Virus record (IMG/VR): IMGVR_UViG_3300047496_000083
Span: 1 to 42,049 of that record
DNA length: 42,049 bases
Direction: 5' to 3' (one strand)
Origin: a virus
In this document: in pieces, positions 1 through 42,049 of the stretch
Position numbering within the stretch: position 1 is the stretch's first letter
How the letters are laid out: each line of letters begins with the position of its first letter
Position numbers and translations under genes: made by a program
The notes under the pieces: generated by a model
The model's input: only the letters and a program-made list of their open reading frames with translations
Databases searched by the model: none
What the model was told of the DNA's origin: nothing

Positions 1-99
1 CTTAATGTGTTCTTCAATGAAATCAATCTCACGAGTCCACTCTCTTGAATCGGTTGATAGTGTATGTGCGATTCTATCGACTTTGAGTTGAGTGAGTGC
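1..99. repeat. Terminal direct repeat, copy 1 (identical to 41951..42049)
   Basis: Base-by-base comparison of the first 99 nt with the last 99 nt found them identical. Confidence 0.95.
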
Positions 100-276
100 A
101 TTTATAGCACCTTTATGTTCTGCCTCTGCTTCTCTTTTAGCGATTAAATGGGCGATTTCTGCCATAGCTTTATCTATAATTTCAGGTCGCATAGGTGGAT
201 AATAGCTAGCATAATCGTTCCCAAGCTTTTCTAGCATGGCTCTTAAATCTTCTATCTCAGGTATTGATTGGCTCAT
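1..276 (-). CDS. Hypothetical protein, 5' part of a 100-codon ORF that crosses the window junction
   Basis: ATG at 276 in an ATGA overlap with the stop of the 273..530 ORF. The frame runs off the left edge in phase and continues at 41950..41924 (…EEHIKQYQQRLKG stop). Confidence 0.5.
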   Translation of the reverse strand, partial: MSQSIPEIEDLRAMLEKLGNDYASYYPPMRPEIIDKAMAEIAHLIAKREAEAEHKGAINALTQLKVDRIAHTLSTDSREWTREIDFIEEHIK

Positions 277-530
277 AATATCTCCTTTATGACCGATGTG
301 GGGACGGCTTCGACTACTTCGTTTGGATATATGCCTTCGTTAGAACCGTTGGAAAGTTCAAACTCCTGCGCCCGCCCCTCCAAACTCTTTACTAGTTGAG
401 CTTTGGCTTCTTGTATGACCTCGTCTGTATGTTCTGGATTATCACTAATTAAAATCCCGTAAGTTACGTCTTGTAGGTTTTTTAGAATTGATGTCCACTC
501 TTCCGATAGGTTAGGTATTGATTGAGGCAT
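273..530 (-). CDS. Hypothetical early protein
   Basis: ORF track; start/stop overlaps with both neighbours in a same-strand gene chain. Confidence 0.5.
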   Translation of the reverse strand: MPQSIPNLSEEWTSILKNLQDVTYGILISDNPEHTDEVIQEAKAQLVKSLEGRAQEFELSNGSNEGIYPNEVVEAVPTSVIKEIL

Positions 531-805
531 TAGAGGTGACCTTTCCGAATTTCAATCTGTTGCTTGAACTCTCTTATTAAACTACCGTCTCCATCGTATC
601 GCCCAAGTAAATCAATAGCCGCCTGTTCTGTGGCGTAAGCAAGTTCCTTAGCTCTTTTAGCTTCATTTTCGGCATCTCGCATCCTTGCACTCAAGTAGAG
701 CATTCCATCGCCTTTACGAGCCTTTGGGTATCTTTTAATACCAAAGAAGTTAGTTGTTGATTCTTCGTCAAACTCAGCTCGTAAACTGTCTAAAATATAT
801 CCCAT
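530..805 (-). CDS. Hypothetical early protein
   Basis: ORF track; tightly packed in the minus-strand chain. Confidence 0.5.
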   Translation of the reverse strand: MGYILDSLRAEFDEESTTNFFGIKRYPKARKGDGMLYLSARMRDAENEAKRAKELAYATEQAAIDLLGRYDGDGSLIREFKQQIEIRKGHL

Positions 806-807
806 AG

Positions 808-1077
808 CTATTTTCTCCCCCTTGTATCTAAAAGGTCGGCTGGTCTTTTCCAGATAGTTACCTTAAACACTTTACCGCCAGCTTTCTCGTAAGCCTGTTT
901 TATTGTATTTTCAAATTCTGCTAGGGGTTTATTAGTAGATGATTTAAACGAAATATTGTCTGTGACAACCGCCCATTTCCCGCTAAAGTCGCAATTATTC
1001 ATAAACTCAGATACTTCTCTCCCTAGAGGCTTTTGATGTTCAACCGTACCTTGATACTCATATAGCTTATCCATCAC
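808..1077 (-). CDS. Hypothetical early protein
   Basis: ORF track; 4-nt overlap with the upstream ORF. Confidence 0.5.
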   Translation of the reverse strand: MMDKLYEYQGTVEHQKPLGREVSEFMNNCDFSGKWAVVTDNISFKSSTNKPLAEFENTIKQAYEKAGGKVFKVTIWKRPADLLDTRGRK

Positions 1078-1478
1078 GCCCCCTCACCCTTATCTAAAAG
1101 GTTAGGGGCTAATCCCAATTTCTCCTTAATCTCCTGCTTTAATGCGATTACACCTTTCATGGCGTGGCTATATCCACTAGCAAAGTTATCTTGTCCACCA
1201 CTATATTCAACGAATGCACCGGGCGGAAATACTTTGTTAATAGCTTCTTCCAGTAACGGTTCTAGGTGGCTCTTTGGAATGTAATTGGCTAGGATGGCTT
1301 GTTTGGCTTCTTTTAGTAAATTAACAACAGCGTGTTTATCACCAAGTTTTATAAAGTCTTGATATTCAGGATAGCGTTCAGCAAAGCCGACTAATATCTC
1401 ATCTAATTTATCTGGTAGGGGTGGTCTACCTGACTCTGAGGGTGAGAATTTACTGCTTGGACTTCTGCCTGTGGTCAT
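1074..1478 (-). CDS. Hypothetical early protein
   Basis: ORF track; GGGGGCGG SD-like string just upstream of the ATG at 1478. Confidence 0.5.
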   Translation of the reverse strand: MTTGRSPSSKFSPSESGRPPLPDKLDEILVGFAERYPEYQDFIKLGDKHAVVNLLKEAKQAILANYIPKSHLEPLLEEAINKVFPPGAFVEYSGGQDNFASGYSHAMKGVIALKQEIKEKLGLAPNLLDKGEGA

Positions 1479-1583
1479 TTCCGCCCCCTTATAGTTTGTT
1501 TGTAGGGCATGAAGGGGCGACTAGCGTCGCATAAACTGCGGTCTTCCTCCCACTCGTGGATTAGAGTGCCGTCATCGTCGTAC

Positions 1584-1802
1584 TCACGCCAACTCATTGT
1601 TCTCTTCCCATACTTTCATGTAGTGGCATAGTTTATCGGTATAATCAGTTAAACTCTGAATTAATCGCATATTCTCCGGTGTTGGTTCTAGCTTTTCGAC
1701 TGTTTCTAACACTTTATTCATAGCTGTGTTCACGTCCTCCACCGCCCATTTAAGCCTTAGTTCTCTAGCATCTAGCATAACACTATCATTACTATAAGTC
1801 AT
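1584..1802 (-). CDS. Hypothetical early protein
   Basis: ORF track; its start overlaps the stop of the small upstream ORF. Confidence 0.5.
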   Translation of the reverse strand: MTYSNDSVMLDARELRLKWAVEDVNTAMNKVLETVEKLEPTPENMRLIQSLTDYTDKLCHYMKVWEENNELA

Positions 1803-1924
1803 GCTAAAAAACTCTCCTCAATTATTCCACCGCAATTACTACAGGCGATATGGTCGCTTTCATCATCCCACACCGCCACCGGATGCTCACAGGTACACGG
1901 GAACGCCACTAATTCAGTACTCAT
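1799..1924 (-). CDS. Small zinc-ribbon-like protein (41 aa, below the track cutoff)
   Basis: Hand translation: MSTELVAFPCTCEHPVAVWDDESDHIACSNCGGIIEESFLA, with a CxC…CxxC pattern. ATGA-type overlap with the next gene. Confidence 0.4.
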   Translation of the reverse strand: MSTELVAFPCTCEHPVAVWDDESDHIACSNCGGIIEESFLA

Positions 1925-2086
1925 TTAACCCCCTGTTACGTTAATAGTATGGTCATTGGGTGGTATAACAAACCAATTAGGCTCCAACACGAACATCACG
2001 AACAGCGCCAATGCTAAAAACCATATCAAATACCAGCCCACACTAACTCTTTTGCTTCTATAAGTTCTCACTCCCTCAATAAACAC
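1925..2086 (-). CDS. Possible small membrane protein (about 53 aa, GTG start uncertain)
   Basis: Hand translation shows a hydrophobic core, WYLIWFLALALFVMFVL. Its TAA stop directly abuts the next ATG (TAAATG). Confidence 0.25.
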   Translation of the reverse strand: MFIEGVRTYRSKRVSVGWYLIWFLALALFVMFVLEPNWFVIPPNDHTINVTGG

Positions 2087-2165
2087 TACTTTACCCACAT
2101 CTCCTATCTTTCACTCGCTTTTATTAGTTATATTCAGTCAAAAACCGCCCCAAAACTCCAAACCC

Positions 2166-2414
2166 CTACCTAAGTCCAGCGATAGCACTAGACAACAGGT
2201 CTGCTATTAACGGCAAAACGCCAATTAATGCTAAGAACTGTACGATACAAGCAGTAACCAATAGGCTAATCTTGTGTCGTTTAACTAAATGCCAAACTAT
2301 CGCAAAGCTAGACATCTGATTAATATCAGTACTCTTAAGCTTTTTCTCGATACGCTTTACCTGAGCCGCCTTTTTGATTCGGTTGCTAGATATAGCTGTT
2401 TCTTCGTATTGCAT
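2166..2414 (-). CDS. Hypothetical membrane protein
   Basis: ORF track; C-terminal hydrophobic stretch LLVTACIVQFLALIGVLPLIADLL. Confidence 0.45.
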   Translation of the reverse strand: MQYEETAISSNRIKKAAQVKRIEKKLKSTDINQMSSFAIVWHLVKRHKISLLVTACIVQFLALIGVLPLIADLLSSAIAGLR

Positions 2415-2565
2415 ATATTATCCTTTCTTTTGCTATTTAATTTGGTGTTTGGGCCAGCCTTAGCAAAAAGGGCTTAACTCAGCCAAACCGGCCCAAACTT
2501 GAACCTACAATGTCGATTAGGGAATTGTAGGCCCACCCAAAAGCCTATTAAAGGCTCTCAGGCGG

Positions 2566-2721
2566 TTATTTACTCGTATCGCACTCGTACCAGAACACTG
2601 TACCAGTTGGATTGCTTAACTTCTCACAACCGGCTTTATAGTCTCTAACACCTACCCACTGACCAAACAAAACGCCAATGAACAGGGCTAGAACGATTAC
2701 TAATACTTTAGTGTTTAACAT
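2566..2721 (-). CDS. Small secreted or membrane protein (51 aa, below the track cutoff)
   Basis: Hand translation: MLNTKVLVIVLALFIGVLFGQWVGVRDYKAGCEKLSNPTGTVFWYECDTSK, with an N-terminal signal/TM-like segment. Confidence 0.35.
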   Translation of the reverse strand: MLNTKVLVIVLALFIGVLFGQWVGVRDYKAGCEKLSNPTGTVFWYECDTSK

Positions 2722-2939
2722 TATTGCTCCTTCTTAAATATCTTGAGAGTGTTTGGGCTAATTGACTTGTGGCGGTTGCTGTCCGTTATGGGATAAGCTG
2801 TTGCCGGTCTTTCGCCCCACCCTGCTTACTGATGTACTGCCAACCGATTGATTCAATTGACTAACTACAGTGTAGCAGTGTTACGCTTATATGTCAACAC
2901 TAAGTTACGCTAAAACTGTGTATAACTCGCCACCTAAGG

Positions 2940-2957
2940 TGTTATAATGTCCTTATG
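2940..2957 (+). promoter_or_regulatory. Extended -10 (TGTTATAAT), 6-nt spacer, then the terS ATG; leaderless-type promoter candidate
   Basis: TGTTATAAT at 2940-2948, gtcctt, ATG at 2955; no SD present. Confidence 0.45.
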
Positions 2958-3332
2958 ACTAATCGTAAATCCACATTAACACCAGCTAAGAAGAAGTTCG
3001 CCGAAGTTTACGCCAAAACAGATAACGCCACCAAAGCCGTCCAAACAGCCTTTAAAGAGAATAATTACAGCCCAGAAGTAGCTAGAGTTAAGGGATCACG
3101 TTTGTTAACGAATGATAACGTAAGTAATGAAATCGAAGCCCAAAAGCTAAAGATGGAGAAAATCGCCAATAAAGCGGTTGAGCGGATCGCCCAATTAACA
3201 GAGAGCGATAACGAACAAATCGCCACCACAAACGCATGGAAAGTATACGAACAAGTACATGGCAAGGCTTTATCACGAAATGTCAGTTTAACCGCCACCA
3301 CCTCTATAGAAGACGCCCTAGCAGAACTATAA
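2955..3332 (+). CDS. terS: Terminase small subunit (Terminase_2-like)
   Basis: N-terminal LTPAKKKFAEVYAKTDNATKAVQTAF…VKGSRLLTNDNVSNEI resembles the small-terminase HTH motif; lies upstream of terL. Confidence 0.7.
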   Translation: MTNRKSTLTPAKKKFAEVYAKTDNATKAVQTAFKENNYSPEVARVKGSRLLTNDNVSNEIEAQKLKMEKIANKAVERIAQLTESDNEQIATTNAWKVYEQVHGKALSRNVSLTATTSIEDALAEL

Positions 3333-3389
3333 CCTTACCAAACGCCGCCCCTACAGAACCTTTATTAAAAGCAGAAGCTAACAGTTTAT

Positions 3390-3620
3390 AACACCAATAT
3401 TGCCCAATTCTAAGCCTGTATAACACACTTAACAGATACAAATACCCATACATACACCCAATACACGTAACACCAACGTCGCACATTACACATTGTACGA
3501 CCCACTCCACCCCTGTTATTACATACACCCTAACACCTATACACTACATATAGCGTATACATATACATCACACCATCCTTGATACATATATATACCTACA
3601 TCACCACTACTTTTAACAGG
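3390..3620. other. G-depleted A/C/T-rich tract with ACATA/CACAC motifs (candidate pac or other cis site)
   Basis: I count 10 G in the 180 nt at 3421-3600. ACATACACCC occurs at 3450-3459 and 3521-3530. A G-rich patch follows immediately at 3618-3657. Confidence 0.8.
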
Positions 3621-3731
3621 GGTAGATGGGGCCGGTGCGTTGCCCAAGGCCACCGGTATTTTTATGAGGGCCAGCGGAGCGACTGCATGTTTAACAAGAG
3701 GCGTAACTATTGACCTATTATGGAATGAGCA

Positions 3732-3747
3732 TATAATAACAGATATG
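3732..3747 (+). promoter_or_regulatory. TATAAT, 7-nt spacer, ATG (leaderless-type promoter candidate)
   Basis: TATAAT at 3732-3737, aacagat, ATG at 3745. Confidence 0.35.
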
Positions 3748-3993
3748 AAGATCAAGAGTATTGTACTTACAGACGAACTAGCTAAGGAGTTAGAGAGTTA
3801 TCCTAACCAATCAGAAGTCATCAGAACCGCACTTCAGTTGTATAATGGGCATATAACACCAGAGGTACTGAACGGTTTACGACTTGCTTACGAGAAACTC
3901 AATAATAGGCTTGCTAACATAGAAACTGCTATGGATAAGATCGCTCAGGCAGGCAACATAAGCCTAGACCGACATTCTGAGTGGGGCGCATAA
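3745..3993 (+). CDS. Ribbon-helix-helix (CopG/Arc-like) DNA-binding protein
   Basis: MKIKSIVLTDELAKELESYPNQSEVIRTALQLY fits a beta-strand plus two-helix RHH pattern. I prefer the internal ATG of the 3640..3993 track ORF, because the upstream part lies in the odd-composition tract. Confidence 0.5.
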   Translation: MKIKSIVLTDELAKELESYPNQSEVIRTALQLYNGHITPEVLNGLRLAYEKLNNRLANIETAMDKIAQAGNISLDRHSEWGA

Positions 3994-4003
3994 GGGCGCA
4001 TAG

Positions 4004-4018
4004 TATACTTCCTTAATG
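4004..4018 (+). promoter_or_regulatory. TATACT, 6-nt spacer, then the terL ATG
   Basis: TAGTATACT, tcctta, ATG at 4016. The string TAGTATAC recurs before the ATG at 18449. Confidence 0.3.
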
Positions 4019-5713
4019 GACCAGGCAGCGCAACAGGCACAACAAGAAGCCCAAATAAAAAAAATTCGTTTAATAGCGCAGGACTTTTATCGTTACTGTG
4101 AGTTGAATCTCAAGATTAGGACTAAGGATGGGCGGGTTACGACTCTTAAACCCAATTATATCCAACGTATTCTCGTAGACCGGGTACTCGATAAACTGGA
4201 CAAGGAAGAACCGATTAGATTCGTTATCTTAAAGGCTCGTCAGCAGGGCGTTTCCACCATCGTAGAAGCCCTCATTTATTGGTGGACTGTGACTCATAAA
4301 GGCCAGCAAAGCAAAATAATCGCCCATAACACCGATACGTCTGAATACCTTTACTCGATGTTCCGAACCTTTTATGACAATTCTAACCCGATCTTCCAAC
4401 CAACAACGAAATACAATACCAGAAACGATCTGACCTTCGATAACGAAGAAGCACCGCATAAAGGACTTAAGAGCCAAATCGACACCGCTACGGCCGAGAA
4501 CTCCGGAACCGGAAGAGGCCAAACCGTCCAATGGTTACATGCTTCCGAGGTCGCCCTTTGGCCAAAAGGACAGGAGATCGTGGCCGGGTTGATGCAAGCC
4601 GTCCCTCTTCTGCCTAACACCGCTATCTTTCTAGAGAGCACTGCTAATGGAATAGGCGATTATTTCCATACCACGTGGCAGGCCGCCCAACGAGGTGAAT
4701 CTACCTTTGAACCACTCTTTTTCCCTTGGAAGATACACGAAGAATACACCATTAAACCGCCCGTTCATTTTAGACTCACGACAGAAGAAAAGAAGATTAG
4801 GAAGGAACACCAATTAACCTACGGACAAATCTACTGGCGCAGAAAAAAATTACTTGAGTTTACCGGCGATGAGAAGAGGTTTTATCAGGAATACCCCCTA
4901 ACTGATACTGAAGCTTTCCTCGCCTCCGGTAGTCCGAGATTTGACGTTCAAAAACTAGCTGAAATGGAAGAAAAATGCTACGACGCCCAAACCTTTGAAC
5001 TAATCGAGCGAACTGATGAAAAGACTCGTTTACCTATAATAGTACCTAAACAAATGGACGCCCCCTTAAAAGTCTGGGTTACTCCCCAAGATGGAAGGGA
5101 ATACGTTATAGGGGCGGATGTGGCTGAGGGAATCGCTGAAGATTACTCCTGCGCCACCGTAATGGACAGACTCACACATCAGACCGTCGCACGATTTAGG
5201 GGTGATATGGAACCGTCAGACTTCGGAGAATACCTATCTTTACTCGGTAGGTGGTACAACAACGCCCTTATAGGAGCGGAAATTAACAACCACGGCCTGA
5301 CGACTGTTCAGAGACTGAGAGATGTCGGTTATGAGAACCTTTATAGGCGGGAGATGGGAATTGACGAACGCTACGAGGAATACACAAGCAAACTAGGCTG
5401 GCGGACGGACGTACGAACCAAGCCTTTAATGATTGACGGACTAAGCGAGGCTATAAGCACAGGTCAGATCACCGATTACGACCGAATATTTATTAGAGAG
5501 TGCATGACCTACGTTAGGGATGAACGAGGCCGGACTAACGCCCAAATCGGCCAGCACGACGATACTGTTATAAGTACGGCTATTTGTCTGCAATTATTCG
5601 AGTGGAATCCCGTTACGGCTAAGAAACTATCCATTAAAAGCACCTATCCACAGAGGTACTTGCGACAACATCGCAAAAATAAGGCTTTGTTAAAAAAGCG
5701 TGTTTCTGCCTGA
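4016..5713 (+). CDS. terL: Terminase large subunit
   Basis: 565 aa. Walker-A-like ILKARQQGVST, a later acidic nuclease-type region (GADVAEG…DDTV), and position between terS and portal. Confidence 0.85.
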   Translation: MDQAAQQAQQEAQIKKIRLIAQDFYRYCELNLKIRTKDGRVTTLKPNYIQRILVDRVLDKLDKEEPIRFVILKARQQGVSTIVEALIYWWTVTHKGQQSKIIAHNTDTSEYLYSMFRTFYDNSNPIFQPTTKYNTRNDLTFDNEEAPHKGLKSQIDTATAENSGTGRGQTVQWLHASEVALWPKGQEIVAGLMQAVPLLPNTAIFLESTANGIGDYFHTTWQAAQRGESTFEPLFFPWKIHEEYTIKPPVHFRLTTEEKKIRKEHQLTYGQIYWRRKKLLEFTGDEKRFYQEYPLTDTEAFLASGSPRFDVQKLAEMEEKCYDAQTFELIERTDEKTRLPIIVPKQMDAPLKVWVTPQDGREYVIGADVAEGIAEDYSCATVMDRLTHQTVARFRGDMEPSDFGEYLSLLGRWYNNALIGAEINNHGLTTVQRLRDVGYENLYRREMGIDERYEEYTSKLGWRTDVRTKPLMIDGLSEAISTGQITDYDRIFIRECMTYVRDERGRTNAQIGQHDDTVISTAICLQLFEWNPVTAKKLSIKSTYPQRYLRQHRKNKALLKKRVSA

Positions 5714-5716
5714 TTG

Positions 5717-5734
5717 TGGTAATGTATACTCATG
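5717..5734 (+). promoter_or_regulatory. Extended -10 (TGGTAATGT), 6-nt spacer, then the portal ATG
   Basis: TGGTAATGT at 5717-5725, atactc, ATG at 5732. Confidence 0.3.
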
Positions 5735-7744
5735 GCTACAGCTACCAAAAGCACCGTTAACACTTCCTCTACCTCTAATGGCCCCGCACCGCTTCCGCAA
5801 CCGACCGATACACTAGGCAAAGTCTTAAAAAAATACCGAGCTTCACGGCATTACACCGAGGGGGCGTTCTGGGACACTTGGCAAGCCTGCTGGAAACTTT
5901 ATAATAACCAGAGGATAGCTATCGGATATGACGGTAATACCGACGTTTTCATCCCGGAAACATACACCCAGGTCCAAGGCATAAAAGCCCACCTTATTAA
6001 CGGAAACCTAGAGGTAGAGTTTCTCCCAACCCATCCCGATCAGACCGGTGATGTTCAAACCCTACAGGATTTATTCAATTACGCTTGGATGAAGGATAAT
6101 ATGAGTCAGAAAATAGACTCCGCTATTACCGAGTATCTCGTTACAGGAAATTGTTATATCTGGTCCTACGTCGGAGAGGGCGGTTTACCTTGCCAGAAAG
6201 TCGTTTCTGCGAAGGATTGCTTCTTTGATCCGGCGATTATTGATTATGACCAACTCTGCGACCAGGGTTATGGCGGATTCCGTTACCTGACTAGCCTGAC
6301 CGCTTTAAAGGCCGAAACTATCGTTAACGGCGAATATGAGGACGATAAAGACGAATCTGATAAAAACTCGCCAAGTAAACCCCGTTATAAGGATCTGGAT
6401 AAGGTCGGGCAGTATAACGACGACTCCGACGACAAAACCGCCAAACAAGAACGTGAAGAAATGTTATCCGGTTCGACGGCTGACGATAAAGACGACGTTG
6501 TAGAGTGCATTGTTTATTACGATAAAGACAAAATGATTACGATTGCCAACCGAGAAGTCGTAATTGAAGAAGTCGATAACCCATTCCAACGTAAAAAGAA
6601 GACTGTTAATTCGGTAGACGACCAAGGGAATCCCGTTTCCTTTGATATGCCCGAAATAGAGCCTTTTATCCCTGTTGCTCCATTCCGTAACCTGGTAGAT
6701 GCTAATTTATGGTACGCCAGAGGCGATGTCGAGATAATCGCTGAGAGTCAGGAACGCTTAAACGACGTCCAATCCCAGAAAAGTGACAACCTAACCTACC
6801 AGTTAAACCGAATGTGGGCGTTAGACCCGAACTTCGCCCAAAAAATAGACGAAATCCAGTCAATTCCAGGGGCTGTTTTTACGATTCCGCCCGGTGCGCT
6901 TGAACAAATCCCCACCCAACCTATCGGAGCCGACGCTGATAACGAAATAGCCCGAATTAAACAGGAAATGCAGGCCGCCACAGGCTCAAATGAAGCCATG
7001 CAAGGAACTTTGCAGACTTCTGGACGACAATCTGCTTATCAGATCAACCAAACCCTCGTAGCGATGGGCGCAAGGTTCCAAGTTAAGATTAAAAACCTTC
7101 AAAATGAAGCATTTAAAATCCTCGCCAGTAATATGTGGAAGATTATGCAGATTTTCATAGATAAAGAAATCCCTATTAGAGTAATGGGGCAACAAGGCAA
7201 CTCGTGGGCGACCTACAACCCCGGACTTTACCTCGGAGACTACGACGTGGACGTTAAACTCGGCGCTACAGCCGATAGTATTAAAGAAACCCAACGCCAA
7301 CAGATGATGCAGTTCTATCTCCTAGCCTCTAAACAGCCTTTTGTAGACCAACAAGGCTTATTCCAGATGGCCGGAGTTGAAATATTCAACTTACCTAAAA
7401 GAGATGTATCTGGTTTAATCTCGCCACCACAACCACCACAACCTCCTACAATAGTGCCAAAACTCATAGAAACAATCGACTTCTCCCAACTCTATCCAGA
7501 TGAACAAGGTCAGGTACTAAGTGAATCAGGTGTTCACCCGTCACCTATGCGTGAAGAAGCCGCCGGACAACCCCTACCTGCTGGAGACCCTAATTCGGCG
7601 GCTTTAAATGCTGGCATTATTCATAATCCGAATGGCGGAACAGGCAATCCATCTTTTGAACAGGCCGGTATGCAAACCGCTGGTAGTCCTCCAGTAGGCG
7701 CACCGACTAGTGGTGTAGCAAATGTTCCTCGCGTGCCAGCGTGA
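5732..7744 (+). CDS. Portal protein (by position and size)
   Basis: 670-aa ORF directly after terL, with a Pro/Gly-rich C-terminal extension. Confidence 0.6.
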   Translation: MATATKSTVNTSSTSNGPAPLPQPTDTLGKVLKKYRASRHYTEGAFWDTWQACWKLYNNQRIAIGYDGNTDVFIPETYTQVQGIKAHLINGNLEVEFLPTHPDQTGDVQTLQDLFNYAWMKDNMSQKIDSAITEYLVTGNCYIWSYVGEGGLPCQKVVSAKDCFFDPAIIDYDQLCDQGYGGFRYLTSLTALKAETIVNGEYEDDKDESDKNSPSKPRYKDLDKVGQYNDDSDDKTAKQEREEMLSGSTADDKDDVVECIVYYDKDKMITIANREVVIEEVDNPFQRKKKTVNSVDDQGNPVSFDMPEIEPFIPVAPFRNLVDANLWYARGDVEIIAESQERLNDVQSQKSDNLTYQLNRMWALDPNFAQKIDEIQSIPGAVFTIPPGALEQIPTQPIGADADNEIARIKQEMQAATGSNEAMQGTLQTSGRQSAYQINQTLVAMGARFQVKIKNLQNEAFKILASNMWKIMQIFIDKEIPIRVMGQQGNSWATYNPGLYLGDYDVDVKLGATADSIKETQRQQMMQFYLLASKQPFVDQQGLFQMAGVEIFNLPKRDVSGLISPPQPPQPPTIVPKLIETIDFSQLYPDEQGQVLSESGVHPSPMREEAAGQPLPAGDPNSAALNAGIIHNPNGGTGNPSFEQAGMQTAGSPPVGAPTSGVANVPRVPA

Positions 7745-7759
7745 TATAATTAGCTTATG
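7742..7759 (+). promoter_or_regulatory. Extended -10 (TGATATAAT), 6-nt spacer, then the HNH ATG
   Basis: TGATATAAT, tagctt, ATG at 7757. The same tagcttATG string occurs at 10189-10197. Confidence 0.4.
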
Positions 7760-8203
7760 TCAATGAGCGAAAATCTATTTCAAGAACGCCTATGGGCAAG
7801 GATAGATAAAACAAAAGATTGTTGGGAGTGGAAAGGCTCAGTTTGTCAGACTTATGGTCAAGTTCAGTATAAAAAGAAGACTTGGAAAACTCACAGATTA
7901 ATCTACGAATTACTTGTCGGCCCAATTCCAGAAGGATTGCACATTGACCATTTATGTAAGAATCGTATTTGTGTAAATCCAGCACATTTAGAAGCGGTTA
8001 CTCCTTGGGAAAATACATTGCGGAGTACGAATCATATTGGTGCTAATGCCAAAAAAACACACTGCCAGAATGGACATCCTTTTGCTGGTACTAATTTGAT
8101 TAGTCCTAAGGACGGTTCTAGACAGTGTAGAACTTGTAAAATAGCTTATAAGCGTGCTTGGCGTGCTAAACGTAAATTAATGACTCCGAAAGTCCCAGCG
8201 TGA
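7745..8203 (+). mobile_element. Free-standing HNH endonuclease cassette inserted at the portal / next-gene junction
   Basis: Flanked by GTGCCAGCGTGA (7733-7744) and GTCCCAGCGTGA (8192-8203); carries its own promoter-like motif. Confidence 0.5.
7757..8203 (+). CDS. HNH endonuclease (HNH_3-like)
   Basis: CWEWKGS…YGQV…HRLIYELLVGPIPEGLHIDHLCKNRICVNPAHLEAVT…EN is the classic phage HNH_3 pattern. Confidence 0.85.
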   Translation: MSMSENLFQERLWARIDKTKDCWEWKGSVCQTYGQVQYKKKTWKTHRLIYELLVGPIPEGLHIDHLCKNRICVNPAHLEAVTPWENTLRSTNHIGANAKKTHCQNGHPFAGTNLISPKDGSRQCRTCKIAYKRAWRAKRKLMTPKVPA

Positions 8204-8451
8204 ACCCCGATAACGCCGCCATAAGGAGTTCTTATAAGGTATTCATGGAGAGTTTGGCTGGTAAAGATTTCCTCGCCCACCTCGTAACCTTAGAAGCCAC
8301 CTCTCAAGGACAAGGAATTAGAGCTGAGAGTACCGAAGTCAAAGCTCACGCTATGGAAAGAATCGGTGTTTACTACAACCTACGAACCTATCTATCAGAT
8401 ATGTCGAAACCTGCTCCGAGTGCGGCAAGTCGCTCCGCCGCCTCGGAATAG
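8200..8451 (+). CDS. Hypothetical head-module protein
   Basis: ORF track; GTG start in a GTGA overlap with the HNH stop. Confidence 0.5.
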   Translation: MNPDNAAIRSSYKVFMESLAGKDFLAHLVTLEATSQGQGIRAESTEVKAHAMERIGVYYNLRTYLSDMSKPAPSAASRSAASE

Positions 8452-8519
8452 TTTTTGAATACCTCTTGTGTTATTTTATAAACAGAGCGATATGTACTTC
8501 TAATTAAGAAAGGGTAACT

Positions 8520-9236
8520 ATGAAGCTTGAAACCACAACTTCAGACCCTGTAGACTCCGGCGCTGAAGAAGCACAACTGGACACACAGGAACAAGTCGAG
8601 GCGGTCACTAGTGAAGAAGATACCTCTCAATCCAGCGAATCAGAGGATAATGAGCCTTCGGAAGAAGATAACTCGGATGATACTGAACTCAAGGAATGGG
8701 CGGCTAAGAAAAATCTTCCACTAGATGACCCCATCAAACTAGCTAAAATGTATCGTGAAAGCGAGAAACAGTTAGGGAAAAAAGGTCTATCGGAAGGCCA
8801 ACTTAAAAGTGCGGTAACGGAAGCTAACACTTCAGCAGGGGTAGACGATATACAGTCCCTCCGCAACGAAGTAGCAGCGTTGAATTTTTATATGCAACAC
8901 CCCGAAGCCAAACAATATGAGGCCGAAATGGTAGAAATACTGGAAGAAAAACCGTGGCTAGGCTCCGATCTAGACGTCGTTTTAGACGTTGCTAAAGGTA
9001 GGGGAACAACCGAAGCCGCAAAATTAGACGCCGCAACGAAAGCTGGTAAGAAAGAAGCACTAGCCCAAGCAGAAACTGCTTCACGGGCTGCTCCGCCTCG
9101 AACCGCCGCTAATCAGGGTTCACAACAAGGAAGTAACAAAATTACTTTTGATAATGTAGACCAACTCATCGCTAAAAACGGCCAGAAATGGTTTGTTGAG
9201 CACCGAGACGAGATCAACCGAGCACTCGAGGGTTAA
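8520..9236 (+). CDS. Scaffolding-like protein
   Basis: Very acidic N-terminus, helical charged composition, and position immediately before the capsid gene; SD AAGGG. Confidence 0.5.
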   Translation: MKLETTTSDPVDSGAEEAQLDTQEQVEAVTSEEDTSQSSESEDNEPSEEDNSDDTELKEWAAKKNLPLDDPIKLAKMYRESEKQLGKKGLSEGQLKSAVTEANTSAGVDDIQSLRNEVAALNFYMQHPEAKQYEAEMVEILEEKPWLGSDLDVVLDVAKGRGTTEAAKLDAATKAGKKEALAQAETASRAAPPRTAANQGSQQGSNKITFDNVDQLIAKNGQKWFVEHRDEINRALEG

Positions 9237-9258
9237 CAACTTTTAACCGGAGAATACA

Positions 9259-10134
9259 ATGGCAACAGTTACTGGCGCTTACGGCGCAGGTAACGTAAAC
9301 ATTGGTGTTACTGCTGGTAACGTATTTCGTCCTAATGTCTGGTCTAGCGAAGTTCTTATGTTTGTTAAAGCAAACCTAGTTCTTCTACCTTTGGTCCGAC
9401 ACTACGATGCTGAAATACAGGCTTACGGCCAGACTGTAGAAATTCCTAACGTCTCTACTATCACCGCAAACCTCAAATCCCAGAACACCTTGGTTACGTT
9501 AAACTACAATACCGAGACTAAGACCACCATCACTATCAACAAGCACTACGAATCATCGTTCTTGCTAGAAGATATTGAGAAAATTCAAAGTAAATACGAC
9601 CTACGCACCGATTACACGCAGGCAGCCGCCTACGCTATCGCCGCCAAAGTCGATAACATTCTAGCTACTGACATGACCAACAGCTTTACCGCTTACGGTA
9701 CATTCGGTGTTCCGCTAAATGATACTTTGATCTTAGCTGTCAACCGTTACTTGGATGACGCTAAAGCCCCACAGACCGATCGTGCTTTCGTTGTTACCCC
9801 ACAAGGTAAACAAGAAATGCTCGCTATCGACAAATACATCCGTTACGACGCCCTAGGCATCGGCGGAGACAAGAACAGCATTGTAAATGGTCAGATTGGT
9901 ACTATTTATGCGTTAGACGTTTATATGAGCCAGAACCTAGTTCAGGTGACTACAAACCCTAACCAGAACAACCACCTCCTGTTCCACAAAGATGCTTTCG
10001 CAATCGCTATGCAAGAAAACCCACGTACTCAGGCTTCCTACAAGCAGGAATACCTAGGTTGGCTTGTAACAGTCGATGTTTTGTTCGGTGACATCGCTCT
10101 ACGCCCAAGCTTCGGCTTCGTTGTAAAGTCCTAG
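9259..10134 (+). CDS. Major capsid protein
   Basis: 291 aa. SD GGAG. N-terminal …NVFRPNVWSSEVL…GQTVEIPN… resembles capsid families. Followed by a strong terminator. Confidence 0.7.
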   Translation: MATVTGAYGAGNVNIGVTAGNVFRPNVWSSEVLMFVKANLVLLPLVRHYDAEIQAYGQTVEIPNVSTITANLKSQNTLVTLNYNTETKTTITINKHYESSFLLEDIEKIQSKYDLRTDYTQAAAYAIAAKVDNILATDMTNSFTAYGTFGVPLNDTLILAVNRYLDDAKAPQTDRAFVVTPQGKQEMLAIDKYIRYDALGIGGDKNSIVNGQIGTIYALDVYMSQNLVQVTTNPNQNNHLLFHKDAFAIAMQENPRTQASYKQEYLGWLVTVDVLFGDIALRPSFGFVVKS

Positions 10135-10145
10135 TTCTAATAAAA

Positions 10146-10178
10146 AAGAGGGTTTTCTTACAGAAGCCCTCTTTTTAT
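10146..10178 (+). terminator. Rho-independent terminator after the capsid gene
   Basis: Stem gagggttttc / agaagccctc (with G-U pairs), loop ttac, then TTTTTAT. Confidence 0.7.
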
Positions 10179-10180
10179 AT

Positions 10181-10197
10181 TGTATAATTAGCTTATG
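10181..10197 (+). promoter_or_regulatory. TGTATAAT, 6-nt spacer, ATG (leaderless-type promoter candidate)
   Basis: TATAAT at 10183-10188, tagctt, ATG at 10195, directly after the terminator. Confidence 0.4.
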
Positions 10198-10476
10198 GCT
10201 TTACTTGACACCTCTTTAGATGGCTACCTTCGTTCTATAAGTGGAGTTAATGCTTCTGCCCAGGTAATTCTAAACCGTCAGCTTGGAGTAGGGGATTATC
10301 GTAATACCACCCAAGGTGCTTTAAATGTCGGTGCAGGTAGAACCGCTAATGCTTTAGGTATCCAAGAAGCTTTAAAAGCTAATACTGGATTCGTAGGTCA
10401 AGGTTCAATTCAAGATATTATGGCTTTCGCCGTAACCCAAGGTTTAACAATGAGTAAAATAACCATAGGAGTTTAA
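10195..10476 (+). CDS. Hypothetical structural protein
   Basis: ORF track; late operon. Confidence 0.5.
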   Translation: MALLDTSLDGYLRSISGVNASAQVILNRQLGVGDYRNTTQGALNVGAGRTANALGIQEALKANTGFVGQGSIQDIMAFAVTQGLTMSKITIGV

Positions 10477-10477
10477 T

Positions 10478-10750
10478 ATGGAAGATAATCAACCGGCACG
10501 AGACGCACAAGGACACTTTGTATCACAATCTGATTCAGACAATAACCCAGACAACAACACAATGCCTTATGGAGCAGACCAAGTTCAACCAAAAGCAAAG
10601 GTCAAGCAAGAATCAGCCCGTGAGTTCGCAGAACGAGGCATCGTAGAAAAACACGGTGAAGCTATTAGACAAAATCCCCAGTTCGATGAACTAGTCAAGA
10701 GAGAAATGGCCCAGGTTGCTGAGAACCAACGCAACACTGAAGGAATGTAA
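10478..10750 (+). CDS. Hypothetical protein
   Basis: ORF track; SD AGGAG. Confidence 0.5.
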   Translation: MEDNQPARDAQGHFVSQSDSDNNPDNNTMPYGADQVQPKAKVKQESAREFAERGIVEKHGEAIRQNPQFDELVKREMAQVAENQRNTEGM

Positions 10751-10950
10751 TGGACTTCTCATATCTAGCGGCTCAGGTGGCTGATGGAGCCAAACAACCG
10801 ATACAACCAGGCGAAAGCCTGCTTAGCATAGCAATTAGAAGCGTAATTGAATCTAATAGTGCTACTATCACTTCTAATCCAAACTACAATGCTTTAGTAG
10901 CCGATAAAGAAGCTCAGATAACCGACAATTTAGATGGTAAAATAGGATAA
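10750..10950 (+). CDS. Hypothetical protein
   Basis: ORF track; TAATG overlap with the upstream ORF. Confidence 0.45.
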   Translation: MDFSYLAAQVADGAKQPIQPGESLLSIAIRSVIESNSATITSNPNYNALVADKEAQITDNLDGKIG

Positions 10951-10963
10951 TTAAGGAAAAATA

Positions 10964-11176
10964 ATGGCACAACTAATCACCCCCAACCCAAACGGAGATA
11001 CTCCGAAAGTAATCGAGGATAAGACTCGAGCCCTACCAGCTAATCAGGGTCTTAACAACTACGATATGTGGTTAAAGATAGACGCTGAAATAGCCGCCGC
11101 CCGTACAGCTAACAAGATTAACGAGAACGTTATTTACCCTCCAGCCACTACCGGCAACAAACACGGCAACAAGTAG
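10964..11176 (+). CDS. Hypothetical protein
   Basis: ORF track; SD AAGGA. Confidence 0.45.
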   Translation: MAQLITPNPNGDTPKVIEDKTRALPANQGLNNYDMWLKIDAEIAAARTANKINENVIYPPATTGNKHGNK

Positions 11177-11278
11177 CTTCTGCAAGTAGTTATCTTCGAT
11201 AACAAGTAGAACTTACTACAATATATTGCTAATCCTTGTAAGAATTAGTACGCTTTCCTTATTAACATAAGGAGTTCT

Positions 11279-11593
11279 ATGAGTAGTCCATTAAAGTACG
11301 ACGCCAACATCAAGGAAGAGTTTGGCATTAAGAGTTCGCTTGACCTTGATGACCAATTAAAGTTAGGTTTTGTCCGTTCACAGTTCGATGAGCTTAAAAA
11401 AATGCTGTGGCGCACCAGAGTAGAACTTCAACTCGCAGAAGCCCAAACTAAAACAGAGGTAGAGGCTATGGCGGCCGACGCCCGAAATAAGATCGCCGCC
11501 CACCGAAACGACATTAAAGGTTATGTTCGAGGTCTTAACGTACTGCAAGGCTTCATAGATGAACTCGACACTAGCAATCGTACTTCCAAGTAG
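11279..11593 (+). CDS. Hypothetical coiled-coil protein
   Basis: ORF track; SD AAGGAG. Confidence 0.5.
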   Translation: MSSPLKYDANIKEEFGIKSSLDLDDQLKLGFVRSQFDELKKMLWRTRVELQLAEAQTKTEVEAMAADARNKIAAHRNDIKGYVRGLNVLQGFIDELDTSNRTSK

Positions 11594-12362
11594 GGGGTTA
11601 CTCTTTAGCAAGACCCTTGAAGATCTGTTAAGGGAGCTTAAGGGTTTTAAGTATAAGATCTTTTGGTCGCATGAAAGATCACTACCCGAGTGTTTTAATA
11701 TCCCCACCGAAGAGGCGTTAGCCGACCCAGAGGTATTCGCAGTACTATTCTGCGAGGATGACATGATACTGCCTAAAGGCATTCTGCAGGAGATGTTCGA
11801 TAAAAAATATCCTGTAGTAGCCTTGGACTACCCCTTTCAGCAAGACGGCGACGCTACCACCCTACACGACCCCGAAGGAATGGCGTTTTGGACAGGCACG
11901 GGCTTTATGCTCGTAGCAAGACAGATACTTGAAAACATCCCTAAACCTATCTGGCAAACTGGCAGGACGTTTGACCCCTTCGTAGACACCGATACGCTCC
12001 ACTTCTGGCCCAGAAAGCTGAATAAGACTTATTACGGATTACATGACCTAAACTTTGGCCTAACCCTTTACTCAGCTGGTGTTCCGATTATGGTTATGGA
12101 CAGAACCGCAGGACAGCACAAACTTAAGAAGATGGGCGGAATAAACACCAATATAGGGGCGCACGACATTTATGATCTAACCGAGGTAGGCAGGGATATA
12201 GTCAGTGGAATGGTAGACCAAGAAAACTCCAGTTTATTCTTAGGAGCACTTAATAGGGTTAAACATGTGAAGTTCTGGGAAGATATACCACCATTTATAT
12301 CTTATGACGACAAACAACAACCCTACCTGAATGATGGCAGAGAAGCGAGTGTGGTGAAATGA
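11559..12362 (+). CDS. GT-A-like glycosyltransferase, paralog 1
   Basis: IVLPSRGLLFSKT… plus an EDD (DxD-like) motif, CEDDMILP. Clear paralog of the 12490..13302 product. Confidence 0.55.
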   Translation: MNSTLAIVLPSRGLLFSKTLEDLLRELKGFKYKIFWSHERSLPECFNIPTEEALADPEVFAVLFCEDDMILPKGILQEMFDKKYPVVALDYPFQQDGDATTLHDPEGMAFWTGTGFMLVARQILENIPKPIWQTGRTFDPFVDTDTLHFWPRKLNKTYYGLHDLNFGLTLYSAGVPIMVMDRTAGQHKLKKMGGINTNIGAHDIYDLTEVGRDIVSGMVDQENSSLFLGALNRVKHVKFWEDIPPFISYDDKQQPYLNDGREASVVK

Positions 12363-12493
12363 CCGTTAATAAAAAACAACTCGAGAAGTTAAAATCAGAA
12401 TCTACATTCGTCAGATTCGATGGACATAAGTACGTTAAGGGCTTAGGAAGCTTAGTCGGTCTGTGGAATGGCGAAGAGGTGTATTTGAAGTGA
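12359..12493 (+). CDS. 44-aa micro-ORF coupled on both sides (below the track cutoff)
   Basis: ATGA overlap with the upstream stop and GTGA overlap with the downstream start. Hand translation: MTVNKKQLEKLKSESTFVRFDGHKYVKGLGSLVGLWNGEEVYLK. Confidence 0.4.
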   Translation: MTVNKKQLEKLKSESTFVRFDGHKYVKGLGSLVGLWNGEEVYLK

Positions 12494-13302
12494 AGATTGC
12501 AGTCATTTTCCCCTCTAGGGGGTTAGTGTTTAGCCGTACGGCGGAAGAACTCTTGAATAACCTTGAGGGCTATGAATACGACATCTTCTTCTCCCACGGG
12601 CTACCTATTCCAGATTGCTTTGAAAAACCTGTCCTAGAGGCCTTAAAAGACCCCACATACACACATTTATGGCTAGTAGAGGACGATATGATACTCCCAG
12701 ACGGAACGCTAGACTCCCTACTCATAATGGACGCCCCTGTAGCCACTATGGACTATCCTGTAAGTAAAGAAGGCCAAGGAACAGTCTTTGAGGTGGGTGG
12801 AAGAGTTATATTCTCGGGTACGGGCTGTCTTTTGATTAAACGAGAGGTATTTAACTTCCTGAATAAGCCTTACTTTAGGGCGGACGTTAAGTGGACACCA
12901 ACCAACTTTGGTAAGTTTATACGCTTTACCGCCTCAGAGAGCACCCGTCTAGACGCTTACGGGCTACATGACGTTACATTCGGCCTCAAGCTCTTTAAAG
13001 CCCAAATACCTATCTCAGTCGCTGGGACGATAGGCCAACGTAAACTCAAGGCTCTAGGTAAAGCTGGGACTAACGACGGCGCACACCAGATAGAGGAGTG
13101 GAATAAGGTTAAAAAAGACTTCCTGCTTAAGACCTACAAGAAATTCCCAGTCCAACCCACAGGCAAGTTAATAACTATCAAAACTCCTGAGGGCGAGATA
13201 ACCACTCACCCCGACTTCGCAAAGAAACTTATCGCCCAGAACAAAGCTACTGCCATGCCCAGACAGCCGTTTGTAGTGGATTACGGGGAGATACTGCTAT
13301 GA
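12490..13302 (+). CDS. GT-A-like glycosyltransferase, paralog 2 (track ORF starts at 12463; GTG at 12490 preferred)
   Basis: VKIAVIFPSRGLVFSRT…VEDDMILP…YGLHD…GQRKLK aligns with paralog 1 from its first residues. Confidence 0.55.
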   Translation: MKIAVIFPSRGLVFSRTAEELLNNLEGYEYDIFFSHGLPIPDCFEKPVLEALKDPTYTHLWLVEDDMILPDGTLDSLLIMDAPVATMDYPVSKEGQGTVFEVGGRVIFSGTGCLLIKREVFNFLNKPYFRADVKWTPTNFGKFIRFTASESTRLDAYGLHDVTFGLKLFKAQIPISVAGTIGQRKLKALGKAGTNDGAHQIEEWNKVKKDFLLKTYKKFPVQPTGKLITIKTPEGEITTHPDFAKKLIAQNKATAMPRQPFVVDYGEILL

Positions 13303-14030
13303 AACTACTTATATGCCTAATTACTTATAACCGTATGGAATATACGAAAAGAACCCTAAAATCCCTCAGATGGTGGTTAGGTGAAGAGACTGACTACTAC
13401 ATCATAGTCGTAGACAACGCCAGTACAGATGGAACCAAAAAGTACATAAAGGGGCTTGAAGAACGGGCCATGATAGATTCTTATATCTTAAATGATGAGA
13501 ATTACTATCCGGGTAAGGCTTGTAACATGGGCTGGGAAGAAGGGCTGAAACACTATGAAGCCACGCACTTAATGCGATTAGATAACGATATGGAGTTTAA
13601 AAAGGGCTGGTTTGATAAGGTAGAGGATTACTTTAGAGCTATACCAGAACTAGGCCAGTTAGGGCTTGACCATGAGGCTATAGAGGCTCCAGAGGCAGAT
13701 ATGCGTAAACGCACGATTAATGGAATGACTATTAATGAATGGCCCGGTTGTGTTGGCGGCCCATGTGTTATCCCTCGTTCTATCTGGGACTTTGGACTTA
13801 GATGGCCGGAAATGAAGTGGGACGATGATAGAAACTCGCCAGCCCAAGAAGACTCAGCTTTTAGCAGAGCAATCATGGACAGGGGCTATCTGGTCGGACA
13901 CGCCCAACCTGAAATAGCTAGAACTTTCGCCAATAAAAGTAACTGGCACGAACAGAAGGAGTATTACTTAAAGACTATGAGCGACAGGGGTTATCAAGAA
14001 CATGTAGACTACCTGAAAGGACTTAAATGA
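13299..14030 (+). CDS. Family-2-type glycosyltransferase
   Basis: LICLITYNRMEYTKRTLKSL…VVDNASTDGT is the canonical GT2 N-terminal signature; DND further on; ATGA coupling. Confidence 0.75.
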   Translation: MKLLICLITYNRMEYTKRTLKSLRWWLGEETDYYIIVVDNASTDGTKKYIKGLEERAMIDSYILNDENYYPGKACNMGWEEGLKHYEATHLMRLDNDMEFKKGWFDKVEDYFRAIPELGQLGLDHEAIEAPEADMRKRTINGMTINEWPGCVGGPCVIPRSIWDFGLRWPEMKWDDDRNSPAQEDSAFSRAIMDRGYLVGHAQPEIARTFANKSNWHEQKEYYLKTMSDRGYQEHVDYLKGLK

Positions 14031-14653
14031 AAGTATCAGTTTTACTTCCTACTAGAGAACGTGCTCAGATGTGCAAAGAAGCTATCGATAGTCTAGGCGA
14101 TGGTGATTTTGAAGTCTTACTTTACGTGGATACTGATGACCCCCAGATCAAAGCTTATAGAAGTTTGGCATCTAGAAAAGTGAAGGTTTTCGTAGAGGCT
14201 CGGTTAGGCTATGCGAACTTTCATAGAATGGTCAACTTCCTAGCCAAGAAAGCTAAAGGTGAATGGCTCCTCTTGTGGAATGATGATATGCGGATTATAG
14301 GTGATTGGACAGTTCCTGACGCCACAGACAAACCCCAAGTACTTAACTTTTGGGACCCAAATAATCAGGTGAATAACCTAGCACCAGTGATAAGCCGTAA
14401 GATGTACGAGATTATGGGACACTTCAGCCTATCTACCCACTGTGATTCATGGGTACAGGATATAGCTAACGAACTCGGTATACACGTTCCAGTCCACGGA
14501 GCACAGGTCCAACACCTTAGAGAGTCCTTGAATGATGCGACAAAGTCGCAAACACAACCAGTTTACGCCACTTCCAGCCCTGAGTATGATGGTTTAGAGA
14601 TGATGAAATTAAGAGAAATAGATAAGGAGAAATTACGTGAAAATCTACTATGA
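14027..14653 (+). CDS. GT-A-like glycosyltransferase
   Basis: VSVLLPTRERAQMCKEAIDSL…LLYVDTDD…WNDD; ATGA coupling. Confidence 0.5.
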   Translation: MKVSVLLPTRERAQMCKEAIDSLGDGDFEVLLYVDTDDPQIKAYRSLASRKVKVFVEARLGYANFHRMVNFLAKKAKGEWLLLWNDDMRIIGDWTVPDATDKPQVLNFWDPNNQVNNLAPVISRKMYEIMGHFSLSTHCDSWVQDIANELGIHVPVHGAQVQHLRESLNDATKSQTQPVYATSSPEYDGLEMMKLREIDKEKLRENLL

Positions 14654-15449
14654 CCAAGCGGCCGACGTGTACTGCCAGATGTCCCACGCACTTTTACAAG
14701 GCTTTCACCAACTGGGCCATGAGGTTCAAAGTAACGTATACAACTACCCGTTCATTAAATCTATCGACAATCCAGACGTTAGAATCGCCAGCACATCAGG
14801 CAATATAAGCGCCCTCTATATGCCCTGTGACATCTTTATAGATGGGCGGGATCAGGCTGACATACAGACCGACTTTCAAGACCATCCGCTTTACTTTAAA
14901 AGCAACGGTAGCGAGAAACTTAAACTCCCAGCCTGCATGATGCCCCAGAAGTACGTAAGTCCAGAAGCCCCCAGAACCACTGAGATTATCTTCTTAGCAG
15001 GACACTCAGACTTTGGACGAGAGCACCTACAAGAAATTATCCCAGCCTCATTCGTGGATGGAGACAACCTCCCACTGGTTCCGCAGTACCCAGCAACCTC
15101 TTGCAATATGTACTCCGCTAAATATTACGACGCTCTAGCCAGCGCCAAAATATCCGTTAACGCTCCCGGCGGGAGTGCTAATACTAAGAAGTTCCATGAA
15201 ATAACCTCGCACGGCTGTCTAACGTTAAACTTTATCCCGCCAACCTATCACCAAACCACCCCTGACGTTTTAGACCTAATACCTGAAGATCTTAACTTCC
15301 CAAGACACGCAGTCTTAAACTTCCGAAATAAGGACGAGTTTGACCAGATAATGAAAGATCCACCCTACCATTTAGCCTGGGAGACGTTTGAATGGGCGAT
15401 GAACTGGAATCCTAAAGCTATGGCAAGTTACGTGCTGGGAAAACTATGA
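14637..15449 (+). CDS. Possible GT-B / CgeB-like glycosyltransferase
   Basis: C-terminal …KISVNAPGGSANTKKFHEITSHGCLTLNF weakly resembles Glyco_trans_1_2-type motifs. GTG start with SD AAGGAGA. Confidence 0.3.
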   Translation: MKIYYDQAADVYCQMSHALLQGFHQLGHEVQSNVYNYPFIKSIDNPDVRIASTSGNISALYMPCDIFIDGRDQADIQTDFQDHPLYFKSNGSEKLKLPACMMPQKYVSPEAPRTTEIIFLAGHSDFGREHLQEIIPASFVDGDNLPLVPQYPATSCNMYSAKYYDALASAKISVNAPGGSANTKKFHEITSHGCLTLNFIPPTYHQTTPDVLDLIPEDLNFPRHAVLNFRNKDEFDQIMKDPPYHLAWETFEWAMNWNPKAMASYVLGKL

Positions 15450-16180
15450 TTATAGGTAAAGACGGCTACATAGGAAGTGATCTAGAACTAGAGACTGAGG
15501 ATATAATCCTACTCGCAGGCCACTCAAGCGTTAAGATGGCCCAGAACGACCCTGACGGTGCGTGGATTAATAACGTGGAGTTCTTCAGATCTACCCTTAG
15601 TCAGGCTGAAAAGCTTATCTACGCATCTTCAGCGACCGTATATGACGGTCTTACTAACCCGACTGAGGACAATAACGCTTTTAACTTATCCAACGTCTAC
15701 AACCTTACTAAGCACACGATAGACCAACTCGCCCTGCTATCTGGTAAGAAGGTCTATGGACTACGCTTTGCAACTGTTTGTGGCTGGAGTTCTAACCTAC
15801 GAGTAGATGTGATGCTTAATAAAATGGTCTATGACGCTATAAATACAGGGAAGGTTCTAGTCAAAAACCGCCACATAGAACGACCTATCCTCGGAATTAA
15901 AGACTGCCACAGGGCTATAAAACACTTCGTAGAGAACGATTTAGAACCCGGAATCTATAACCTAGCTTCCTTCACAGCTTCGATAGATGATATGGCTAAA
16001 TACGTCGCCCAAGAGTTTAACGCCGAAGTTGTCTATGATGAGTACGACAATATCCCAGCTTACGCTTACGGGATAAACTGCGATAAGGTTAAATTTACGA
16101 GTTTCAGGTTCGAGGAAACACTGGAAAGTGTCGTCGATAGTTTAAAACAACCCTTTAAGAAAGTAGGAGTTAGAGAATGA
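15446..16180 (+). CDS. Short NAD(P)-dependent sugar epimerase/reductase (SDR family)
   Basis: GKDGYIG (GxxGxxG) at the extreme N-terminus and YNLTK (YxxxK); ATGA coupling. Confidence 0.6.
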   Translation: MIIGKDGYIGSDLELETEDIILLAGHSSVKMAQNDPDGAWINNVEFFRSTLSQAEKLIYASSATVYDGLTNPTEDNNAFNLSNVYNLTKHTIDQLALLSGKKVYGLRFATVCGWSSNLRVDVMLNKMVYDAINTGKVLVKNRHIERPILGIKDCHRAIKHFVENDLEPGIYNLASFTASIDDMAKYVAQEFNAEVVYDEYDNIPAYAYGINCDKVKFTSFRFEETLESVVDSLKQPFKKVGVRE

Positions 16181-17256
16181 GAATAAGTTATAGTCCCGAT
16201 ACGTTCGATGTTTACGGAGAAGAAGAAATACAAGCAGTAGTTGACAGCCTGAGAGACGGCTGGCTTGCGCCCGGAAAACGAGTAAAGGAGTTTGAAGAGA
16301 AGGTCGCTAAGTTATTCGGTAAAAAATATGGGGTAATGGTCAATTCGGGTTCGAGTGCTAATCTTCTGGCGGCCGAAGAATTACAAGGCCCCGTAGTAAC
16401 CCCAGCCCTAACCTTTGTAACCACCTACTCATACCTTAAACAGCCTGTCTTAAAAGATGTAGAAGAGGGAACTTACCAGATTAAATTCGGAGACATTCCA
16501 CCCGATAACTTTTTCGTGCCTAACCTACTGGGTAATATACCCGACTGGAAGAGCGTTAAACGCTTCAACACCGTAATAGTAGAAGATTCCTGTGACGTTA
16601 TAACGGACGCCGGTAAGAATGTTTCGGACATCACTACTACAAGTTTCTACTCCACCCATATGATTACTGCCGCCGGAGCTGGTGGAATGATTATGTGCAA
16701 CGATGCAAACATGTACGAACGATTCTTAAGCAAGCGAGCGTGGGGACGGCCTGTAGTGGACGAAAAGGACTTCGATAGACGCTTTGCCGGAGATTACGAC
16801 CTTAAGTTTCTATTCGAGAACAAAGGCCACAACTTACAGCCTATCGAACTACAGGCCGCTTTCGGGCTAGTTCAACTAGAGAAGTTAGATGAGATTAAGG
16901 ACAAGCGTTGGCAGGTGTTTGGTAAGGTTTATGATTTCTTTGAGCAGTATGAGGACAGATTTATACTACCTATAAGCCGACAAGGGGCTAATTGGATGAA
17001 CTTCCCGCTCACGATACGTGAAGGTATAGACCGCAAAGAGTTCTGTCGCTACCTAGAGGAGAACGACATCCAAACCCGCCCAATCTTTAGTGGTAACATT
17101 ACCCGCCAACCAGCCTTCAAAGACCAAGGAGTTCAAGACTTCCCAGTAGCCGATAAGATAATGAAAGATGGAATCCTACTAGGTTGCCACCAAGGGCTAA
17201 CAGACGACCACCTAGATTACATGTTTAGTAAGGTAAAGGAGTATTTAGATGTCTAA
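16177..17256 (+). CDS. DegT/DnrJ/EryC1-family PLP sugar enzyme with His at the Schiff-base Lys position (possible 3-dehydratase)
   Basis: FEEKVAKLFGKKYGVMVNSGSSANLLA, VEDSCD, and SFYSTHMITAAGAGG (His161 where family aminotransferases have SFhxxK). Confidence 0.8.
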   Translation: MRISYSPDTFDVYGEEEIQAVVDSLRDGWLAPGKRVKEFEEKVAKLFGKKYGVMVNSGSSANLLAAEELQGPVVTPALTFVTTYSYLKQPVLKDVEEGTYQIKFGDIPPDNFFVPNLLGNIPDWKSVKRFNTVIVEDSCDVITDAGKNVSDITTTSFYSTHMITAAGAGGMIMCNDANMYERFLSKRAWGRPVVDEKDFDRRFAGDYDLKFLFENKGHNLQPIELQAAFGLVQLEKLDEIKDKRWQVFGKVYDFFEQYEDRFILPISRQGANWMNFPLTIREGIDRKEFCRYLEENDIQTRPIFSGNITRQPAFKDQGVQDFPVADKIMKDGILLGCHQGLTDDHLDYMFSKVKEYLDV

Positions 17257-18430
17257 GATAGGCTTCATTGGTTTAGGAAAATTAGGCTTACCAGTTGCTT
17301 TAGCGATTGAATCCAGAGGCCATCAGGTCGCAGGTTATGACATTAACCCAGAGGTTGCTAACTATGTTGAGAATAAATACTACCCGTTTCAGGAAATAGG
17401 CATCGAAGAACTACTAGAAAACACCAAACTAAAAGTTGTTAATAGCGTCCTTCAAATCGCCCGGGACACCGATATTATCTTCCTACCAGTACAAACACCC
17501 CACGAAGCGAGATTTGAGGGTACTCAGAGACTCCCAGAGGAACGAGCTGACTTCGACTACGATTTTCTTAAAGCCGCCATTACGGATGTAGTTGAGGCGT
17601 GTAAGACACTAAAAGTAAAACGAACCCTAGTGGTGATTTCCACATGCCTGCCTGGAACCTTCAAGCGTGAGCTTAAACCCCTGCTTAATGAGTATGTGGA
17701 TTATGTCTATAGCCCCCAGTTTATAGCGATGGGCCAGGTCATAGATGACTATCTTAACCCAGAGTTTAACCTTATAGGGGTGGAAAGTGAAAAAGCCGCC
17801 GACCAACTAGAAAAGTTCTATAAGACTATAAATGATGCCCCTAACGTCAGAACAGACATCACCACAGCCGAAGGGATAAAAGTCTCCTATAACACATGGA
17901 TCACCGCCAAGACAGTCATAGCTAACGCTTGGGGCGAACTATCAGATAAACTCGGTATGAACTTCGACGACATATATAAAGCGTGGTCATTATCCACTAA
18001 ACGTCTTATCTCGCCTAGGTACATGAAGGCTGGTATGGGGGATGGTGGGGGTTGCCATCCAAGAGACAATATCGCCCTGTCACACCTAGCTAGCGAGGTT
18101 GGACTGTCGCATAACATCTTTGAAGACCTAATGGAAGCCAGAGAAGACTTTGAAGACTATCATGCCCGTCAAGCGATGGAAGCATCTAAGAAATCCGGAC
18201 TACCACTAGTAATATTGGGGCGGTCTTTCAAACCCGAGACACAGATCGAGACTGGAAGTCCAGCTATCTTAATGGCTAATCTGTTAAAAGAGTATGGTTA
18301 TCCGTTTGAGCACGTTGAAGACCTACCAGAATATAAGAAGGCCGTCTATTTCATCGCCACCAACCACGAACGCTATAAAGACATAGATTTTCCTGAAGGT
18401 AGCGTACTGATAATCCCCTTTCAAGGATAA
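17249..18430 (+). CDS. Nucleotide-sugar dehydrogenase (UDP-glucose/GDP-mannose dehydrogenase family)
   Basis: IGFIGLGKLGLPVALAI Rossmann motif and GMGDGGGCHPRDN catalytic-Cys motif. Confidence 0.8.
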   Translation: MSKIGFIGLGKLGLPVALAIESRGHQVAGYDINPEVANYVENKYYPFQEIGIEELLENTKLKVVNSVLQIARDTDIIFLPVQTPHEARFEGTQRLPEERADFDYDFLKAAITDVVEACKTLKVKRTLVVISTCLPGTFKRELKPLLNEYVDYVYSPQFIAMGQVIDDYLNPEFNLIGVESEKAADQLEKFYKTINDAPNVRTDITTAEGIKVSYNTWITAKTVIANAWGELSDKLGMNFDDIYKAWSLSTKRLISPRYMKAGMGDGGGCHPRDNIALSHLASEVGLSHNIFEDLMEAREDFEDYHARQAMEASKKSGLPLVILGRSFKPETQIETGSPAILMANLLKEYGYPFEHVEDLPEYKKAVYFIATNHERYKDIDFPEGSVLIIPFQG

Positions 18431-18448
18431 GTAGTATACAATAAAATC

Positions 18449-19300
18449 ATGGAAGACTTCCAGAAAGAAATAGACGACCAAGCCGCTCAAAAGGCTCAGG
18501 ATCAAAAAGAACTAGCCCTACAAGCTCAGGCTGTGGAGCGAACCAACGCCCTCATAAACGCTGTTACGAGTGCTACGAAGGCTTTAATGGCTTTCCAGGC
18601 TCAACACCAGCCCAAAGTCTCTGTGACGAATCAGAAAGACTTCCCCACCTCTATAAGCACCCCTGATGTACAAGAAGTAGTCAAAGCCCTAGAGAACCTT
18701 AAACAGCCCATTCTAGAAAACAAGATCGACCATACACCAGTAGTAGAAGCCCTAAGCAAGTTGAACGAGAGTATTTCTAAACTCCCTACCAGCTTCCCTG
18801 AAGCCCCAGAACCAGTCGAAGAAGTCACTGTCAAGAACCTAATTGACTACTCGAAAGAGTTCCAATCACTAGGCATAGCAATTAAAGGCATTGACGTTAA
18901 GCCTGTCGTTAATATCCCTGAAGACAAACCTGACGACTACAGCCCAATTATAGATTCCTTAACTAAGGTTATGGACGCTATTAAAGCGATTGAGATACCT
19001 AAGGTCCCGAAGACCGACCTAACACCACTAGTAGACGCCACCCAAGCAGTCCAAGACACTATAAATAACCTTAAGTTCCCGGTTCCCAACTATATTCTCC
19101 CGTATGCAGATACTAAAGGGGTGGCCACCCAAGCACCCGTACCGATTCTAAGTAAGGCTTATGACGAGATTGACTGGTCAAATCCTGACGGTAACGGAAA
19201 CTATCAAACCATCACCACGAAGTCAGGCGGAGTTGCCAAGCAAAGCCTTAGCCTAACCTTTGACGGATCGAATAACGTAACCAGTATTGTTAGAAATTAA
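18449..19300 (+). CDS. Hypothetical structural protein
   Basis: ORF track; TAGTATAC motif upstream. Confidence 0.45.
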   Translation: MEDFQKEIDDQAAQKAQDQKELALQAQAVERTNALINAVTSATKALMAFQAQHQPKVSVTNQKDFPTSISTPDVQEVVKALENLKQPILENKIDHTPVVEALSKLNESISKLPTSFPEAPEPVEEVTVKNLIDYSKEFQSLGIAIKGIDVKPVVNIPEDKPDDYSPIIDSLTKVMDAIKAIEIPKVPKTDLTPLVDATQAVQDTINNLKFPVPNYILPYADTKGVATQAPVPILSKAYDEIDWSNPDGNGNYQTITTKSGGVAKQSLSLTFDGSNNVTSIVRN

Positions 19301-19338
19301 ATAACTGATATGCTTAAATTAAAGAAATAGAGGATATA

Positions 19339-19563
19339 ATGCCCGAGAAAGTCACTAAAGAAGAAAAAGAGTTTACCGTAACCCACGAAGATGGTAGTAC
19401 ATCTGTCGTAAAAGGCCAAATTACAACTACCGACCATGGTGTAACTGATGAAGACGGATTTCCTAAAATCAGCGTACATATTAACGCCCCTGTCGCCACA
19501 GGAAGAACAGCCGAAGAACTAGAAGCAGATAGATTAAAAGAATTATTTAGAGAGGACAAGTAA
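19339..19563 (+). CDS. Hypothetical protein
   Basis: ORF track; SD AGAGGA. Confidence 0.45.
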   Translation: MPEKVTKEEKEFTVTHEDGSTSVVKGQITTTDHGVTDEDGFPKISVHINAPVATGRTAEELEADRLKELFREDK

Positions 19564-20015
19564 TGGCAGTAGTAACGCATCTGTATGATGCCATCATCAA
19601 CGGATTTTTAACGAAGGCTAATAGTTGGACTGCTGATACAGTCAACTGTGCCCTGTTCTCAGCCTCGACCTTCACGCATGGCGACGCCGCCTACAATACA
19701 AGCGGTACCGAAGTAGCGTCAGCCAACGGCTATACAACAGGCGGCGGTGCAGTCGGAACTAGGACAATCTCCGCCGCTACAGTAACTCCACAGTTATGTA
19801 AGATCACAGGTGCATTCGGTGGTGGATCGGCCGGAACAACTACATGGACAGCTACAGGCGCAGGTTTTACAGCCGTAGCCGCAAAACTTTACGTCGTATC
19901 TGGTTCACCTATCTGTAATGTAGACTTCGGTGGATCACAAACCGCATCCGGTGGTGGCACATTTGTAATAACATGGGACGCCACGAACGGAGTCTTTAAC
20001 GCAGCGAGTAGCTAA
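19563..20015 (+). CDS. Hypothetical virion protein
   Basis: ORF track; TAATG coupling; Gly/Thr/Ala-rich composition. Confidence 0.5.
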   Translation: MAVVTHLYDAIINGFLTKANSWTADTVNCALFSASTFTHGDAAYNTSGTEVASANGYTTGGGAVGTRTISAATVTPQLCKITGAFGGGSAGTTTWTATGAGFTAVAAKLYVVSGSPICNVDFGGSQTASGGGTFVITWDATNGVFNAASS

Positions 20016-20077
20016 TATGGATAAAATTAAACGACTCAATCGGGTAGGAATACCTGTCGAGTTAGGAGGATATTCAA

Positions 20078-20632
20078 ATTAGTCGTCAGTTTTGGTCAGA
20101 AACACTAACATGGGCAACAGCTTCTGGTACATCGGTAAACTCGGCCAACGTAGAGACAATCCTATTTCCCAATGTAACGATACCGGCTAACTATCTACAG
20201 GATGGCCGCGCCTTGCGTATACGAGCCATCGGCCAGTGGACCACTACAGCCTCAACCCCAACCCTTATATTTAACTTACGTTGGGGCGGAGTAGCTGGTA
20301 CTTTACTTTGCAAAACCGCCGCTATAACTACAGTCGCCTCAACTACCGCCGCTATGTGGGACTTGGATATAATCGTCCAAACTAGAAGCAACGGTTCATC
20401 CGGTACCCTGATGGCCAACGGTACAGCTCGAGCCTTTGCTGGCGTGGCCGGTACTATCGCCTCGGCGACAGGTGAGGGTCTGGTAACTCCAATGACTAAC
20501 GGCGGTGTAATTACCCCTGCTGTAGCCACAGTAGACCTCACGGCCGATACGGCTCTGTCGCTAACCGTCACACCGTCAACCACAGCCGCCACTTTAATCG
20601 GTTTGAACTACACTATTGAGGCATTAAATTGA
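20078..20632 (+). CDS. Hypothetical virion protein; start uncertain (ATT at 20078 after AGGAGG, or TTG at 20213 as in the track)
   Basis: The frame is open from 20066. AGGAGG at 20064-20069 lies 8 nt (20070-20077) before the in-frame ATT. The upstream 45 codons read as plausible protein. Confidence 0.5.
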   Translation: MSRQFWSETLTWATASGTSVNSANVETILFPNVTIPANYLQDGRALRIRAIGQWTTTASTPTLIFNLRWGGVAGTLLCKTAAITTVASTTAAMWDLDIIVQTRSNGSSGTLMANGTARAFAGVAGTIASATGEGLVTPMTNGGVITPAVATVDLTADTALSLTVTPSTTAATLIGLNYTIEALN

Positions 20633-21157
20633 TGTTTTGTCAAGGCTACCATGACAGAGCAACACAAGCGTAGGATAAGCGAAGCCAAGAAGGGCAAGAC
20701 TCCAAATTGGCGCAACGGACACCCCCGAGGCACTCTAGGAAAAATCGCATGGAATAAAGCTAAGGTTAGTTTAGAGTGTCAACAATGTGGCAGTCGCTAT
20801 GAAGTATCACCTTATCGTGCTTCTATATCTAAGTTCTGTTCAAAAGCTTGCGTAGGCCGTAGCAGGGGCGGCGTAAAAAGCCCGCATTGGCAAGGTGGTA
20901 TTACTCCGATAAATCTTGCTATACGAAACTCTGAGAGATATAAGATGTGGCGACTAGCGGTATACGAACGAGACTGCTTTACCTGCGTTAAGTGCGGGGT
21001 AGCAGGGGTAAAGCTAGAAGCTGACCACATTAAACTATTCAGTAAACATCCTGAACTACGATTTGATATTAGCAATGGACAGACGCTTTGCAAACCTTGT
21101 CATAAAGAGAAAACCCGAATCGACCTATCTACTAAACTAATCGAAGCCTTGAATTAG
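20633..21157 (+). mobile_element. Second free-standing HNH endonuclease cassette in the tail module
   Basis: The HNH ORF ends …IEALN-TAG, while the preceding gene ends …IEALN-TGA with different wobble bases. Confidence 0.5.
20651..21157 (+). CDS. HNH endonuclease with a NUMOD3-like N-terminal motif
   Basis: HKRRISEAKKGK… and C…CGV…LEADHIKLFSKHPELRFDISNGQTLCKPCHKEKT. Confidence 0.85.
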   Translation: MTEQHKRRISEAKKGKTPNWRNGHPRGTLGKIAWNKAKVSLECQQCGSRYEVSPYRASISKFCSKACVGRSRGGVKSPHWQGGITPINLAIRNSERYKMWRLAVYERDCFTCVKCGVAGVKLEADHIKLFSKHPELRFDISNGQTLCKPCHKEKTRIDLSTKLIEALN

Positions 21158-21169
21158 GAGCCTACCGAG

Positions 21170-21247
21170 ATGGCAGGCACGCTACCGAATAAAGGCCAAC
21201 GAGTCAAAGTCCCTAGTGGCCTCAGCACGGTTGGAGGCGTTCACTAA
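21170..21247 (+). CDS. Possible 25-aa coupled micro-ORF
   Basis: AGGAG 8 nt upstream; TAATG overlap with the next gene. Hand translation: MAGTLPNKGQRVKVPSGLSTVGGVH. Confidence 0.25.
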   Translation: MAGTLPNKGQRVKVPSGLSTVGGVH

Positions 21248-21885
21248 TGGCACTAATGAATACTTTAAAAGACCCATTCGTAGGGGCTAATCTAAACACC
21301 CAACTCTGGACACAGTTCACTGGTGGAAGTGCTACCTTTACTTATGGTAATGGGGCGACTGTCAATTACCCAGCCAGCTCGACAAGTTCGACTGACGGAG
21401 ACTTAACCTCTGTCGCTACCTACGACCTGACAGGAAGTAATGCTTTTATGCAGGTTTTCTCCGTACCAGCGAACGCTACGAGTGCCGATGCCGCCTTAAC
21501 CATGAAAATAGACGCTAGTAACTTCTTGAGATTCGTAAAGGAAGGCTCTACTCTATTCGCCCAAAAACAAGTTGCTACTGTTACTGCCACGGTAAATTCC
21601 GCCACTTACAACCCAGTAACTCATAAATGGTGGCAGATAAGGGAGAGTGGGGGAACGATATTCTGGGACACATCTACTGACGGAGAAACATGGACTAACT
21701 TCACGACTTTTGTAAATGTTCTGACGATAACCTCTATTACAGTCCTAATAGCCGGAACCTGTTTTCAGGCTGAAACTAATCCGGGAACTTATAGCTGGAG
21801 GTTTTTTAATACTAACGACTCTACCGGGCCGTATAACCATTTTAGGGTTGGCGACGGCATGAGTCGCTCGGAAGTGGCTAATTAG
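21247..21885 (+). CDS. Tail-associated beta-sandwich (lectin/LamG-like?) protein
   Basis: …KWWQIRESGGTIFWDTSTDGETWTNF… composition; C-terminal VGDGMS motif shared with the next ORF. Confidence 0.4.
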   Translation: MALMNTLKDPFVGANLNTQLWTQFTGGSATFTYGNGATVNYPASSTSSTDGDLTSVATYDLTGSNAFMQVFSVPANATSADAALTMKIDASNFLRFVKEGSTLFAQKQVATVTATVNSATYNPVTHKWWQIRESGGTIFWDTSTDGETWTNFTTFVNVLTITSITVLIAGTCFQAETNPGTYSWRFFNTNDSTGPYNHFRVGDGMSRSEVAN

Positions 21886-22581
21886 ATGGCTATTAGCAGA
21901 ATTGGTGCTGGCTCTGCAGAAGCTACATCTGTAACAATCCCTGCTGGGCATCAAGCAGGAGACTTAATGATAATATGGTCTAGCAGAATAGGAAGTGCAT
22001 CTCCAGCCTCAGCACCGACAGGTTGGACAGCTTTAAGTTCTAACGGTAATAACGGAAGCGATGCTAATCAATACTGGGTTAAAATAGCTGCATCATCTTC
22101 GGAAACAAGTGGTACTTTTACTTCTGCGACGGCTTTAATTTGCCATGTTTATAGAGGAGTCGGAACAACCAGACCTCTTAATGCTCCGATAGCAGGGATT
22201 GGAGCAGCTAATAATGCTGGATTAGGGGCATCTACCAATATTTTTTACGTTAACAGTTCACAAATTCTAAATAGTCCTAGTTTTTCATGGATAGTGGCAT
22301 TTGGTGGAGTCAATGGAACTACCAGTACTATTGAAAATGCTCCTACAGGATTAACTGCAGTCACTGATTTAGTTGGTGCCAGTGGAGAATATGCAAGTTT
22401 TGATAGCAATGGAATATATCTCAGTAATGGAGTTTGGCCGAGTACTAGTGTAGCTTTAGGAGTTAGTTTAAGAAGCCTATCAACAATCATTGAATTAATC
22501 CCCGATCAGATTGTTCCCAACAACTACCAATTCCTTAAAGTAGGAAATGGTATGAGTGTGGGAGGGGATAAGATTAGATAA
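21886..22581 (+). CDS. Minor tail-like protein, paralog A
   Basis: AGDLMIIW…PTGWTAL…YWVKIA pattern, shared with 22581..23252. Confidence 0.45.
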   Translation: MAISRIGAGSAEATSVTIPAGHQAGDLMIIWSSRIGSASPASAPTGWTALSSNGNNGSDANQYWVKIAASSSETSGTFTSATALICHVYRGVGTTRPLNAPIAGIGAANNAGLGASTNIFYVNSSQILNSPSFSWIVAFGGVNGTTSTIENAPTGLTAVTDLVGASGEYASFDSNGIYLSNGVWPSTSVALGVSLRSLSTIIELIPDQIVPNNYQFLKVGNGMSVGGDKIR

Positions 22582-23252
22582 TGGCTTGGGTAAGAATATC
22601 TGCACAGGATACTACCAATAACTCGGCTACTACGAGTGTGACCACTACCTATGGGGCGACTCCGACTGCAGGTAATCTCTTGATAGCGACCCTATATAAC
22701 TCCGACCCCTATACTGTGCTTGTCCGACCTGCTGGTTGGCAACTAGCTGTTGGTTCAAATGATAACTCTGGGCATAGTTCATCAATTTGGTGGAAAAAAG
22801 CTGGTAGCAGTGAACCAACTGCGGTAACTTTTTCAGATGCCGCTTCTGGCTCTATGCACTTAAATATTTATGAATATACCTCGGTTGGAAATAACTTTGG
22901 TGTAGACCAAATAGCCTCCGCTAACTCTGGTGCATCAACAGTCAATTCTCAGTCCACAGGCACAACAAAGTTTACGATTAATCCTAATGAGTTATTATTC
23001 GCCACTGTTATCTTTCCGGGTTCGGGGTCGGCTCCTAGTTGGACTAATAGTTTTAATGCTAGACAGAACACTACTAGGGTATTTGATGCAGACCTTATAG
23101 TATCGGCCACAGGAGCTTACACTACGACTGTCACTGTTACCGGAACAGCTGTTGTAATGGCTGGATGTATTGCCACCTTTCCTGAAAGTAAAAAATCATT
23201 CAGACCAAATACTATACGCCCCCACCCATTTAGCCCAGGATTGGCACGGTGA
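22581..23252 (+). CDS. Minor tail-like protein, paralog B
   Basis: AGNLLIATL…PAGWQLA…IWWKKAG pattern; TAATG coupling. Confidence 0.45.
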   Translation: MAWVRISAQDTTNNSATTSVTTTYGATPTAGNLLIATLYNSDPYTVLVRPAGWQLAVGSNDNSGHSSSIWWKKAGSSEPTAVTFSDAASGSMHLNIYEYTSVGNNFGVDQIASANSGASTVNSQSTGTTKFTINPNELLFATVIFPGSGSAPSWTNSFNARQNTTRVFDADLIVSATGAYTTTVTVTGTAVVMAGCIATFPESKKSFRPNTIRPHPFSPGLAR

Positions 23253-23267
23253 AGGAGGTGATGACTT

Positions 23268-24377
23268 ATTTCCTTCCTCCAGCTTAGATCACCAAGAATA
23301 AGCCAAGACCACAGTGGAAGTGTACCTAGTGGAGTAAGTACTTCTGTAACTCAAGTTGCGGCTACACTTACATTCTCTGACGGCGGTGGCACAACTGTTG
23401 CTACAGTCCAGAATTCGTCTATTACACAGATTGCCGCTACTTTAACCTTCACTGGCGGAACTCAATCTGAAACCTCAGTAAATAATGTAGCTATCTCCCA
23501 AGTAGGGGCGACTCTTACTCTGACCGGCGGAACGCAGTCAGTTGCGACTGTTAATAACGTGGCCGATTCCCAAGTTGCGGCCACCCTGACGTTTACGGGT
23601 GGAACCCAGAGTATTAATGCCGTTAGTAACGCCGCAGTCACACAATCAGGAGCGACCTTAACCTTCACAGGTGGTACGCAGGCTGTAGCGTCAGTTAATA
23701 ACGTCTCAGACGCACAAGTAGCCGCCACACTAACTTTTTCAGGAGGGACGCAGAGCGTAGCCACTTCTAACTTTGCGACTGTATCGCAATCCTCGGCAAC
23801 ACTTACCTTTAACGGTGGAACTCAAACAGTTGCTACCTTCCAACAAGCCGCAGTCTCTCAAGTAGGGGCAACTCTCACATTTACGGGTGGAACGCAGGTA
23901 ATTCAAACAAATACCTCAGATTCACAGGTAAGCGCAACCCTGACCTTCACTGGAGGTACACAGGCAGTAGCAACGAGTAACTTTGTAGCAATTAGCCAGA
24001 CAGCCGCTACCCTAACATTTAGCGGTGGCACGCAAGCGGTCGCCTCAGTCCAAAACTCAGCCGTCGCCCAATCCGCCGCCAACCTGACATTCACCGGCGG
24101 AACGCAGTCATTCATCGCCCAAGTGAACGCCGCTATCGCCCAACAAGCCGCCAACCTTACCTTTAATGGTGGTACGCAATCGGTTACAGCTAACTCTGGT
24201 TTAGTGAATGGCGCAGTCACGCAAGTTGGAGCAAGTCTTACGTTCACAGGAGGCGTACAGATAATCTCTACCAATACAAGTCCACTCCCACCAGTTAAAA
24301 CCGCCCCTAGCGTAATCTTCTTAATAGATGGTCGGGTAGCAACTAGATTAGGAGGAAATATCTACCTCCCATTGTGA
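23268..24377 (+). CDS. Tail fibre/spike-like protein with 13 tandem ~24-aa ATLTFTGGTQ repeats; start non-canonical (the track starts at GTG 23559)
   Basis: The repeats continue in frame upstream of 23559. The frame is open from 23265. AGGAGG at 23253-23258 lies 9 nt before the in-frame ATT at 23268. Confidence 0.6.
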   Translation: MSFLQLRSPRISQDHSGSVPSGVSTSVTQVAATLTFSDGGGTTVATVQNSSITQIAATLTFTGGTQSETSVNNVAISQVGATLTLTGGTQSVATVNNVADSQVAATLTFTGGTQSINAVSNAAVTQSGATLTFTGGTQAVASVNNVSDAQVAATLTFSGGTQSVATSNFATVSQSSATLTFNGGTQTVATFQQAAVSQVGATLTFTGGTQVIQTNTSDSQVSATLTFTGGTQAVATSNFVAISQTAATLTFSGGTQAVASVQNSAVAQSAANLTFTGGTQSFIAQVNAAIAQQAANLTFNGGTQSVTANSGLVNGAVTQVGASLTFTGGVQIISTNTSPLPPVKTAPSVIFLIDGRVATRLGGNIYLPL

Positions 24378-24392
24378 TAATATAAGCTTATG
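24375..24392 (+). promoter_or_regulatory. Extended -10 (TGATAATAT), 6-nt spacer, ATG
   Basis: TGATAATAT, aagctt, ATGGCT at 24390. Confidence 0.4.
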
Positions 24393-25064
24393 GCTATTAC
24401 TCTTAACGACCTAATACTAAGAACACAAAGAAAACTGGATGATAATGCTTTTTCGGTGGCGGCTTTGACAGACTTTGCCAACGATACCGAACGAGAAATA
24501 TTTAACCGTTATAGGGTAAACACCCAAGAACAGCAGATAGACACTATTACTACGACAGCAGGCGTGAGAACGCTCACAGGACTCCCTGGCGTGGCTGGGG
24601 CGGGTTCAGTCGGGCAATACATTAGCCTGCGAATTATCCTCCCCGTTAATTACTCAAAGGTTATCCCTTACATGGAATATGAAGATGTGGATGTTTATTA
24701 CCCTAACTACCAGTTACTAGGCCAAGGCCCACCTTTAGGCTGGTTTATCTTTGACGGAACACCCTCACTCGTGAATAACGCCGATAAGGTCTATACAATC
24801 TCAGCTAAGTACACAATGCTCCCGACTAAACTCGTAGCTGTAGGAGATACGCCAAACCTACCAGAAGAGTTCAGCGAAATTACCGTGCTTGGAATGTACG
24901 CCAGAGCCTTAGAGTTTAACGACGAATACGCCGAAGCCCAATCTGTTAGACAGCAATTCGACAAACTTTGTGTGGATTATGTGGATTCTAACCGTAGGCA
25001 AGCCGGAACGCCCCACATTATGCGAGCAACAAATCAAATAGCGAGAAAAATAGGCTGGCGTTAA
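24390..25064 (+). CDS. Virion protein (adaptor or tail-tubular-A-like, by position only)
   Basis: 224 aa, immediately upstream of a 665-aa ORF, followed by fibres and large internal proteins. Confidence 0.35.
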   Translation: MAITLNDLILRTQRKLDDNAFSVAALTDFANDTEREIFNRYRVNTQEQQIDTITTTAGVRTLTGLPGVAGAGSVGQYISLRIILPVNYSKVIPYMEYEDVDVYYPNYQLLGQGPPLGWFIFDGTPSLVNNADKVYTISAKYTMLPTKLVAVGDTPNLPEEFSEITVLGMYARALEFNDEYAEAQSVRQQFDKLCVDYVDSNRRQAGTPHIMRATNQIARKIGWR

Positions 25065-27062
25065 ATGCCACGAGGCACACTCTCTAATACCCAGAAACTA
25101 AGTTTCGCCCCTCAAACTCTATTCCCATTTGAGTTCTTTAATTTAAAGGGCTTGGATATGTACAATCCCGACGAACTAGCAGACCCTAGTAGATGTGTGT
25201 ATGGGCGGAACTTTCGTTTATACGCCCCAGAGAGCGCCACTAACCGTGTGTCTTTAAGCAAACGAGCCGGGACTGGTTTTTATTCCGTACCTGTAGGAGA
25301 GACGCAGGATCAAGCCATTACGTCAGTTACAGGAGCTGGAAACCAACCAGTCGGGCTTATTACCTGGATTGCTCAGAAGTACACAGCTGGAGCCACTGGC
25401 AACCTAACCAGAGTGGATTTAAACCTCAAGAACGTAAGTTCAGGTACAGGGCCATTAATAGTGGCTATTTACTCGGATAACTCAGGAACGCCCGGAACTC
25501 TTCTAGCTACCAGTTCAATCCTAAGTTCTTCTATCACAGCCGCCTATCAATATCTAACAGCCAGGTTCATAGAAGCCCCCACTCAAACATCAGGGACTGT
25601 CTATTGGATCATTGCCTATATCCAAGGTAACGGATCTAACTCTTACTCGTGGTCCTCTACAACCAGCGCCACTACCGCCAAGACCTCAGCCGATGGCGGG
25701 AATACATGGAGTACCACGAGTTTTGCTATGAACTTCAAGACCTTTGTTTCTACTGCTGGTGGTGTTTTAGGGCAGTGGAGATTCTACCGAAGTACCGCCT
25801 CCCCAGTACAGATGTTCGCTTTTGGGACTAACGTATACACAGTTAATGACGTTACAGGAGCCGTCACCTCGATTAAATCAGGATTAAATGCTTCAGCCAC
25901 GGTTTATGATTGGGATTCTGTAAACGATAAAACCTACTTCGTTAATGGTTTTGATGCCCCACAGTCTTACGATGGAACTACAGTCGCCGCTGCTGGCGGC
26001 TCTCCACCAGTTTCAAGCAACGTAGAAGTACACGCTAACCAATTATTCTACCTACAGCCCAACACAAACCTTATAATTTTCTCTAGTATTGGGGCGTATG
26101 AAACTATCCCCGCTAATAATTTTGTATACGTCCCAGCCCAGAAAACTGCTGACGCCGCTATCAAGATTGTTTCAGTAGCTGGCGTTTTATTCTGTTTTAC
26201 CCGAAACACTAAATACCTACTCTACGGAACAGACCTTACAAGTTTAGTCGTAAAAGAAGCTCCTGCTAGTAAAGGGGCGGTTTCAGCCACCGCTATCACC
26301 AAAGATGAAGAAGCTGTTTACTTTATGAGCGATGACTTCCATATCTACGCCTCTAATGGTGGTACTGACCAAAAACTATCCTCCGAGCGTGTCTCAGTAA
26401 TATTACGAAACGTCGCCAATACATCAGACATTAAGCTTTATACTAATGACAAGAAACTATATGTCTCATACACTCCCTCTGGTCAAGCCGAAAACCACCA
26501 CAGACTAATCTATGACCTAACCTTTGAAGAGTGGTTAGCGGATGAAGAGACCTACACAGGTTATGGGATAACTTGGGGTTCACAGTCTGACACAGGACAA
26601 TTCGTCTTAAGCTCTTCCCGAGTAGGGGCGCTTTACTACGGCGATACTGGAACCTCAGACGTTGGCAAACCAATTAAGTTCGATTGGTGGAGCAAGTACA
26701 TGTCTTTCGGCTCTCCAGCCGCCAAACACAGGGTCAAGAGATACTACGTCTTCTTGCAAGGCCAAGACGGTAATTACTCAGTAGATTGTCAGGTAGACCA
26801 AGACAATAAGAACGCCCCCGACTCTAACCTCGTACCAGTAGATGTTAGTTCTCACTTCTATGGAGACGCCGGACTTATTTATGGGACTGTAGCCTCTGGA
26901 GGAAGCGGGCTTACTTATGGGGACGGAGTTTTAACACCGACCCGTATATCCATCTCTGGGGCGTTTCGTTTAACACAGTTTAGATTTGTCCAAGCCGGAG
27001 TAGATGAGCCAGTAGGAATATATGGCTTTAGTACTTATGTTTTGCCCAAAAAGCCAAAGTAA
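25065..27062 (+). CDS. Large tail protein (nozzle or tail-tubular-B-like, by position only)
   Basis: 665-aa ORF with a directly abutting start (TAA then ATG). Confidence 0.4.
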   Translation: MPRGTLSNTQKLSFAPQTLFPFEFFNLKGLDMYNPDELADPSRCVYGRNFRLYAPESATNRVSLSKRAGTGFYSVPVGETQDQAITSVTGAGNQPVGLITWIAQKYTAGATGNLTRVDLNLKNVSSGTGPLIVAIYSDNSGTPGTLLATSSILSSSITAAYQYLTARFIEAPTQTSGTVYWIIAYIQGNGSNSYSWSSTTSATTAKTSADGGNTWSTTSFAMNFKTFVSTAGGVLGQWRFYRSTASPVQMFAFGTNVYTVNDVTGAVTSIKSGLNASATVYDWDSVNDKTYFVNGFDAPQSYDGTTVAAAGGSPPVSSNVEVHANQLFYLQPNTNLIIFSSIGAYETIPANNFVYVPAQKTADAAIKIVSVAGVLFCFTRNTKYLLYGTDLTSLVVKEAPASKGAVSATAITKDEEAVYFMSDDFHIYASNGGTDQKLSSERVSVILRNVANTSDIKLYTNDKKLYVSYTPSGQAENHHRLIYDLTFEEWLADEETYTGYGITWGSQSDTGQFVLSSSRVGALYYGDTGTSDVGKPIKFDWWSKYMSFGSPAAKHRVKRYYVFLQGQDGNYSVDCQVDQDNKNAPDSNLVPVDVSSHFYGDAGLIYGTVASGGSGLTYGDGVLTPTRISISGAFRLTQFRFVQAGVDEPVGIYGFSTYVLPKKPK

Positions 27063-27080
27063 TGATAATCTAAAGCTATG
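27063..27080 (+). promoter_or_regulatory. Extended -10 (TGATAATCT), 6-nt spacer, ATG
   Basis: TGATAATCT, aaagct, ATG at 27078. This ATG is out of frame with the fibre ORF. Confidence 0.35.
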
Positions 27081-27094
27081 GAAGGAATAAAACC

Positions 27095-27697
27095 ATCTCT
27101 TTAATCTCATTCACACCCCTAGCAGACGGAGTAACTGGAGTCAACGCTGCCGCTACTAACACCCCTCTCTCTACGATTTATAACGACTACAACGGTAATA
27201 TAACTAACGCCAATATAGCTACAAACGCAGCTATAGCTGGTTCTAAAATCAATATTGCTAGTTTGGCTAACCCCTATAAGTTTAGTGTTTATAGGAATGC
27301 AGCCCTTAATACAGGAAATAGTGCATTAGCTGTTATAACTTTTGATACTAAAGTTTTCGATACAGGTACTAACATCGATGTAGTCACGAATAAGGGTCGA
27401 TTTACTGCACCCATAGCAGGTTTTTACTTCTTCACTGCTCAGTTCTCAGCCACTTATACTACTAACGATGTGGCTTTTATGAGTTTACTTAAAAACGGCA
27501 CCGAGATAGAAAGACTGGACCGTTTTACTGCATCGTCAGGTAACATATTTGGGATGAAAGGCTCTTTCCTGCTACAGCTTGCAGCTAATGATTATGTAGA
27601 GGTGGCAAGTGAAGTTATTGGTGCCGCAAGAGCCATGGAAGTCGGAGCTGTACCTGCTCATCCAACATTCACAGGCTTCCTAGTGAGCGCCACTTAA
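27095..27697 (+). CDS. Tail fibre with a C1q/TNF-like C-terminal domain; start unresolved (ATC 27095, or ATG 27078 plus a -1 shift; the track starts at TTG 27263)
   Basis: The frame is open from 27074 and reads …ISLISFTPLADGVTGVNAAATN…NITNANIATNAAIAGSKI…. C-terminal GRFTAPIAGFYFFTAQFS…LLKNG…LAANDYVEV fits the C1q jelly-roll pattern. Confidence 0.6.
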   Translation: MSLISFTPLADGVTGVNAAATNTPLSTIYNDYNGNITNANIATNAAIAGSKINIASLANPYKFSVYRNAALNTGNSALAVITFDTKVFDTGTNIDVVTNKGRFTAPIAGFYFFTAQFSATYTTNDVAFMSLLKNGTEIERLDRFTASSGNIFGMKGSFLLQLAANDYVEVASEVIGAARAMEVGAVPAHPTFTGFLVSAT

Positions 27698-28171
27698 ATG
27701 TCTTTAATCACAAATACTGACATCGCCCCCAATGCTGGGATTCTAGGAACACAGATAGCCGATAAAACTCTCCAACTTCGTAACCTGAGTGATGATGTCT
27801 TTGGTATCGTAGACTCCCTTAACCTTACTAGTACATCCTATACTACAGGTACAAGTCCCGTAGGAGGAGTAGCTTTAGATGTTCATAATTTCTCTGTGGC
27901 TCATAACCTAGATTTTATCCCAGCGGCTGTCGGATACATATTAAGCGATGACGGAACCTCTTACTACGAACTACCTAGAACACTGTGGGGGATAGATGGC
28001 GCAGGAGTGAAGTATGTCCAAGTAGTTTTACAACTTTACGCAAACACTACTAACATAACTTTACAAGTATCGACTTTTTTAAGCGGTATAGGTTCTGGAG
28101 GATCGGTGAGTGCTAATAATCCAGCCTTCCCTTTGAAGATTTACCTATTACAAGAAAGTGCCGCCCAATGA
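27698..28171 (+). CDS. Hypothetical tail/fibre-associated protein
   Basis: ORF track; start abuts the previous stop. Confidence 0.5.
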   Translation: MSLITNTDIAPNAGILGTQIADKTLQLRNLSDDVFGIVDSLNLTSTSYTTGTSPVGGVALDVHNFSVAHNLDFIPAAVGYILSDDGTSYYELPRTLWGIDGAGVKYVQVVLQLYANTTNITLQVSTFLSGIGSGGSVSANNPAFPLKIYLLQESAAQ

Positions 28172-28401
28172 AATTAATGATTGCTAACGATGGTGTGGTT
28201 GGCTCGGTCGATAATGGAATAAGCCATTACATAGGCGAGCCTATGGATTACGAGTTAATAGACTGCCCGCCAGAGATTGAGAAAAGACTCCAAGATAACA
28301 AAGATCCCCTACAATTTAACTACCTAAAATATAAAGACGGAGAAGTCACTATTGACATTCCGCCCCAAGACCCAAAGGTTGATATTATAGCAATTGGATA
28401 A
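28168..28401 (+). CDS. Hypothetical protein
   Basis: ORF track; ATGA coupling. Confidence 0.45.
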   Translation: MKLMIANDGVVGSVDNGISHYIGEPMDYELIDCPPEIEKRLQDNKDPLQFNYLKYKDGEVTIDIPPQDPKVDIIAIG

Positions 28402-28425
28402 CCCTAGTGTTATGATTTAATCATA

Positions 28426-28584
28426 ATGAATCCTACTAGAGCCGATATAGCCAAACTCCTCCAAGACATCGCCCCTCCCGGTGAAAAACAAGACGAAAAG
28501 ATAGAGGCTGTAAAGGCGTTAGGGATCAAGAACAAACAAAATATAGGTGTCCACGAGATACTAGAGAGTTTTCTTGAATTCTGA
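28426..28584 (+). CDS. 52-aa ORF (below the track cutoff)
   Basis: Hand translation: MNPTRADIAKLLQDIAPPGEKQDEKIEAVKALGIKNKQNIGVHEILESFLEF. TGATG coupling to the next gene; TGTTATGAT upstream. Confidence 0.35.
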   Translation: MNPTRADIAKLLQDIAPPGEKQDEKIEAVKALGIKNKQNIGVHEILESFLEF

Positions 28585-29306
28585 TGCAACCAGTAGCACC
28601 TAATAACAATCCTGCCCCTACGACCGATTTTAATACAGCTTATGGGGAATTAGGGAACGTCTACGACCCCCAAGCCGCACAGGTTAATACAGCTTTAGCC
28701 GCAATACCCGGACAACAACAAGCCGCTATGTCCTCTTTAGATCAAGCTAAGGTAAATGCTTTTAAGACTATAGGCACAACCGCCAACTCAAGGGGTATAT
28801 TCTTTAGTGGTTACCAGCCAGACCAACAAAACACTTATACGACTACTAAGTATGATCCTGCTGTCACAGACTTGAATAATAAGACTACAGCCCAGACACA
28901 GAGCCTCCAGCAGAAACTAACAGATATTAGTCAGGCTAGGTCAAATGCCGCTCAGAGTCTAGTCAACGATACTCAAACAGCCCAAGCCACCGCCGCCAGA
29001 CAAGCCGCCAGTGATGCTAAATCGAATGCCGCTTTAGCTTTAGCCGCTTCTAAATCCTCTAACCCATTAAACTTCAGCCAAGATGATGTTGCTCGGGAAT
29101 TAAGGGTGGGACTAGGTGCTGTAGCAGGTGGAGATGGTCACGTAGCTCCTGCTCAGTTAGCTAAAGCTTACCTAGTATGGAAACAATCTGGATTGGCTGA
29201 TAATGCTTTCTGGAGTAACTTCCAGGGACTATGGAATCCGAACGAGGGCGACTACCAACAGTTATTCAACTACTACAAGAGCAACCCCGATAAAATACCT
29301 ACATAA
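28584..29306 (+). CDS. Virion internal-protein candidate
   Basis: Gln/Ala-rich 240-aa ORF, first of three coupled large ORFs after the fibres. Confidence 0.45.
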   Translation: MQPVAPNNNPAPTTDFNTAYGELGNVYDPQAAQVNTALAAIPGQQQAAMSSLDQAKVNAFKTIGTTANSRGIFFSGYQPDQQNTYTTTKYDPAVTDLNNKTTAQTQSLQQKLTDISQARSNAAQSLVNDTQTAQATAARQAASDAKSNAALALAASKSSNPLNFSQDDVARELRVGLGAVAGGDGHVAPAQLAKAYLVWKQSGLADNAFWSNFQGLWNPNEGDYQQLFNYYKSNPDKIPT

Positions 29307-30967
29307 TGGCTAATGTATTTAATATAGGCAAAGTATCAGACATATCTGGTCTTTTTAGCGCTGGACAACAAGGACAATTACCACCAGGCTATGGCAAAAC
29401 CTTTGCACTACCTACTCAACCAGCCAATGATTTACCGACCCTAAAACTCCAGTTAAGCGCTGGAAAGATAAACAGACAACAATTCATTACCAAGATGGCG
29501 TCTTTTAACCCTGCCCCTCTAGGGAAATATAACATTAAGAATGTAGCAGGGGCGTTTGGGAGTGCCGCAGTCGCCTTACCTAAGAACCTAGCCGTTGGTA
29601 CAGCTAAAAGTGCCGCCCAAGGAATAGTAGGAACGTCTAACTTTGCCTATAACAAAGGTGTGGCTCCAGTTCTTAACTTACCCAGAAATAATACTTTCCA
29701 AAAAGCTACTGCAAGTACGCCATTAGGTAGAAAGATTGGAAACTTTGCTGGGACTCCTAATACCAGACAGACTATCGCAGGACTAGCCTCTACAGCCTTA
29801 TTAGCCGCTGGAGGAGAAGCCGCCACTGCTAAAGCCGCTGTCGCTAAGAACACCCTAATTGGTGGAGCGTTTGGAGCCGCTGGCGCTGAATCAGGAGCCA
29901 AAGCCCCCTCTAGAAAAGAACTTGCTAAAAGTATCGCTACCGGTGCAGTTTTAGGTGGTGGTGGTACTGCCCTTGGTAAAGCCCTAGCCCGCACCCAAGC
30001 CCAACGTGCCGCCGGTATAAATGTACCTAAGAGTGCTTTAGATAACCATATAGTAGAAGAACCAAAGGCTTCATCTTTAAAGATTAATAACCCTGATGGC
30101 GCAAAGATTGGTAAAACTACAGCCATTGCTGATACCACTAAGGGAATAGTTGACCAACAGACTGGTAAAGCCACTGTAGCCCTTCACCTACCATCAGCTA
30201 ATGGAGCACCTGGACACTATGCTGAATTAACGCCTGCACAGGCCCTACACTTCGCTGATGAAAAAGGCAACCTAAAACCAGACTTCACCTCTGGAGGACA
30301 ACTCGGCAGAGACAATATCCATGTTTCTGACCTACCTAAACTACAAGCTTCTGGTGCAACCAAGATTAGCATTAAAGAGTTGGCTGATAAATCGCCTCCG
30401 CTGAAAGAAGCCTTACAGAAGTTCGATAATGCCCCAAAAACCGATGTCGCACAATCTGGTAGTGCCCTAAGAACCAAAGCCCAGGCTGTAGAGCAAGGCA
30501 TGAAAGCTGACGAACAAGCAGGTGCAACCTATAGTACGGTCAGTCATAAGGTGGAAGCAGAGAAAGCAGTTAAGTTATTGCAAGAAGACCCAGAAAAGGC
30601 TAAGGCTATAGCGATGGGTGCAAGAGGAGATAATGCTTCACACGAAGCGGCTGTTTACCATGCTGTAAAGAATCAAGCCCTTGAGACAGCTAAAAAGACA
30701 GGTGATTACAGCGAAGTTATGGACCTTGCTAACTCAACCCGACACACTGCTGTATCTGAAGCCGCCCAAAAGCTAGGAGCTGAAGGGTATAACACAGACG
30801 TTGCTGACCCTGTAGCAAGAATCAAAGAAGTCCAAGACGTTAGAAGAAAAGTGGCTGGTGTTAAAGTCGCTAGCGTAACTAAAGATATTCAGAAAGAAGT
30901 TAAATCCAGGAGTACTGTATCACGCCAAGATTGGCATAGTTTCGTCCAAGATTTGAGGTGTAAATGA
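29306..30967 (+). CDS. Virion internal/ejection-protein candidate
   Basis: 553 aa with Ala/Gly-rich hydrophobic segments (GLASTALLAAGG…GAVLGGGGTALGKALA). Confidence 0.45.
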   Translation: MANVFNIGKVSDISGLFSAGQQGQLPPGYGKTFALPTQPANDLPTLKLQLSAGKINRQQFITKMASFNPAPLGKYNIKNVAGAFGSAAVALPKNLAVGTAKSAAQGIVGTSNFAYNKGVAPVLNLPRNNTFQKATASTPLGRKIGNFAGTPNTRQTIAGLASTALLAAGGEAATAKAAVAKNTLIGGAFGAAGAESGAKAPSRKELAKSIATGAVLGGGGTALGKALARTQAQRAAGINVPKSALDNHIVEEPKASSLKINNPDGAKIGKTTAIADTTKGIVDQQTGKATVALHLPSANGAPGHYAELTPAQALHFADEKGNLKPDFTSGGQLGRDNIHVSDLPKLQASGATKISIKELADKSPPLKEALQKFDNAPKTDVAQSGSALRTKAQAVEQGMKADEQAGATYSTVSHKVEAEKAVKLLQEDPEKAKAIAMGARGDNASHEAAVYHAVKNQALETAKKTGDYSEVMDLANSTRHTAVSEAAQKLGAEGYNTDVADPVARIKEVQDVRRKVAGVKVASVTKDIQKEVKSRSTVSRQDWHSFVQDLRCK

Positions 30968-33015
30968 GTTTTTGTCTATTACCAGAAGCTGAGAATCGGT
31001 TTACCCAAGGACTTAAGGATGGGACTATCGACCCTTATAAACTTAACCAGATGAGTTCTGATGAACGCCGAGCTATATTTGAAAAGGTCGTAGGTGAAAA
31101 GAACGCCGCCAAAGAAGTAAACGCCCAATTCGAGGGTAAAATGTTATTAAAGAACCAAAAGTACGCCTATACTAGCTGGGCCAAGAAACTGACTGGAATC
31201 ACTCCAGCCATGCGTACCGACCTAGCATCCAAGATAAACAAACTCGACCACGTACTAGACCCGACAGAAGAAAAAGCCTTCCTATCCGATTTAGCCGAAA
31301 AGAAGTTAGGCATTGGAGTAACCTCGGAGGAAGCTAAAAAGATAGCCGACCTATCTGGTAAAGTCCAAGACGCCAGAACTAGCGGATTAAGTACTCCCGA
31401 ACAGGCTCTTAAAAAGGGTTTTACACCGTCAGCTAAGGACGTTGCTCATGGTTACGCCCAGTACGATCTACAGAAGTATGTAAGTGATCTAAAGAACGGG
31501 GCGACTAAGTTTAAAGCTTCTGACCTTAAGTCCCCTGTAGGTGTAGGACAAGCGGTCGCATCCTTGCCTAGACGAGTAGCAGACGTATCTAAATCTCTAG
31601 GTGCTTCTTTAGATGATAGTTTCGCTTTACGGCAGGGGCTAAAGACCCTCATAACACACCCTGTCCAATGGCAGAAGGAGTTTAGAGGCAGTTTTGTTAA
31701 TATCGCCAAAGGTTTTAAGAATGCTGAGGAAGCTCAAAGACACTTCAAAGCTAATATAATGGCTGACCCTCTATATCATCAGGCGGTCAAAGATGGTGTG
31801 GCTTTAACCAAGTCTGAGGACGTATTCCCTACTTCCCTTCCAGGTAAGATTCCAGTAGCAGGTCGATTTTTTAACGCCTCAGAAGTCGCCTACGAAGCTT
31901 ATGCTGAGAATCTACGCCTCGCCCTTTATAAACAGTACATGCGACAAGCTGAAGGTAAAGGACTAGATACTTCTGGGACGTTCGGTAAGAACGTAGCTAA
32001 GATGGTCAACTCCCTTACAGGCAGGGGTGGTCTTGGCAAGTTAGAACCAGTCTCCGGCCCAATCAATCTAGCCTTTTACTCGCTGAGATTCTTAAAGTCT
32101 AACGTGGACACTCTGCTTCTACACCCGTTAGGAGCTGGGGTTGGCGGAACAGCCGACCTACTAGCGAGAAAAGAAGGTGCTAAAGGTGTTAGTTTCGCCC
32201 AAAAAGCAGCCGCTAAGAACCTAGTAAAGATTATCGGTGGTATAAGTGCCATCCTTGCGACTGCCAACGCTCTTAAACCTGGAAGTGTTACATACGACCC
32301 TAGAAGCTCGGACTTTGGAAAGATTAAGATAGGCGATACTAGATTTGAAGTTACAGGAGGCTTAGATTCACTCGTTACCCTAGCCGCCCGCATAGCCTCC
32401 AAATCATCTACCAGTAGCACTACAGGTGCTGTTTCTAAGTTAAACACCGGAGAATACGGCGCACCGACGTCCTTCGATGTAGCCACAAACTTTCTGAGTA
32501 ATAAATCCTCTCCTGTAGGTGGGGTTATACTAGACGAACTTAAAGGTAAGAACCCACAAGGTCAAAAAACCACGACTAGGGGTGAGTTGGGTAAACTTGT
32601 CACCCCACTTAACATTAATAACTACACAGAACTTAAAAATGATAAAAATTCAGCTAATGTTTTGGCTTCAGTTATCTCAGATACGCTAGGTATTTCAACC
32701 AACACCTACGGCAAGTCCACCACCCAATGGGACCCTAGCAGTTCTAAAACACTCTCAGCCTTTAATCAGAAGGTAGGGGCATCAACATTTAAACAGGCTA
32801 ATAGTGACTACAATACTCGCCTAGATCAGTTTATGCAGAAACTAACCTCTAGCCCTGTATATAAAGCCCTGCCAGACGACCAGAAGAAAGCTGTCGTAAC
32901 CTCGGGTAAGACTAAATTACAAGCCGAGACGCTAAAAAGTTACGGTTTTAAAGCTCCTAAAAGCAGTACAAGCTATAGCAAACAAAAGAAAAGCCTACTT
33001 AATCTCGCTCAATAG
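30964..33015 (+). CDS. Large virion internal/ejection or tape-measure-like protein
   Basis: 683 aa, ATGA coupling, last gene of the structural block. Confidence 0.45.
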   Translation: MSFCLLPEAENRFTQGLKDGTIDPYKLNQMSSDERRAIFEKVVGEKNAAKEVNAQFEGKMLLKNQKYAYTSWAKKLTGITPAMRTDLASKINKLDHVLDPTEEKAFLSDLAEKKLGIGVTSEEAKKIADLSGKVQDARTSGLSTPEQALKKGFTPSAKDVAHGYAQYDLQKYVSDLKNGATKFKASDLKSPVGVGQAVASLPRRVADVSKSLGASLDDSFALRQGLKTLITHPVQWQKEFRGSFVNIAKGFKNAEEAQRHFKANIMADPLYHQAVKDGVALTKSEDVFPTSLPGKIPVAGRFFNASEVAYEAYAENLRLALYKQYMRQAEGKGLDTSGTFGKNVAKMVNSLTGRGGLGKLEPVSGPINLAFYSLRFLKSNVDTLLLHPLGAGVGGTADLLARKEGAKGVSFAQKAAAKNLVKIIGGISAILATANALKPGSVTYDPRSSDFGKIKIGDTRFEVTGGLDSLVTLAARIASKSSTSSTTGAVSKLNTGEYGAPTSFDVATNFLSNKSSPVGGVILDELKGKNPQGQKTTTRGELGKLVTPLNINNYTELKNDKNSANVLASVISDTLGISTNTYGKSTTQWDPSSSKTLSAFNQKVGASTFKQANSDYNTRLDQFMQKLTSSPVYKALPDDQKKAVVTSGKTKLQAETLKSYGFKAPKSSTSYSKQKKSLLNLAQ

Positions 33016-33123
33016 GAAGAAAATAACACCAAGTTGGACTGCGACTACTACTCCCAAAAACCCTAGGGCCTTATCCTTTTGTTCGACAGTCCAATCACGC
33101 CATTCGTCATCTCTAGTTTTCAT
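32995..33123 (-). CDS. Possible 42-aa C-terminally anchored membrane peptide (antisense island)
   Basis: Hand translation: MKTRDDEWRDWTVEQKDKALGFLGVVVAVQLGVIFFLLSEIK. Overlaps the 3' end of the plus-strand gene by 21 nt. Confidence 0.25.
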   Translation of the reverse strand: MKTRDDEWRDWTVEQKDKALGFLGVVVAVQLGVIFFLLSEIK

Positions 33124-33155
33124 GTTGTTAACCCTACCATGACACACCTAATATG

Positions 33156-33323
33156 TCAAGAGTGTTTGGCTATTTCCTTGGTGGCGACGGTGTTAAAATA
33201 AGCGGCCGGATTGCGTATATTCTTACGTTCTAAGACGTCAGCCTTTAAATGACTGAGGCTCTCATTGGCATTGGTTTTTAATTTATATTTATCATTGGCA
33301 ATGATGTTGTTTATTTGTTCCAT
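33156..33323 (-). CDS. Hypothetical protein on the minus strand inside the late arm (internal ATG preferred over the track start at 33377)
   Basis: MEQINNIIANDKYKL…. The longer track N-terminus would overlap the terminator hairpin at 33377-33397. Confidence 0.35.
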   Translation of the reverse strand: MEQINNIIANDKYKLKTNANESLSHLKADVLERKNIRNPAAYFNTVATKEIAKHS

Positions 33324-33376
33324 GGGGCTTGACCTTTCAGCCCTCGTTCGGTAAGCTTTAGGTAGCTTTAATACCA

Positions 33377-33407
33377 CCCTCGGCTTACTCCCGAGGGATT
33401 TCTTTTA
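33377..33407 (+). terminator. Rho-independent terminator closing the structural operon
   Basis: ccctcgg / ccgaggg 7-bp stem, 7-nt loop, then ATTTCTTTTA. Confidence 0.6.
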
Positions 33408-33489
33408 CTTAGTGATGGCCGGTTGTACACCCGACAGCAGTTTGGAGCTTTAATACCAAAATGCTTACATACATATTAATACTGTTCCG

Positions 33490-33498
33490 TGCTAAAAT
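33490..33498 (+). promoter_or_regulatory. Extended -10 (TGCTAAAAT) ahead of the lysis-region operon (leadered; SD GGAGAG)
   Basis: TGCTAAAAT at 33490-33498, about 22 nt before the ATG at 33521. Confidence 0.35.
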
Positions 33499-33520
33499 CA
33501 AACCATAAGCGGAGAGTATT

Positions 33521-33730
33521 ATGAAACTGAAAACCACCACCCTACAACCCACCAAACCAGGCCAGAAGAAAATCACCTTTAAAAAAGGCGGTTTGCACGA
33601 GTCTTTAGGTCTACCACAAGGTTCTAAAATCCCTGCTGTAGCGATGGCACGGGCTAAAGCCGGACATTACGGTGCAAAAGCTAAAAAACAGGCGATGTTC
33701 GCCAAGAATGTGCTCACAGGCAAAAAATGA
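33521..33730 (+). CDS. Small basic hypothetical protein
   Basis: ORF track; SD GGAGAG. Confidence 0.45.
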   Translation: MKLKTTTLQPTKPGQKKITFKKGGLHESLGLPQGSKIPAVAMARAKAGHYGAKAKKQAMFAKNVLTGKK

Positions 33731-34146
33731 CCATCACCGCCCAGTCAGTACAGAATATCTTTATAGTCTCTACGGCTGTGGGTGGGGCGTTACTTTACTT
33801 CCGCACCCGTATACCCCAACAAAACGTCACACAACTTACCGCCCTTACAGCTACTTATGAAAAAAGAATTACAGCCCTAGAAGAAGAGATTAAGGGATAT
33901 CATAAGACAAGTATAGAAAACGCCAAAGCCCTCGCAGACCTACAAGGACAAATTAAAGTCTACAAAGAACTCCCCTTAAGAGAACTCGCAGACGGGATTA
34001 AGACGGTGGCCGATAGTAACGATGAAATACTACAAACCCTAAAGAAATCTGCCCTAGTTCTTGATGCTGAAAAGGGTGATGGTGGATTATTAGTCAAAAC
34101 TAAGAGTGGTAAACCACTTGGCGTAGAAATTAAGGAGTCAACATGA
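33727..34146 (+). CDS. N-terminally anchored coiled-coil protein
   Basis: IFIVSTAVGGALLYF TM segment followed by heptad-like sequence; ATGA coupling. Confidence 0.45.
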   Translation: MTITAQSVQNIFIVSTAVGGALLYFRTRIPQQNVTQLTALTATYEKRITALEEEIKGYHKTSIENAKALADLQGQIKVYKELPLRELADGIKTVADSNDEILQTLKKSALVLDAEKGDGGLLVKTKSGKPLGVEIKEST

Positions 34147-34187
34147 TTAAAGGGTTCGATAAAGTTCACTAATAGAAAGGTTTTATC

Positions 34188-34343
34188 ATGCTTTTAGTAG
34201 GACTTTCATGGCTCACGTTCTGGTTACTGATCGACGTTTTCACAGTAGAAATAACTAAGGCCGCCCTCGTAACAGCTATCATCTTTTTGGTGTTGGGTTT
34301 GTTGTTAGATGATGGCCCTAACCTAAAACTAAGACGCCCATAA
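34188..34343 (+). CDS. 51-aa two-TM holin-like protein (below the track cutoff)
   Basis: Hand translation: MLLVGLSWLTFWLLIDVFTVEITKAALVTAIIFLVLGLLLDDGPNLKLRRP. Confidence 0.4.
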   Translation: MLLVGLSWLTFWLLIDVFTVEITKAALVTAIIFLVLGLLLDDGPNLKLRRP

Positions 34344-34405
34344 TGATAGGCGTTGGCGGAATCATACTAATTCTAATCGTTCTATATCTACTATTCGGTA
34401 GGTAA
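34343..34405 (+). CDS. Possible 20-aa TM peptide
   Basis: TAATG overlap; MIGVGGIILILIVLYLLFGR. Confidence 0.2.
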   Translation: MIGVGGIILILIVLYLLFGR

Positions 34406-34425
34406 ACTAGAAGGGAGATAATATT

Positions 34426-35274
34426 TTGGCAGACTTTACACAAGGACTAGACGTCTCACAGTATCAGGGAGATATCGACTGGAACGCTGTTAAAGCGGCT
34501 GGTTATGAGATAGCTGTTCTGAAAGTTTCAGGTAGTGATGCCGGAGACTATGTAGACAGTAAAGCTGGCATAAATTACTCAGGCGCTCGTAACGCCGGTC
34601 TAGCCTTTGGTACATATCACTTTGCGGGGGGCGGTGACGCTAACCACGAAGCTGAATACTTTGTAAATGTCTGCTCTCCCCTAGACGAAAACCAGGTATT
34701 AGTCCTAGACTGGGAAATCCAACATCCCGACCCGGTGGGTTGGGTAAACACCTTCACTAACAGAGTGAAACAACTAACCGGTATCTGGCCGATTGTTTAT
34801 ATGAACGGCTCAACCCGTAACGCTTACAACTGGGATGCAGTGGCGGCTAACTGTGGTTTTTGGATAGCTTGGTACGGTCAGAGCCCCGAGAATCCCCTAC
34901 CTGTAAATGGAAACTACATCGCCCATCAATATACTTCTGGTGGTTCGGTACCTGGTATAGCTGGACGAGTAGACTTAGATGCTTGGTTTATAGACGTAGC
35001 TACGTTTAATAAATACGGCTATCACTCAGCCCCTGCACCGCATCCTACGCCTACACCAGTTCCAACGCCTACTCCAACTCCTGACCCAGTTCCAACACCA
35101 GATCCTACGCCTGTTCCCATACCAACTCCCGACCCTACTCCACCTCCAGTAGTAGTTCCGCCAGACCCAACCCCTACTCCGACACCGCCTAACTCTAAAA
35201 ACCTCATACTAGCTGTTTTATCCGCTATCGGAGCCTTAATCGCAGGATTTCTAGTATGGCTTCACTCAAATTAG
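34426..35274 (+). CDS. GH25 muramidase endolysin with a Pro/Thr linker and C-terminal TM anchor
   Basis: GLDVSQYQGDIDWNAVKAAGYEIAVLKVS…YHF… is the GH25 signature. It is followed by a PTPTPVPTP… linker and LILAVLSAIGALIAGFLVWL. TTG start after AAGGGAG. Confidence 0.85.
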   Translation: MADFTQGLDVSQYQGDIDWNAVKAAGYEIAVLKVSGSDAGDYVDSKAGINYSGARNAGLAFGTYHFAGGGDANHEAEYFVNVCSPLDENQVLVLDWEIQHPDPVGWVNTFTNRVKQLTGIWPIVYMNGSTRNAYNWDAVAANCGFWIAWYGQSPENPLPVNGNYIAHQYTSGGSVPGIAGRVDLDAWFIDVATFNKYGYHSAPAPHPTPTPVPTPTPTPDPVPTPDPTPVPIPTPDPTPPPVVVPPDPTPTPTPPNSKNLILAVLSAIGALIAGFLVWLHSN

Positions 35275-35990
35275 GTAAAACCCCAGCCCGACCTGGTGCG
35301 GTTAAATTCAAACTAACTGACTACCTGGCTCTACCTAAACCCCCTGCGAAGTACGGGCACTACTCTTTAATACCTAGTTGGGGAATGTTAGGCAACGATC
35401 AGTATGGAGATTGTGTGTGGGCGGGAGCTGGACACGAGGTCATGTTGTGGAACAAAGAAGCCAATCGTGCGGTTCTATTTACAGACCAAGACGTTTTATC
35501 AGATTACTCCGCTGTTACTGGATTTAATCCTAACGACCCCAACTCAGATCAGGGAACGGATATGACAGTGGCGGCCTCCTATCGTAGAAAGACTGGAGTT
35601 ACTGCCCACGGTCTGCGCCACAAAGTTCTAGCTTATCTCGCTCTACCAGTCGGAGATACCACCCAACTCAAACAAGCTGTTTATCTATTTGGGGCTGTCG
35701 GAGTAGGGATTCAGTTCCCAGCCTCGGCCATGACCCAGTTCAACAACGGTAAACCGTGGTCTGTTACCAGTTCTGCCATAGAAGGCGGACACTATATCCC
35801 ATGTGTCGGGTATGACTCTAAATACTTTTATGTTGTGACGTGGGGTAAAGTTCAAAAGTGTACCTACGGGTTCATTAAAAAGTACATGGATGAGGCTATT
35901 GCTTATTTGTCTGCCGAGATGTTAACTAATAATAAATCATTAGAGGGATTTGACTTAACCGCCCTACAAGGAGATTTACAATCACTATGA
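35256..35990 (+). CDS. Possible papain-fold cysteine peptidase (second lysin?)
   Basis: GNDQYGDCVWAGAGHE (Cys candidate) and EGGHYIPCVGYD (His candidate), by motif resemblance only. Confidence 0.35.
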   Translation: MASLKLGKTPARPGAVKFKLTDYLALPKPPAKYGHYSLIPSWGMLGNDQYGDCVWAGAGHEVMLWNKEANRAVLFTDQDVLSDYSAVTGFNPNDPNSDQGTDMTVAASYRRKTGVTAHGLRHKVLAYLALPVGDTTQLKQAVYLFGAVGVGIQFPASAMTQFNNGKPWSVTSSAIEGGHYIPCVGYDSKYFYVVTWGKVQKCTYGFIKKYMDEAIAYLSAEMLTNNKSLEGFDLTALQGDLQSL

Positions 35991-36100
35991 CCAACAAAAA
36001 TAAGAAATACAGAGATAGACACGCCGACGAACGCCTAATCGTGTATTATTTGCGTAGACACAAAGCTAACCTACAAAGAATCTTAGGAAAGGTACAATGA
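35987..36100 (+). CDS. 37-aa basic micro-ORF coupled on both sides
   Basis: ATGA overlaps at both ends; MTNKNKKYRDRHADERLIVYYLRRHKANLQRILGKVQ. Confidence 0.3.
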   Translation: MTNKNKKYRDRHADERLIVYYLRRHKANLQRILGKVQ

Positions 36101-36288
36101 ATTACAACGCACTCGTAGTACGAGCCGCTAAGACCTTTTTACAGGCCTTTCTAGCCTCGTTAAGCTTCGGAATAGCCGCAACCAGCGCAACTACTGGTTA
36201 TTCGGCTTACAGAGCCTTAATTGTGGCCGCAATTGCCGCTGGTGTCTCAGCTGTGATGAACTTATTCTTGAATCCACAGACAAAGTAA
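36097..36288 (+). CDS. Holin-like two-TM protein
   Basis: RAAKTFLQAFLASLSFGIAA… and ALIVAAIAAGVSAVMNLFL hydrophobic segments, in the lysis neighbourhood. Confidence 0.45.
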   Translation: MNYNALVVRAAKTFLQAFLASLSFGIAATSATTGYSAYRALIVAAIAAGVSAVMNLFLNPQTK

Positions 36289-36488
36289 TGGGCGAGAAAG
36301 CGCCAAAAGAGGCCAAGCCCAACCGTGTCTTTAGAGGTGCTGTAATACGTGCCGCTATCCAAGAAGCATTAGAATACGGACAAGGGCTGTTCAGACCGCT
36401 AGATCCCACCAGATATGTCTCAGGCGATTGGGATGAGATTGGGGTGGGAGCGATGATGCCAGAGGACTTAGATGGGAATAGAGAATAG
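36288..36488 (+). CDS. Hypothetical protein
   Basis: ORF track; TAATG coupling. Confidence 0.4.
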   Translation: MGEKAPKEAKPNRVFRGAVIRAAIQEALEYGQGLFRPLDPTRYVSGDWDEIGVGAMMPEDLDGNRE

Positions 36489-36660
36489 TAACTGGTCGGT
36501 CGGTAACTTAGAGAATCAACTCCACATGCATATGGTGGCTGTGGGATTTATACTAGATCAATTATTAACACGCCACGGGATAAAGTACGTGGTGACCGTA
36601 GAAGAAGTTGATAAAGCCAATCCTAACCAACTCGTATTAGAAGAGACTAGAACAGAATAA
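36472..36660 (+). CDS. Hypothetical protein (last plus-strand gene)
   Basis: ORF track. Confidence 0.4.
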   Translation: MGIENSNWSVGNLENQLHMHMVAVGFILDQLLTRHGIKYVVTVEEVDKANPNQLVLEETRTE

Positions 36661-37303
36661 AGTTTGGGAACTCAGCCGTGGTGGTGGTGCGTTCATCTGT
36701 GGTAAAGGGTCCGTTAGCCCCGTTCATCTCCCAAACAACAAAAGAACCATCGGGGTTTAAACTCTCTACCAAAGCTACATGACCTAGATAACTATCTCCT
36801 GATGTCTGGGCAATACTTCCAACTGTAGGGGTGTTTGTAACTTCAATACCTTGTGCCTGAGCGTTAACCGCCCATTCATTAGCATTACCTGACCACGTTA
36901 TGGGCAGTCTGGAGGCTATACCCCACGTACATTGGCCTGGAACAAATGAATTGGGCAGATTATCGCTAAGTGCATATAAAATCGTCTGGGCGGTCTCTAC
37001 GTTGCTTATAACGGGCATTGTAAGTTGCGGAAGGGGTTGTATTTGGGCGGGGATTGTTCTGGGGTCGGCGTAAGTTATCTTGTTGGTGGCGGGGAAGAAC
37101 GATAGTAGGACGGAGATGTATAAAAGAACAACCGCCCCTACGATAAAGAGGCGATTGCTTTGCTGGATAGTGCGAACTCCTACCAGCTTGGATAATAACT
37201 GCTTATAAAAGGGTTTGGCAATACCAAAGTCTACAGTATAGGGGCGTCCCCTCCCAATCTTGGGTGAACGTAGTTGGCTTAATTGTATTATCTGATGTTT
37301 CAA
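36647..37303 (-). CDS. Membrane-anchored CHAP-domain peptidoglycan hydrolase
   Basis: TM segment LFIVGAVVLLYISVLLSFF, then PGQCTWGIASR (Cys) and GHVALVE (His), typical of CHAP. Confidence 0.7.
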   Translation of the reverse strand: MKHQIIQLSQLRSPKIGRGRPYTVDFGIAKPFYKQLLSKLVGVRTIQQSNRLFIVGAVVLLYISVLLSFFPATNKITYADPRTIPAQIQPLPQLTMPVISNVETAQTILYALSDNLPNSFVPGQCTWGIASRLPITWSGNANEWAVNAQAQGIEVTNTPTVGSIAQTSGDSYLGHVALVESLNPDGSFVVWEMNGANGPFTTDERTTTTAEFPNFILF

Positions 37304-37554
37304 ATCGGTGGTAAAAGGTCAGGACAATCCTACTTACAAGGATTAACTTTACCACAGGCATTAGTTGGGCGGTCAAGGACTTGATTTTCTAAACATTAAG
37401 GGATACAGTAGTAATAACTGAAATGGTGAGCTAAAACCAAAGTAGGTTGTCGAGTTGCAAATCGGCTAAACATCAAGCCAACGAAAAACCCCCCGTGTTA
37501 GCGGAGGGCTGGTGAGCTAATATCTAGCTTAAGCCAGCGAACTAGGAATGTCAA

Positions 37555-37866
37555 GTGCAACCAGTATCAAATATCCTACCAATTGGACCAATAGGAAATA
37601 AAAATTTAAACCCAATTGGTCCAATTGGAGAGACCGAGCCCCGGGCTTCAAGACGAGCTGTAGACCATCTCCTTTATGAGTACCGTGAGCTTATCGAGCC
37701 ACAATACGTTAAGTGGTTCGCCAAGCGTTTTTATGTGTTGCCGTACGATACTATTCATCGGGCGGCCAGCGAAGCCAAGCAAGACGGTAATAATCCTAAG
37801 CGTTTGTTCTCGTTCATAATAAATAAACACTACAATGCCAAAAGTACCGGTTTACAACCTAACTAA
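37555..37866 (+). CDS. Hypothetical DNA-binding or replication-organiser-like protein (GTG start; boundaries uncertain)
   Basis: ORF track; its 5' part carries the CCAATTGG repeat pairs. No internal Met. Confidence 0.35.
   Translation: MQPVSNILPIGPIGNKNLNPIGPIGETEPRASRRAVDHLLYEYRELIEPQYVKWFAKRFYVLPYDTIHRAASEAKQDGNNPKRLFSFIINKHYNAKSTGLQPN
37579..37629. repeat. Two 18-bp direct repeats, each made of two CCAATWGG palindromic half-sites
   Basis: CCAATTGGACCAATAGGA (37579-37596) and CCAATTGGTCCAATTGGA (37612-37629), 16/18 identical, separated by an AT-rich 15-mer. Confidence 0.85.
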
Positions 37867-38071
37867 GAAGCCCGCTAAATCACCCCGCCCACTTAATAAC
37901 ATAGAAGCCACTGCTAAAGCGTGGGGAATATCGAATGGCGAGATGTACCAAATCTGGGGCTGGCTAGAGGACAAAGTACCCGAGTACCGGCGTTGGCGAG
38001 CCTTGCGGAGTATCCTACAAAAACACCATAACCGTCAACGTAAACGCCCTAAACAGCAAAAACTTTTATAA
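37835..38071 (+). CDS. Hypothetical basic protein
   Basis: ORF track; overlaps the previous ORF by 32 nt. Confidence 0.35.
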   Translation: MPKVPVYNLTKKPAKSPRPLNNIEATAKAWGISNGEMYQIWGWLEDKVPEYRRWRALRSILQKHHNRQRKRPKQQKLL

Positions 38072-38452
38072 CTTATTAAATAATTCTTCAGCTTGCTTCT
38101 TAGTCAGCTTCTTCCAGAACCCGCTACCCATCGGGCTACGGTTCCACGCCCTCAGGGTTAGACCGTCAAAGTCATCACCTAGTTGGGCTTTTTTATAATC
38201 TTCGTACTCGCCAATATGTTTATCCCAATACCTATGACAGCCATAACAAAGGGCTATACAGTTATCCGGGTCAAACCTAGTCCCCCACTTACCACGGGAA
38301 TAGAAGTGGGAACAATGCAGGGCTTTGGTAGGCGGGGCGTACGCTGTACCACACCTTTTACATTGCCAACCATCCCGCCCCCTAATGTAATTACTAAAGG
38401 CTTGGTCAGCTGGGAATAGCTTGGTCGCCACCCTCGCCTCGCTTTTTGCCAC
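38066..38452 (-). CDS. NinG-like / HNH-type Cys-rich nuclease
   Basis: IRGRDGWQCKRCG…HCSHFYSRG…RFDPDNCIALCYGCH resembles the lambda NinG family pattern. Confidence 0.5.
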   Translation of the reverse strand: MAKSEARVATKLFPADQAFSNYIRGRDGWQCKRCGTAYAPPTKALHCSHFYSRGKWGTRFDPDNCIALCYGCHRYWDKHIGEYEDYKKAQLGDDFDGLTLRAWNRSPMGSGFWKKLTKKQAEELFNKL

Positions 38453-38609
38453 CCCTACCGCCCCTACTAGATATCTCTAGGTGCTTTGCTTTATCCATAG
38501 CTTTAAATCCAGGCGTCTTGACTAAACTGCGACGACGTCGCATTTCTGCCTTATAACCTTCTTCACCACCGTATTTGAGGATTTGGGTATCCTGTGCTTT
38601 ATTGGTCAT
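38406..38609 (-). CDS. Hypothetical Gly/Arg-rich protein
   Basis: ORF track; 47-nt overlap with the downstream gene. Confidence 0.35.
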   Translation of the reverse strand: MTNKAQDTQILKYGGEEGYKAEMRRRRSLVKTPGFKAMDKAKHLEISSRGGRGGKKRGEGGDQAIPS

Positions 38610-38625
38610 GTTTATAGCTTAACAC

Positions 38626-39054
38626 TCAAAAGGGTATATCGTCCATGTTTACAGGTTCGTCCGGGACTTCCGCCACCTCGTCAACCCTAGCAGGATTATC
38701 TGGCACAACTAGTGGTGATACGAACTCTAGTATCTTCTGGGTATCAGCGTAGATCAGCTCTAATAGTTTGGTAGTATCGCTGGTGACACTGACTGGGCCG
38801 TTAGCCGCCCCAACACTGGTGTCACCACTACTCTCAACCTTAACCTTACGCAGACGTAGGTAGTCTGTACCTTTGGCAGAGGTTTTATTAAGCGACTCTT
38901 CAAACTCAATCACCGCCCCATCACCTACTGTTCCTGACATTAGGTTGAACATTACCGGCTTATCCGAGTCGTGTGTCTCGCTCCAGAACGTCTGTCCGTA
39001 CTTTTCGTCCCTGTCGCCCATCGGCTTAGGGTTAATTAACTTATATTGTGGCAT
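38626..39054 (-). CDS. SSB-like protein with a canonical acidic C-terminal tip
   Basis: Ends …PVNMDDIPF, matching the bacterial SSB tip D-D-(D)-I-P-F. A short N-terminal globular part is followed by a flexible linker. Confidence 0.5.
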   Translation of the reverse strand: MPQYKLINPKPMGDRDEKYGQTFWSETHDSDKPVMFNLMSGTVGDGAVIEFEESLNKTSAKGTDYLRLRKVKVESSGDTSVGAANGPVSVTSDTTKLLELIYADTQKILEFVSPLVVPDNPARVDEVAEVPDEPVNMDDIPF

Positions 39055-39268
39055 CTATGCTCTCCTTTAACTTATATTGCACTGTCTTACCGACTCTACG
39101 GTCTAATTTACCCTCATTGGCGAGTTCCCTTGATCTCCGCCCCACTGTAGACGCTGTTGTATACCAAGCAGGAGCTTCAGCCTCTAAGCGGTAGATCGGC
39201 GTCCAGTCCCGCCCCCTCATAAACCCGAGGATTTTATGCTTGGTGGTTTGCTTATATGGATTTGCCAT
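39041..39268 (-). CDS. Winged-helix DNA-binding protein
   Basis: …ILGFMRGRDWTPIYRL…TVGRRSRELANEGKLDRR…YKL pattern. Confidence 0.45.
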   Translation of the reverse strand: MANPYKQTTKHKILGFMRGRDWTPIYRLEAEAPAWYTTASTVGRRSRELANEGKLDRRVGKTVQYKLKESIDATI

Positions 39269-40022
39269 GCTTATCCTTTGCTAGATCAAGCGAACAACAT
39301 CCAGCGTCCGTCCTGTAGTCGCACCACTGAAACACCGGCCCCCAAAGTGGCGATGACTCATCACACAAACACTCCGGCGGTTCTTGTGCCTCCCACGCTT
39401 CGTTAAGCAGGGTTAGCCTGCGTTTTACCCACTCAATGTACTTCGGCTCGACTTTCGTCTGATATACGCACAGCAAGCCTGAGAGTGAGGCGTAAACAAA
39501 GTCTATGTTCTCAACAGTTTCGCCCAGAAGCAGAGCATAGGCGTGGTTTTGTAGGACGTGGTGAATGTAAGGCTCGGGCATAGGTTCATAGACGGGGCGG
39601 TTCCACTTGTTCTTTTCGCCCGAATCCTGCTTAAGGGTTGTCTCGCTGGTCAGCGGGCCTTTATAGAACGCCCAATCACTAACTGACTTGACTTCTATTA
39701 GAGTCTTACCGTCTTTAGACAGGTTGTCGTACTCGCCCGTTAAACTCCACTTGTCGGAGGTCAGCCGGACGTTAGCCGAGGTCTCGCCCCAAACCTTATC
39801 TATATGCGGTCTTAACTGTTCTTCCAGCTTATGCCCCGCCCCCCACCTAATTACTTTAGCTCCTGAAGGCTTTGTAAGCCCCGCCACGCCCAGTCTATGA
39901 AAATAATGGGCACGGGGACAGATCGAGATAGACGAGGCGTGCCACAGCTTGTAAACACGTTCTTCGTTCTCCTCCGCAATAGATTGATACAGCTTAACGC
40001 TTAAATCTTTAGATAAAGACAT
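39252..40022 (-). CDS. PD-(D/E)XK Cas4/RecB-like exonuclease with Cys cluster (ATG at 40022 after AGGAG preferred)
   Basis: ICPRAHYF (N-terminal Cys), EYD…LIEVKS (D…ExK), QNHAY (QxxxY), and C-terminal CLCDE…WCDY…GCC cysteines. Confidence 0.65.
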   Translation of the reverse strand: MSLSKDLSVKLYQSIAEENEERVYKLWHASSISICPRAHYFHRLGVAGLTKPSGAKVIRWGAGHKLEEQLRPHIDKVWGETSANVRLTSDKWSLTGEYDNLSKDGKTLIEVKSVSDWAFYKGPLTSETTLKQDSGEKNKWNRPVYEPMPEPYIHHVLQNHAYALLLGETVENIDFVYASLSGLLCVYQTKVEPKYIEWVKRRLTLLNEAWEAQEPPECLCDESSPLWGPVFQWCDYRTDAGCCSLDLAKDKHGKSI

Positions 40023-40085
40023 CAAACTCCTTATCCGGCCACAAACCACCCAATACTAGACCAACTACTACAGCAAGGTAGTAAA

Positions 40086-40304
40086 TCATTTCTTTTCCTT
40101 TGGAGGGGCGGATTTTTTCTTTACATGGTAGTCAGACTGACTAACTACTTCGAGTCCAAGATAATCTAACAGAGCAACCAATTTCTTTGAACAGTTACAA
40201 CTACTGTTGAGCTCCACAAATCTTTGGAAACTTGTCTCGGATAACTCTAAGAATGGGTACTCAAACTTTTCTTCCAACGCCTCGATTCTGCTTTCTTTAC
40301 TCAT
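40086..40304 (-). CDS. Hypothetical protein (internal start MSKESRIEAL… preferred)
   Basis: ATGA overlap with the stop of the upstream micro-ORF. Confidence 0.4.
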   Translation of the reverse strand: MSKESRIEALEEKFEYPFLELSETSFQRFVELNSSCNCSKKLVALLDYLGLEVVSQSDYHVKKKSAPPKEKK

Positions 40305-40450
40305 TCCGCCACATCCCCTAGCTTTTCTACTGGGTCTACATAAGTAGGGGCGTATTCCGCCAACCACTCAGCTTCACTCATCTGCCCCTCGTCTACCAAC
40401 TCCAAAGCATCTAAGGCTTCTTCCGATAATGATTGTTTTGTTCTGCTCAT
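40301..40450 (-). CDS. 49-aa acidic micro-ORF (below the track cutoff)
   Basis: Hand translation: MSRTKQSLSEEALDALELVDEGQMSEAEWLAEYAPTYVDPVEKLGDVAE. Confidence 0.35.
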   Translation of the reverse strand: MSRTKQSLSEEALDALELVDEGQMSEAEWLAEYAPTYVDPVEKLGDVAE

Positions 40451-40492
40451 ATGTAATGCCTTTCAAATCTCCTACCTAAGAGGTTAGCACAG

Positions 40493-40696
40493 TTACGGTT
40501 GAGTGTCAAGCTTGCCCCTACTTTGGGCGCGGCGAACATGGGCTTTCACACGGTTATGCTTAGCATCAAACCAAGTTTCACATTCGCCGCCAATATAAAT
40601 CGAAGCTTCTAAACCATCATCTAATAAAACCGCCACTACACAGTAATCATCGAAGTATTGGGTCTGGTGCTTGAGCACACGGATTATTTTCGCCAC
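40493..40696 (-). CDS. Hypothetical protein
   Basis: ORF track. Confidence 0.45.
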   Translation of the reverse strand: MAKIIRVLKHQTQYFDDYCVVAVLLDDGLEASIYIGGECETWFDAKHNRVKAHVRRAQSRGKLDTQP

Positions 40697-40713
40697 TTTA
40701 TCAGCTCCTATAT

Positions 40714-40863
40714 TTAATTAGTGGGCGGATTTTTAGGTTTGTATTTAATTAAAGTTATTTCTTTCTTGGCTTGATTCACCCCAACATACTCAACCTCGTA
40801 ATTAGGGATGTGGCGGCCAAGTAAACGCTTTAATTCGGGTAAAATCCAGTCTGTGTCGCTCAT
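40714..40863 (-). CDS. 49-aa ORF (below the track cutoff), first gene downstream of the large non-coding region
   Basis: Hand translation: MSDTDWILPELKRLLGRHIPNYEVEYVGVNQAKKEITLIKYKPKNPPTN; SD GGAGG upstream. Confidence 0.35.
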   Translation of the reverse strand: MSDTDWILPELKRLLGRHIPNYEVEYVGVNQAKKEITLIKYKPKNPPTN

Positions 40864-40979
40864 AAAACCTCCTTACATTTATTTAATTGGCGGATATATC
40901 ATATGCACCGGCCATTACATATCATTCTTATCTGTTAATTGCTAAATAATATGTATCAATTTGCATATGACGGATGTAT

Positions 40980-41445
40980 TTAGAGAGACAGATTGCCGGG
41001 CGGTAGACTATTGATTCCAACTCTTAGAACGTCTTCTATTTCCCTACCGCCCAGCGAACTATCTCTCTTTTAGGTGCAGATTTGGATGGGCGAGGATTTC
41101 CCTTAGTCACCTCGCATGGCCGTCGCAGTGCGTCCCCGGTGTTACCACTAAGGGCGTCCCGTAGGACGTAGAAACCGCACTCGCATACTTTTGTACCATG
41201 AACCACTTGCCTCAAGGCTTAAGGCGGTACAGGACTTTTGGCGCCACCATCCAGAACTACACCTAATATGTTAATGAACTTGGAGCACTTCAAAGATTTT
41301 CTTTAGAGTGCTCTGGTAGCGGCAGAAGCGTCTATTTAATTTGTTGTTCCTCCCCCGACTTAGGGAATCTTCTGCGCTAATGACCAGTTAGAGGCTGGAT
41401 TTCGCATGTTCTGAGCTAGCAAAATCTAATCAGCCTCAGTTCTAG
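40980..41445. ncRNA. Candidate large structured RNA, or a structured origin (family and strand unknown)
   Basis: No ORF of 60 aa or more on either strand across 40864-41500. At least ten helices found by eye; coordinates are given in the finding. Confidence 0.4.
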
Positions 41446-41500
41446 GCGTTAGTTATAGGCTTCTCCAACATTACCTTCCAGATTTCATCATCAGTCATAT

Positions 41501-41791
41501 TTACTCCTTTGCTTTTAACTCTTTGATTCGGTCTTCAACACGCTTCTCGCTAACGTATACGAAGTTTTTACCTAACGAATCTGTTTTGATTACATATCCA
41601 CTCGGGGGTAATACTAAATTTTCCAACTCGCTTACAACGGCTCTGATTATTAGTTGCTGGATTTTAGCTTTTGCCTCGGATTGAGCCTTTAGGTAGTATG
41701 GCAAGGTAGCATGGTCGCCCGGCTTGATTACGCTATCTATGAAGTCATCCAGCTCCTGTGAGGTAGGCTGTTTATTGTCTGGGGCGGTCAT
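41501..41791 (-). CDS. Hypothetical early protein
   Basis: ORF track. Confidence 0.5.
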   Translation of the reverse strand: MTAPDNKQPTSQELDDFIDSVIKPGDHATLPYYLKAQSEAKAKIQQLIIRAVVSELENLVLPPSGYVIKTDSLGKNFVYVSEKRVEDRIKELKAKE

Positions 41792-41927
41792 ATCTAAATC
41801 CTAAAAATATTACGTTTATCGTTAATGTAAAGCCCCAAAAAACCAAGTCGCTAACATCACCCCACACTCGACTACCTATAAACATGAACGTCAGAAACAA
41901 AAGCCAGAATATATCAAACTTGCTCAT
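41772..41927 (-). CDS. 51-aa two-TM protein (below the track cutoff)
   Basis: Hand translation: MSKFDIFWLLFLTFMFIGSRVWGDVSDLVFWGFTLTINVIFLGFRYDRPRQ. ATGA overlap with the upstream stop. Confidence 0.35.
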   Translation of the reverse strand: MSKFDIFWLLFLTFMFIGSRVWGDVSDLVFWGFTLTINVIFLGFRYDRPRQ

Positions 41928-42049
41928 CCCTTTAACCTTTGCTGATATTGCTTAATGTGTTCTTCAATGAAATCAATCTCACGAGTCCACTCTCTTGAAT
42001 CGGTTGATAGTGTATGTGCGATTCTATCGACTTTGAGTTGAGTGAGTGC
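41924..42049 (-). CDS. 3' part of the junction-spanning ORF (same gene as 1..276; 41951-42049 duplicates 1-99)
   Basis: In-frame continuation …EEHIKQYQQRLKG, with the TGA at 41926-41924. Confidence 0.5.
   Translation of the reverse strand, partial: ALTQLKVDRIAHTLSTDSREWTREIDFIEEHIKQYQQRLKG
41951..42049. repeat. Terminal direct repeat, copy 2 (identical to 1..99)
   Basis: Same 99-nt string as the window start; most simply a circular-assembly overlap. Confidence 0.95.

Follow-up and report, generated by a model that had tools for sequence, protein, structure and literature searches.

The genes that follow the major capsid protein gene in this virus are best read as encoding a late, cytoplasmic system that glycosylates a virion protein, probably a capsid-associated one, with lineage-specific glycans, a reading given a probability of about one half. 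The genomic evidence on the glycan target leans towards the virion rather than the host envelope and proves nothing. The window, that is, the whole 42,049-nt stretch analysed (IMG/VR record IMGVR_UViG_3300047496_000083), holds a glyco-block of 6,872 bp, or 16.3% of its length, matching the one sixth of the genome originally predicted, with five predicted glycosyltransferases (G1, G3, G4, G5 and G6) and three predicted NDP-sugar enzymes (G7, G8 and G9) (Table 1). Profile and structure searches returned glycosyltransferase and sugar-enzyme family matches, with a GT-A fold for the G1 model, and these assignments bear out the expected combination of several transferases with NDP-sugar tailoring enzymes; the predicted enzyme content also supports a capacity for making and attaching a multi-sugar glycan.

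Table 1. Features of the glyco-block and its flanks (positions in the window)
Feature	Position	Strand	Basis or remark
Major capsid protein	9259..10134	+	phrog_267 major head protein, 2.7e-37
Intrinsic-terminator-like hairpin, strong	10143..10176	+	14-bp stem then T-run, directly 3′ of capsid gene
104-aa ORF, function unassigned	11279..11593	+	35-nt overlap with G1 start
G1, unannotated GT-A-fold family, clade-wide core	11559..12362	+	AF2 fold, Foldseek, E66-x-D68 (EDD) motif
Micro-ORF, 44 codons	12359..12493	+	scar-like, without orthologues in nearest relatives
G3, G1 paralogue with EDD motif, clade-wide core	12463..13302	+	39% identity to G1
G4, GT2 glycosyltransferase (VVDNASTDGT; DND)	13299..14030	+	PF00535 1.3e-13
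G5, small GT2-like (GT-A) glycosyltransferase	14027..14653	+	first gene of type A cassette
G6, very rare family akin to CgeB-type Glyco_trans_1_2 (GT-B C-terminal domain)	14637..15449	+	transitive homology
G7, short extended-SDR NDP-sugar enzyme	15446..16180	+	PF01370 2.3e-10; GxxGxxG and YxxxK
G8, DegT-fold His-type 3-dehydratase	16177..17256	+	PF01041 1.6e-48; E1/RfbH/ColD-like
G9, NDP-sugar 6-dehydrogenase, UDP-Glc/GDP-Man dehydrogenase family	17249..18430	+	catalytic-Cys motif GGGCHPRD
o18449, conserved right-flank gene	18449..19300	+	homologous to N-terminal ~250 aa of longer proteins

All nine ORFs of the original prediction are present in the window at the positions given, and eight of them are genuine genes under purifying selection: in the comparison with locus L034, pN was 0.17–0.25 and pS 0.78–0.90 for every one, and the identical eight-gene order recurs in L034, L045 and L049, all from other samples. 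The ninth, the micro-ORF that had been taken for a coupled gene, is most likely an insertion or duplication scar and not a conserved gene; L045 and L049 lack it, their G1 and G3 overlapping directly, L034, L005 and L013 have ORFs in this slot that show no relationship to it, and in the window ~130 bp are inserted, with a degenerate repeat of the 3′ end of G1 at the 3′ end of the insertion. The junctions from 12359 to 18430 are, as foreseen, ATGA, GTGA or short overlaps (ATGA at G1 to micro-ORF, G3 to G4, G4 to G5, G6 to G7 and G7 to G8; 17 nt at G5 to G6; 8 nt at G8 to G9), and with overlaps of 4–17 nt the proposal of one translationally coupled unit within the late structural region holds. 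The true start of G3 is probably GTG 12490, because the orthologues in L045 and L049 have 269–270 aa and G3, read from this start, would overlap the micro-ORF stop in a GTGA.

The terminator scan found no strong plus-strand terminator within the block; the hairpin behind the capsid gene is the sole one between 8 and 21.5 kb, and the downstream genes, including the glyco-block, may therefore be expressed by attenuated read-through. The block had been placed between head and tail genes: TerL, the portal, a scaffold-like ORF and the major capsid protein all lie upstream, but the tail side is weakly documented, with Ser/Thr-rich fibre-like ORFs downstream, one of which has a weak minor-tail match. 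The capsid protein, ~30% identical to those of podoviruses infecting filamentous cyanobacteria, is a candidate glycan acceptor. The 104-aa ORF is weakly conserved 5′ of G1 in most relatives. Homologues of o18449 in the relatives are proteins of 610–1128 aa that match only in the N-terminal region, suggesting that o18449 encodes a structural protein whose distal part varies. The host may belong to the Saccharibacteria, the group found in five of nine MAG matches.

Regarding the transferases, G1 has no match in Pfam, PHROG or NCBIfam, and none of its at least 534 homologues is named; among the 120 matches listed, the contigs are no longer than ~42 kb. Its AF2 model (pLDDT 89.2) retrieved as top Foldseek matches STIV A197, the LH3 glycosyltransferase domain, COLGALT1, mimivirus R699 and GT-A-type phage proteins, with a PBCV-1 protein and Megavirus PLOD-like glycosyltransferase domains as further close folds, and the EDD motif, with E66 and D68 invariant, occupies the position of the DxD of GT-A enzymes. 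Since G3 is related to G1 at E = 8e-50, the two stand as the paralogous GT-A-like enzymes that had been proposed. G4 is the canonical GT2 enzyme expected (51.6 bits against a PF00535 cut-off of 23.3), and G5, described beforehand as another GT-A-like protein, is GT2-like through phrog_14945 glycosyltransferase (1.2e-9), its PF00535 match (0.002) being under the Pfam cut-off. The suggestion of a GT-B/CgeB-like protein is upheld for G6 by transitive homology, as seven of 11 family members match PF13524 (best 1.4e-9) and four match Exostosin GT47, but G6 itself has no direct Pfam match and its AF2 model is too poor to use (pLDDT 35); its homologues number four among 5.8 billion proteins and eight representatives among 1.84 billion.

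The NDP-sugar enzymes point to a deoxy sugar and a uronic acid. G8 is, on sequence grounds, a 3-dehydratase of the E1/ColD group and presumably PMP-dependent: it matches NCBIfam RfbH at 3e-62, short of that model's cut-off, and in the PDB E1 (3bcx, 5.6e-47) and ColD (~1e-27), and the His of its motif SFYSTH161 aligns with E1 His220 in place of the catalytic Lys, a replacement present in 120 of 120 close homologues. The JGI product name is likewise CDP-6-deoxy-D-xylo-4-hexulose-3-dehydrase, whereas the Cys-rich Fe-S loop of E1 is missing, none of the 18 G8 homologues listed having Cys there. The anticipated DegT family is thus correct and can be specified as a His-type 3-dehydratase, which implies a deoxy rather than an amino sugar. 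With the His replacement and the grouping with E1 and ColD, G8 is not a DegT aminotransferase. G7 is an SDR, as proposed, but an incomplete one: PF01370 is covered at profile positions 68–240 only, residues 73–242 align with 133–306 of PDB 6vo6 (3.6e-6), and ~30–60 residues of the N-terminal Rossmann region are missing; its orthologues are similarly short (245–250 aa). The assignment of G9 as a nucleotide-sugar dehydrogenase is confirmed by the N-terminal (PF03721, 1.4e-23) and central (PF00984, 1.7e-15) UDPG_MGDP_dh domains, TIGR03026 (185.5 bits, cut-off 189.8), phrog_9148 (9.8e-77) and AlgD (PDB 1mfz, 4.2e-32), and its predicted product from the family is a uronic acid.

Comparison with relatives indicates that the block is not the inserted island originally envisaged. 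Among 21 loci retrieved by the capsid protein alone and having at least 2.6 kb downstream, a G1-family gene lies 337–1754 nt past the capsid gene in all 21, and reciprocally the capsid gene adjoins G1 in each of the 12 G1-retrieved loci that reach upstream of G1. Capsid protein (67–78%) and G1 (52–73%; 35% in the short locus L023) are co-inherited, with G3 and G4 likewise still similar, in relatives with portal and scaffold down at 26–40% and an undetectable TerL, and the tandem G1-like/G3-like pair is kept even at a capsid identity of just 53%. G4 homologues (50–69% identity) occur in nearly all closer relatives and in none of L025, L027 and L028; the distant L027 and L028 keep G1 and G3, but neither G4 nor any of the compared cassette genes has a homologue there. 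The comparison thus supports a core physically tied to the capsid gene, made of G1 and G3 clade-wide and of G4 among the closer members, where G4 forms the left border of a variable cassette. Between G4 and the o18449 homologue there are at least five cassette types, and G5–G9 (type A) is, judging from these loci, one of at least five exchangeable sugar cassettes; G5 orthologues were found in L034, L045 and L049 only. Cassette type does not track capsid similarity, L002 (capsid 87%) having type B and L034 (86%) type A. GC is uniform throughout (~0.44–0.45), and there is therefore no compositional island.

In the mechanism proposed, these genes would form a two-layer phage glycosylation system, expressed late and acting in the cytoplasm. 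The first layer would be the capsid-linked GT-A-fold pair G1 and G3, joined in closer relatives by the GT2 enzyme G4, and the second the exchangeable cassette, which would determine glycan composition. In type A this would add the transferases G5 and G6; G9 would oxidise an NDP-hexose at C6, giving a uronic acid, G8 would act as a ColD-like 3-dehydratase, and the short SDR G7 would turn a 4-keto sugar into one of the 3-deoxy or dideoxy type. The block has neither a nucleotidyltransferase nor a 4,6-dehydratase, so the 4-keto intermediate would presumably come from the host; this incompleteness of the G7/G8/G9 pathway was counted against the best reading. A 6-dehydrogenase and a 6-deoxy pathway are incompatible on one and the same sugar. 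The transferases would then assemble a short hetero-oligosaccharide straight onto a protein acceptor during particle assembly, most likely a capsid or capsid-associated protein and possibly the Ser/Thr-rich fibres too, yielding a lineage-specific glycan coat.

The main rival, distinctly less probable, is that unusual NDP-sugars are placed on a host surface polymer during infection or lysogeny, whether a teichoic-acid-like polymer, a wall polysaccharide or an S-layer or pilus glycan, masking receptors (against superinfection, and to free progeny from lysed cells) or altering episymbiont adhesion. No block product has a TM segment (maximum KD19 1.47), and the profile search found no initiating phosphoglycosyl transferase, flippase, polymerase or ligase among them; the lack of TM segments and of an export route was counted for a virion target. 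TarM, TarS and the prophage-encoded TarP are, however, soluble glycosyltransferases that act on wall teichoic acid, and because such enzymes modify lipid-linked wall polymers, a host target is compatible with the lack of TM segments. O-antigen and capsule loci hold enzymes of these types, the closest cellular homologues of G8 among them (L046, L048), and studies of CPR phages take such nucleotide-sugar and glycosyltransferase genes to be auxiliary genes acting on the host surface (PMC12911398, PMC12647753). The type E cassette includes a cytidylyltransferase-like gene of PF01467, a family including teichoic-acid CDP-glycerol synthases, which favours a host polymer and was counted against the best reading, and o18449, with its conserved N-terminus and variable distal part, resembles a receptor-binding protein, so that cassette and receptor specificity could be swapped together. 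Against this, the block is coupled into the late structural operon instead of standing as a moron under its own promoter and terminator, the window showed no integrase or repressor, and the strict G1/G3–capsid linkage across portal and terminase replacements is hard to square with a host polymer.

A rather improbable alternative concerns mechanism and fits either target: G1 and G3 could be sugar-1-phosphate nucleotidyltransferases that turn two sugars into their activated NDP forms, with G9, G8 and G7 modifying these and only G4, G5 and G6 transferring. Their fold also resembles such enzymes, a point counted against the best reading, as Foldseek retrieves KdsB (rank 2, E = 5.4e-6), ADP-glucose pyrophosphorylase, RmlA, GlmU and cytidylyltransferases; the N-terminal PSRGLLFSKT loosely recalls the P-x-R...S-x-R/K loop of cytidylyltransferases, and this activity, otherwise absent from the block, is present in the cellular 3-dehydratase operon L048. 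Nevertheless, GT-A glycosyltransferases lead by E-value and target-normalised TM-score (A197 TMt 0.61 against 0.46 for KdsB), the BFVD top matches are GT-A-type (TMt up to 0.64), the invariant EDD residues sit at the DxD site, and in L027 and L028 activation-only G1 and G3 would feed no transferase. There is a very small chance that the genes merely top up nucleotide sugars for a metabolically reduced host, the block having no acceptor of its own, in keeping with the reduced metabolism of the likely host group (CPR/Saccharibacteria) and with the standing of such genes in the literature as auxiliary metabolic genes; but five of the eight encode transferases and not precursor enzymes, the core consists of transferases only, and among the matches listed the G1/G3 and G6 families are confined to phage-type contigs or extremely rare. 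Least probable is glycosylation of modified bases in phage DNA for restriction evasion, as with T4 glucosyl-hmC or the multi-sugar DNA glycans of Pyle et al. 2024. Viral glycosyltransferases, in some cases a set of them accompanied by genes for sugar nucleotides, do decorate DNA (as cited in PMC12619734), and all block enzymes are predicted to be soluble and cytoplasmic; however, the 42-kb window has no detectable thymidylate-synthase-like hydroxymethylase, base-modifying enzyme or phage DNA polymerase, and the genes belong to the late capsid module, where their linkage to the capsid gene is strict, and not to a group of replication genes.

Virion glycosylation, the preferred reading, may be set against known systems. 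The cellular locus L046 has flippases and Bac_transf, whereas the phage block has neither, and the nearest folds of G1 include viral and protein-modifying GT-A enzymes such as LH3 and COLGALT1. In mycobacteriophages, phage-encoded glycosyltransferases modify the capsid and tail-tube proteins (Freeman 2023, as cited in PMC12363180 and PMC12619734), but this precedent does not stand as a homologous system, tblastn of G1 and G4 against 50,697 phage records giving no match. The transferases of cluster F1 phages lie near the genome 3′ end, away from the capsid gene (PMC11256854), whereas G1–G4 adjoin it, and mycobacteriophage acceptors have a Ser/Thr-rich C-terminal tail, unlike the capsid protein here, which ends in FGFVVKS. 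If the preferred reading is true, phages of this clade coat their particles with lineage-specific glycans, and the observed cassette diversity, which resembles surface-antigen diversification, was counted in its favour; among Megavirinae, clade-specific clusters of 6–33 glycosylation genes serve the fibril glycans (PMC10117803).

The block inside the late structural region comprises five predicted transferases and three NDP-sugar enzymes coupled within the late operon, and it spans 6,872 bp, or 16.3% of the 42,049-bp window. All nine ORFs of the original prediction are present where it had placed them, and its overlap-type junctions are as it described, from 4-nt ATGA/GTGA contacts to 17-nt overlaps: ATGA overlaps link G1 to the micro-ORF, G3 to G4, G4 to G5, G6 to G7 and G7 to G8; the overlaps at G8-G9 and G5-G6 measure 8 and 17 nt, respectively; and a GTG at 12490, in a GTGA overlap, is a possible G3 start. 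The 44-codon micro-ORF between G1 and G3, which had been taken for a coupled gene, is rejected as such, since it is absent from the nearest relatives L045 and L049, where G1 and G3 overlap directly (L numbers designate loci retrieved from public data, mostly relatives of this phage). L034, L005 and L013 have ORFs in the same slot that are related neither to it nor to one another, and DNA alignment reveals here a ~130-bp insertion in the window, the 3′ end of which duplicates, in degenerate form, the 3′ end of G1; the micro-ORF is thus most likely a scar, and the block counts eight genes.

Upstream of the block lie, in order, genes for the small terminase subunit, TerL, portal, an HNH endonuclease, a scaffold-like ORF and the major capsid protein; downstream, the conserved 283-aa ORF o18449 is followed by several Ser/Thr-rich fibre-like ORFs, of which one weakly matches a minor tail protein, and further on by genes for a C1q-domain protein, a GH25 lysozyme and a CHAP-domain protein. 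A compositional island is ruled out by a flat GC content (~0.44-0.45). Scans of the window for RNA families (Rfam), tRNA and DNA tandem repeats gave none, and a near-identity DNA search with its 11-19 kb portion retrieved nothing from 50,697 phage records. Inside the block, no strong plus-strand terminator turned up in the scan, and the sole strong terminator-like hairpin on that strand within 8-21.5 kb lies directly 3′ of the capsid gene.

Several features of the surrounding late region were also recorded. The hairpin has a 14-bp stem and is followed by TTGTATAAT, an extended -10-like element 7 nt 5′ of an ATG, and the two may let transcription restart to give an almost leaderless message. 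In the stretch from the capsid gene to G1, two adjacent small ORFs are weak paralogues of one another and a 70-aa ORF is conserved at 53-83% in many relatives; these small ORFs could encode capsid-associated proteins. The largest antisense ORF (134 aa) is spurious, as stops interrupt it in every relative examined (L045, L034, L002 and L003). The structural region contains two HNH endonuclease genes, the minus strand encodes a NinG/Rap-like nuclease, and in L049 an HNH gene lies directly 3′ of the capsid gene, a distribution that suggests mobile homing-endonuclease insertions in the late operon.

Positions of the block genes and of the other features discussed, in the window and in related or compared sequences
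Feature	Sequence	Position	Strand	Assignment
HNH endonuclease gene	window	7757-8203		
Capsid gene	window	9259-10134	+	major capsid protein
Terminator-like hairpin	window	10143-10176	+	
Hairpin with TTGTATAAT	window	10143-10194		possible re-initiation
ATG after TTGTATAAT	window	10195		
Small ORF	window	10478-10750		
Small ORF	window	10750-10950		
70-aa ORF	window	10964-11176		
134-aa ORF	window	11378-11782	antisense	spurious
Whole block	window	11559-18430	+	
G1	window	11559-12362	+	predicted GT-A glycosyltransferase
Micro-ORF	window	12359-12493	+	probable scar
G3	window	12463-13302	+	predicted GT-A glycosyltransferase
G4	window	13299-14030	+	GT2
G5	window	14027-14653	+	GT2-like
G6	window	14637-15449	+	possible GT-B-like protein
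G7	window	15446-16180	+	short extended SDR
G8	window	16177-17256	+	predicted 3-dehydratase
G9	window	17249-18430	+	nucleotide-sugar dehydrogenase
o18449	window	18449-19300	+	right flank of block
Post-cassette gene region	window	18449-20632		
Post-cassette gene region	L034	8654-12040		
Post-cassette gene region	L005	16112-18256		
Post-cassette gene region	L013	12496-14598		
Post-cassette gene region	L049	12288-14447		
HNH endonuclease gene	window	20651-21157		
ORF before fibre repeats	window	22581-23252		
Fibre-like protein	window	23252-24377		
SD sequence AAGGAGG	window	23252-23258		
ATG of 8-codon ORF	window	23261		
ATT, start of open fibre frame	window	23268		
First ATG/GTG/TTG in fibre frame	window	23559		
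C1q-domain protein	window	27263-27697		probable fibre-tip or adhesin domain
GH25 lysozyme	window	34426-35274		
CHAP-domain protein	window	36647-37303	-	
NinG/Rap-like nuclease	window	38066-38452	-	
265-aa protein	window	39252-40049	-	possible Cas4/RecB-like nuclease
HNH gene	L049	3983-4465		
Cytidylyltransferase-like gene	L032	2256-2690		
Cytidylyltransferase-like gene	L013	11120-11689		
G9-like gene	LR756502.1	445222-446385		
G8-like gene	LR756502.1	456426-457577		

G1 and G3 are paralogues (39% identity, E = 8e-50) with no match in Pfam, PHROGs or NCBIfam, even at E = 5, and they belong to a family of at least 534 members, none annotated, whose contigs are all ≤42 kb among the 120 listed. 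The AlphaFold2 model of G1 (pLDDT 89.2, pTM 0.88) fits the single Rossmann-like α/β/α nucleotide-sugar-binding domain of the GT-A fold; Foldseek places STIV A197 (E = 2.9e-7, TMt 0.61) and the LH3 glycosyltransferase domain at the top of its PDB neighbours, which also include COLGALT1, mimivirus R699, β4GalT7 and GlfT2, all GT-A enzymes, and the top BFVD matches are GT-A-type phage proteins, a PBCV-1 protein and Megavirus PLOD-like glycosyltransferase domains. The acidic, DxD-type EDD motif is conserved in 44 sequences including both paralogues, with E66 and D68 invariant and D67 at ≥90%. From the model and the motif, G1 and G3 are predicted to be GT-A-fold proteins acting as glycosyltransferases, in agreement with the two paralogous GT-A-like enzymes originally proposed. 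Searches by tblastn with G1 and G4 gave no match in 50,697 phage records, so the core (G1, G3 and G4) is carried by no cultured relative.

The assignment of G4 as a canonical GT2 stands (PF00535, 1.3e-13; 51.6 bits versus a gathering threshold of 23.3), and G5 is GT2-like (PF00535, 0.002; phrog_14945, 1.2e-9), the glycosyltransferase support for G5 and G6 being weaker than that for G1 and G4. G6 has four homologues among 5.8 billion proteins and eight representatives among 1.84 billion, and itself matches nothing in Pfam, PHROGs or NCBIfam, even at E = 5. Seven of the 11 members of its family match PF13524 Glyco_trans_1_2 (best 1.4e-9) and four match Exostosin GT47; the earlier guess of a CgeB/GT-B-like protein thus has support through these relatives and extends to G6 by transitive homology only, with no direct Pfam match in G6. 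The AF2 model of G6, built from four sequences, was unusable (pLDDT 35), and the 11-sequence family profile found only a chance match among PDB sequences.

The three remaining enzymes had been recognized as a short SDR with GxxGxxG and YxxxK, a DegT-family enzyme and a nucleotide-sugar dehydrogenase with GGGCHPRD, and profile searches and motifs agree with these assignments, for G7 over part of the domain. G7 is a short extended SDR with GxxGxxG (GKDGYIG) and YxxxK (YNLTK), but its alignments are partial (PF01370 positions 68-240; PDB 6vo6 residues 133-306), and it lacks ~30-60 N-terminal residues of the Rossmann domain, as do its equally short orthologues. G8 has the DegT fold (PF01041, 1.6e-48) and its best matches are 3-dehydratases (PDB 3bcx (E1), 5.6e-47; NCBIfam RfbH, 3e-62; ColD, ~1e-27), with aminotransferases scoring far below; its His161 (SFYSTH) aligns with E1 His220, which is Lys in the H220K structure 3bb8, and His takes the place of the Schiff-base Lys in 120 of the 120 closest homologues. 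The [2Fe-2S] Cys motif is missing, the Cys-rich E1 loop being deleted and the loop Cys-free in all 18 sequences listed (G8 and 17 others), which makes the enzyme ColD-like rather than E1-like. G8 is predicted to be a His-type, E1/ColD-like NDP-hexose 3-dehydratase, presumably dependent on PMP; its JGI product name is CDP-6-deoxy-D-xylo-4-hexulose-3-dehydrase. An Ara4N-type pathway (Ugd, decarboxylating SDR and ArnB aminotransferase) was rejected because of this His in place of Lys and the far better 3-dehydratase scores. No 4,6-dehydratase partner that would provide G8 with a 4-keto-6-deoxy substrate was found in the block or the rest of the window, one being present in the cellular operon L048, so that the substrate of G8 either comes from the host or differs; the two SDRs of the same operon did not discriminate between dehydratase and reductase roles for G7, which is similar to neither. 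G9 belongs to the UDP-Glc/GDP-Man dehydrogenase family, with N-terminal PF03721 and central PF00984 above cut-offs, the catalytic-Cys motif GGGCHPRD present, TIGR03026 just short of its cut-off (185.5 versus 189.8) and the C-terminal domain PF03720 not detected. The best G9 match in the phage collection (44.7% identity) is in the uncultured 642-kb phage LR756502.1, which also has a G8 homologue (29.6%) ~11 kb away and may carry a related sugar cluster.

The capsid protein shares ~30% identity with its counterparts in podoviruses that infect filamentous cyanobacteria, and its search against IMG/VR retrieved 30 loci at 53-88% identity, together with one 34-residue end fragment at 94%. A G1-family gene lies 337-1754 nt 3′ of the capsid gene in 21 of the 21 capsid-retrieved loci with at least 2.6 kb downstream, and the capsid gene adjoins G1 in all 12 G1-retrieved loci reaching upstream of G1; the tandem G1-like/G3-like pair persists down to 53% capsid identity, at which G4 is missing. 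In many loci (L008 and L011-L023, compared with window positions 4016-10134), the capsid protein is 67-78% and G1 52-73% identical (35% in the short locus L023), while portal and scaffold are at only 26-40% and no TerL can be detected. Since the capsid gene, G1, G3 and G4 remain similar where portal, scaffold and TerL diverge, they behave as one co-inherited module, which is joined to differing packaging and portal modules. All eight genes are under purifying selection, with pN of 0.17-0.25 and pS of 0.78-0.90 against L034, these values being given instead of dN/dS because synonymous sites are saturated in this comparison. In the cultured Anabaena phage A-4L, used as outgroup, tail-protein genes directly follow the capsid gene, which places the glyco-block at the head/tail junction of the window clade; the identification of o18449 with those tail proteins was discarded, as no similarity was detectable.

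The interval between G4 and the o18449 homologue ranges from ~1.4 to 6 kb among relatives, and homologues of G5, G6, G8 and G9 were found in none of the first 33 loci. Cassette types were defined by Pfam scans of this interval. Type A, formed by G5-G9, occurs in the window, L034, L045 and L049; type B contains a GDP-Man-4,6-dehydratase-type SDR, more SDRs, a UDP-GlcNAc 2-epimerase, a SAM methyltransferase and two glycosyltransferases (L002, L012, L015/L044 and L043); type C, an SDR, a sugar C-methyltransferase and a small glycosyltransferase (L008, L020, L022, L036 and L041); type D, an SDR and a small GT2 (L005 and L040); and type E, a cytidylyltransferase-like gene, a small unknown ORF and a small glycosyltransferase (L032 and L013). 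Type A recurs in phages of other samples, with 61-76% (L034) and up to 86% (L045) amino-acid identity, and in further contigs. L002 is 87% identical in the capsid and 72% in o18449, yet has a type B cassette, and L034, with 86% in the capsid and just 43% in o18449, yet has type A, so that cassette type does not track capsid similarity, which indicates that cassettes are exchanged between conserved flanks. The type E cytidylyltransferase-like gene (144 aa) matches PF01467 (5.3e-18), a family that includes glycerol-3-phosphate cytidylyltransferases, so that some clade members may add a polyol-phosphate or CDP-activated unit. At the right flank, the similarity of o18449 to 610-1128-aa proteins of relatives is confined to their N-terminal ~250 aa, and the L049 version has a weak XepA match; in its constant N-terminus and variable distal part, the family resembles a receptor-binding or fibre protein beside the cassette.

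When the G1 profile was run against GTDB, with each species represented by a single genome, nine matches resulted (L036-L044), five of them in Candidatus Saccharibacteria MAGs, one on the 163-kb contig CAZDQS010000002.1, and the others in MAGs labelled Methylotenera, Limisphaerales, Bdellovibrionales and one unclassified bacterium. As phage contigs are often mis-binned, the Saccharibacteria link is a lead rather than proof, and the host is possibly a member of the Saccharibacteria/CPR bacteria. The 45% GC content and the GH25 and CHAP lysins, which fit a Gram-positive-type wall, are consistent with this lead, as are the nearest labelled cellular G8 homologues, most of them in Patescibacteria (~45%) and some in Actinomycetota MAGs (56%). 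The window as a whole showed no recognizable integrase, repressor or DNA polymerase.

Elsewhere in the window, a 265-aa product matches phrog_1706, 'CRISPR/Cas system associated' (2.1e-12), and is possibly a Cas4/RecB-like nuclease. The C1q domain (PF00386, 2.8e-11), unusual in phages, lies in a 144-aa protein and probably belongs to a fibre tip or adhesin. Some 14 repeats of about 20 aa each (ATLTFTGGTQ...) occur in the Ser/Thr-rich fibre-like protein, and the first ATG/GTG/TTG of its open frame falls well within them; a strong SD sequence lies 9 nt 5′ of an ATT at the beginning of the frame, the intervening ATG opens an 8-codon ORF in another frame, and the preceding ORF shares the frame of the repeats with three stop codons between. 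This arrangement suggests a non-canonical ATT start or a frameshift.

In the mechanism proposed, G1 and G3 would prime the acceptor and G4-G6 would extend the glycan, with G9 supplying a uronic acid and G8 plus G7 presumably converting a host-supplied 4-keto sugar to a 3-deoxy or dideoxy sugar. The candidate target, at about even odds, is a capsid-associated virion protein, favoured because the capsid linkage is strict and ancient, the position is in the late operon and the enzymes are soluble, no TM segments being predicted in any of the nine products; the protein-modifying and viral fold neighbours of G1 and the precedents of mycobacteriophages (PMC12363180 and PMC12619734, in the parts available) and giant viruses (PMC10117803) point in the same direction. 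Against a virion target, the capsid protein has no Ser/Thr-rich C-terminal tail, ending in ...RPSFGFVVKS with its richest Ser/Thr stretch internal (11 of 30 residues, around 66-95), and tblastn of G1 and G4 against the 50,697 phage records detected no sequence homology to the proven mycobacteriophage enzymes. Ser/Thr-rich fibre-like ORFs are present downstream, and a tail-tube gene was not identified in the window.

Remodelling of the host envelope by the block enzymes, the reading preferred for CPR-phage auxiliary genes in the available parts of PMC12911398 and PMC12647753, is the main rival, at perhaps one chance in four; the block gave no Pfam matches to an initiating phosphoglycosyl transferase, a flippase/exporter or a polymerase (Wzx/Wzy or ABC locus), in contrast to cellular loci with G8 homologues, which contain flippases and Bac_transf (L046) or the full set of nucleotidyltransferase, 4,6-dehydratase, 3-dehydratase and reductase (L048). 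G1 and G3 might themselves be nucleotidyltransferases, which would fit either target, since the fold is common to both classes and sugar nucleotidyltransferases are among the Foldseek matches of G1; these score lower than the glycosyltransferases, and the proposal is regarded as quite improbable. General metabolic supplementation of the host has very little probability, and DNA glycosylation is given slightly less still, as neither a base hydroxymethylase or other base-modifying enzyme nor a replication module was found among the ORFs scanned in the window with Pfam and PHROGs.

In summary, the block is read, with a probability of roughly 0.35, as a capsid-linked 'glycan serotype' locus in a large clade of uncultivated, probably podovirus-like, possibly Saccharibacteria/CPR-infecting phages, in which an ancient novel GT-A pair, inherited with the capsid gene, would prime a virion protein, and cassettes of tailoring enzymes and transferases would swap by recombination between conserved flanks to produce lineage-specific virion glycans; if true, phages would thereby have an equivalent of O-antigen diversification. 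The observation is solid and the pattern across the clade is striking, while the functional claim stays a prediction and the phage is uncultivated. To our knowledge, a few mycobacteriophages, with two to four genes, are the only phages for which virion self-glycosylation has been demonstrated. A virion target would mean that the trait is widespread among environmental phages, that it can include dedicated rare-sugar synthesis and that its evolution resembles that of a bacterial surface-antigen locus, with a constant core and exchangeable cassettes, which would imply strong diversifying selection on the particle surface; host or bystander lectins, defence systems, adsorption to non-host cells and particle stability are candidate forces. 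It would also provide a function for two protein families now without one, the G1/G3 GT-A family (hundreds of members) and the very rare G6, clonable candidates for phage-capsid glyco-engineering, and the first virion glycosylation system beyond actinobacteriophages with its own deoxy-sugar and uronic-acid synthesis. If the host envelope were the target instead, the locus would represent an unusual late-operon, capsid-linked form of receptor masking in phages of ultra-small bacteria.

The enzyme families involved are ordinary, and phage glycosyltransferases, nucleotide-sugar genes and mycobacteriophage virion glycosylation are already known. The literature searched yielded no description of an unannotated GT-A pair that a large environmental clade inherits together with its capsid gene, of such a pair combined with recombining, surface-antigen-like sugar cassettes in a 42-kb phage, or of a cassette composed of a His-type 3-dehydratase, a truncated SDR, a 6-dehydrogenase and a very rare GT-B-like protein. 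The virions of Che8, Corndog and Myrna are glycosylated by phage-encoded soluble glycosyltransferases, which generates a glycan shield (Freeman et al. 2023, Cell Host Microbe 31:1216, via the available parts of PMC12363180 and PMC12619734). Soluble phage glycosyltransferases acting in the cytoplasm on the phage's own structural proteins are thus common to both systems, proven there and proposed here. By sequence comparison, Che8 gp110 and Corndog gp38 have no tblastn-level homology to G1/G4; the mycobacteriophage acceptor is a Ser/Thr-rich C-terminal extension of a capsid or tail-tube subunit, which the window capsid lacks; and cluster F1 glycosyltransferases are near the genome 3′ end (PMC11256854, in part), whereas here they directly follow the capsid gene. 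The window block has, in addition, three NDP-sugar-modifying enzymes and a core-plus-cassette architecture, and its host is, as far as can be told, not actinobacterial, unlike those of mycobacteriophages.

The GtrABV clusters and prophage TarP, known for serotype conversion and wall glycosylation, are temperate-phage morons expressed in lysogeny, and Gtr proteins are membrane proteins; they share with the window block the phage-borne glycosyltransferases, which in their case alter a surface glycan, whereas the block is late-operon coupled and soluble, with lysogeny genes not detected in the window. Among giant viruses, chlorovirus PBCV-1 bears glycans on its capsid. Their likeness lies in clustered nucleotide-sugar pathways and glycosyltransferases with clade-specific content, Megavirinae fibril-glycan clusters comprising 6-33 genes (PMC10117803), and in rare bacterial-type sugars put on virion surface proteins, as proposed here; giant viruses, however, infect eukaryotes, whereas the window is a 42-kb tailed phage whose system is predicted from its genes, and the G1 likeness is at the fold level (8-18% identity). 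In CPR/Patescibacteria phages, nucleotide-sugar and glycosyltransferase 'AMGs' are listed gene by gene, with host adhesion proposed, and a capsid-linked GT-A pair, a core-plus-cassette locus or virion glycosylation does not figure in the available parts of these surveys (PMC12911398 and PMC12647753); the likeness resides in a possibly common host group and in the gmd, rmd, rmlB, rmlD and galE-type SDRs of cassette types B to D. Unlike bacterial O-antigen and capsule loci, among them those with 3,6-dideoxyhexose pathways, the phage block is devoid of a nucleotidyltransferase, 4,6-dehydratase, initiating transferase, Wzx/Wzy, ABC exporter and membrane proteins, the nearest cellular G8 homologue being in an operon (L048) with 4,6-dehydratase, 3-dehydratase, reductase, NTP-transferase and GT2; it nevertheless shares with those loci the same enzyme families (RfbH/E1, ColD and Ugd) and a variable set between conserved genes that is exchanged among lineages.

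What the first reader, a model, noticed from the sequence alone, without database searches (positions are those of the whole stretch)
40864..41500. ~640-nt ORF-free region packed with helices: candidate large structured RNA or structured replication origin
This is the longest non-coding stretch in a very tightly packed genome. It has two parts.

AT-rich part (40870-40980): carries a 9-bp inverted repeat, TCATATGCA at 40899-40907 and TGCATATGA at 40962-40970.

GC-richer part: contains many complementary segments.
- 40982-40988 / 41062-41068
- 40995-41006 / 41044-41055 (11 of 12 pairs)
- 41025-41029 / 41034-41038
- 41090-41095 / 41110-41115
- 41127-41132 / 41176-41181, enclosing 41155-41159 / 41164-41168
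- 41192-41197 / 41226-41231
- 41283-41295 / 41301-41313
- 41318-41328 / 41369-41378 (one bulge)
- 41391-41402 / 41422-41437

GCGTCCC occurs twice (41130-41136 and 41154-41160). Both copies can pair with GGACG at 41164-41168, so alternative folds are possible.

The nested, multi-junction layout over about 460 nt looks like the size class of large ornate phage-associated RNAs such as ROOL, GOLLD and HEARO. I cannot assign it to any family by eye. A structured origin is an equally live option, since no replication initiator is recognisable.
Basis: seen in the sequence. Interest (0 to 1): 0.8.

Follow-up and report, generated by a model that had tools for sequence, protein, structure and literature searches.

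The report
Shuffled stem-loop cassettes in phage early operon
The longest gene-free stretch of this uncultured soil phage is probably not one big ornate RNA or a replication origin, but a patchwork of four separate long hairpins, two of which are swapped as ready-made cassettes with another phage.

Summary
40864-41500 is ORF-free under any stop-codon reassignment, every listed pairing exists, and the region folds far better than shuffles (z about -7 on both strands). It ranks first or second in the genome for excess stability.

The signal comes from four long inverted repeats:
- hairpin A, 40982-41068
- the closing stem of domain B, 41070-89/41247-66
- hairpin C, 41282-41314
- hairpin D1, 41391-41437

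The multi-junction interior of B and the apex of A fold no better than shuffles.

No Rfam family matches, including ROOL, GOLLD, HEARO, OLE, introns, tRNA and tmRNA. No homologue of the whole unit turned up in about 750 kb of related phage loci or in the collection scans.

One IMG/VR contig (L073) carries A (100% identical) and D1 (99%). There they flank unrelated cargo: an 83-nt hairpin domain, a tRNA-like element and a second A with a different apex. The 17-aa mini-ORF spans a homology breakpoint.

Best reading: a mosaic, hyperplastic untranslated spacer of the early (minus-strand) operon, built from portable stem-loop cassettes. These probably act as RNA processing or stabilising hairpins and as recombination junctions, like T4-type PeSLs and T7 RNase III sites. 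An origin is not supported: there are no iterons or DnaA boxes, and the region is not conserved in syntenic relatives.

The parts
40864..41500 (-). Whole ORF-free spacer of the minus-strand early operon. It lies between an ORFan of 96 aa (41501-41791) and a 49-aa gene (40714-40863).
41444..41497 (-). 17-aa mini-ORF MTDDEIWKVMLEKPITNA. It has an AAGGAG Shine-Dalgarno sequence that overlaps the end of the upstream gene. It spans the homology breakpoint with L073 (41461/41462), so it is likely the truncated 5' end of a lost gene.
   Evidence: no homologue found
41382..41461 (-). Portable segment S1 containing hairpin D1 (41391-41437: 7 bp + 8 bp, 13-nt loop). It is 98.75% identical to L073 202-281.
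   Evidence: (z -4.0)
41315..41387 (-). Remainder of domain D (helices 41318-28/41369-78 and 41351-55/41362-66). Not above chance and absent from L073.
   Evidence: z -1.3/-0.9
41282..41314 (-). Hairpin C: 13-14 bp with a 3-nt loop. Window-specific.
   Evidence: I5; z -5.1/-4.8
41070..41266 (-). Domain B. A closing stem of about 20 bp with a 3x3 internal loop (41070-89/41247-66) encloses a 157-nt interior. The interior folds into a predicted junction with C(UACG)G and G(GUAA)C loops on the minus strand. Its stability is at chance level. Absent from L073.
   Evidence: (I2)
40980..41074 (-). Portable segment S2, which is hairpin A (40982-41068): 10 bp, a 3x3 internal loop, 13 bp, and a 35-nt apex. 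It is 100% identical to L073 365-459. A second copy in L073 (549-640) keeps the 25-nt arms but has a different apex.
   Evidence: I1; z -6.8/-5.2
40864..40979 (-). AT-rich spacer (25-35% GC). It holds the 9-bp inverted repeat 40899-907/40962-970, a weak promoter-like site at 40925-40898, and the AAGGAGG ribosome-binding site of the 49-aa gene. In L073 its 40895-40979 portion is replaced by 390 nt.
   Evidence: (z -1.4)
40874..40895 (-). Copy 1 of the direct repeat ATCCGCC[A/C]A..TAATTAAATA..GGAG, just upstream of the 49-aa gene.
   Evidence: (D2)
40709..40730 (-). Copy 2 of the same repeat, upstream of the 67-aa gene. The two copies bracket the 49-aa gene as a cassette shared at 99% with L073 850-1045. 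An independent Logan contig ends at 40728, about 30 nt into the shared segment.

Best explanation
The region is a mosaic (hyperplastic) untranslated spacer inside the minus-strand early operon of an uncultured podovirus-like phage. It is made of independent long stem-loop cassettes: D1, C, the B stem and A.

Shown:
- The stems are real and statistically exceptional.
- Two of them (A and D1) are portable modules shared almost base-for-base with another phage, where they flank different cargo.
- The sequence between them is interchangeable.
- A repeated motif plus ribosome-binding site brackets the neighbouring 49-aa gene as a shared cassette.

Inferred:
- The spacer is read through as part of the early polycistronic RNA, since no intrinsic terminators were found.
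- On that RNA the 20-25-bp stems with internal loops act as double-stranded processing or stabilising signals. These would be RNase III-type cleavage sites or barriers to 3' exonucleases and Rho. They would separate cistrons and, in L073, release a tRNA-like RNA.
- At the DNA level the repeated stems and motifs supply the short homologies at which early-gene cassettes are gained, lost and swapped.
- Successive swaps and deletions left stacked hairpins and a truncated gene start, and so a 640-nt stretch without genes.
For: Structure:
- z about -7 for the whole element.
- Per-module z-scores place the signal in four stems only.
- A is the top local inverted repeat in the genome.

Modularity:
- A is 100% and D1 98.75% identical to L073, and the 49-aa cassette is 99% identical.
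- The segments in between are non-homologous.
- A occurs twice in L073, flanking a tRNA-like element.
- The rest of the L073 locus shows no nucleotide similarity to the window.

Population variation: Logan contig L072, from another sample, stops at 40728, about 30 nt into the shared segment.

Hypervariability: early-gene neighbours are ORFans or are not shared with phages whose terminase is 76-85% identical or whose Cas4-like gene is 70-72% identical. L059 has an unstructured gap at the syntenic site.

Sense-strand hints:
- A and D1 are more stable on the minus strand (-42.8 vs -34.4 and -19.7 vs -17.0 kcal/mol).
- UACG and GUAA tetraloops appear only on the minus strand.
- The one arm substitution in A' (A to G) gives G.U on the sense strand.
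- The analogous L055 element has 22 G.U pairs on the sense strand against 6 on the antisense strand.

Other points:
- No terminator-like sites were found.
- Further strong sense-strand hairpins lie in another early intergenic gap, 2446-2535.

Precedents:
- Five RNase III signals lie in the T7 early polycistronic RNA, the ideal substrate is about 22 bp, and internal loops give single-strand cleavage (PMC3867540).
Against: - No transcript data, so strand and processing are inferred.
- G.U counts in the window element are symmetric (13 vs 14), and DNA-parameter folding is just as significant. RNA-level and DNA-level action are therefore not separated.
- No sigma-70-like promoter is part of the cassettes, unlike PeSLs.
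- Only one homologous locus exists and it is nearly identical in the shared parts, so there is no covariation test.
- B and C are unique to the window and could still be a genuine small RNA gene.
- Both contigs come from metagenome assemblies that share sub-k-mer identical segments. The order of modules could in principle be affected by the assembly path.
Confidence: 0.5

Rival explanations
1. A single new large structured non-coding RNA of about 540 nt, or at least a roughly 200-nt RNA equal to domain B flanked by processing hairpins. It would be expressed early from the minus strand and act in trans, for example as a decoy, scaffold or anti-defence RNA.
For: - Overall z about -7, with a possible closing helix that joins both ends.
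- UNCG and GNRA tetraloops in B on the minus strand.
- A possible loop-loop pairing between 41098-41108 and 41357-41367 (I13).
- A non-homologous but equally sized (545 nt) and equally structured (z -7.5) ORF-free element in the early region of L055, with strong sense-strand G.U bias.
- In L073 the same neighbourhood carries a tRNA-like RNA.
Against: - B interior z is about 0 and the remainder of D is at chance.
- About one chance match of the size of the closing helix, and about one of the size of the loop-loop pairing, is expected in the 900-nt and 546-nt stretches considered (my estimate).
- The unit is not conserved: L073 keeps A and D1 but lacks B, C and the closing arms.
- No hit of covariance model R1 (domain B) in 0.5 Mb of related loci.
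- No Rfam hit.
Confidence: 0.15
2. A structured DNA element: a replication origin or another protein- or cruciform-based site, with the AT-rich 40870-40980 part as the unwinding element and the inverted repeats as binding or extrusion sites.
For: - The stems are equally significant with DNA parameters (z -6.65) and on both strands.
- The adjacent 60-nt stretch is 25% GC.
- No replication initiator or polymerase is recognisable anywhere in the genome, so host-dependent initiation is plausible.
Against: - No iterons. The only exact repeated 9-mer is TATTTAATT, and the direct repeats are weak.
- No DnaA-box-like site within the region.
- The region is replaced or absent in syntenic relatives, which is unexpected for an essential origin unless it is swapped together with an unrecognised initiator.
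- GC skew gives no signal.
Confidence: 0.1
3. Selfish small palindromic DNA elements (MITE- or Correia-like) and recombination debris with no function for the phage. Hairpin A would be an 87-92-bp element with 25-bp terminal inverted repeats that has inserted, duplicated and accumulated in a tolerant spacer.
For: - A has 25-nt arms conserved between copies while the interior differs (A versus A').
- There are two copies within 180 nt in L073.
- It is nearly identical between otherwise dissimilar phages.
- The mini-ORF looks like a truncated gene.
Against: - Only one copy in the window and none elsewhere in 73 loci.
- No hit to a 21-mer from domain B in 185,579 genomes, and none to further 18-19-mers in IMG/VR apart from L073.
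- No clear target-site duplication: the flanks are AAA/AAA in the window, AAA/AAG and TTG/AAA in L073.
- No transposase is known for it.
Confidence: 0.15
4. A self-splicing intron (group I or II), or a decayed tRNA/tmRNA island.
For: - A short ORF runs into the structured region, as phage intron 5' exons often do.
- L073 has a tRNA-like element here.
- HNH_3 endonuclease genes sit next to the structured gaps in L055 and L059.
Against: - No intron, tRNA or tmRNA model matches, even at E<=10 or with relaxed ARAGORN settings.
- The downstream gene has its own ribosome-binding site and start codon, and a stop codon lies 3 codons upstream of that start.
- The 11-nt identity with the L073 tRNA-like D-loop is at chance level.
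Confidence: 0.03

Closest known systems
PeSL (promoter-early stem-loop) cassettes of T4-type phage hyperplastic regions (PMC2839356, PMC4122927)
   Same: - Short, repeated, intergenic regulatory cassettes that contain stable stem-loops, next to ORFan early genes.
- They lie exactly at the boundaries of insertions, deletions and replacements between related phages.
- The cassette ends with the Shine-Dalgarno sequence and start codon of the next gene, as does the ATCCGCC...TAATTAAATA...GGAG repeat here.
   Different: - No sigma-70 consensus promoter is embedded.
- The stems are far longer (13-25 bp, up to 87-197 nt per module).
- Several are stacked with no genes between them.
- Few copies per genome, against about 50 in phi1 and RB49.
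- The phage is podovirus-like and unrelated to T4.
RNase III processing signals of the T7 early polycistronic RNA (PMC3867540; Dunn and Studier 1983, as cited there)
   Same: Hairpins of about two helical turns interrupted by an internal loop, placed between cistrons of an early operon. A is 10 bp + 3x3 loop + 13 bp. The B stem is 10 bp + 3x3 loop + 11 bp.
   Different: - Cleavage is untested.
- The host, and therefore its RNase III specificity, is unknown.
- Four stems are clustered in one gene-free gap rather than one per gene junction.
- There is no sequence similarity.
Large ornate phage-associated RNAs: ROOL, GOLLD, HEARO (and OLE, raiA)
   Same: Similar size class (about 540 nt), phage context, and many predicted helices. 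A relative carries a tRNA-like element next door, and GOLLD and ROOL often neighbour tRNAs (my own knowledge).
   Different: - No covariance-model match.
- No conserved core.
- The multi-junction interior is not above chance.
- The parts are individually exchangeable.
Small palindromic mobile repeats (Correia/NEMIS elements, MITEs); comparison from my own knowledge
   Same: Arms of about 25 bp in inverted orientation around a variable interior, total length about 90 nt. They would form RNase III-sensitive hairpins when transcribed.
   Different: No dispersed multicopy distribution, no clear target-site duplication, and found only at one operon position.
Structured origins (filamentous-phage intergenic region, plasmid single-strand origins); comparison from my own knowledge
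   Same: A gene-free region of several hundred nt made of consecutive hairpins next to an AT-rich stretch.
   Different: - Those belong to ssDNA or rolling-circle replicons and are conserved.
- This is a 42-kb dsDNA tailed phage.
- The region is hypervariable and lacks iterons.

Membership tests
ROOL / GOLLD / HEARO / OLE / raiA (Rfam large RNAs) | Match to the family covariance model | tested here: not met
   cmscan of the whole window at gathering score gave 0 hits. For 40600-41800 at E<=10 there were only four chance-level hits to unrelated families.
ROOL / GOLLD / HEARO / OLE / raiA (Rfam large RNAs) | A multi-stem architecture conserved among homologues, with covariation | tested here: not met
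   The only homologue (L073) keeps A and D1 but replaces B, C and the rest of D. Model R1 of domain B finds nothing in 0.5 Mb. The shared parts are 99-100% identical, so covariation itself is untestable.
PeSL-like regulatory cassettes | A stable stem-loop in an intergenic cassette that is repeated in the variable early region | tested here: met
   A, C, D1 and the B stem are individually significant. A is repeated in L073. The motif plus ribosome-binding site is repeated at 40709-30 and 40874-95.
PeSL-like regulatory cassettes | Located at the breakpoints of indels and replacements between related phages | tested here: met
   Homology with L073 switches on and off at the module borders 41461/62, 41381/82, 41074/75, 40979/80 and 40894/95. 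A Logan contig breaks at 40728.
PeSL-like regulatory cassettes | An embedded sigma-70-type early promoter | tested here: not met
   The whole 40400-42049 scan gave only two 9-of-12 promoter-like sites (one, 40925-40898, inside the region), fewer than in shuffles (2 vs 3.6). The repeated motif has no good -35/-10 pair on inspection. The host's promoter type is unknown.
PeSL-like regulatory cassettes | The stem-loop acts as a terminator or attenuator | not testable with these tools
   No stem is followed by a U-tract on the minus strand. A reporter or RNA-seq assay is needed.
RNase III processing signal | A double-stranded stem of about 20-22 bp, often with an internal loop, within a polycistronic transcript | tested here: met
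   A is 10 bp + 3x3 loop + 13 bp. The B stem is 10 bp + 3x3 loop + 11 bp. Criterion from PMC3867540.
RNase III processing signal | Site-specific cleavage by the host enzyme | not testable with these tools
   Needs 5'/3'-end mapping in infected cells or an in vitro cleavage assay.
Replication origin | Iterons or initiator boxes (for example DnaA boxes) next to an AT-rich unwinding element | tested here: not met
   An AT-rich stretch is present (25% GC at 40924-40983). There are no repeated binding sites and no DnaA-box-like site (at most 1 mismatch) in the region.
Replication origin | Conservation of the element, with its initiator, among related replicons | tested here: not met
   Absent or replaced in L059, L055, L057, L058, L030 and L004, and only fragments remain in L073.
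MITE / Correia-like palindromic element | Terminal inverted repeats around a variable interior | tested here: met
   The 25-nt arms are conserved between A and A' while the apex differs.
MITE / Correia-like palindromic element | Multiple dispersed copies and target-site duplications | tested here: not met
   One copy in the window, two adjacent copies in L073, none in the other 72 loci. The flanks are not duplicated consistently.
Group I / group II intron | A conserved catalytic core (model match) and a continuous exon reading frame | tested here: not met
   No Rfam hit at E<=10. The downstream gene has its own ribosome-binding site and ATG, preceded by an in-frame stop.
tRNA / tmRNA | A cloverleaf or tRNA-like domain detected by ARAGORN or Rfam | tested here: not met
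   0 genes in the window and none even at -ps80. Only L073 460-536 has a tRNA-like fold: a relaxed ARAGORN call and a partial T-arm hit at E 0.008.

The most novel reading that the evidence does not exclude
Phages of this uncultured soil clade (possibly infecting Saccharimonadales) carry in their early operons fast-evolving, non-homologous, roughly 545-nt gene-free RNA islands. The window element (40965-41500) and L055:4657-5201 would be two examples. These would be expressed as large structured RNAs or as sets of small stable RNAs released by flanking double-stranded processing hairpins. They would be swapped between co-infecting phages as cassettes, forming a new accessory RNA compartment of phage genomes, perhaps with anti-defence or decoy roles.
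Probability: 0.12. Interest if true: 0.7.

Novelty: new variant of a known kind. Interest (0 to 1): 0.3.

Why it matters
If the reading is right, the finding is a clear example outside the T4 group of how short structured cassettes drive mosaicism of phage early regions. It also shows why a high folding z-score over several hundred nucleotides should not be read as one large RNA. Decomposing the signal and adding one homologue changed the interpretation here.

It offers concrete, testable hairpins (A and D1) that are exchanged nearly unchanged between otherwise dissimilar phages in the same habitat.

The minority reading, a new class of cassette-borne early RNAs, would be of real interest for phage-host conflict. 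It needs transcript data.

Tried and rejected
Known RNA families:
- Rfam at gathering and permissive thresholds on the window, on L055 and on L073: nothing relevant.
- tRNA/tmRNA search, including relaxed ARAGORN settings: nothing in the window.

Homologues through flanking proteins:
- The 96-aa neighbour is an ORFan.
- Exact look-ups of the neighbouring proteins failed.
- Relatives found through the terminase and the Cas4-like gene gave 73 loci and about 750 kb. Among these, blastn, nhmmer, tblastx and a covariance model of domain B found no copy of the unit.

Sequence searches:
- Phage and plasmid databases: no match.
- Exact-word scans: two 18-mers in IMG/VR gave only chance hits. A 21-mer in 185,579 genomes gave nothing. 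A 19-mer of the L055 element gave nothing. Only the 19-mer from hairpin A hit a real relative.

Other tests:
- Alternative genetic codes: rejected.
- Strand assignment by G.U asymmetry: symmetric in the window, so inconclusive.
- Intron hypothesis, from exon frames: rejected.
- tRNA remnant in domain B: chance level.
- Truncated-gene hypothesis for the mini-ORF, by short tblastn: no support found, so it remains an inference from the breakpoint.
- Genome-wide sliding z-scores: two scripts timed out. Coarser versions ran.
- A crude ORF-gap finder was unreliable, because the early genes are very small and spurious ORFs mask the gaps.
Full report
CONTEXT

The window is a complete circular assembly, with a 99-nt terminal overlap. 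It is an uncultured tailed phage of about 41.95 kb.
- It has a large terminase (4016-5713), an SU10-type portal in relatives, and capsid and tail genes on the + strand.
- A block of small, mostly ORFan genes lies on the - strand (about 2720 down to 1, then 42049 down to 36647).
- No cultured relative exists. The best phage-database terminase hit is 44% identical.
- A Cas4-like nuclease gene (39252-40049) has one homologue on a Candidatus Saccharimonadales MAG contig. This is a weak hint about the host.
- The finding lies inside the minus-strand early block, between a 96-aa ORFan (41501-41791) and a 49-aa gene (40714-40863).

CHECKING THE OBSERVATION

The stretch is truly non-coding.
- Only one ORF of at least 40 aa lies wholly inside, a 59-aa TTG ORF with no support; a 45-aa + strand ORF also overlaps the left edge.
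- Reading through TGA or TAG does not open a frame. Reading through TAA gives 129 stop-free codons but needs 4 recoded stops.
- No translated similarity to any fetched locus.

Two longer-range helices were missed:
- 41070-89/41247-66, which closes a 197-nt domain (B).
- 40965-76/41489-500, which would close the whole 536-nt element.

Folding is far better than dinucleotide shuffles.
- z -6.65 and -5.46 for the 637 nt.
- z -7.2 and -7.3 for 40960-41505.
- z -6.65 with DNA energy parameters.
- Against all 540-nt windows of the genome, corrected for GC, it is the top locus on the + strand and the second on the - strand, at about -3.2 sd.
- Hairpin A is the best local inverted repeat in the genome.

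WHERE THE SIGNAL COMES FROM

Folding each module alone with 150 shuffles shows that four stems carry the excess stability:

| Module | z (- strand) | z (+ strand) |
|---|---|---|
| Hairpin A | -6.8 | -5.2 |
| Hairpin C | -5.1 | -4.8 |
| Hairpin D1 | -4.1 | -2.1 |
| Domain B, whole | -2.9 | -3.6 |
| B interior (157 nt) | -0.15 | -0.9 |
| A apex | -0.4 | 0.0 |
| Rest of D | -1.3 | -0.9 |

- The effect for B is due to its 20-bp closing stem. The interior holds the nested junction and the duplicated GCGTCCC.
- The AT-rich part with the 9-bp inverted repeat has z -1.4.
- By my estimate, about one chance match of the size of the 12-nt closing helix, and about one of the size of the candidate loop-loop pairing (41098-108/41357-67), is expected in a stretch of that length.

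So the ornate multi-junction picture is what any sequence of this composition would give. What is special is a row of long, nearly perfect hairpins.

KNOWN FAMILIES

- No Rfam family reaches its gathering score anywhere in the window.
- At E<=10 only four chance-level hits appear in 40600-41800.
- ARAGORN finds no tRNA or tmRNA, even with relaxed thresholds.
- The intron idea fails on exon logic. The downstream gene has its own AAGGAGG ribosome-binding site and ATG, and an in-frame stop lies three codons upstream.

LOOKING FOR RELATIVES

The early region is hypervariable.
- Phages whose terminase is 76-85% identical share almost none of the early genes.
- The same holds for phages whose Cas4-like nuclease is 70-72% identical.
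- The 96-aa neighbour has no homologue in 5.8 billion proteins.
- In the closest syntenic relative (L059), the gap upstream of the homologue of the 67-aa gene is 289 nt and unstructured (z -0.55).

Across 73 loci and about 750 kb, no copy of the unit was found by:
- blastn, nhmmer and tblastx;
- a covariance model of domain B (R1).

The phage and plasmid databases and several exact-word scans of IMG/VR and of 185,579 genomes were also negative.

THE ONE HOMOLOGUE AND WHAT IT SHOWS

A 19-mer from hairpin A hit IMG/VR contig 3300047496_000036 (L073). Its + strand corresponds to the window's - strand.

| L073 | Window | Relationship |
|---|---|---|
| 1-158 | 42049-41889 | 92.5% identical |
| 159-201 (43 nt) | 41888-41462 (427 nt) | no similarity; the window segment includes the 96-aa ORFan |
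| 202-281 | 41461-41382 (D1) | 98.75% identical |
| 282-364 (83 nt, domain X) | 41381-41075 (307 nt: rest of D, C, B) | unrelated |
| 365-459 | 41074-40980 (hairpin A) | 100% identical |
| 460-849 | 40979-40895 (85 nt, AT-rich) | unrelated |
| 850-1045 | 40894-40699 | 99% identical |

- Domain X is an unrelated hairpin domain of its own (z -3.8).
- L073 460-849 holds three things. The first is a tRNA-like element. The second is a second hairpin A' with the same 25-nt arms but a different apex. The third is a 64-aa ORF.
- The tRNA-like element has a 7-bp acceptor stem, a canonical GGTTCGATTCC T-arm and an aberrant 12-nt anticodon loop.
- The last shared segment is the 49-aa gene bracketed by two copies of the repeat ATCCGCC[A/C]A..TAATTAAATA..GGAG.
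- Beyond position 1045 the two phages share no nucleotide similarity.
- L073's own spacer is just as structured (z -6.9).

An independent Logan assembly from another sample ends at window 40728, about 30 nt into the shared cassette. I read this as what a de Bruijn graph does where co-occurring variants diverge.

The 17-aa mini-ORF has a perfect Shine-Dalgarno sequence and straddles the 41461/41462 breakpoint. It therefore looks like the 5' stump of a gene cut off by recombination. This is an inference; no full-length homologue was found.

INTERPRETATION

The element is not inherited as a unit. Hairpins A and D1 are portable cassettes. What lies between and beside them is interchangeable cargo, and the region sits in a block where genes come and go.

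The closest described behaviour is that of PeSLs. These are repeated promoter/stem-loop cassettes that flank ORFans in T4-type hyperplastic regions and mediate modular shuffling by recombination (PMC2839356, PMC4122927).

The stems themselves resemble the RNase III processing signals of the T7 early polycistronic RNA (PMC3867540).
- A is 10 bp + 3x3 internal loop + 13 bp.
- The B stem is 10 bp + 3x3 loop + 11 bp.
- In L073 the 3' arm of A and the 5' arm of A' can also pair around the tRNA-like element. This is how rRNA and some tRNA precursors are bracketed for processing (my own knowledge).

I therefore propose three things.
- The spacer is transcribed with the early operon. No terminator-like sites were found.
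- Its long stems serve as processing or stabilising double-stranded signals.
- Their repetition provides the homology for cassette exchange, and stacking after gene loss explains the long ORF-free stretch.

STRAND, AND RNA VERSUS DNA

Evidence for sense-strand (minus) RNA is suggestive only.
- A and D1 are more stable on the minus strand.
- UACG and GUAA tetraloops occur only on that strand.
- The single arm substitution in A' creates a G.U pair on that strand.
- The analogous element in L055 has 22 sense-strand G.U pairs against 6 on the antisense strand.

Against this, G.U counts in the window element are symmetric (13 vs 14), and DNA folding is equally significant.

The origin rival is weakened by several points.
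- There are no iterons or DnaA-like boxes.
- The region is not conserved in syntenic relatives.
- It sits in the middle of a hypervariable ORFan block.
It is not excluded.

A RECURRING THEME

L055 is a phage sharing the Cas4-like module. It has a non-homologous, 545-nt, ORF-free run of seven hairpins in its early region, after an HNH_3 endonuclease gene (z -7.5). It has no Rfam hit. The window has further strong sense-strand hairpins in another early gap, 2446-2535. Hairpin-rich untranslated spacers thus seem typical of these early operons. This keeps alive a minority reading: that they are cassette-borne RNA genes rather than punctuation.

VERDICT

- The interpretation as one large ornate RNA or an origin is not supported.
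- The best explanation is a mosaic array of portable stem-loop cassettes (confidence about 0.5).
- Rivals: a genuine new RNA (0.15), selfish palindromic elements or debris (0.15), an origin or DNA site (0.1), an intron or tRNA relic (0.03).
- Novelty: a new variant of a known kind. Interest is moderate to low (0.3), unless transcript data reveal discrete stable RNAs.

Noticed in passing
whole window (e.g. 40722-40728, 41047-41053, 36868-37372): The heptamer TGGGCGG occurs 22 times (10 on +, 12 on -) against 3.4 expected from dinucleotide shuffles, and none of 100 shuffles reaches 22. It also sits in the arm of hairpin A and in the repeat upstream of gene 40696. Similar GGGCGG-containing words recur in the L055 and L059 spacers. 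It might be a Chi-like or protein-binding word, or a codon-usage effect.
   Followed up: partly
window 3440-3640, especially 3475-3519 and 3498-3518/3614-3634: The gap between the small-terminase gene and the next ORF is C/A-rich and almost free of G. It contains a 40-44-nt block that is 86-90% identical in L024, L026, L048 and L030, whose terminases are only 43-81% identical. It also holds a 21-nt inverted repeat. This is a candidate packaging (pac/cos) site or conserved late promoter.
   Followed up: partly
L055:4657-5201: A 545-nt ORF-free run of seven hairpins (z -7.5 sense, -8.4 antisense; 22 vs 6 G.U pairs) lies directly after an HNH_3 endonuclease gene, in the early region of a phage sharing the Cas4-like module. 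It has no sequence similarity to the window element and no Rfam hit.
   Followed up: partly
L073:460-536: A tRNA-like element with a 7-bp acceptor stem, a canonical T arm and a 12-nt anticodon loop. ARAGORN calls it only at relaxed threshold, with a 4-base anticodon. It is flanked on both sides by copies of hairpin A, whose inner arms can pair around it.
   Followed up: partly
window 40709-40730 and 40874-40895; L072 end at 40728: Two copies of ATCCGCC[A/C]A..TAATTAAATA..GGAG bracket the 49-aa gene. The whole cassette is 99% identical in L073. An independent Logan contig from ERR9963794 stops about 30 nt into it, which suggests co-occurring recombinant variants.
   Followed up: partly
window 37579-37628 (inside ORF 37555-37866) and 37200-37800: A 24-nt near-perfect palindrome encodes the repeat PIGPIG...PIGPIG. 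The surrounding 250-nt window has z -4.9 and -4.0, making it the second most structured locus of the genome. The ORF has homologues in L067 and L070, so it is coding.
   Followed up: no
window 2100-2760, especially 2446-2535 and 2274-2330: This is the most stable 540-nt window on the minus strand (-3.9 sd). Two strong sense-strand hairpins lie in the 152-nt gap between two early genes. A 57-nt stretch is 89% identical to L059, although the encoded proteins are only about 50% identical.
   Followed up: no
L063 (JBBSJF010000088.1): The only hit for the Cas4-like nuclease family among 185,579 species genomes is a 3.6-kb contig binned into a Candidatus Saccharimonadales MAG. This may be a host clue or a binning artefact.
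   Followed up: no
window 1-99 and 41951-42049; L073 1-99: The window's 99-nt terminal overlap (circular assembly) is 100% identical to the first 99 nt of L073. I infer that both contigs were cut by the assembler at a word shared by two co-occurring phages.
   Followed up: partly
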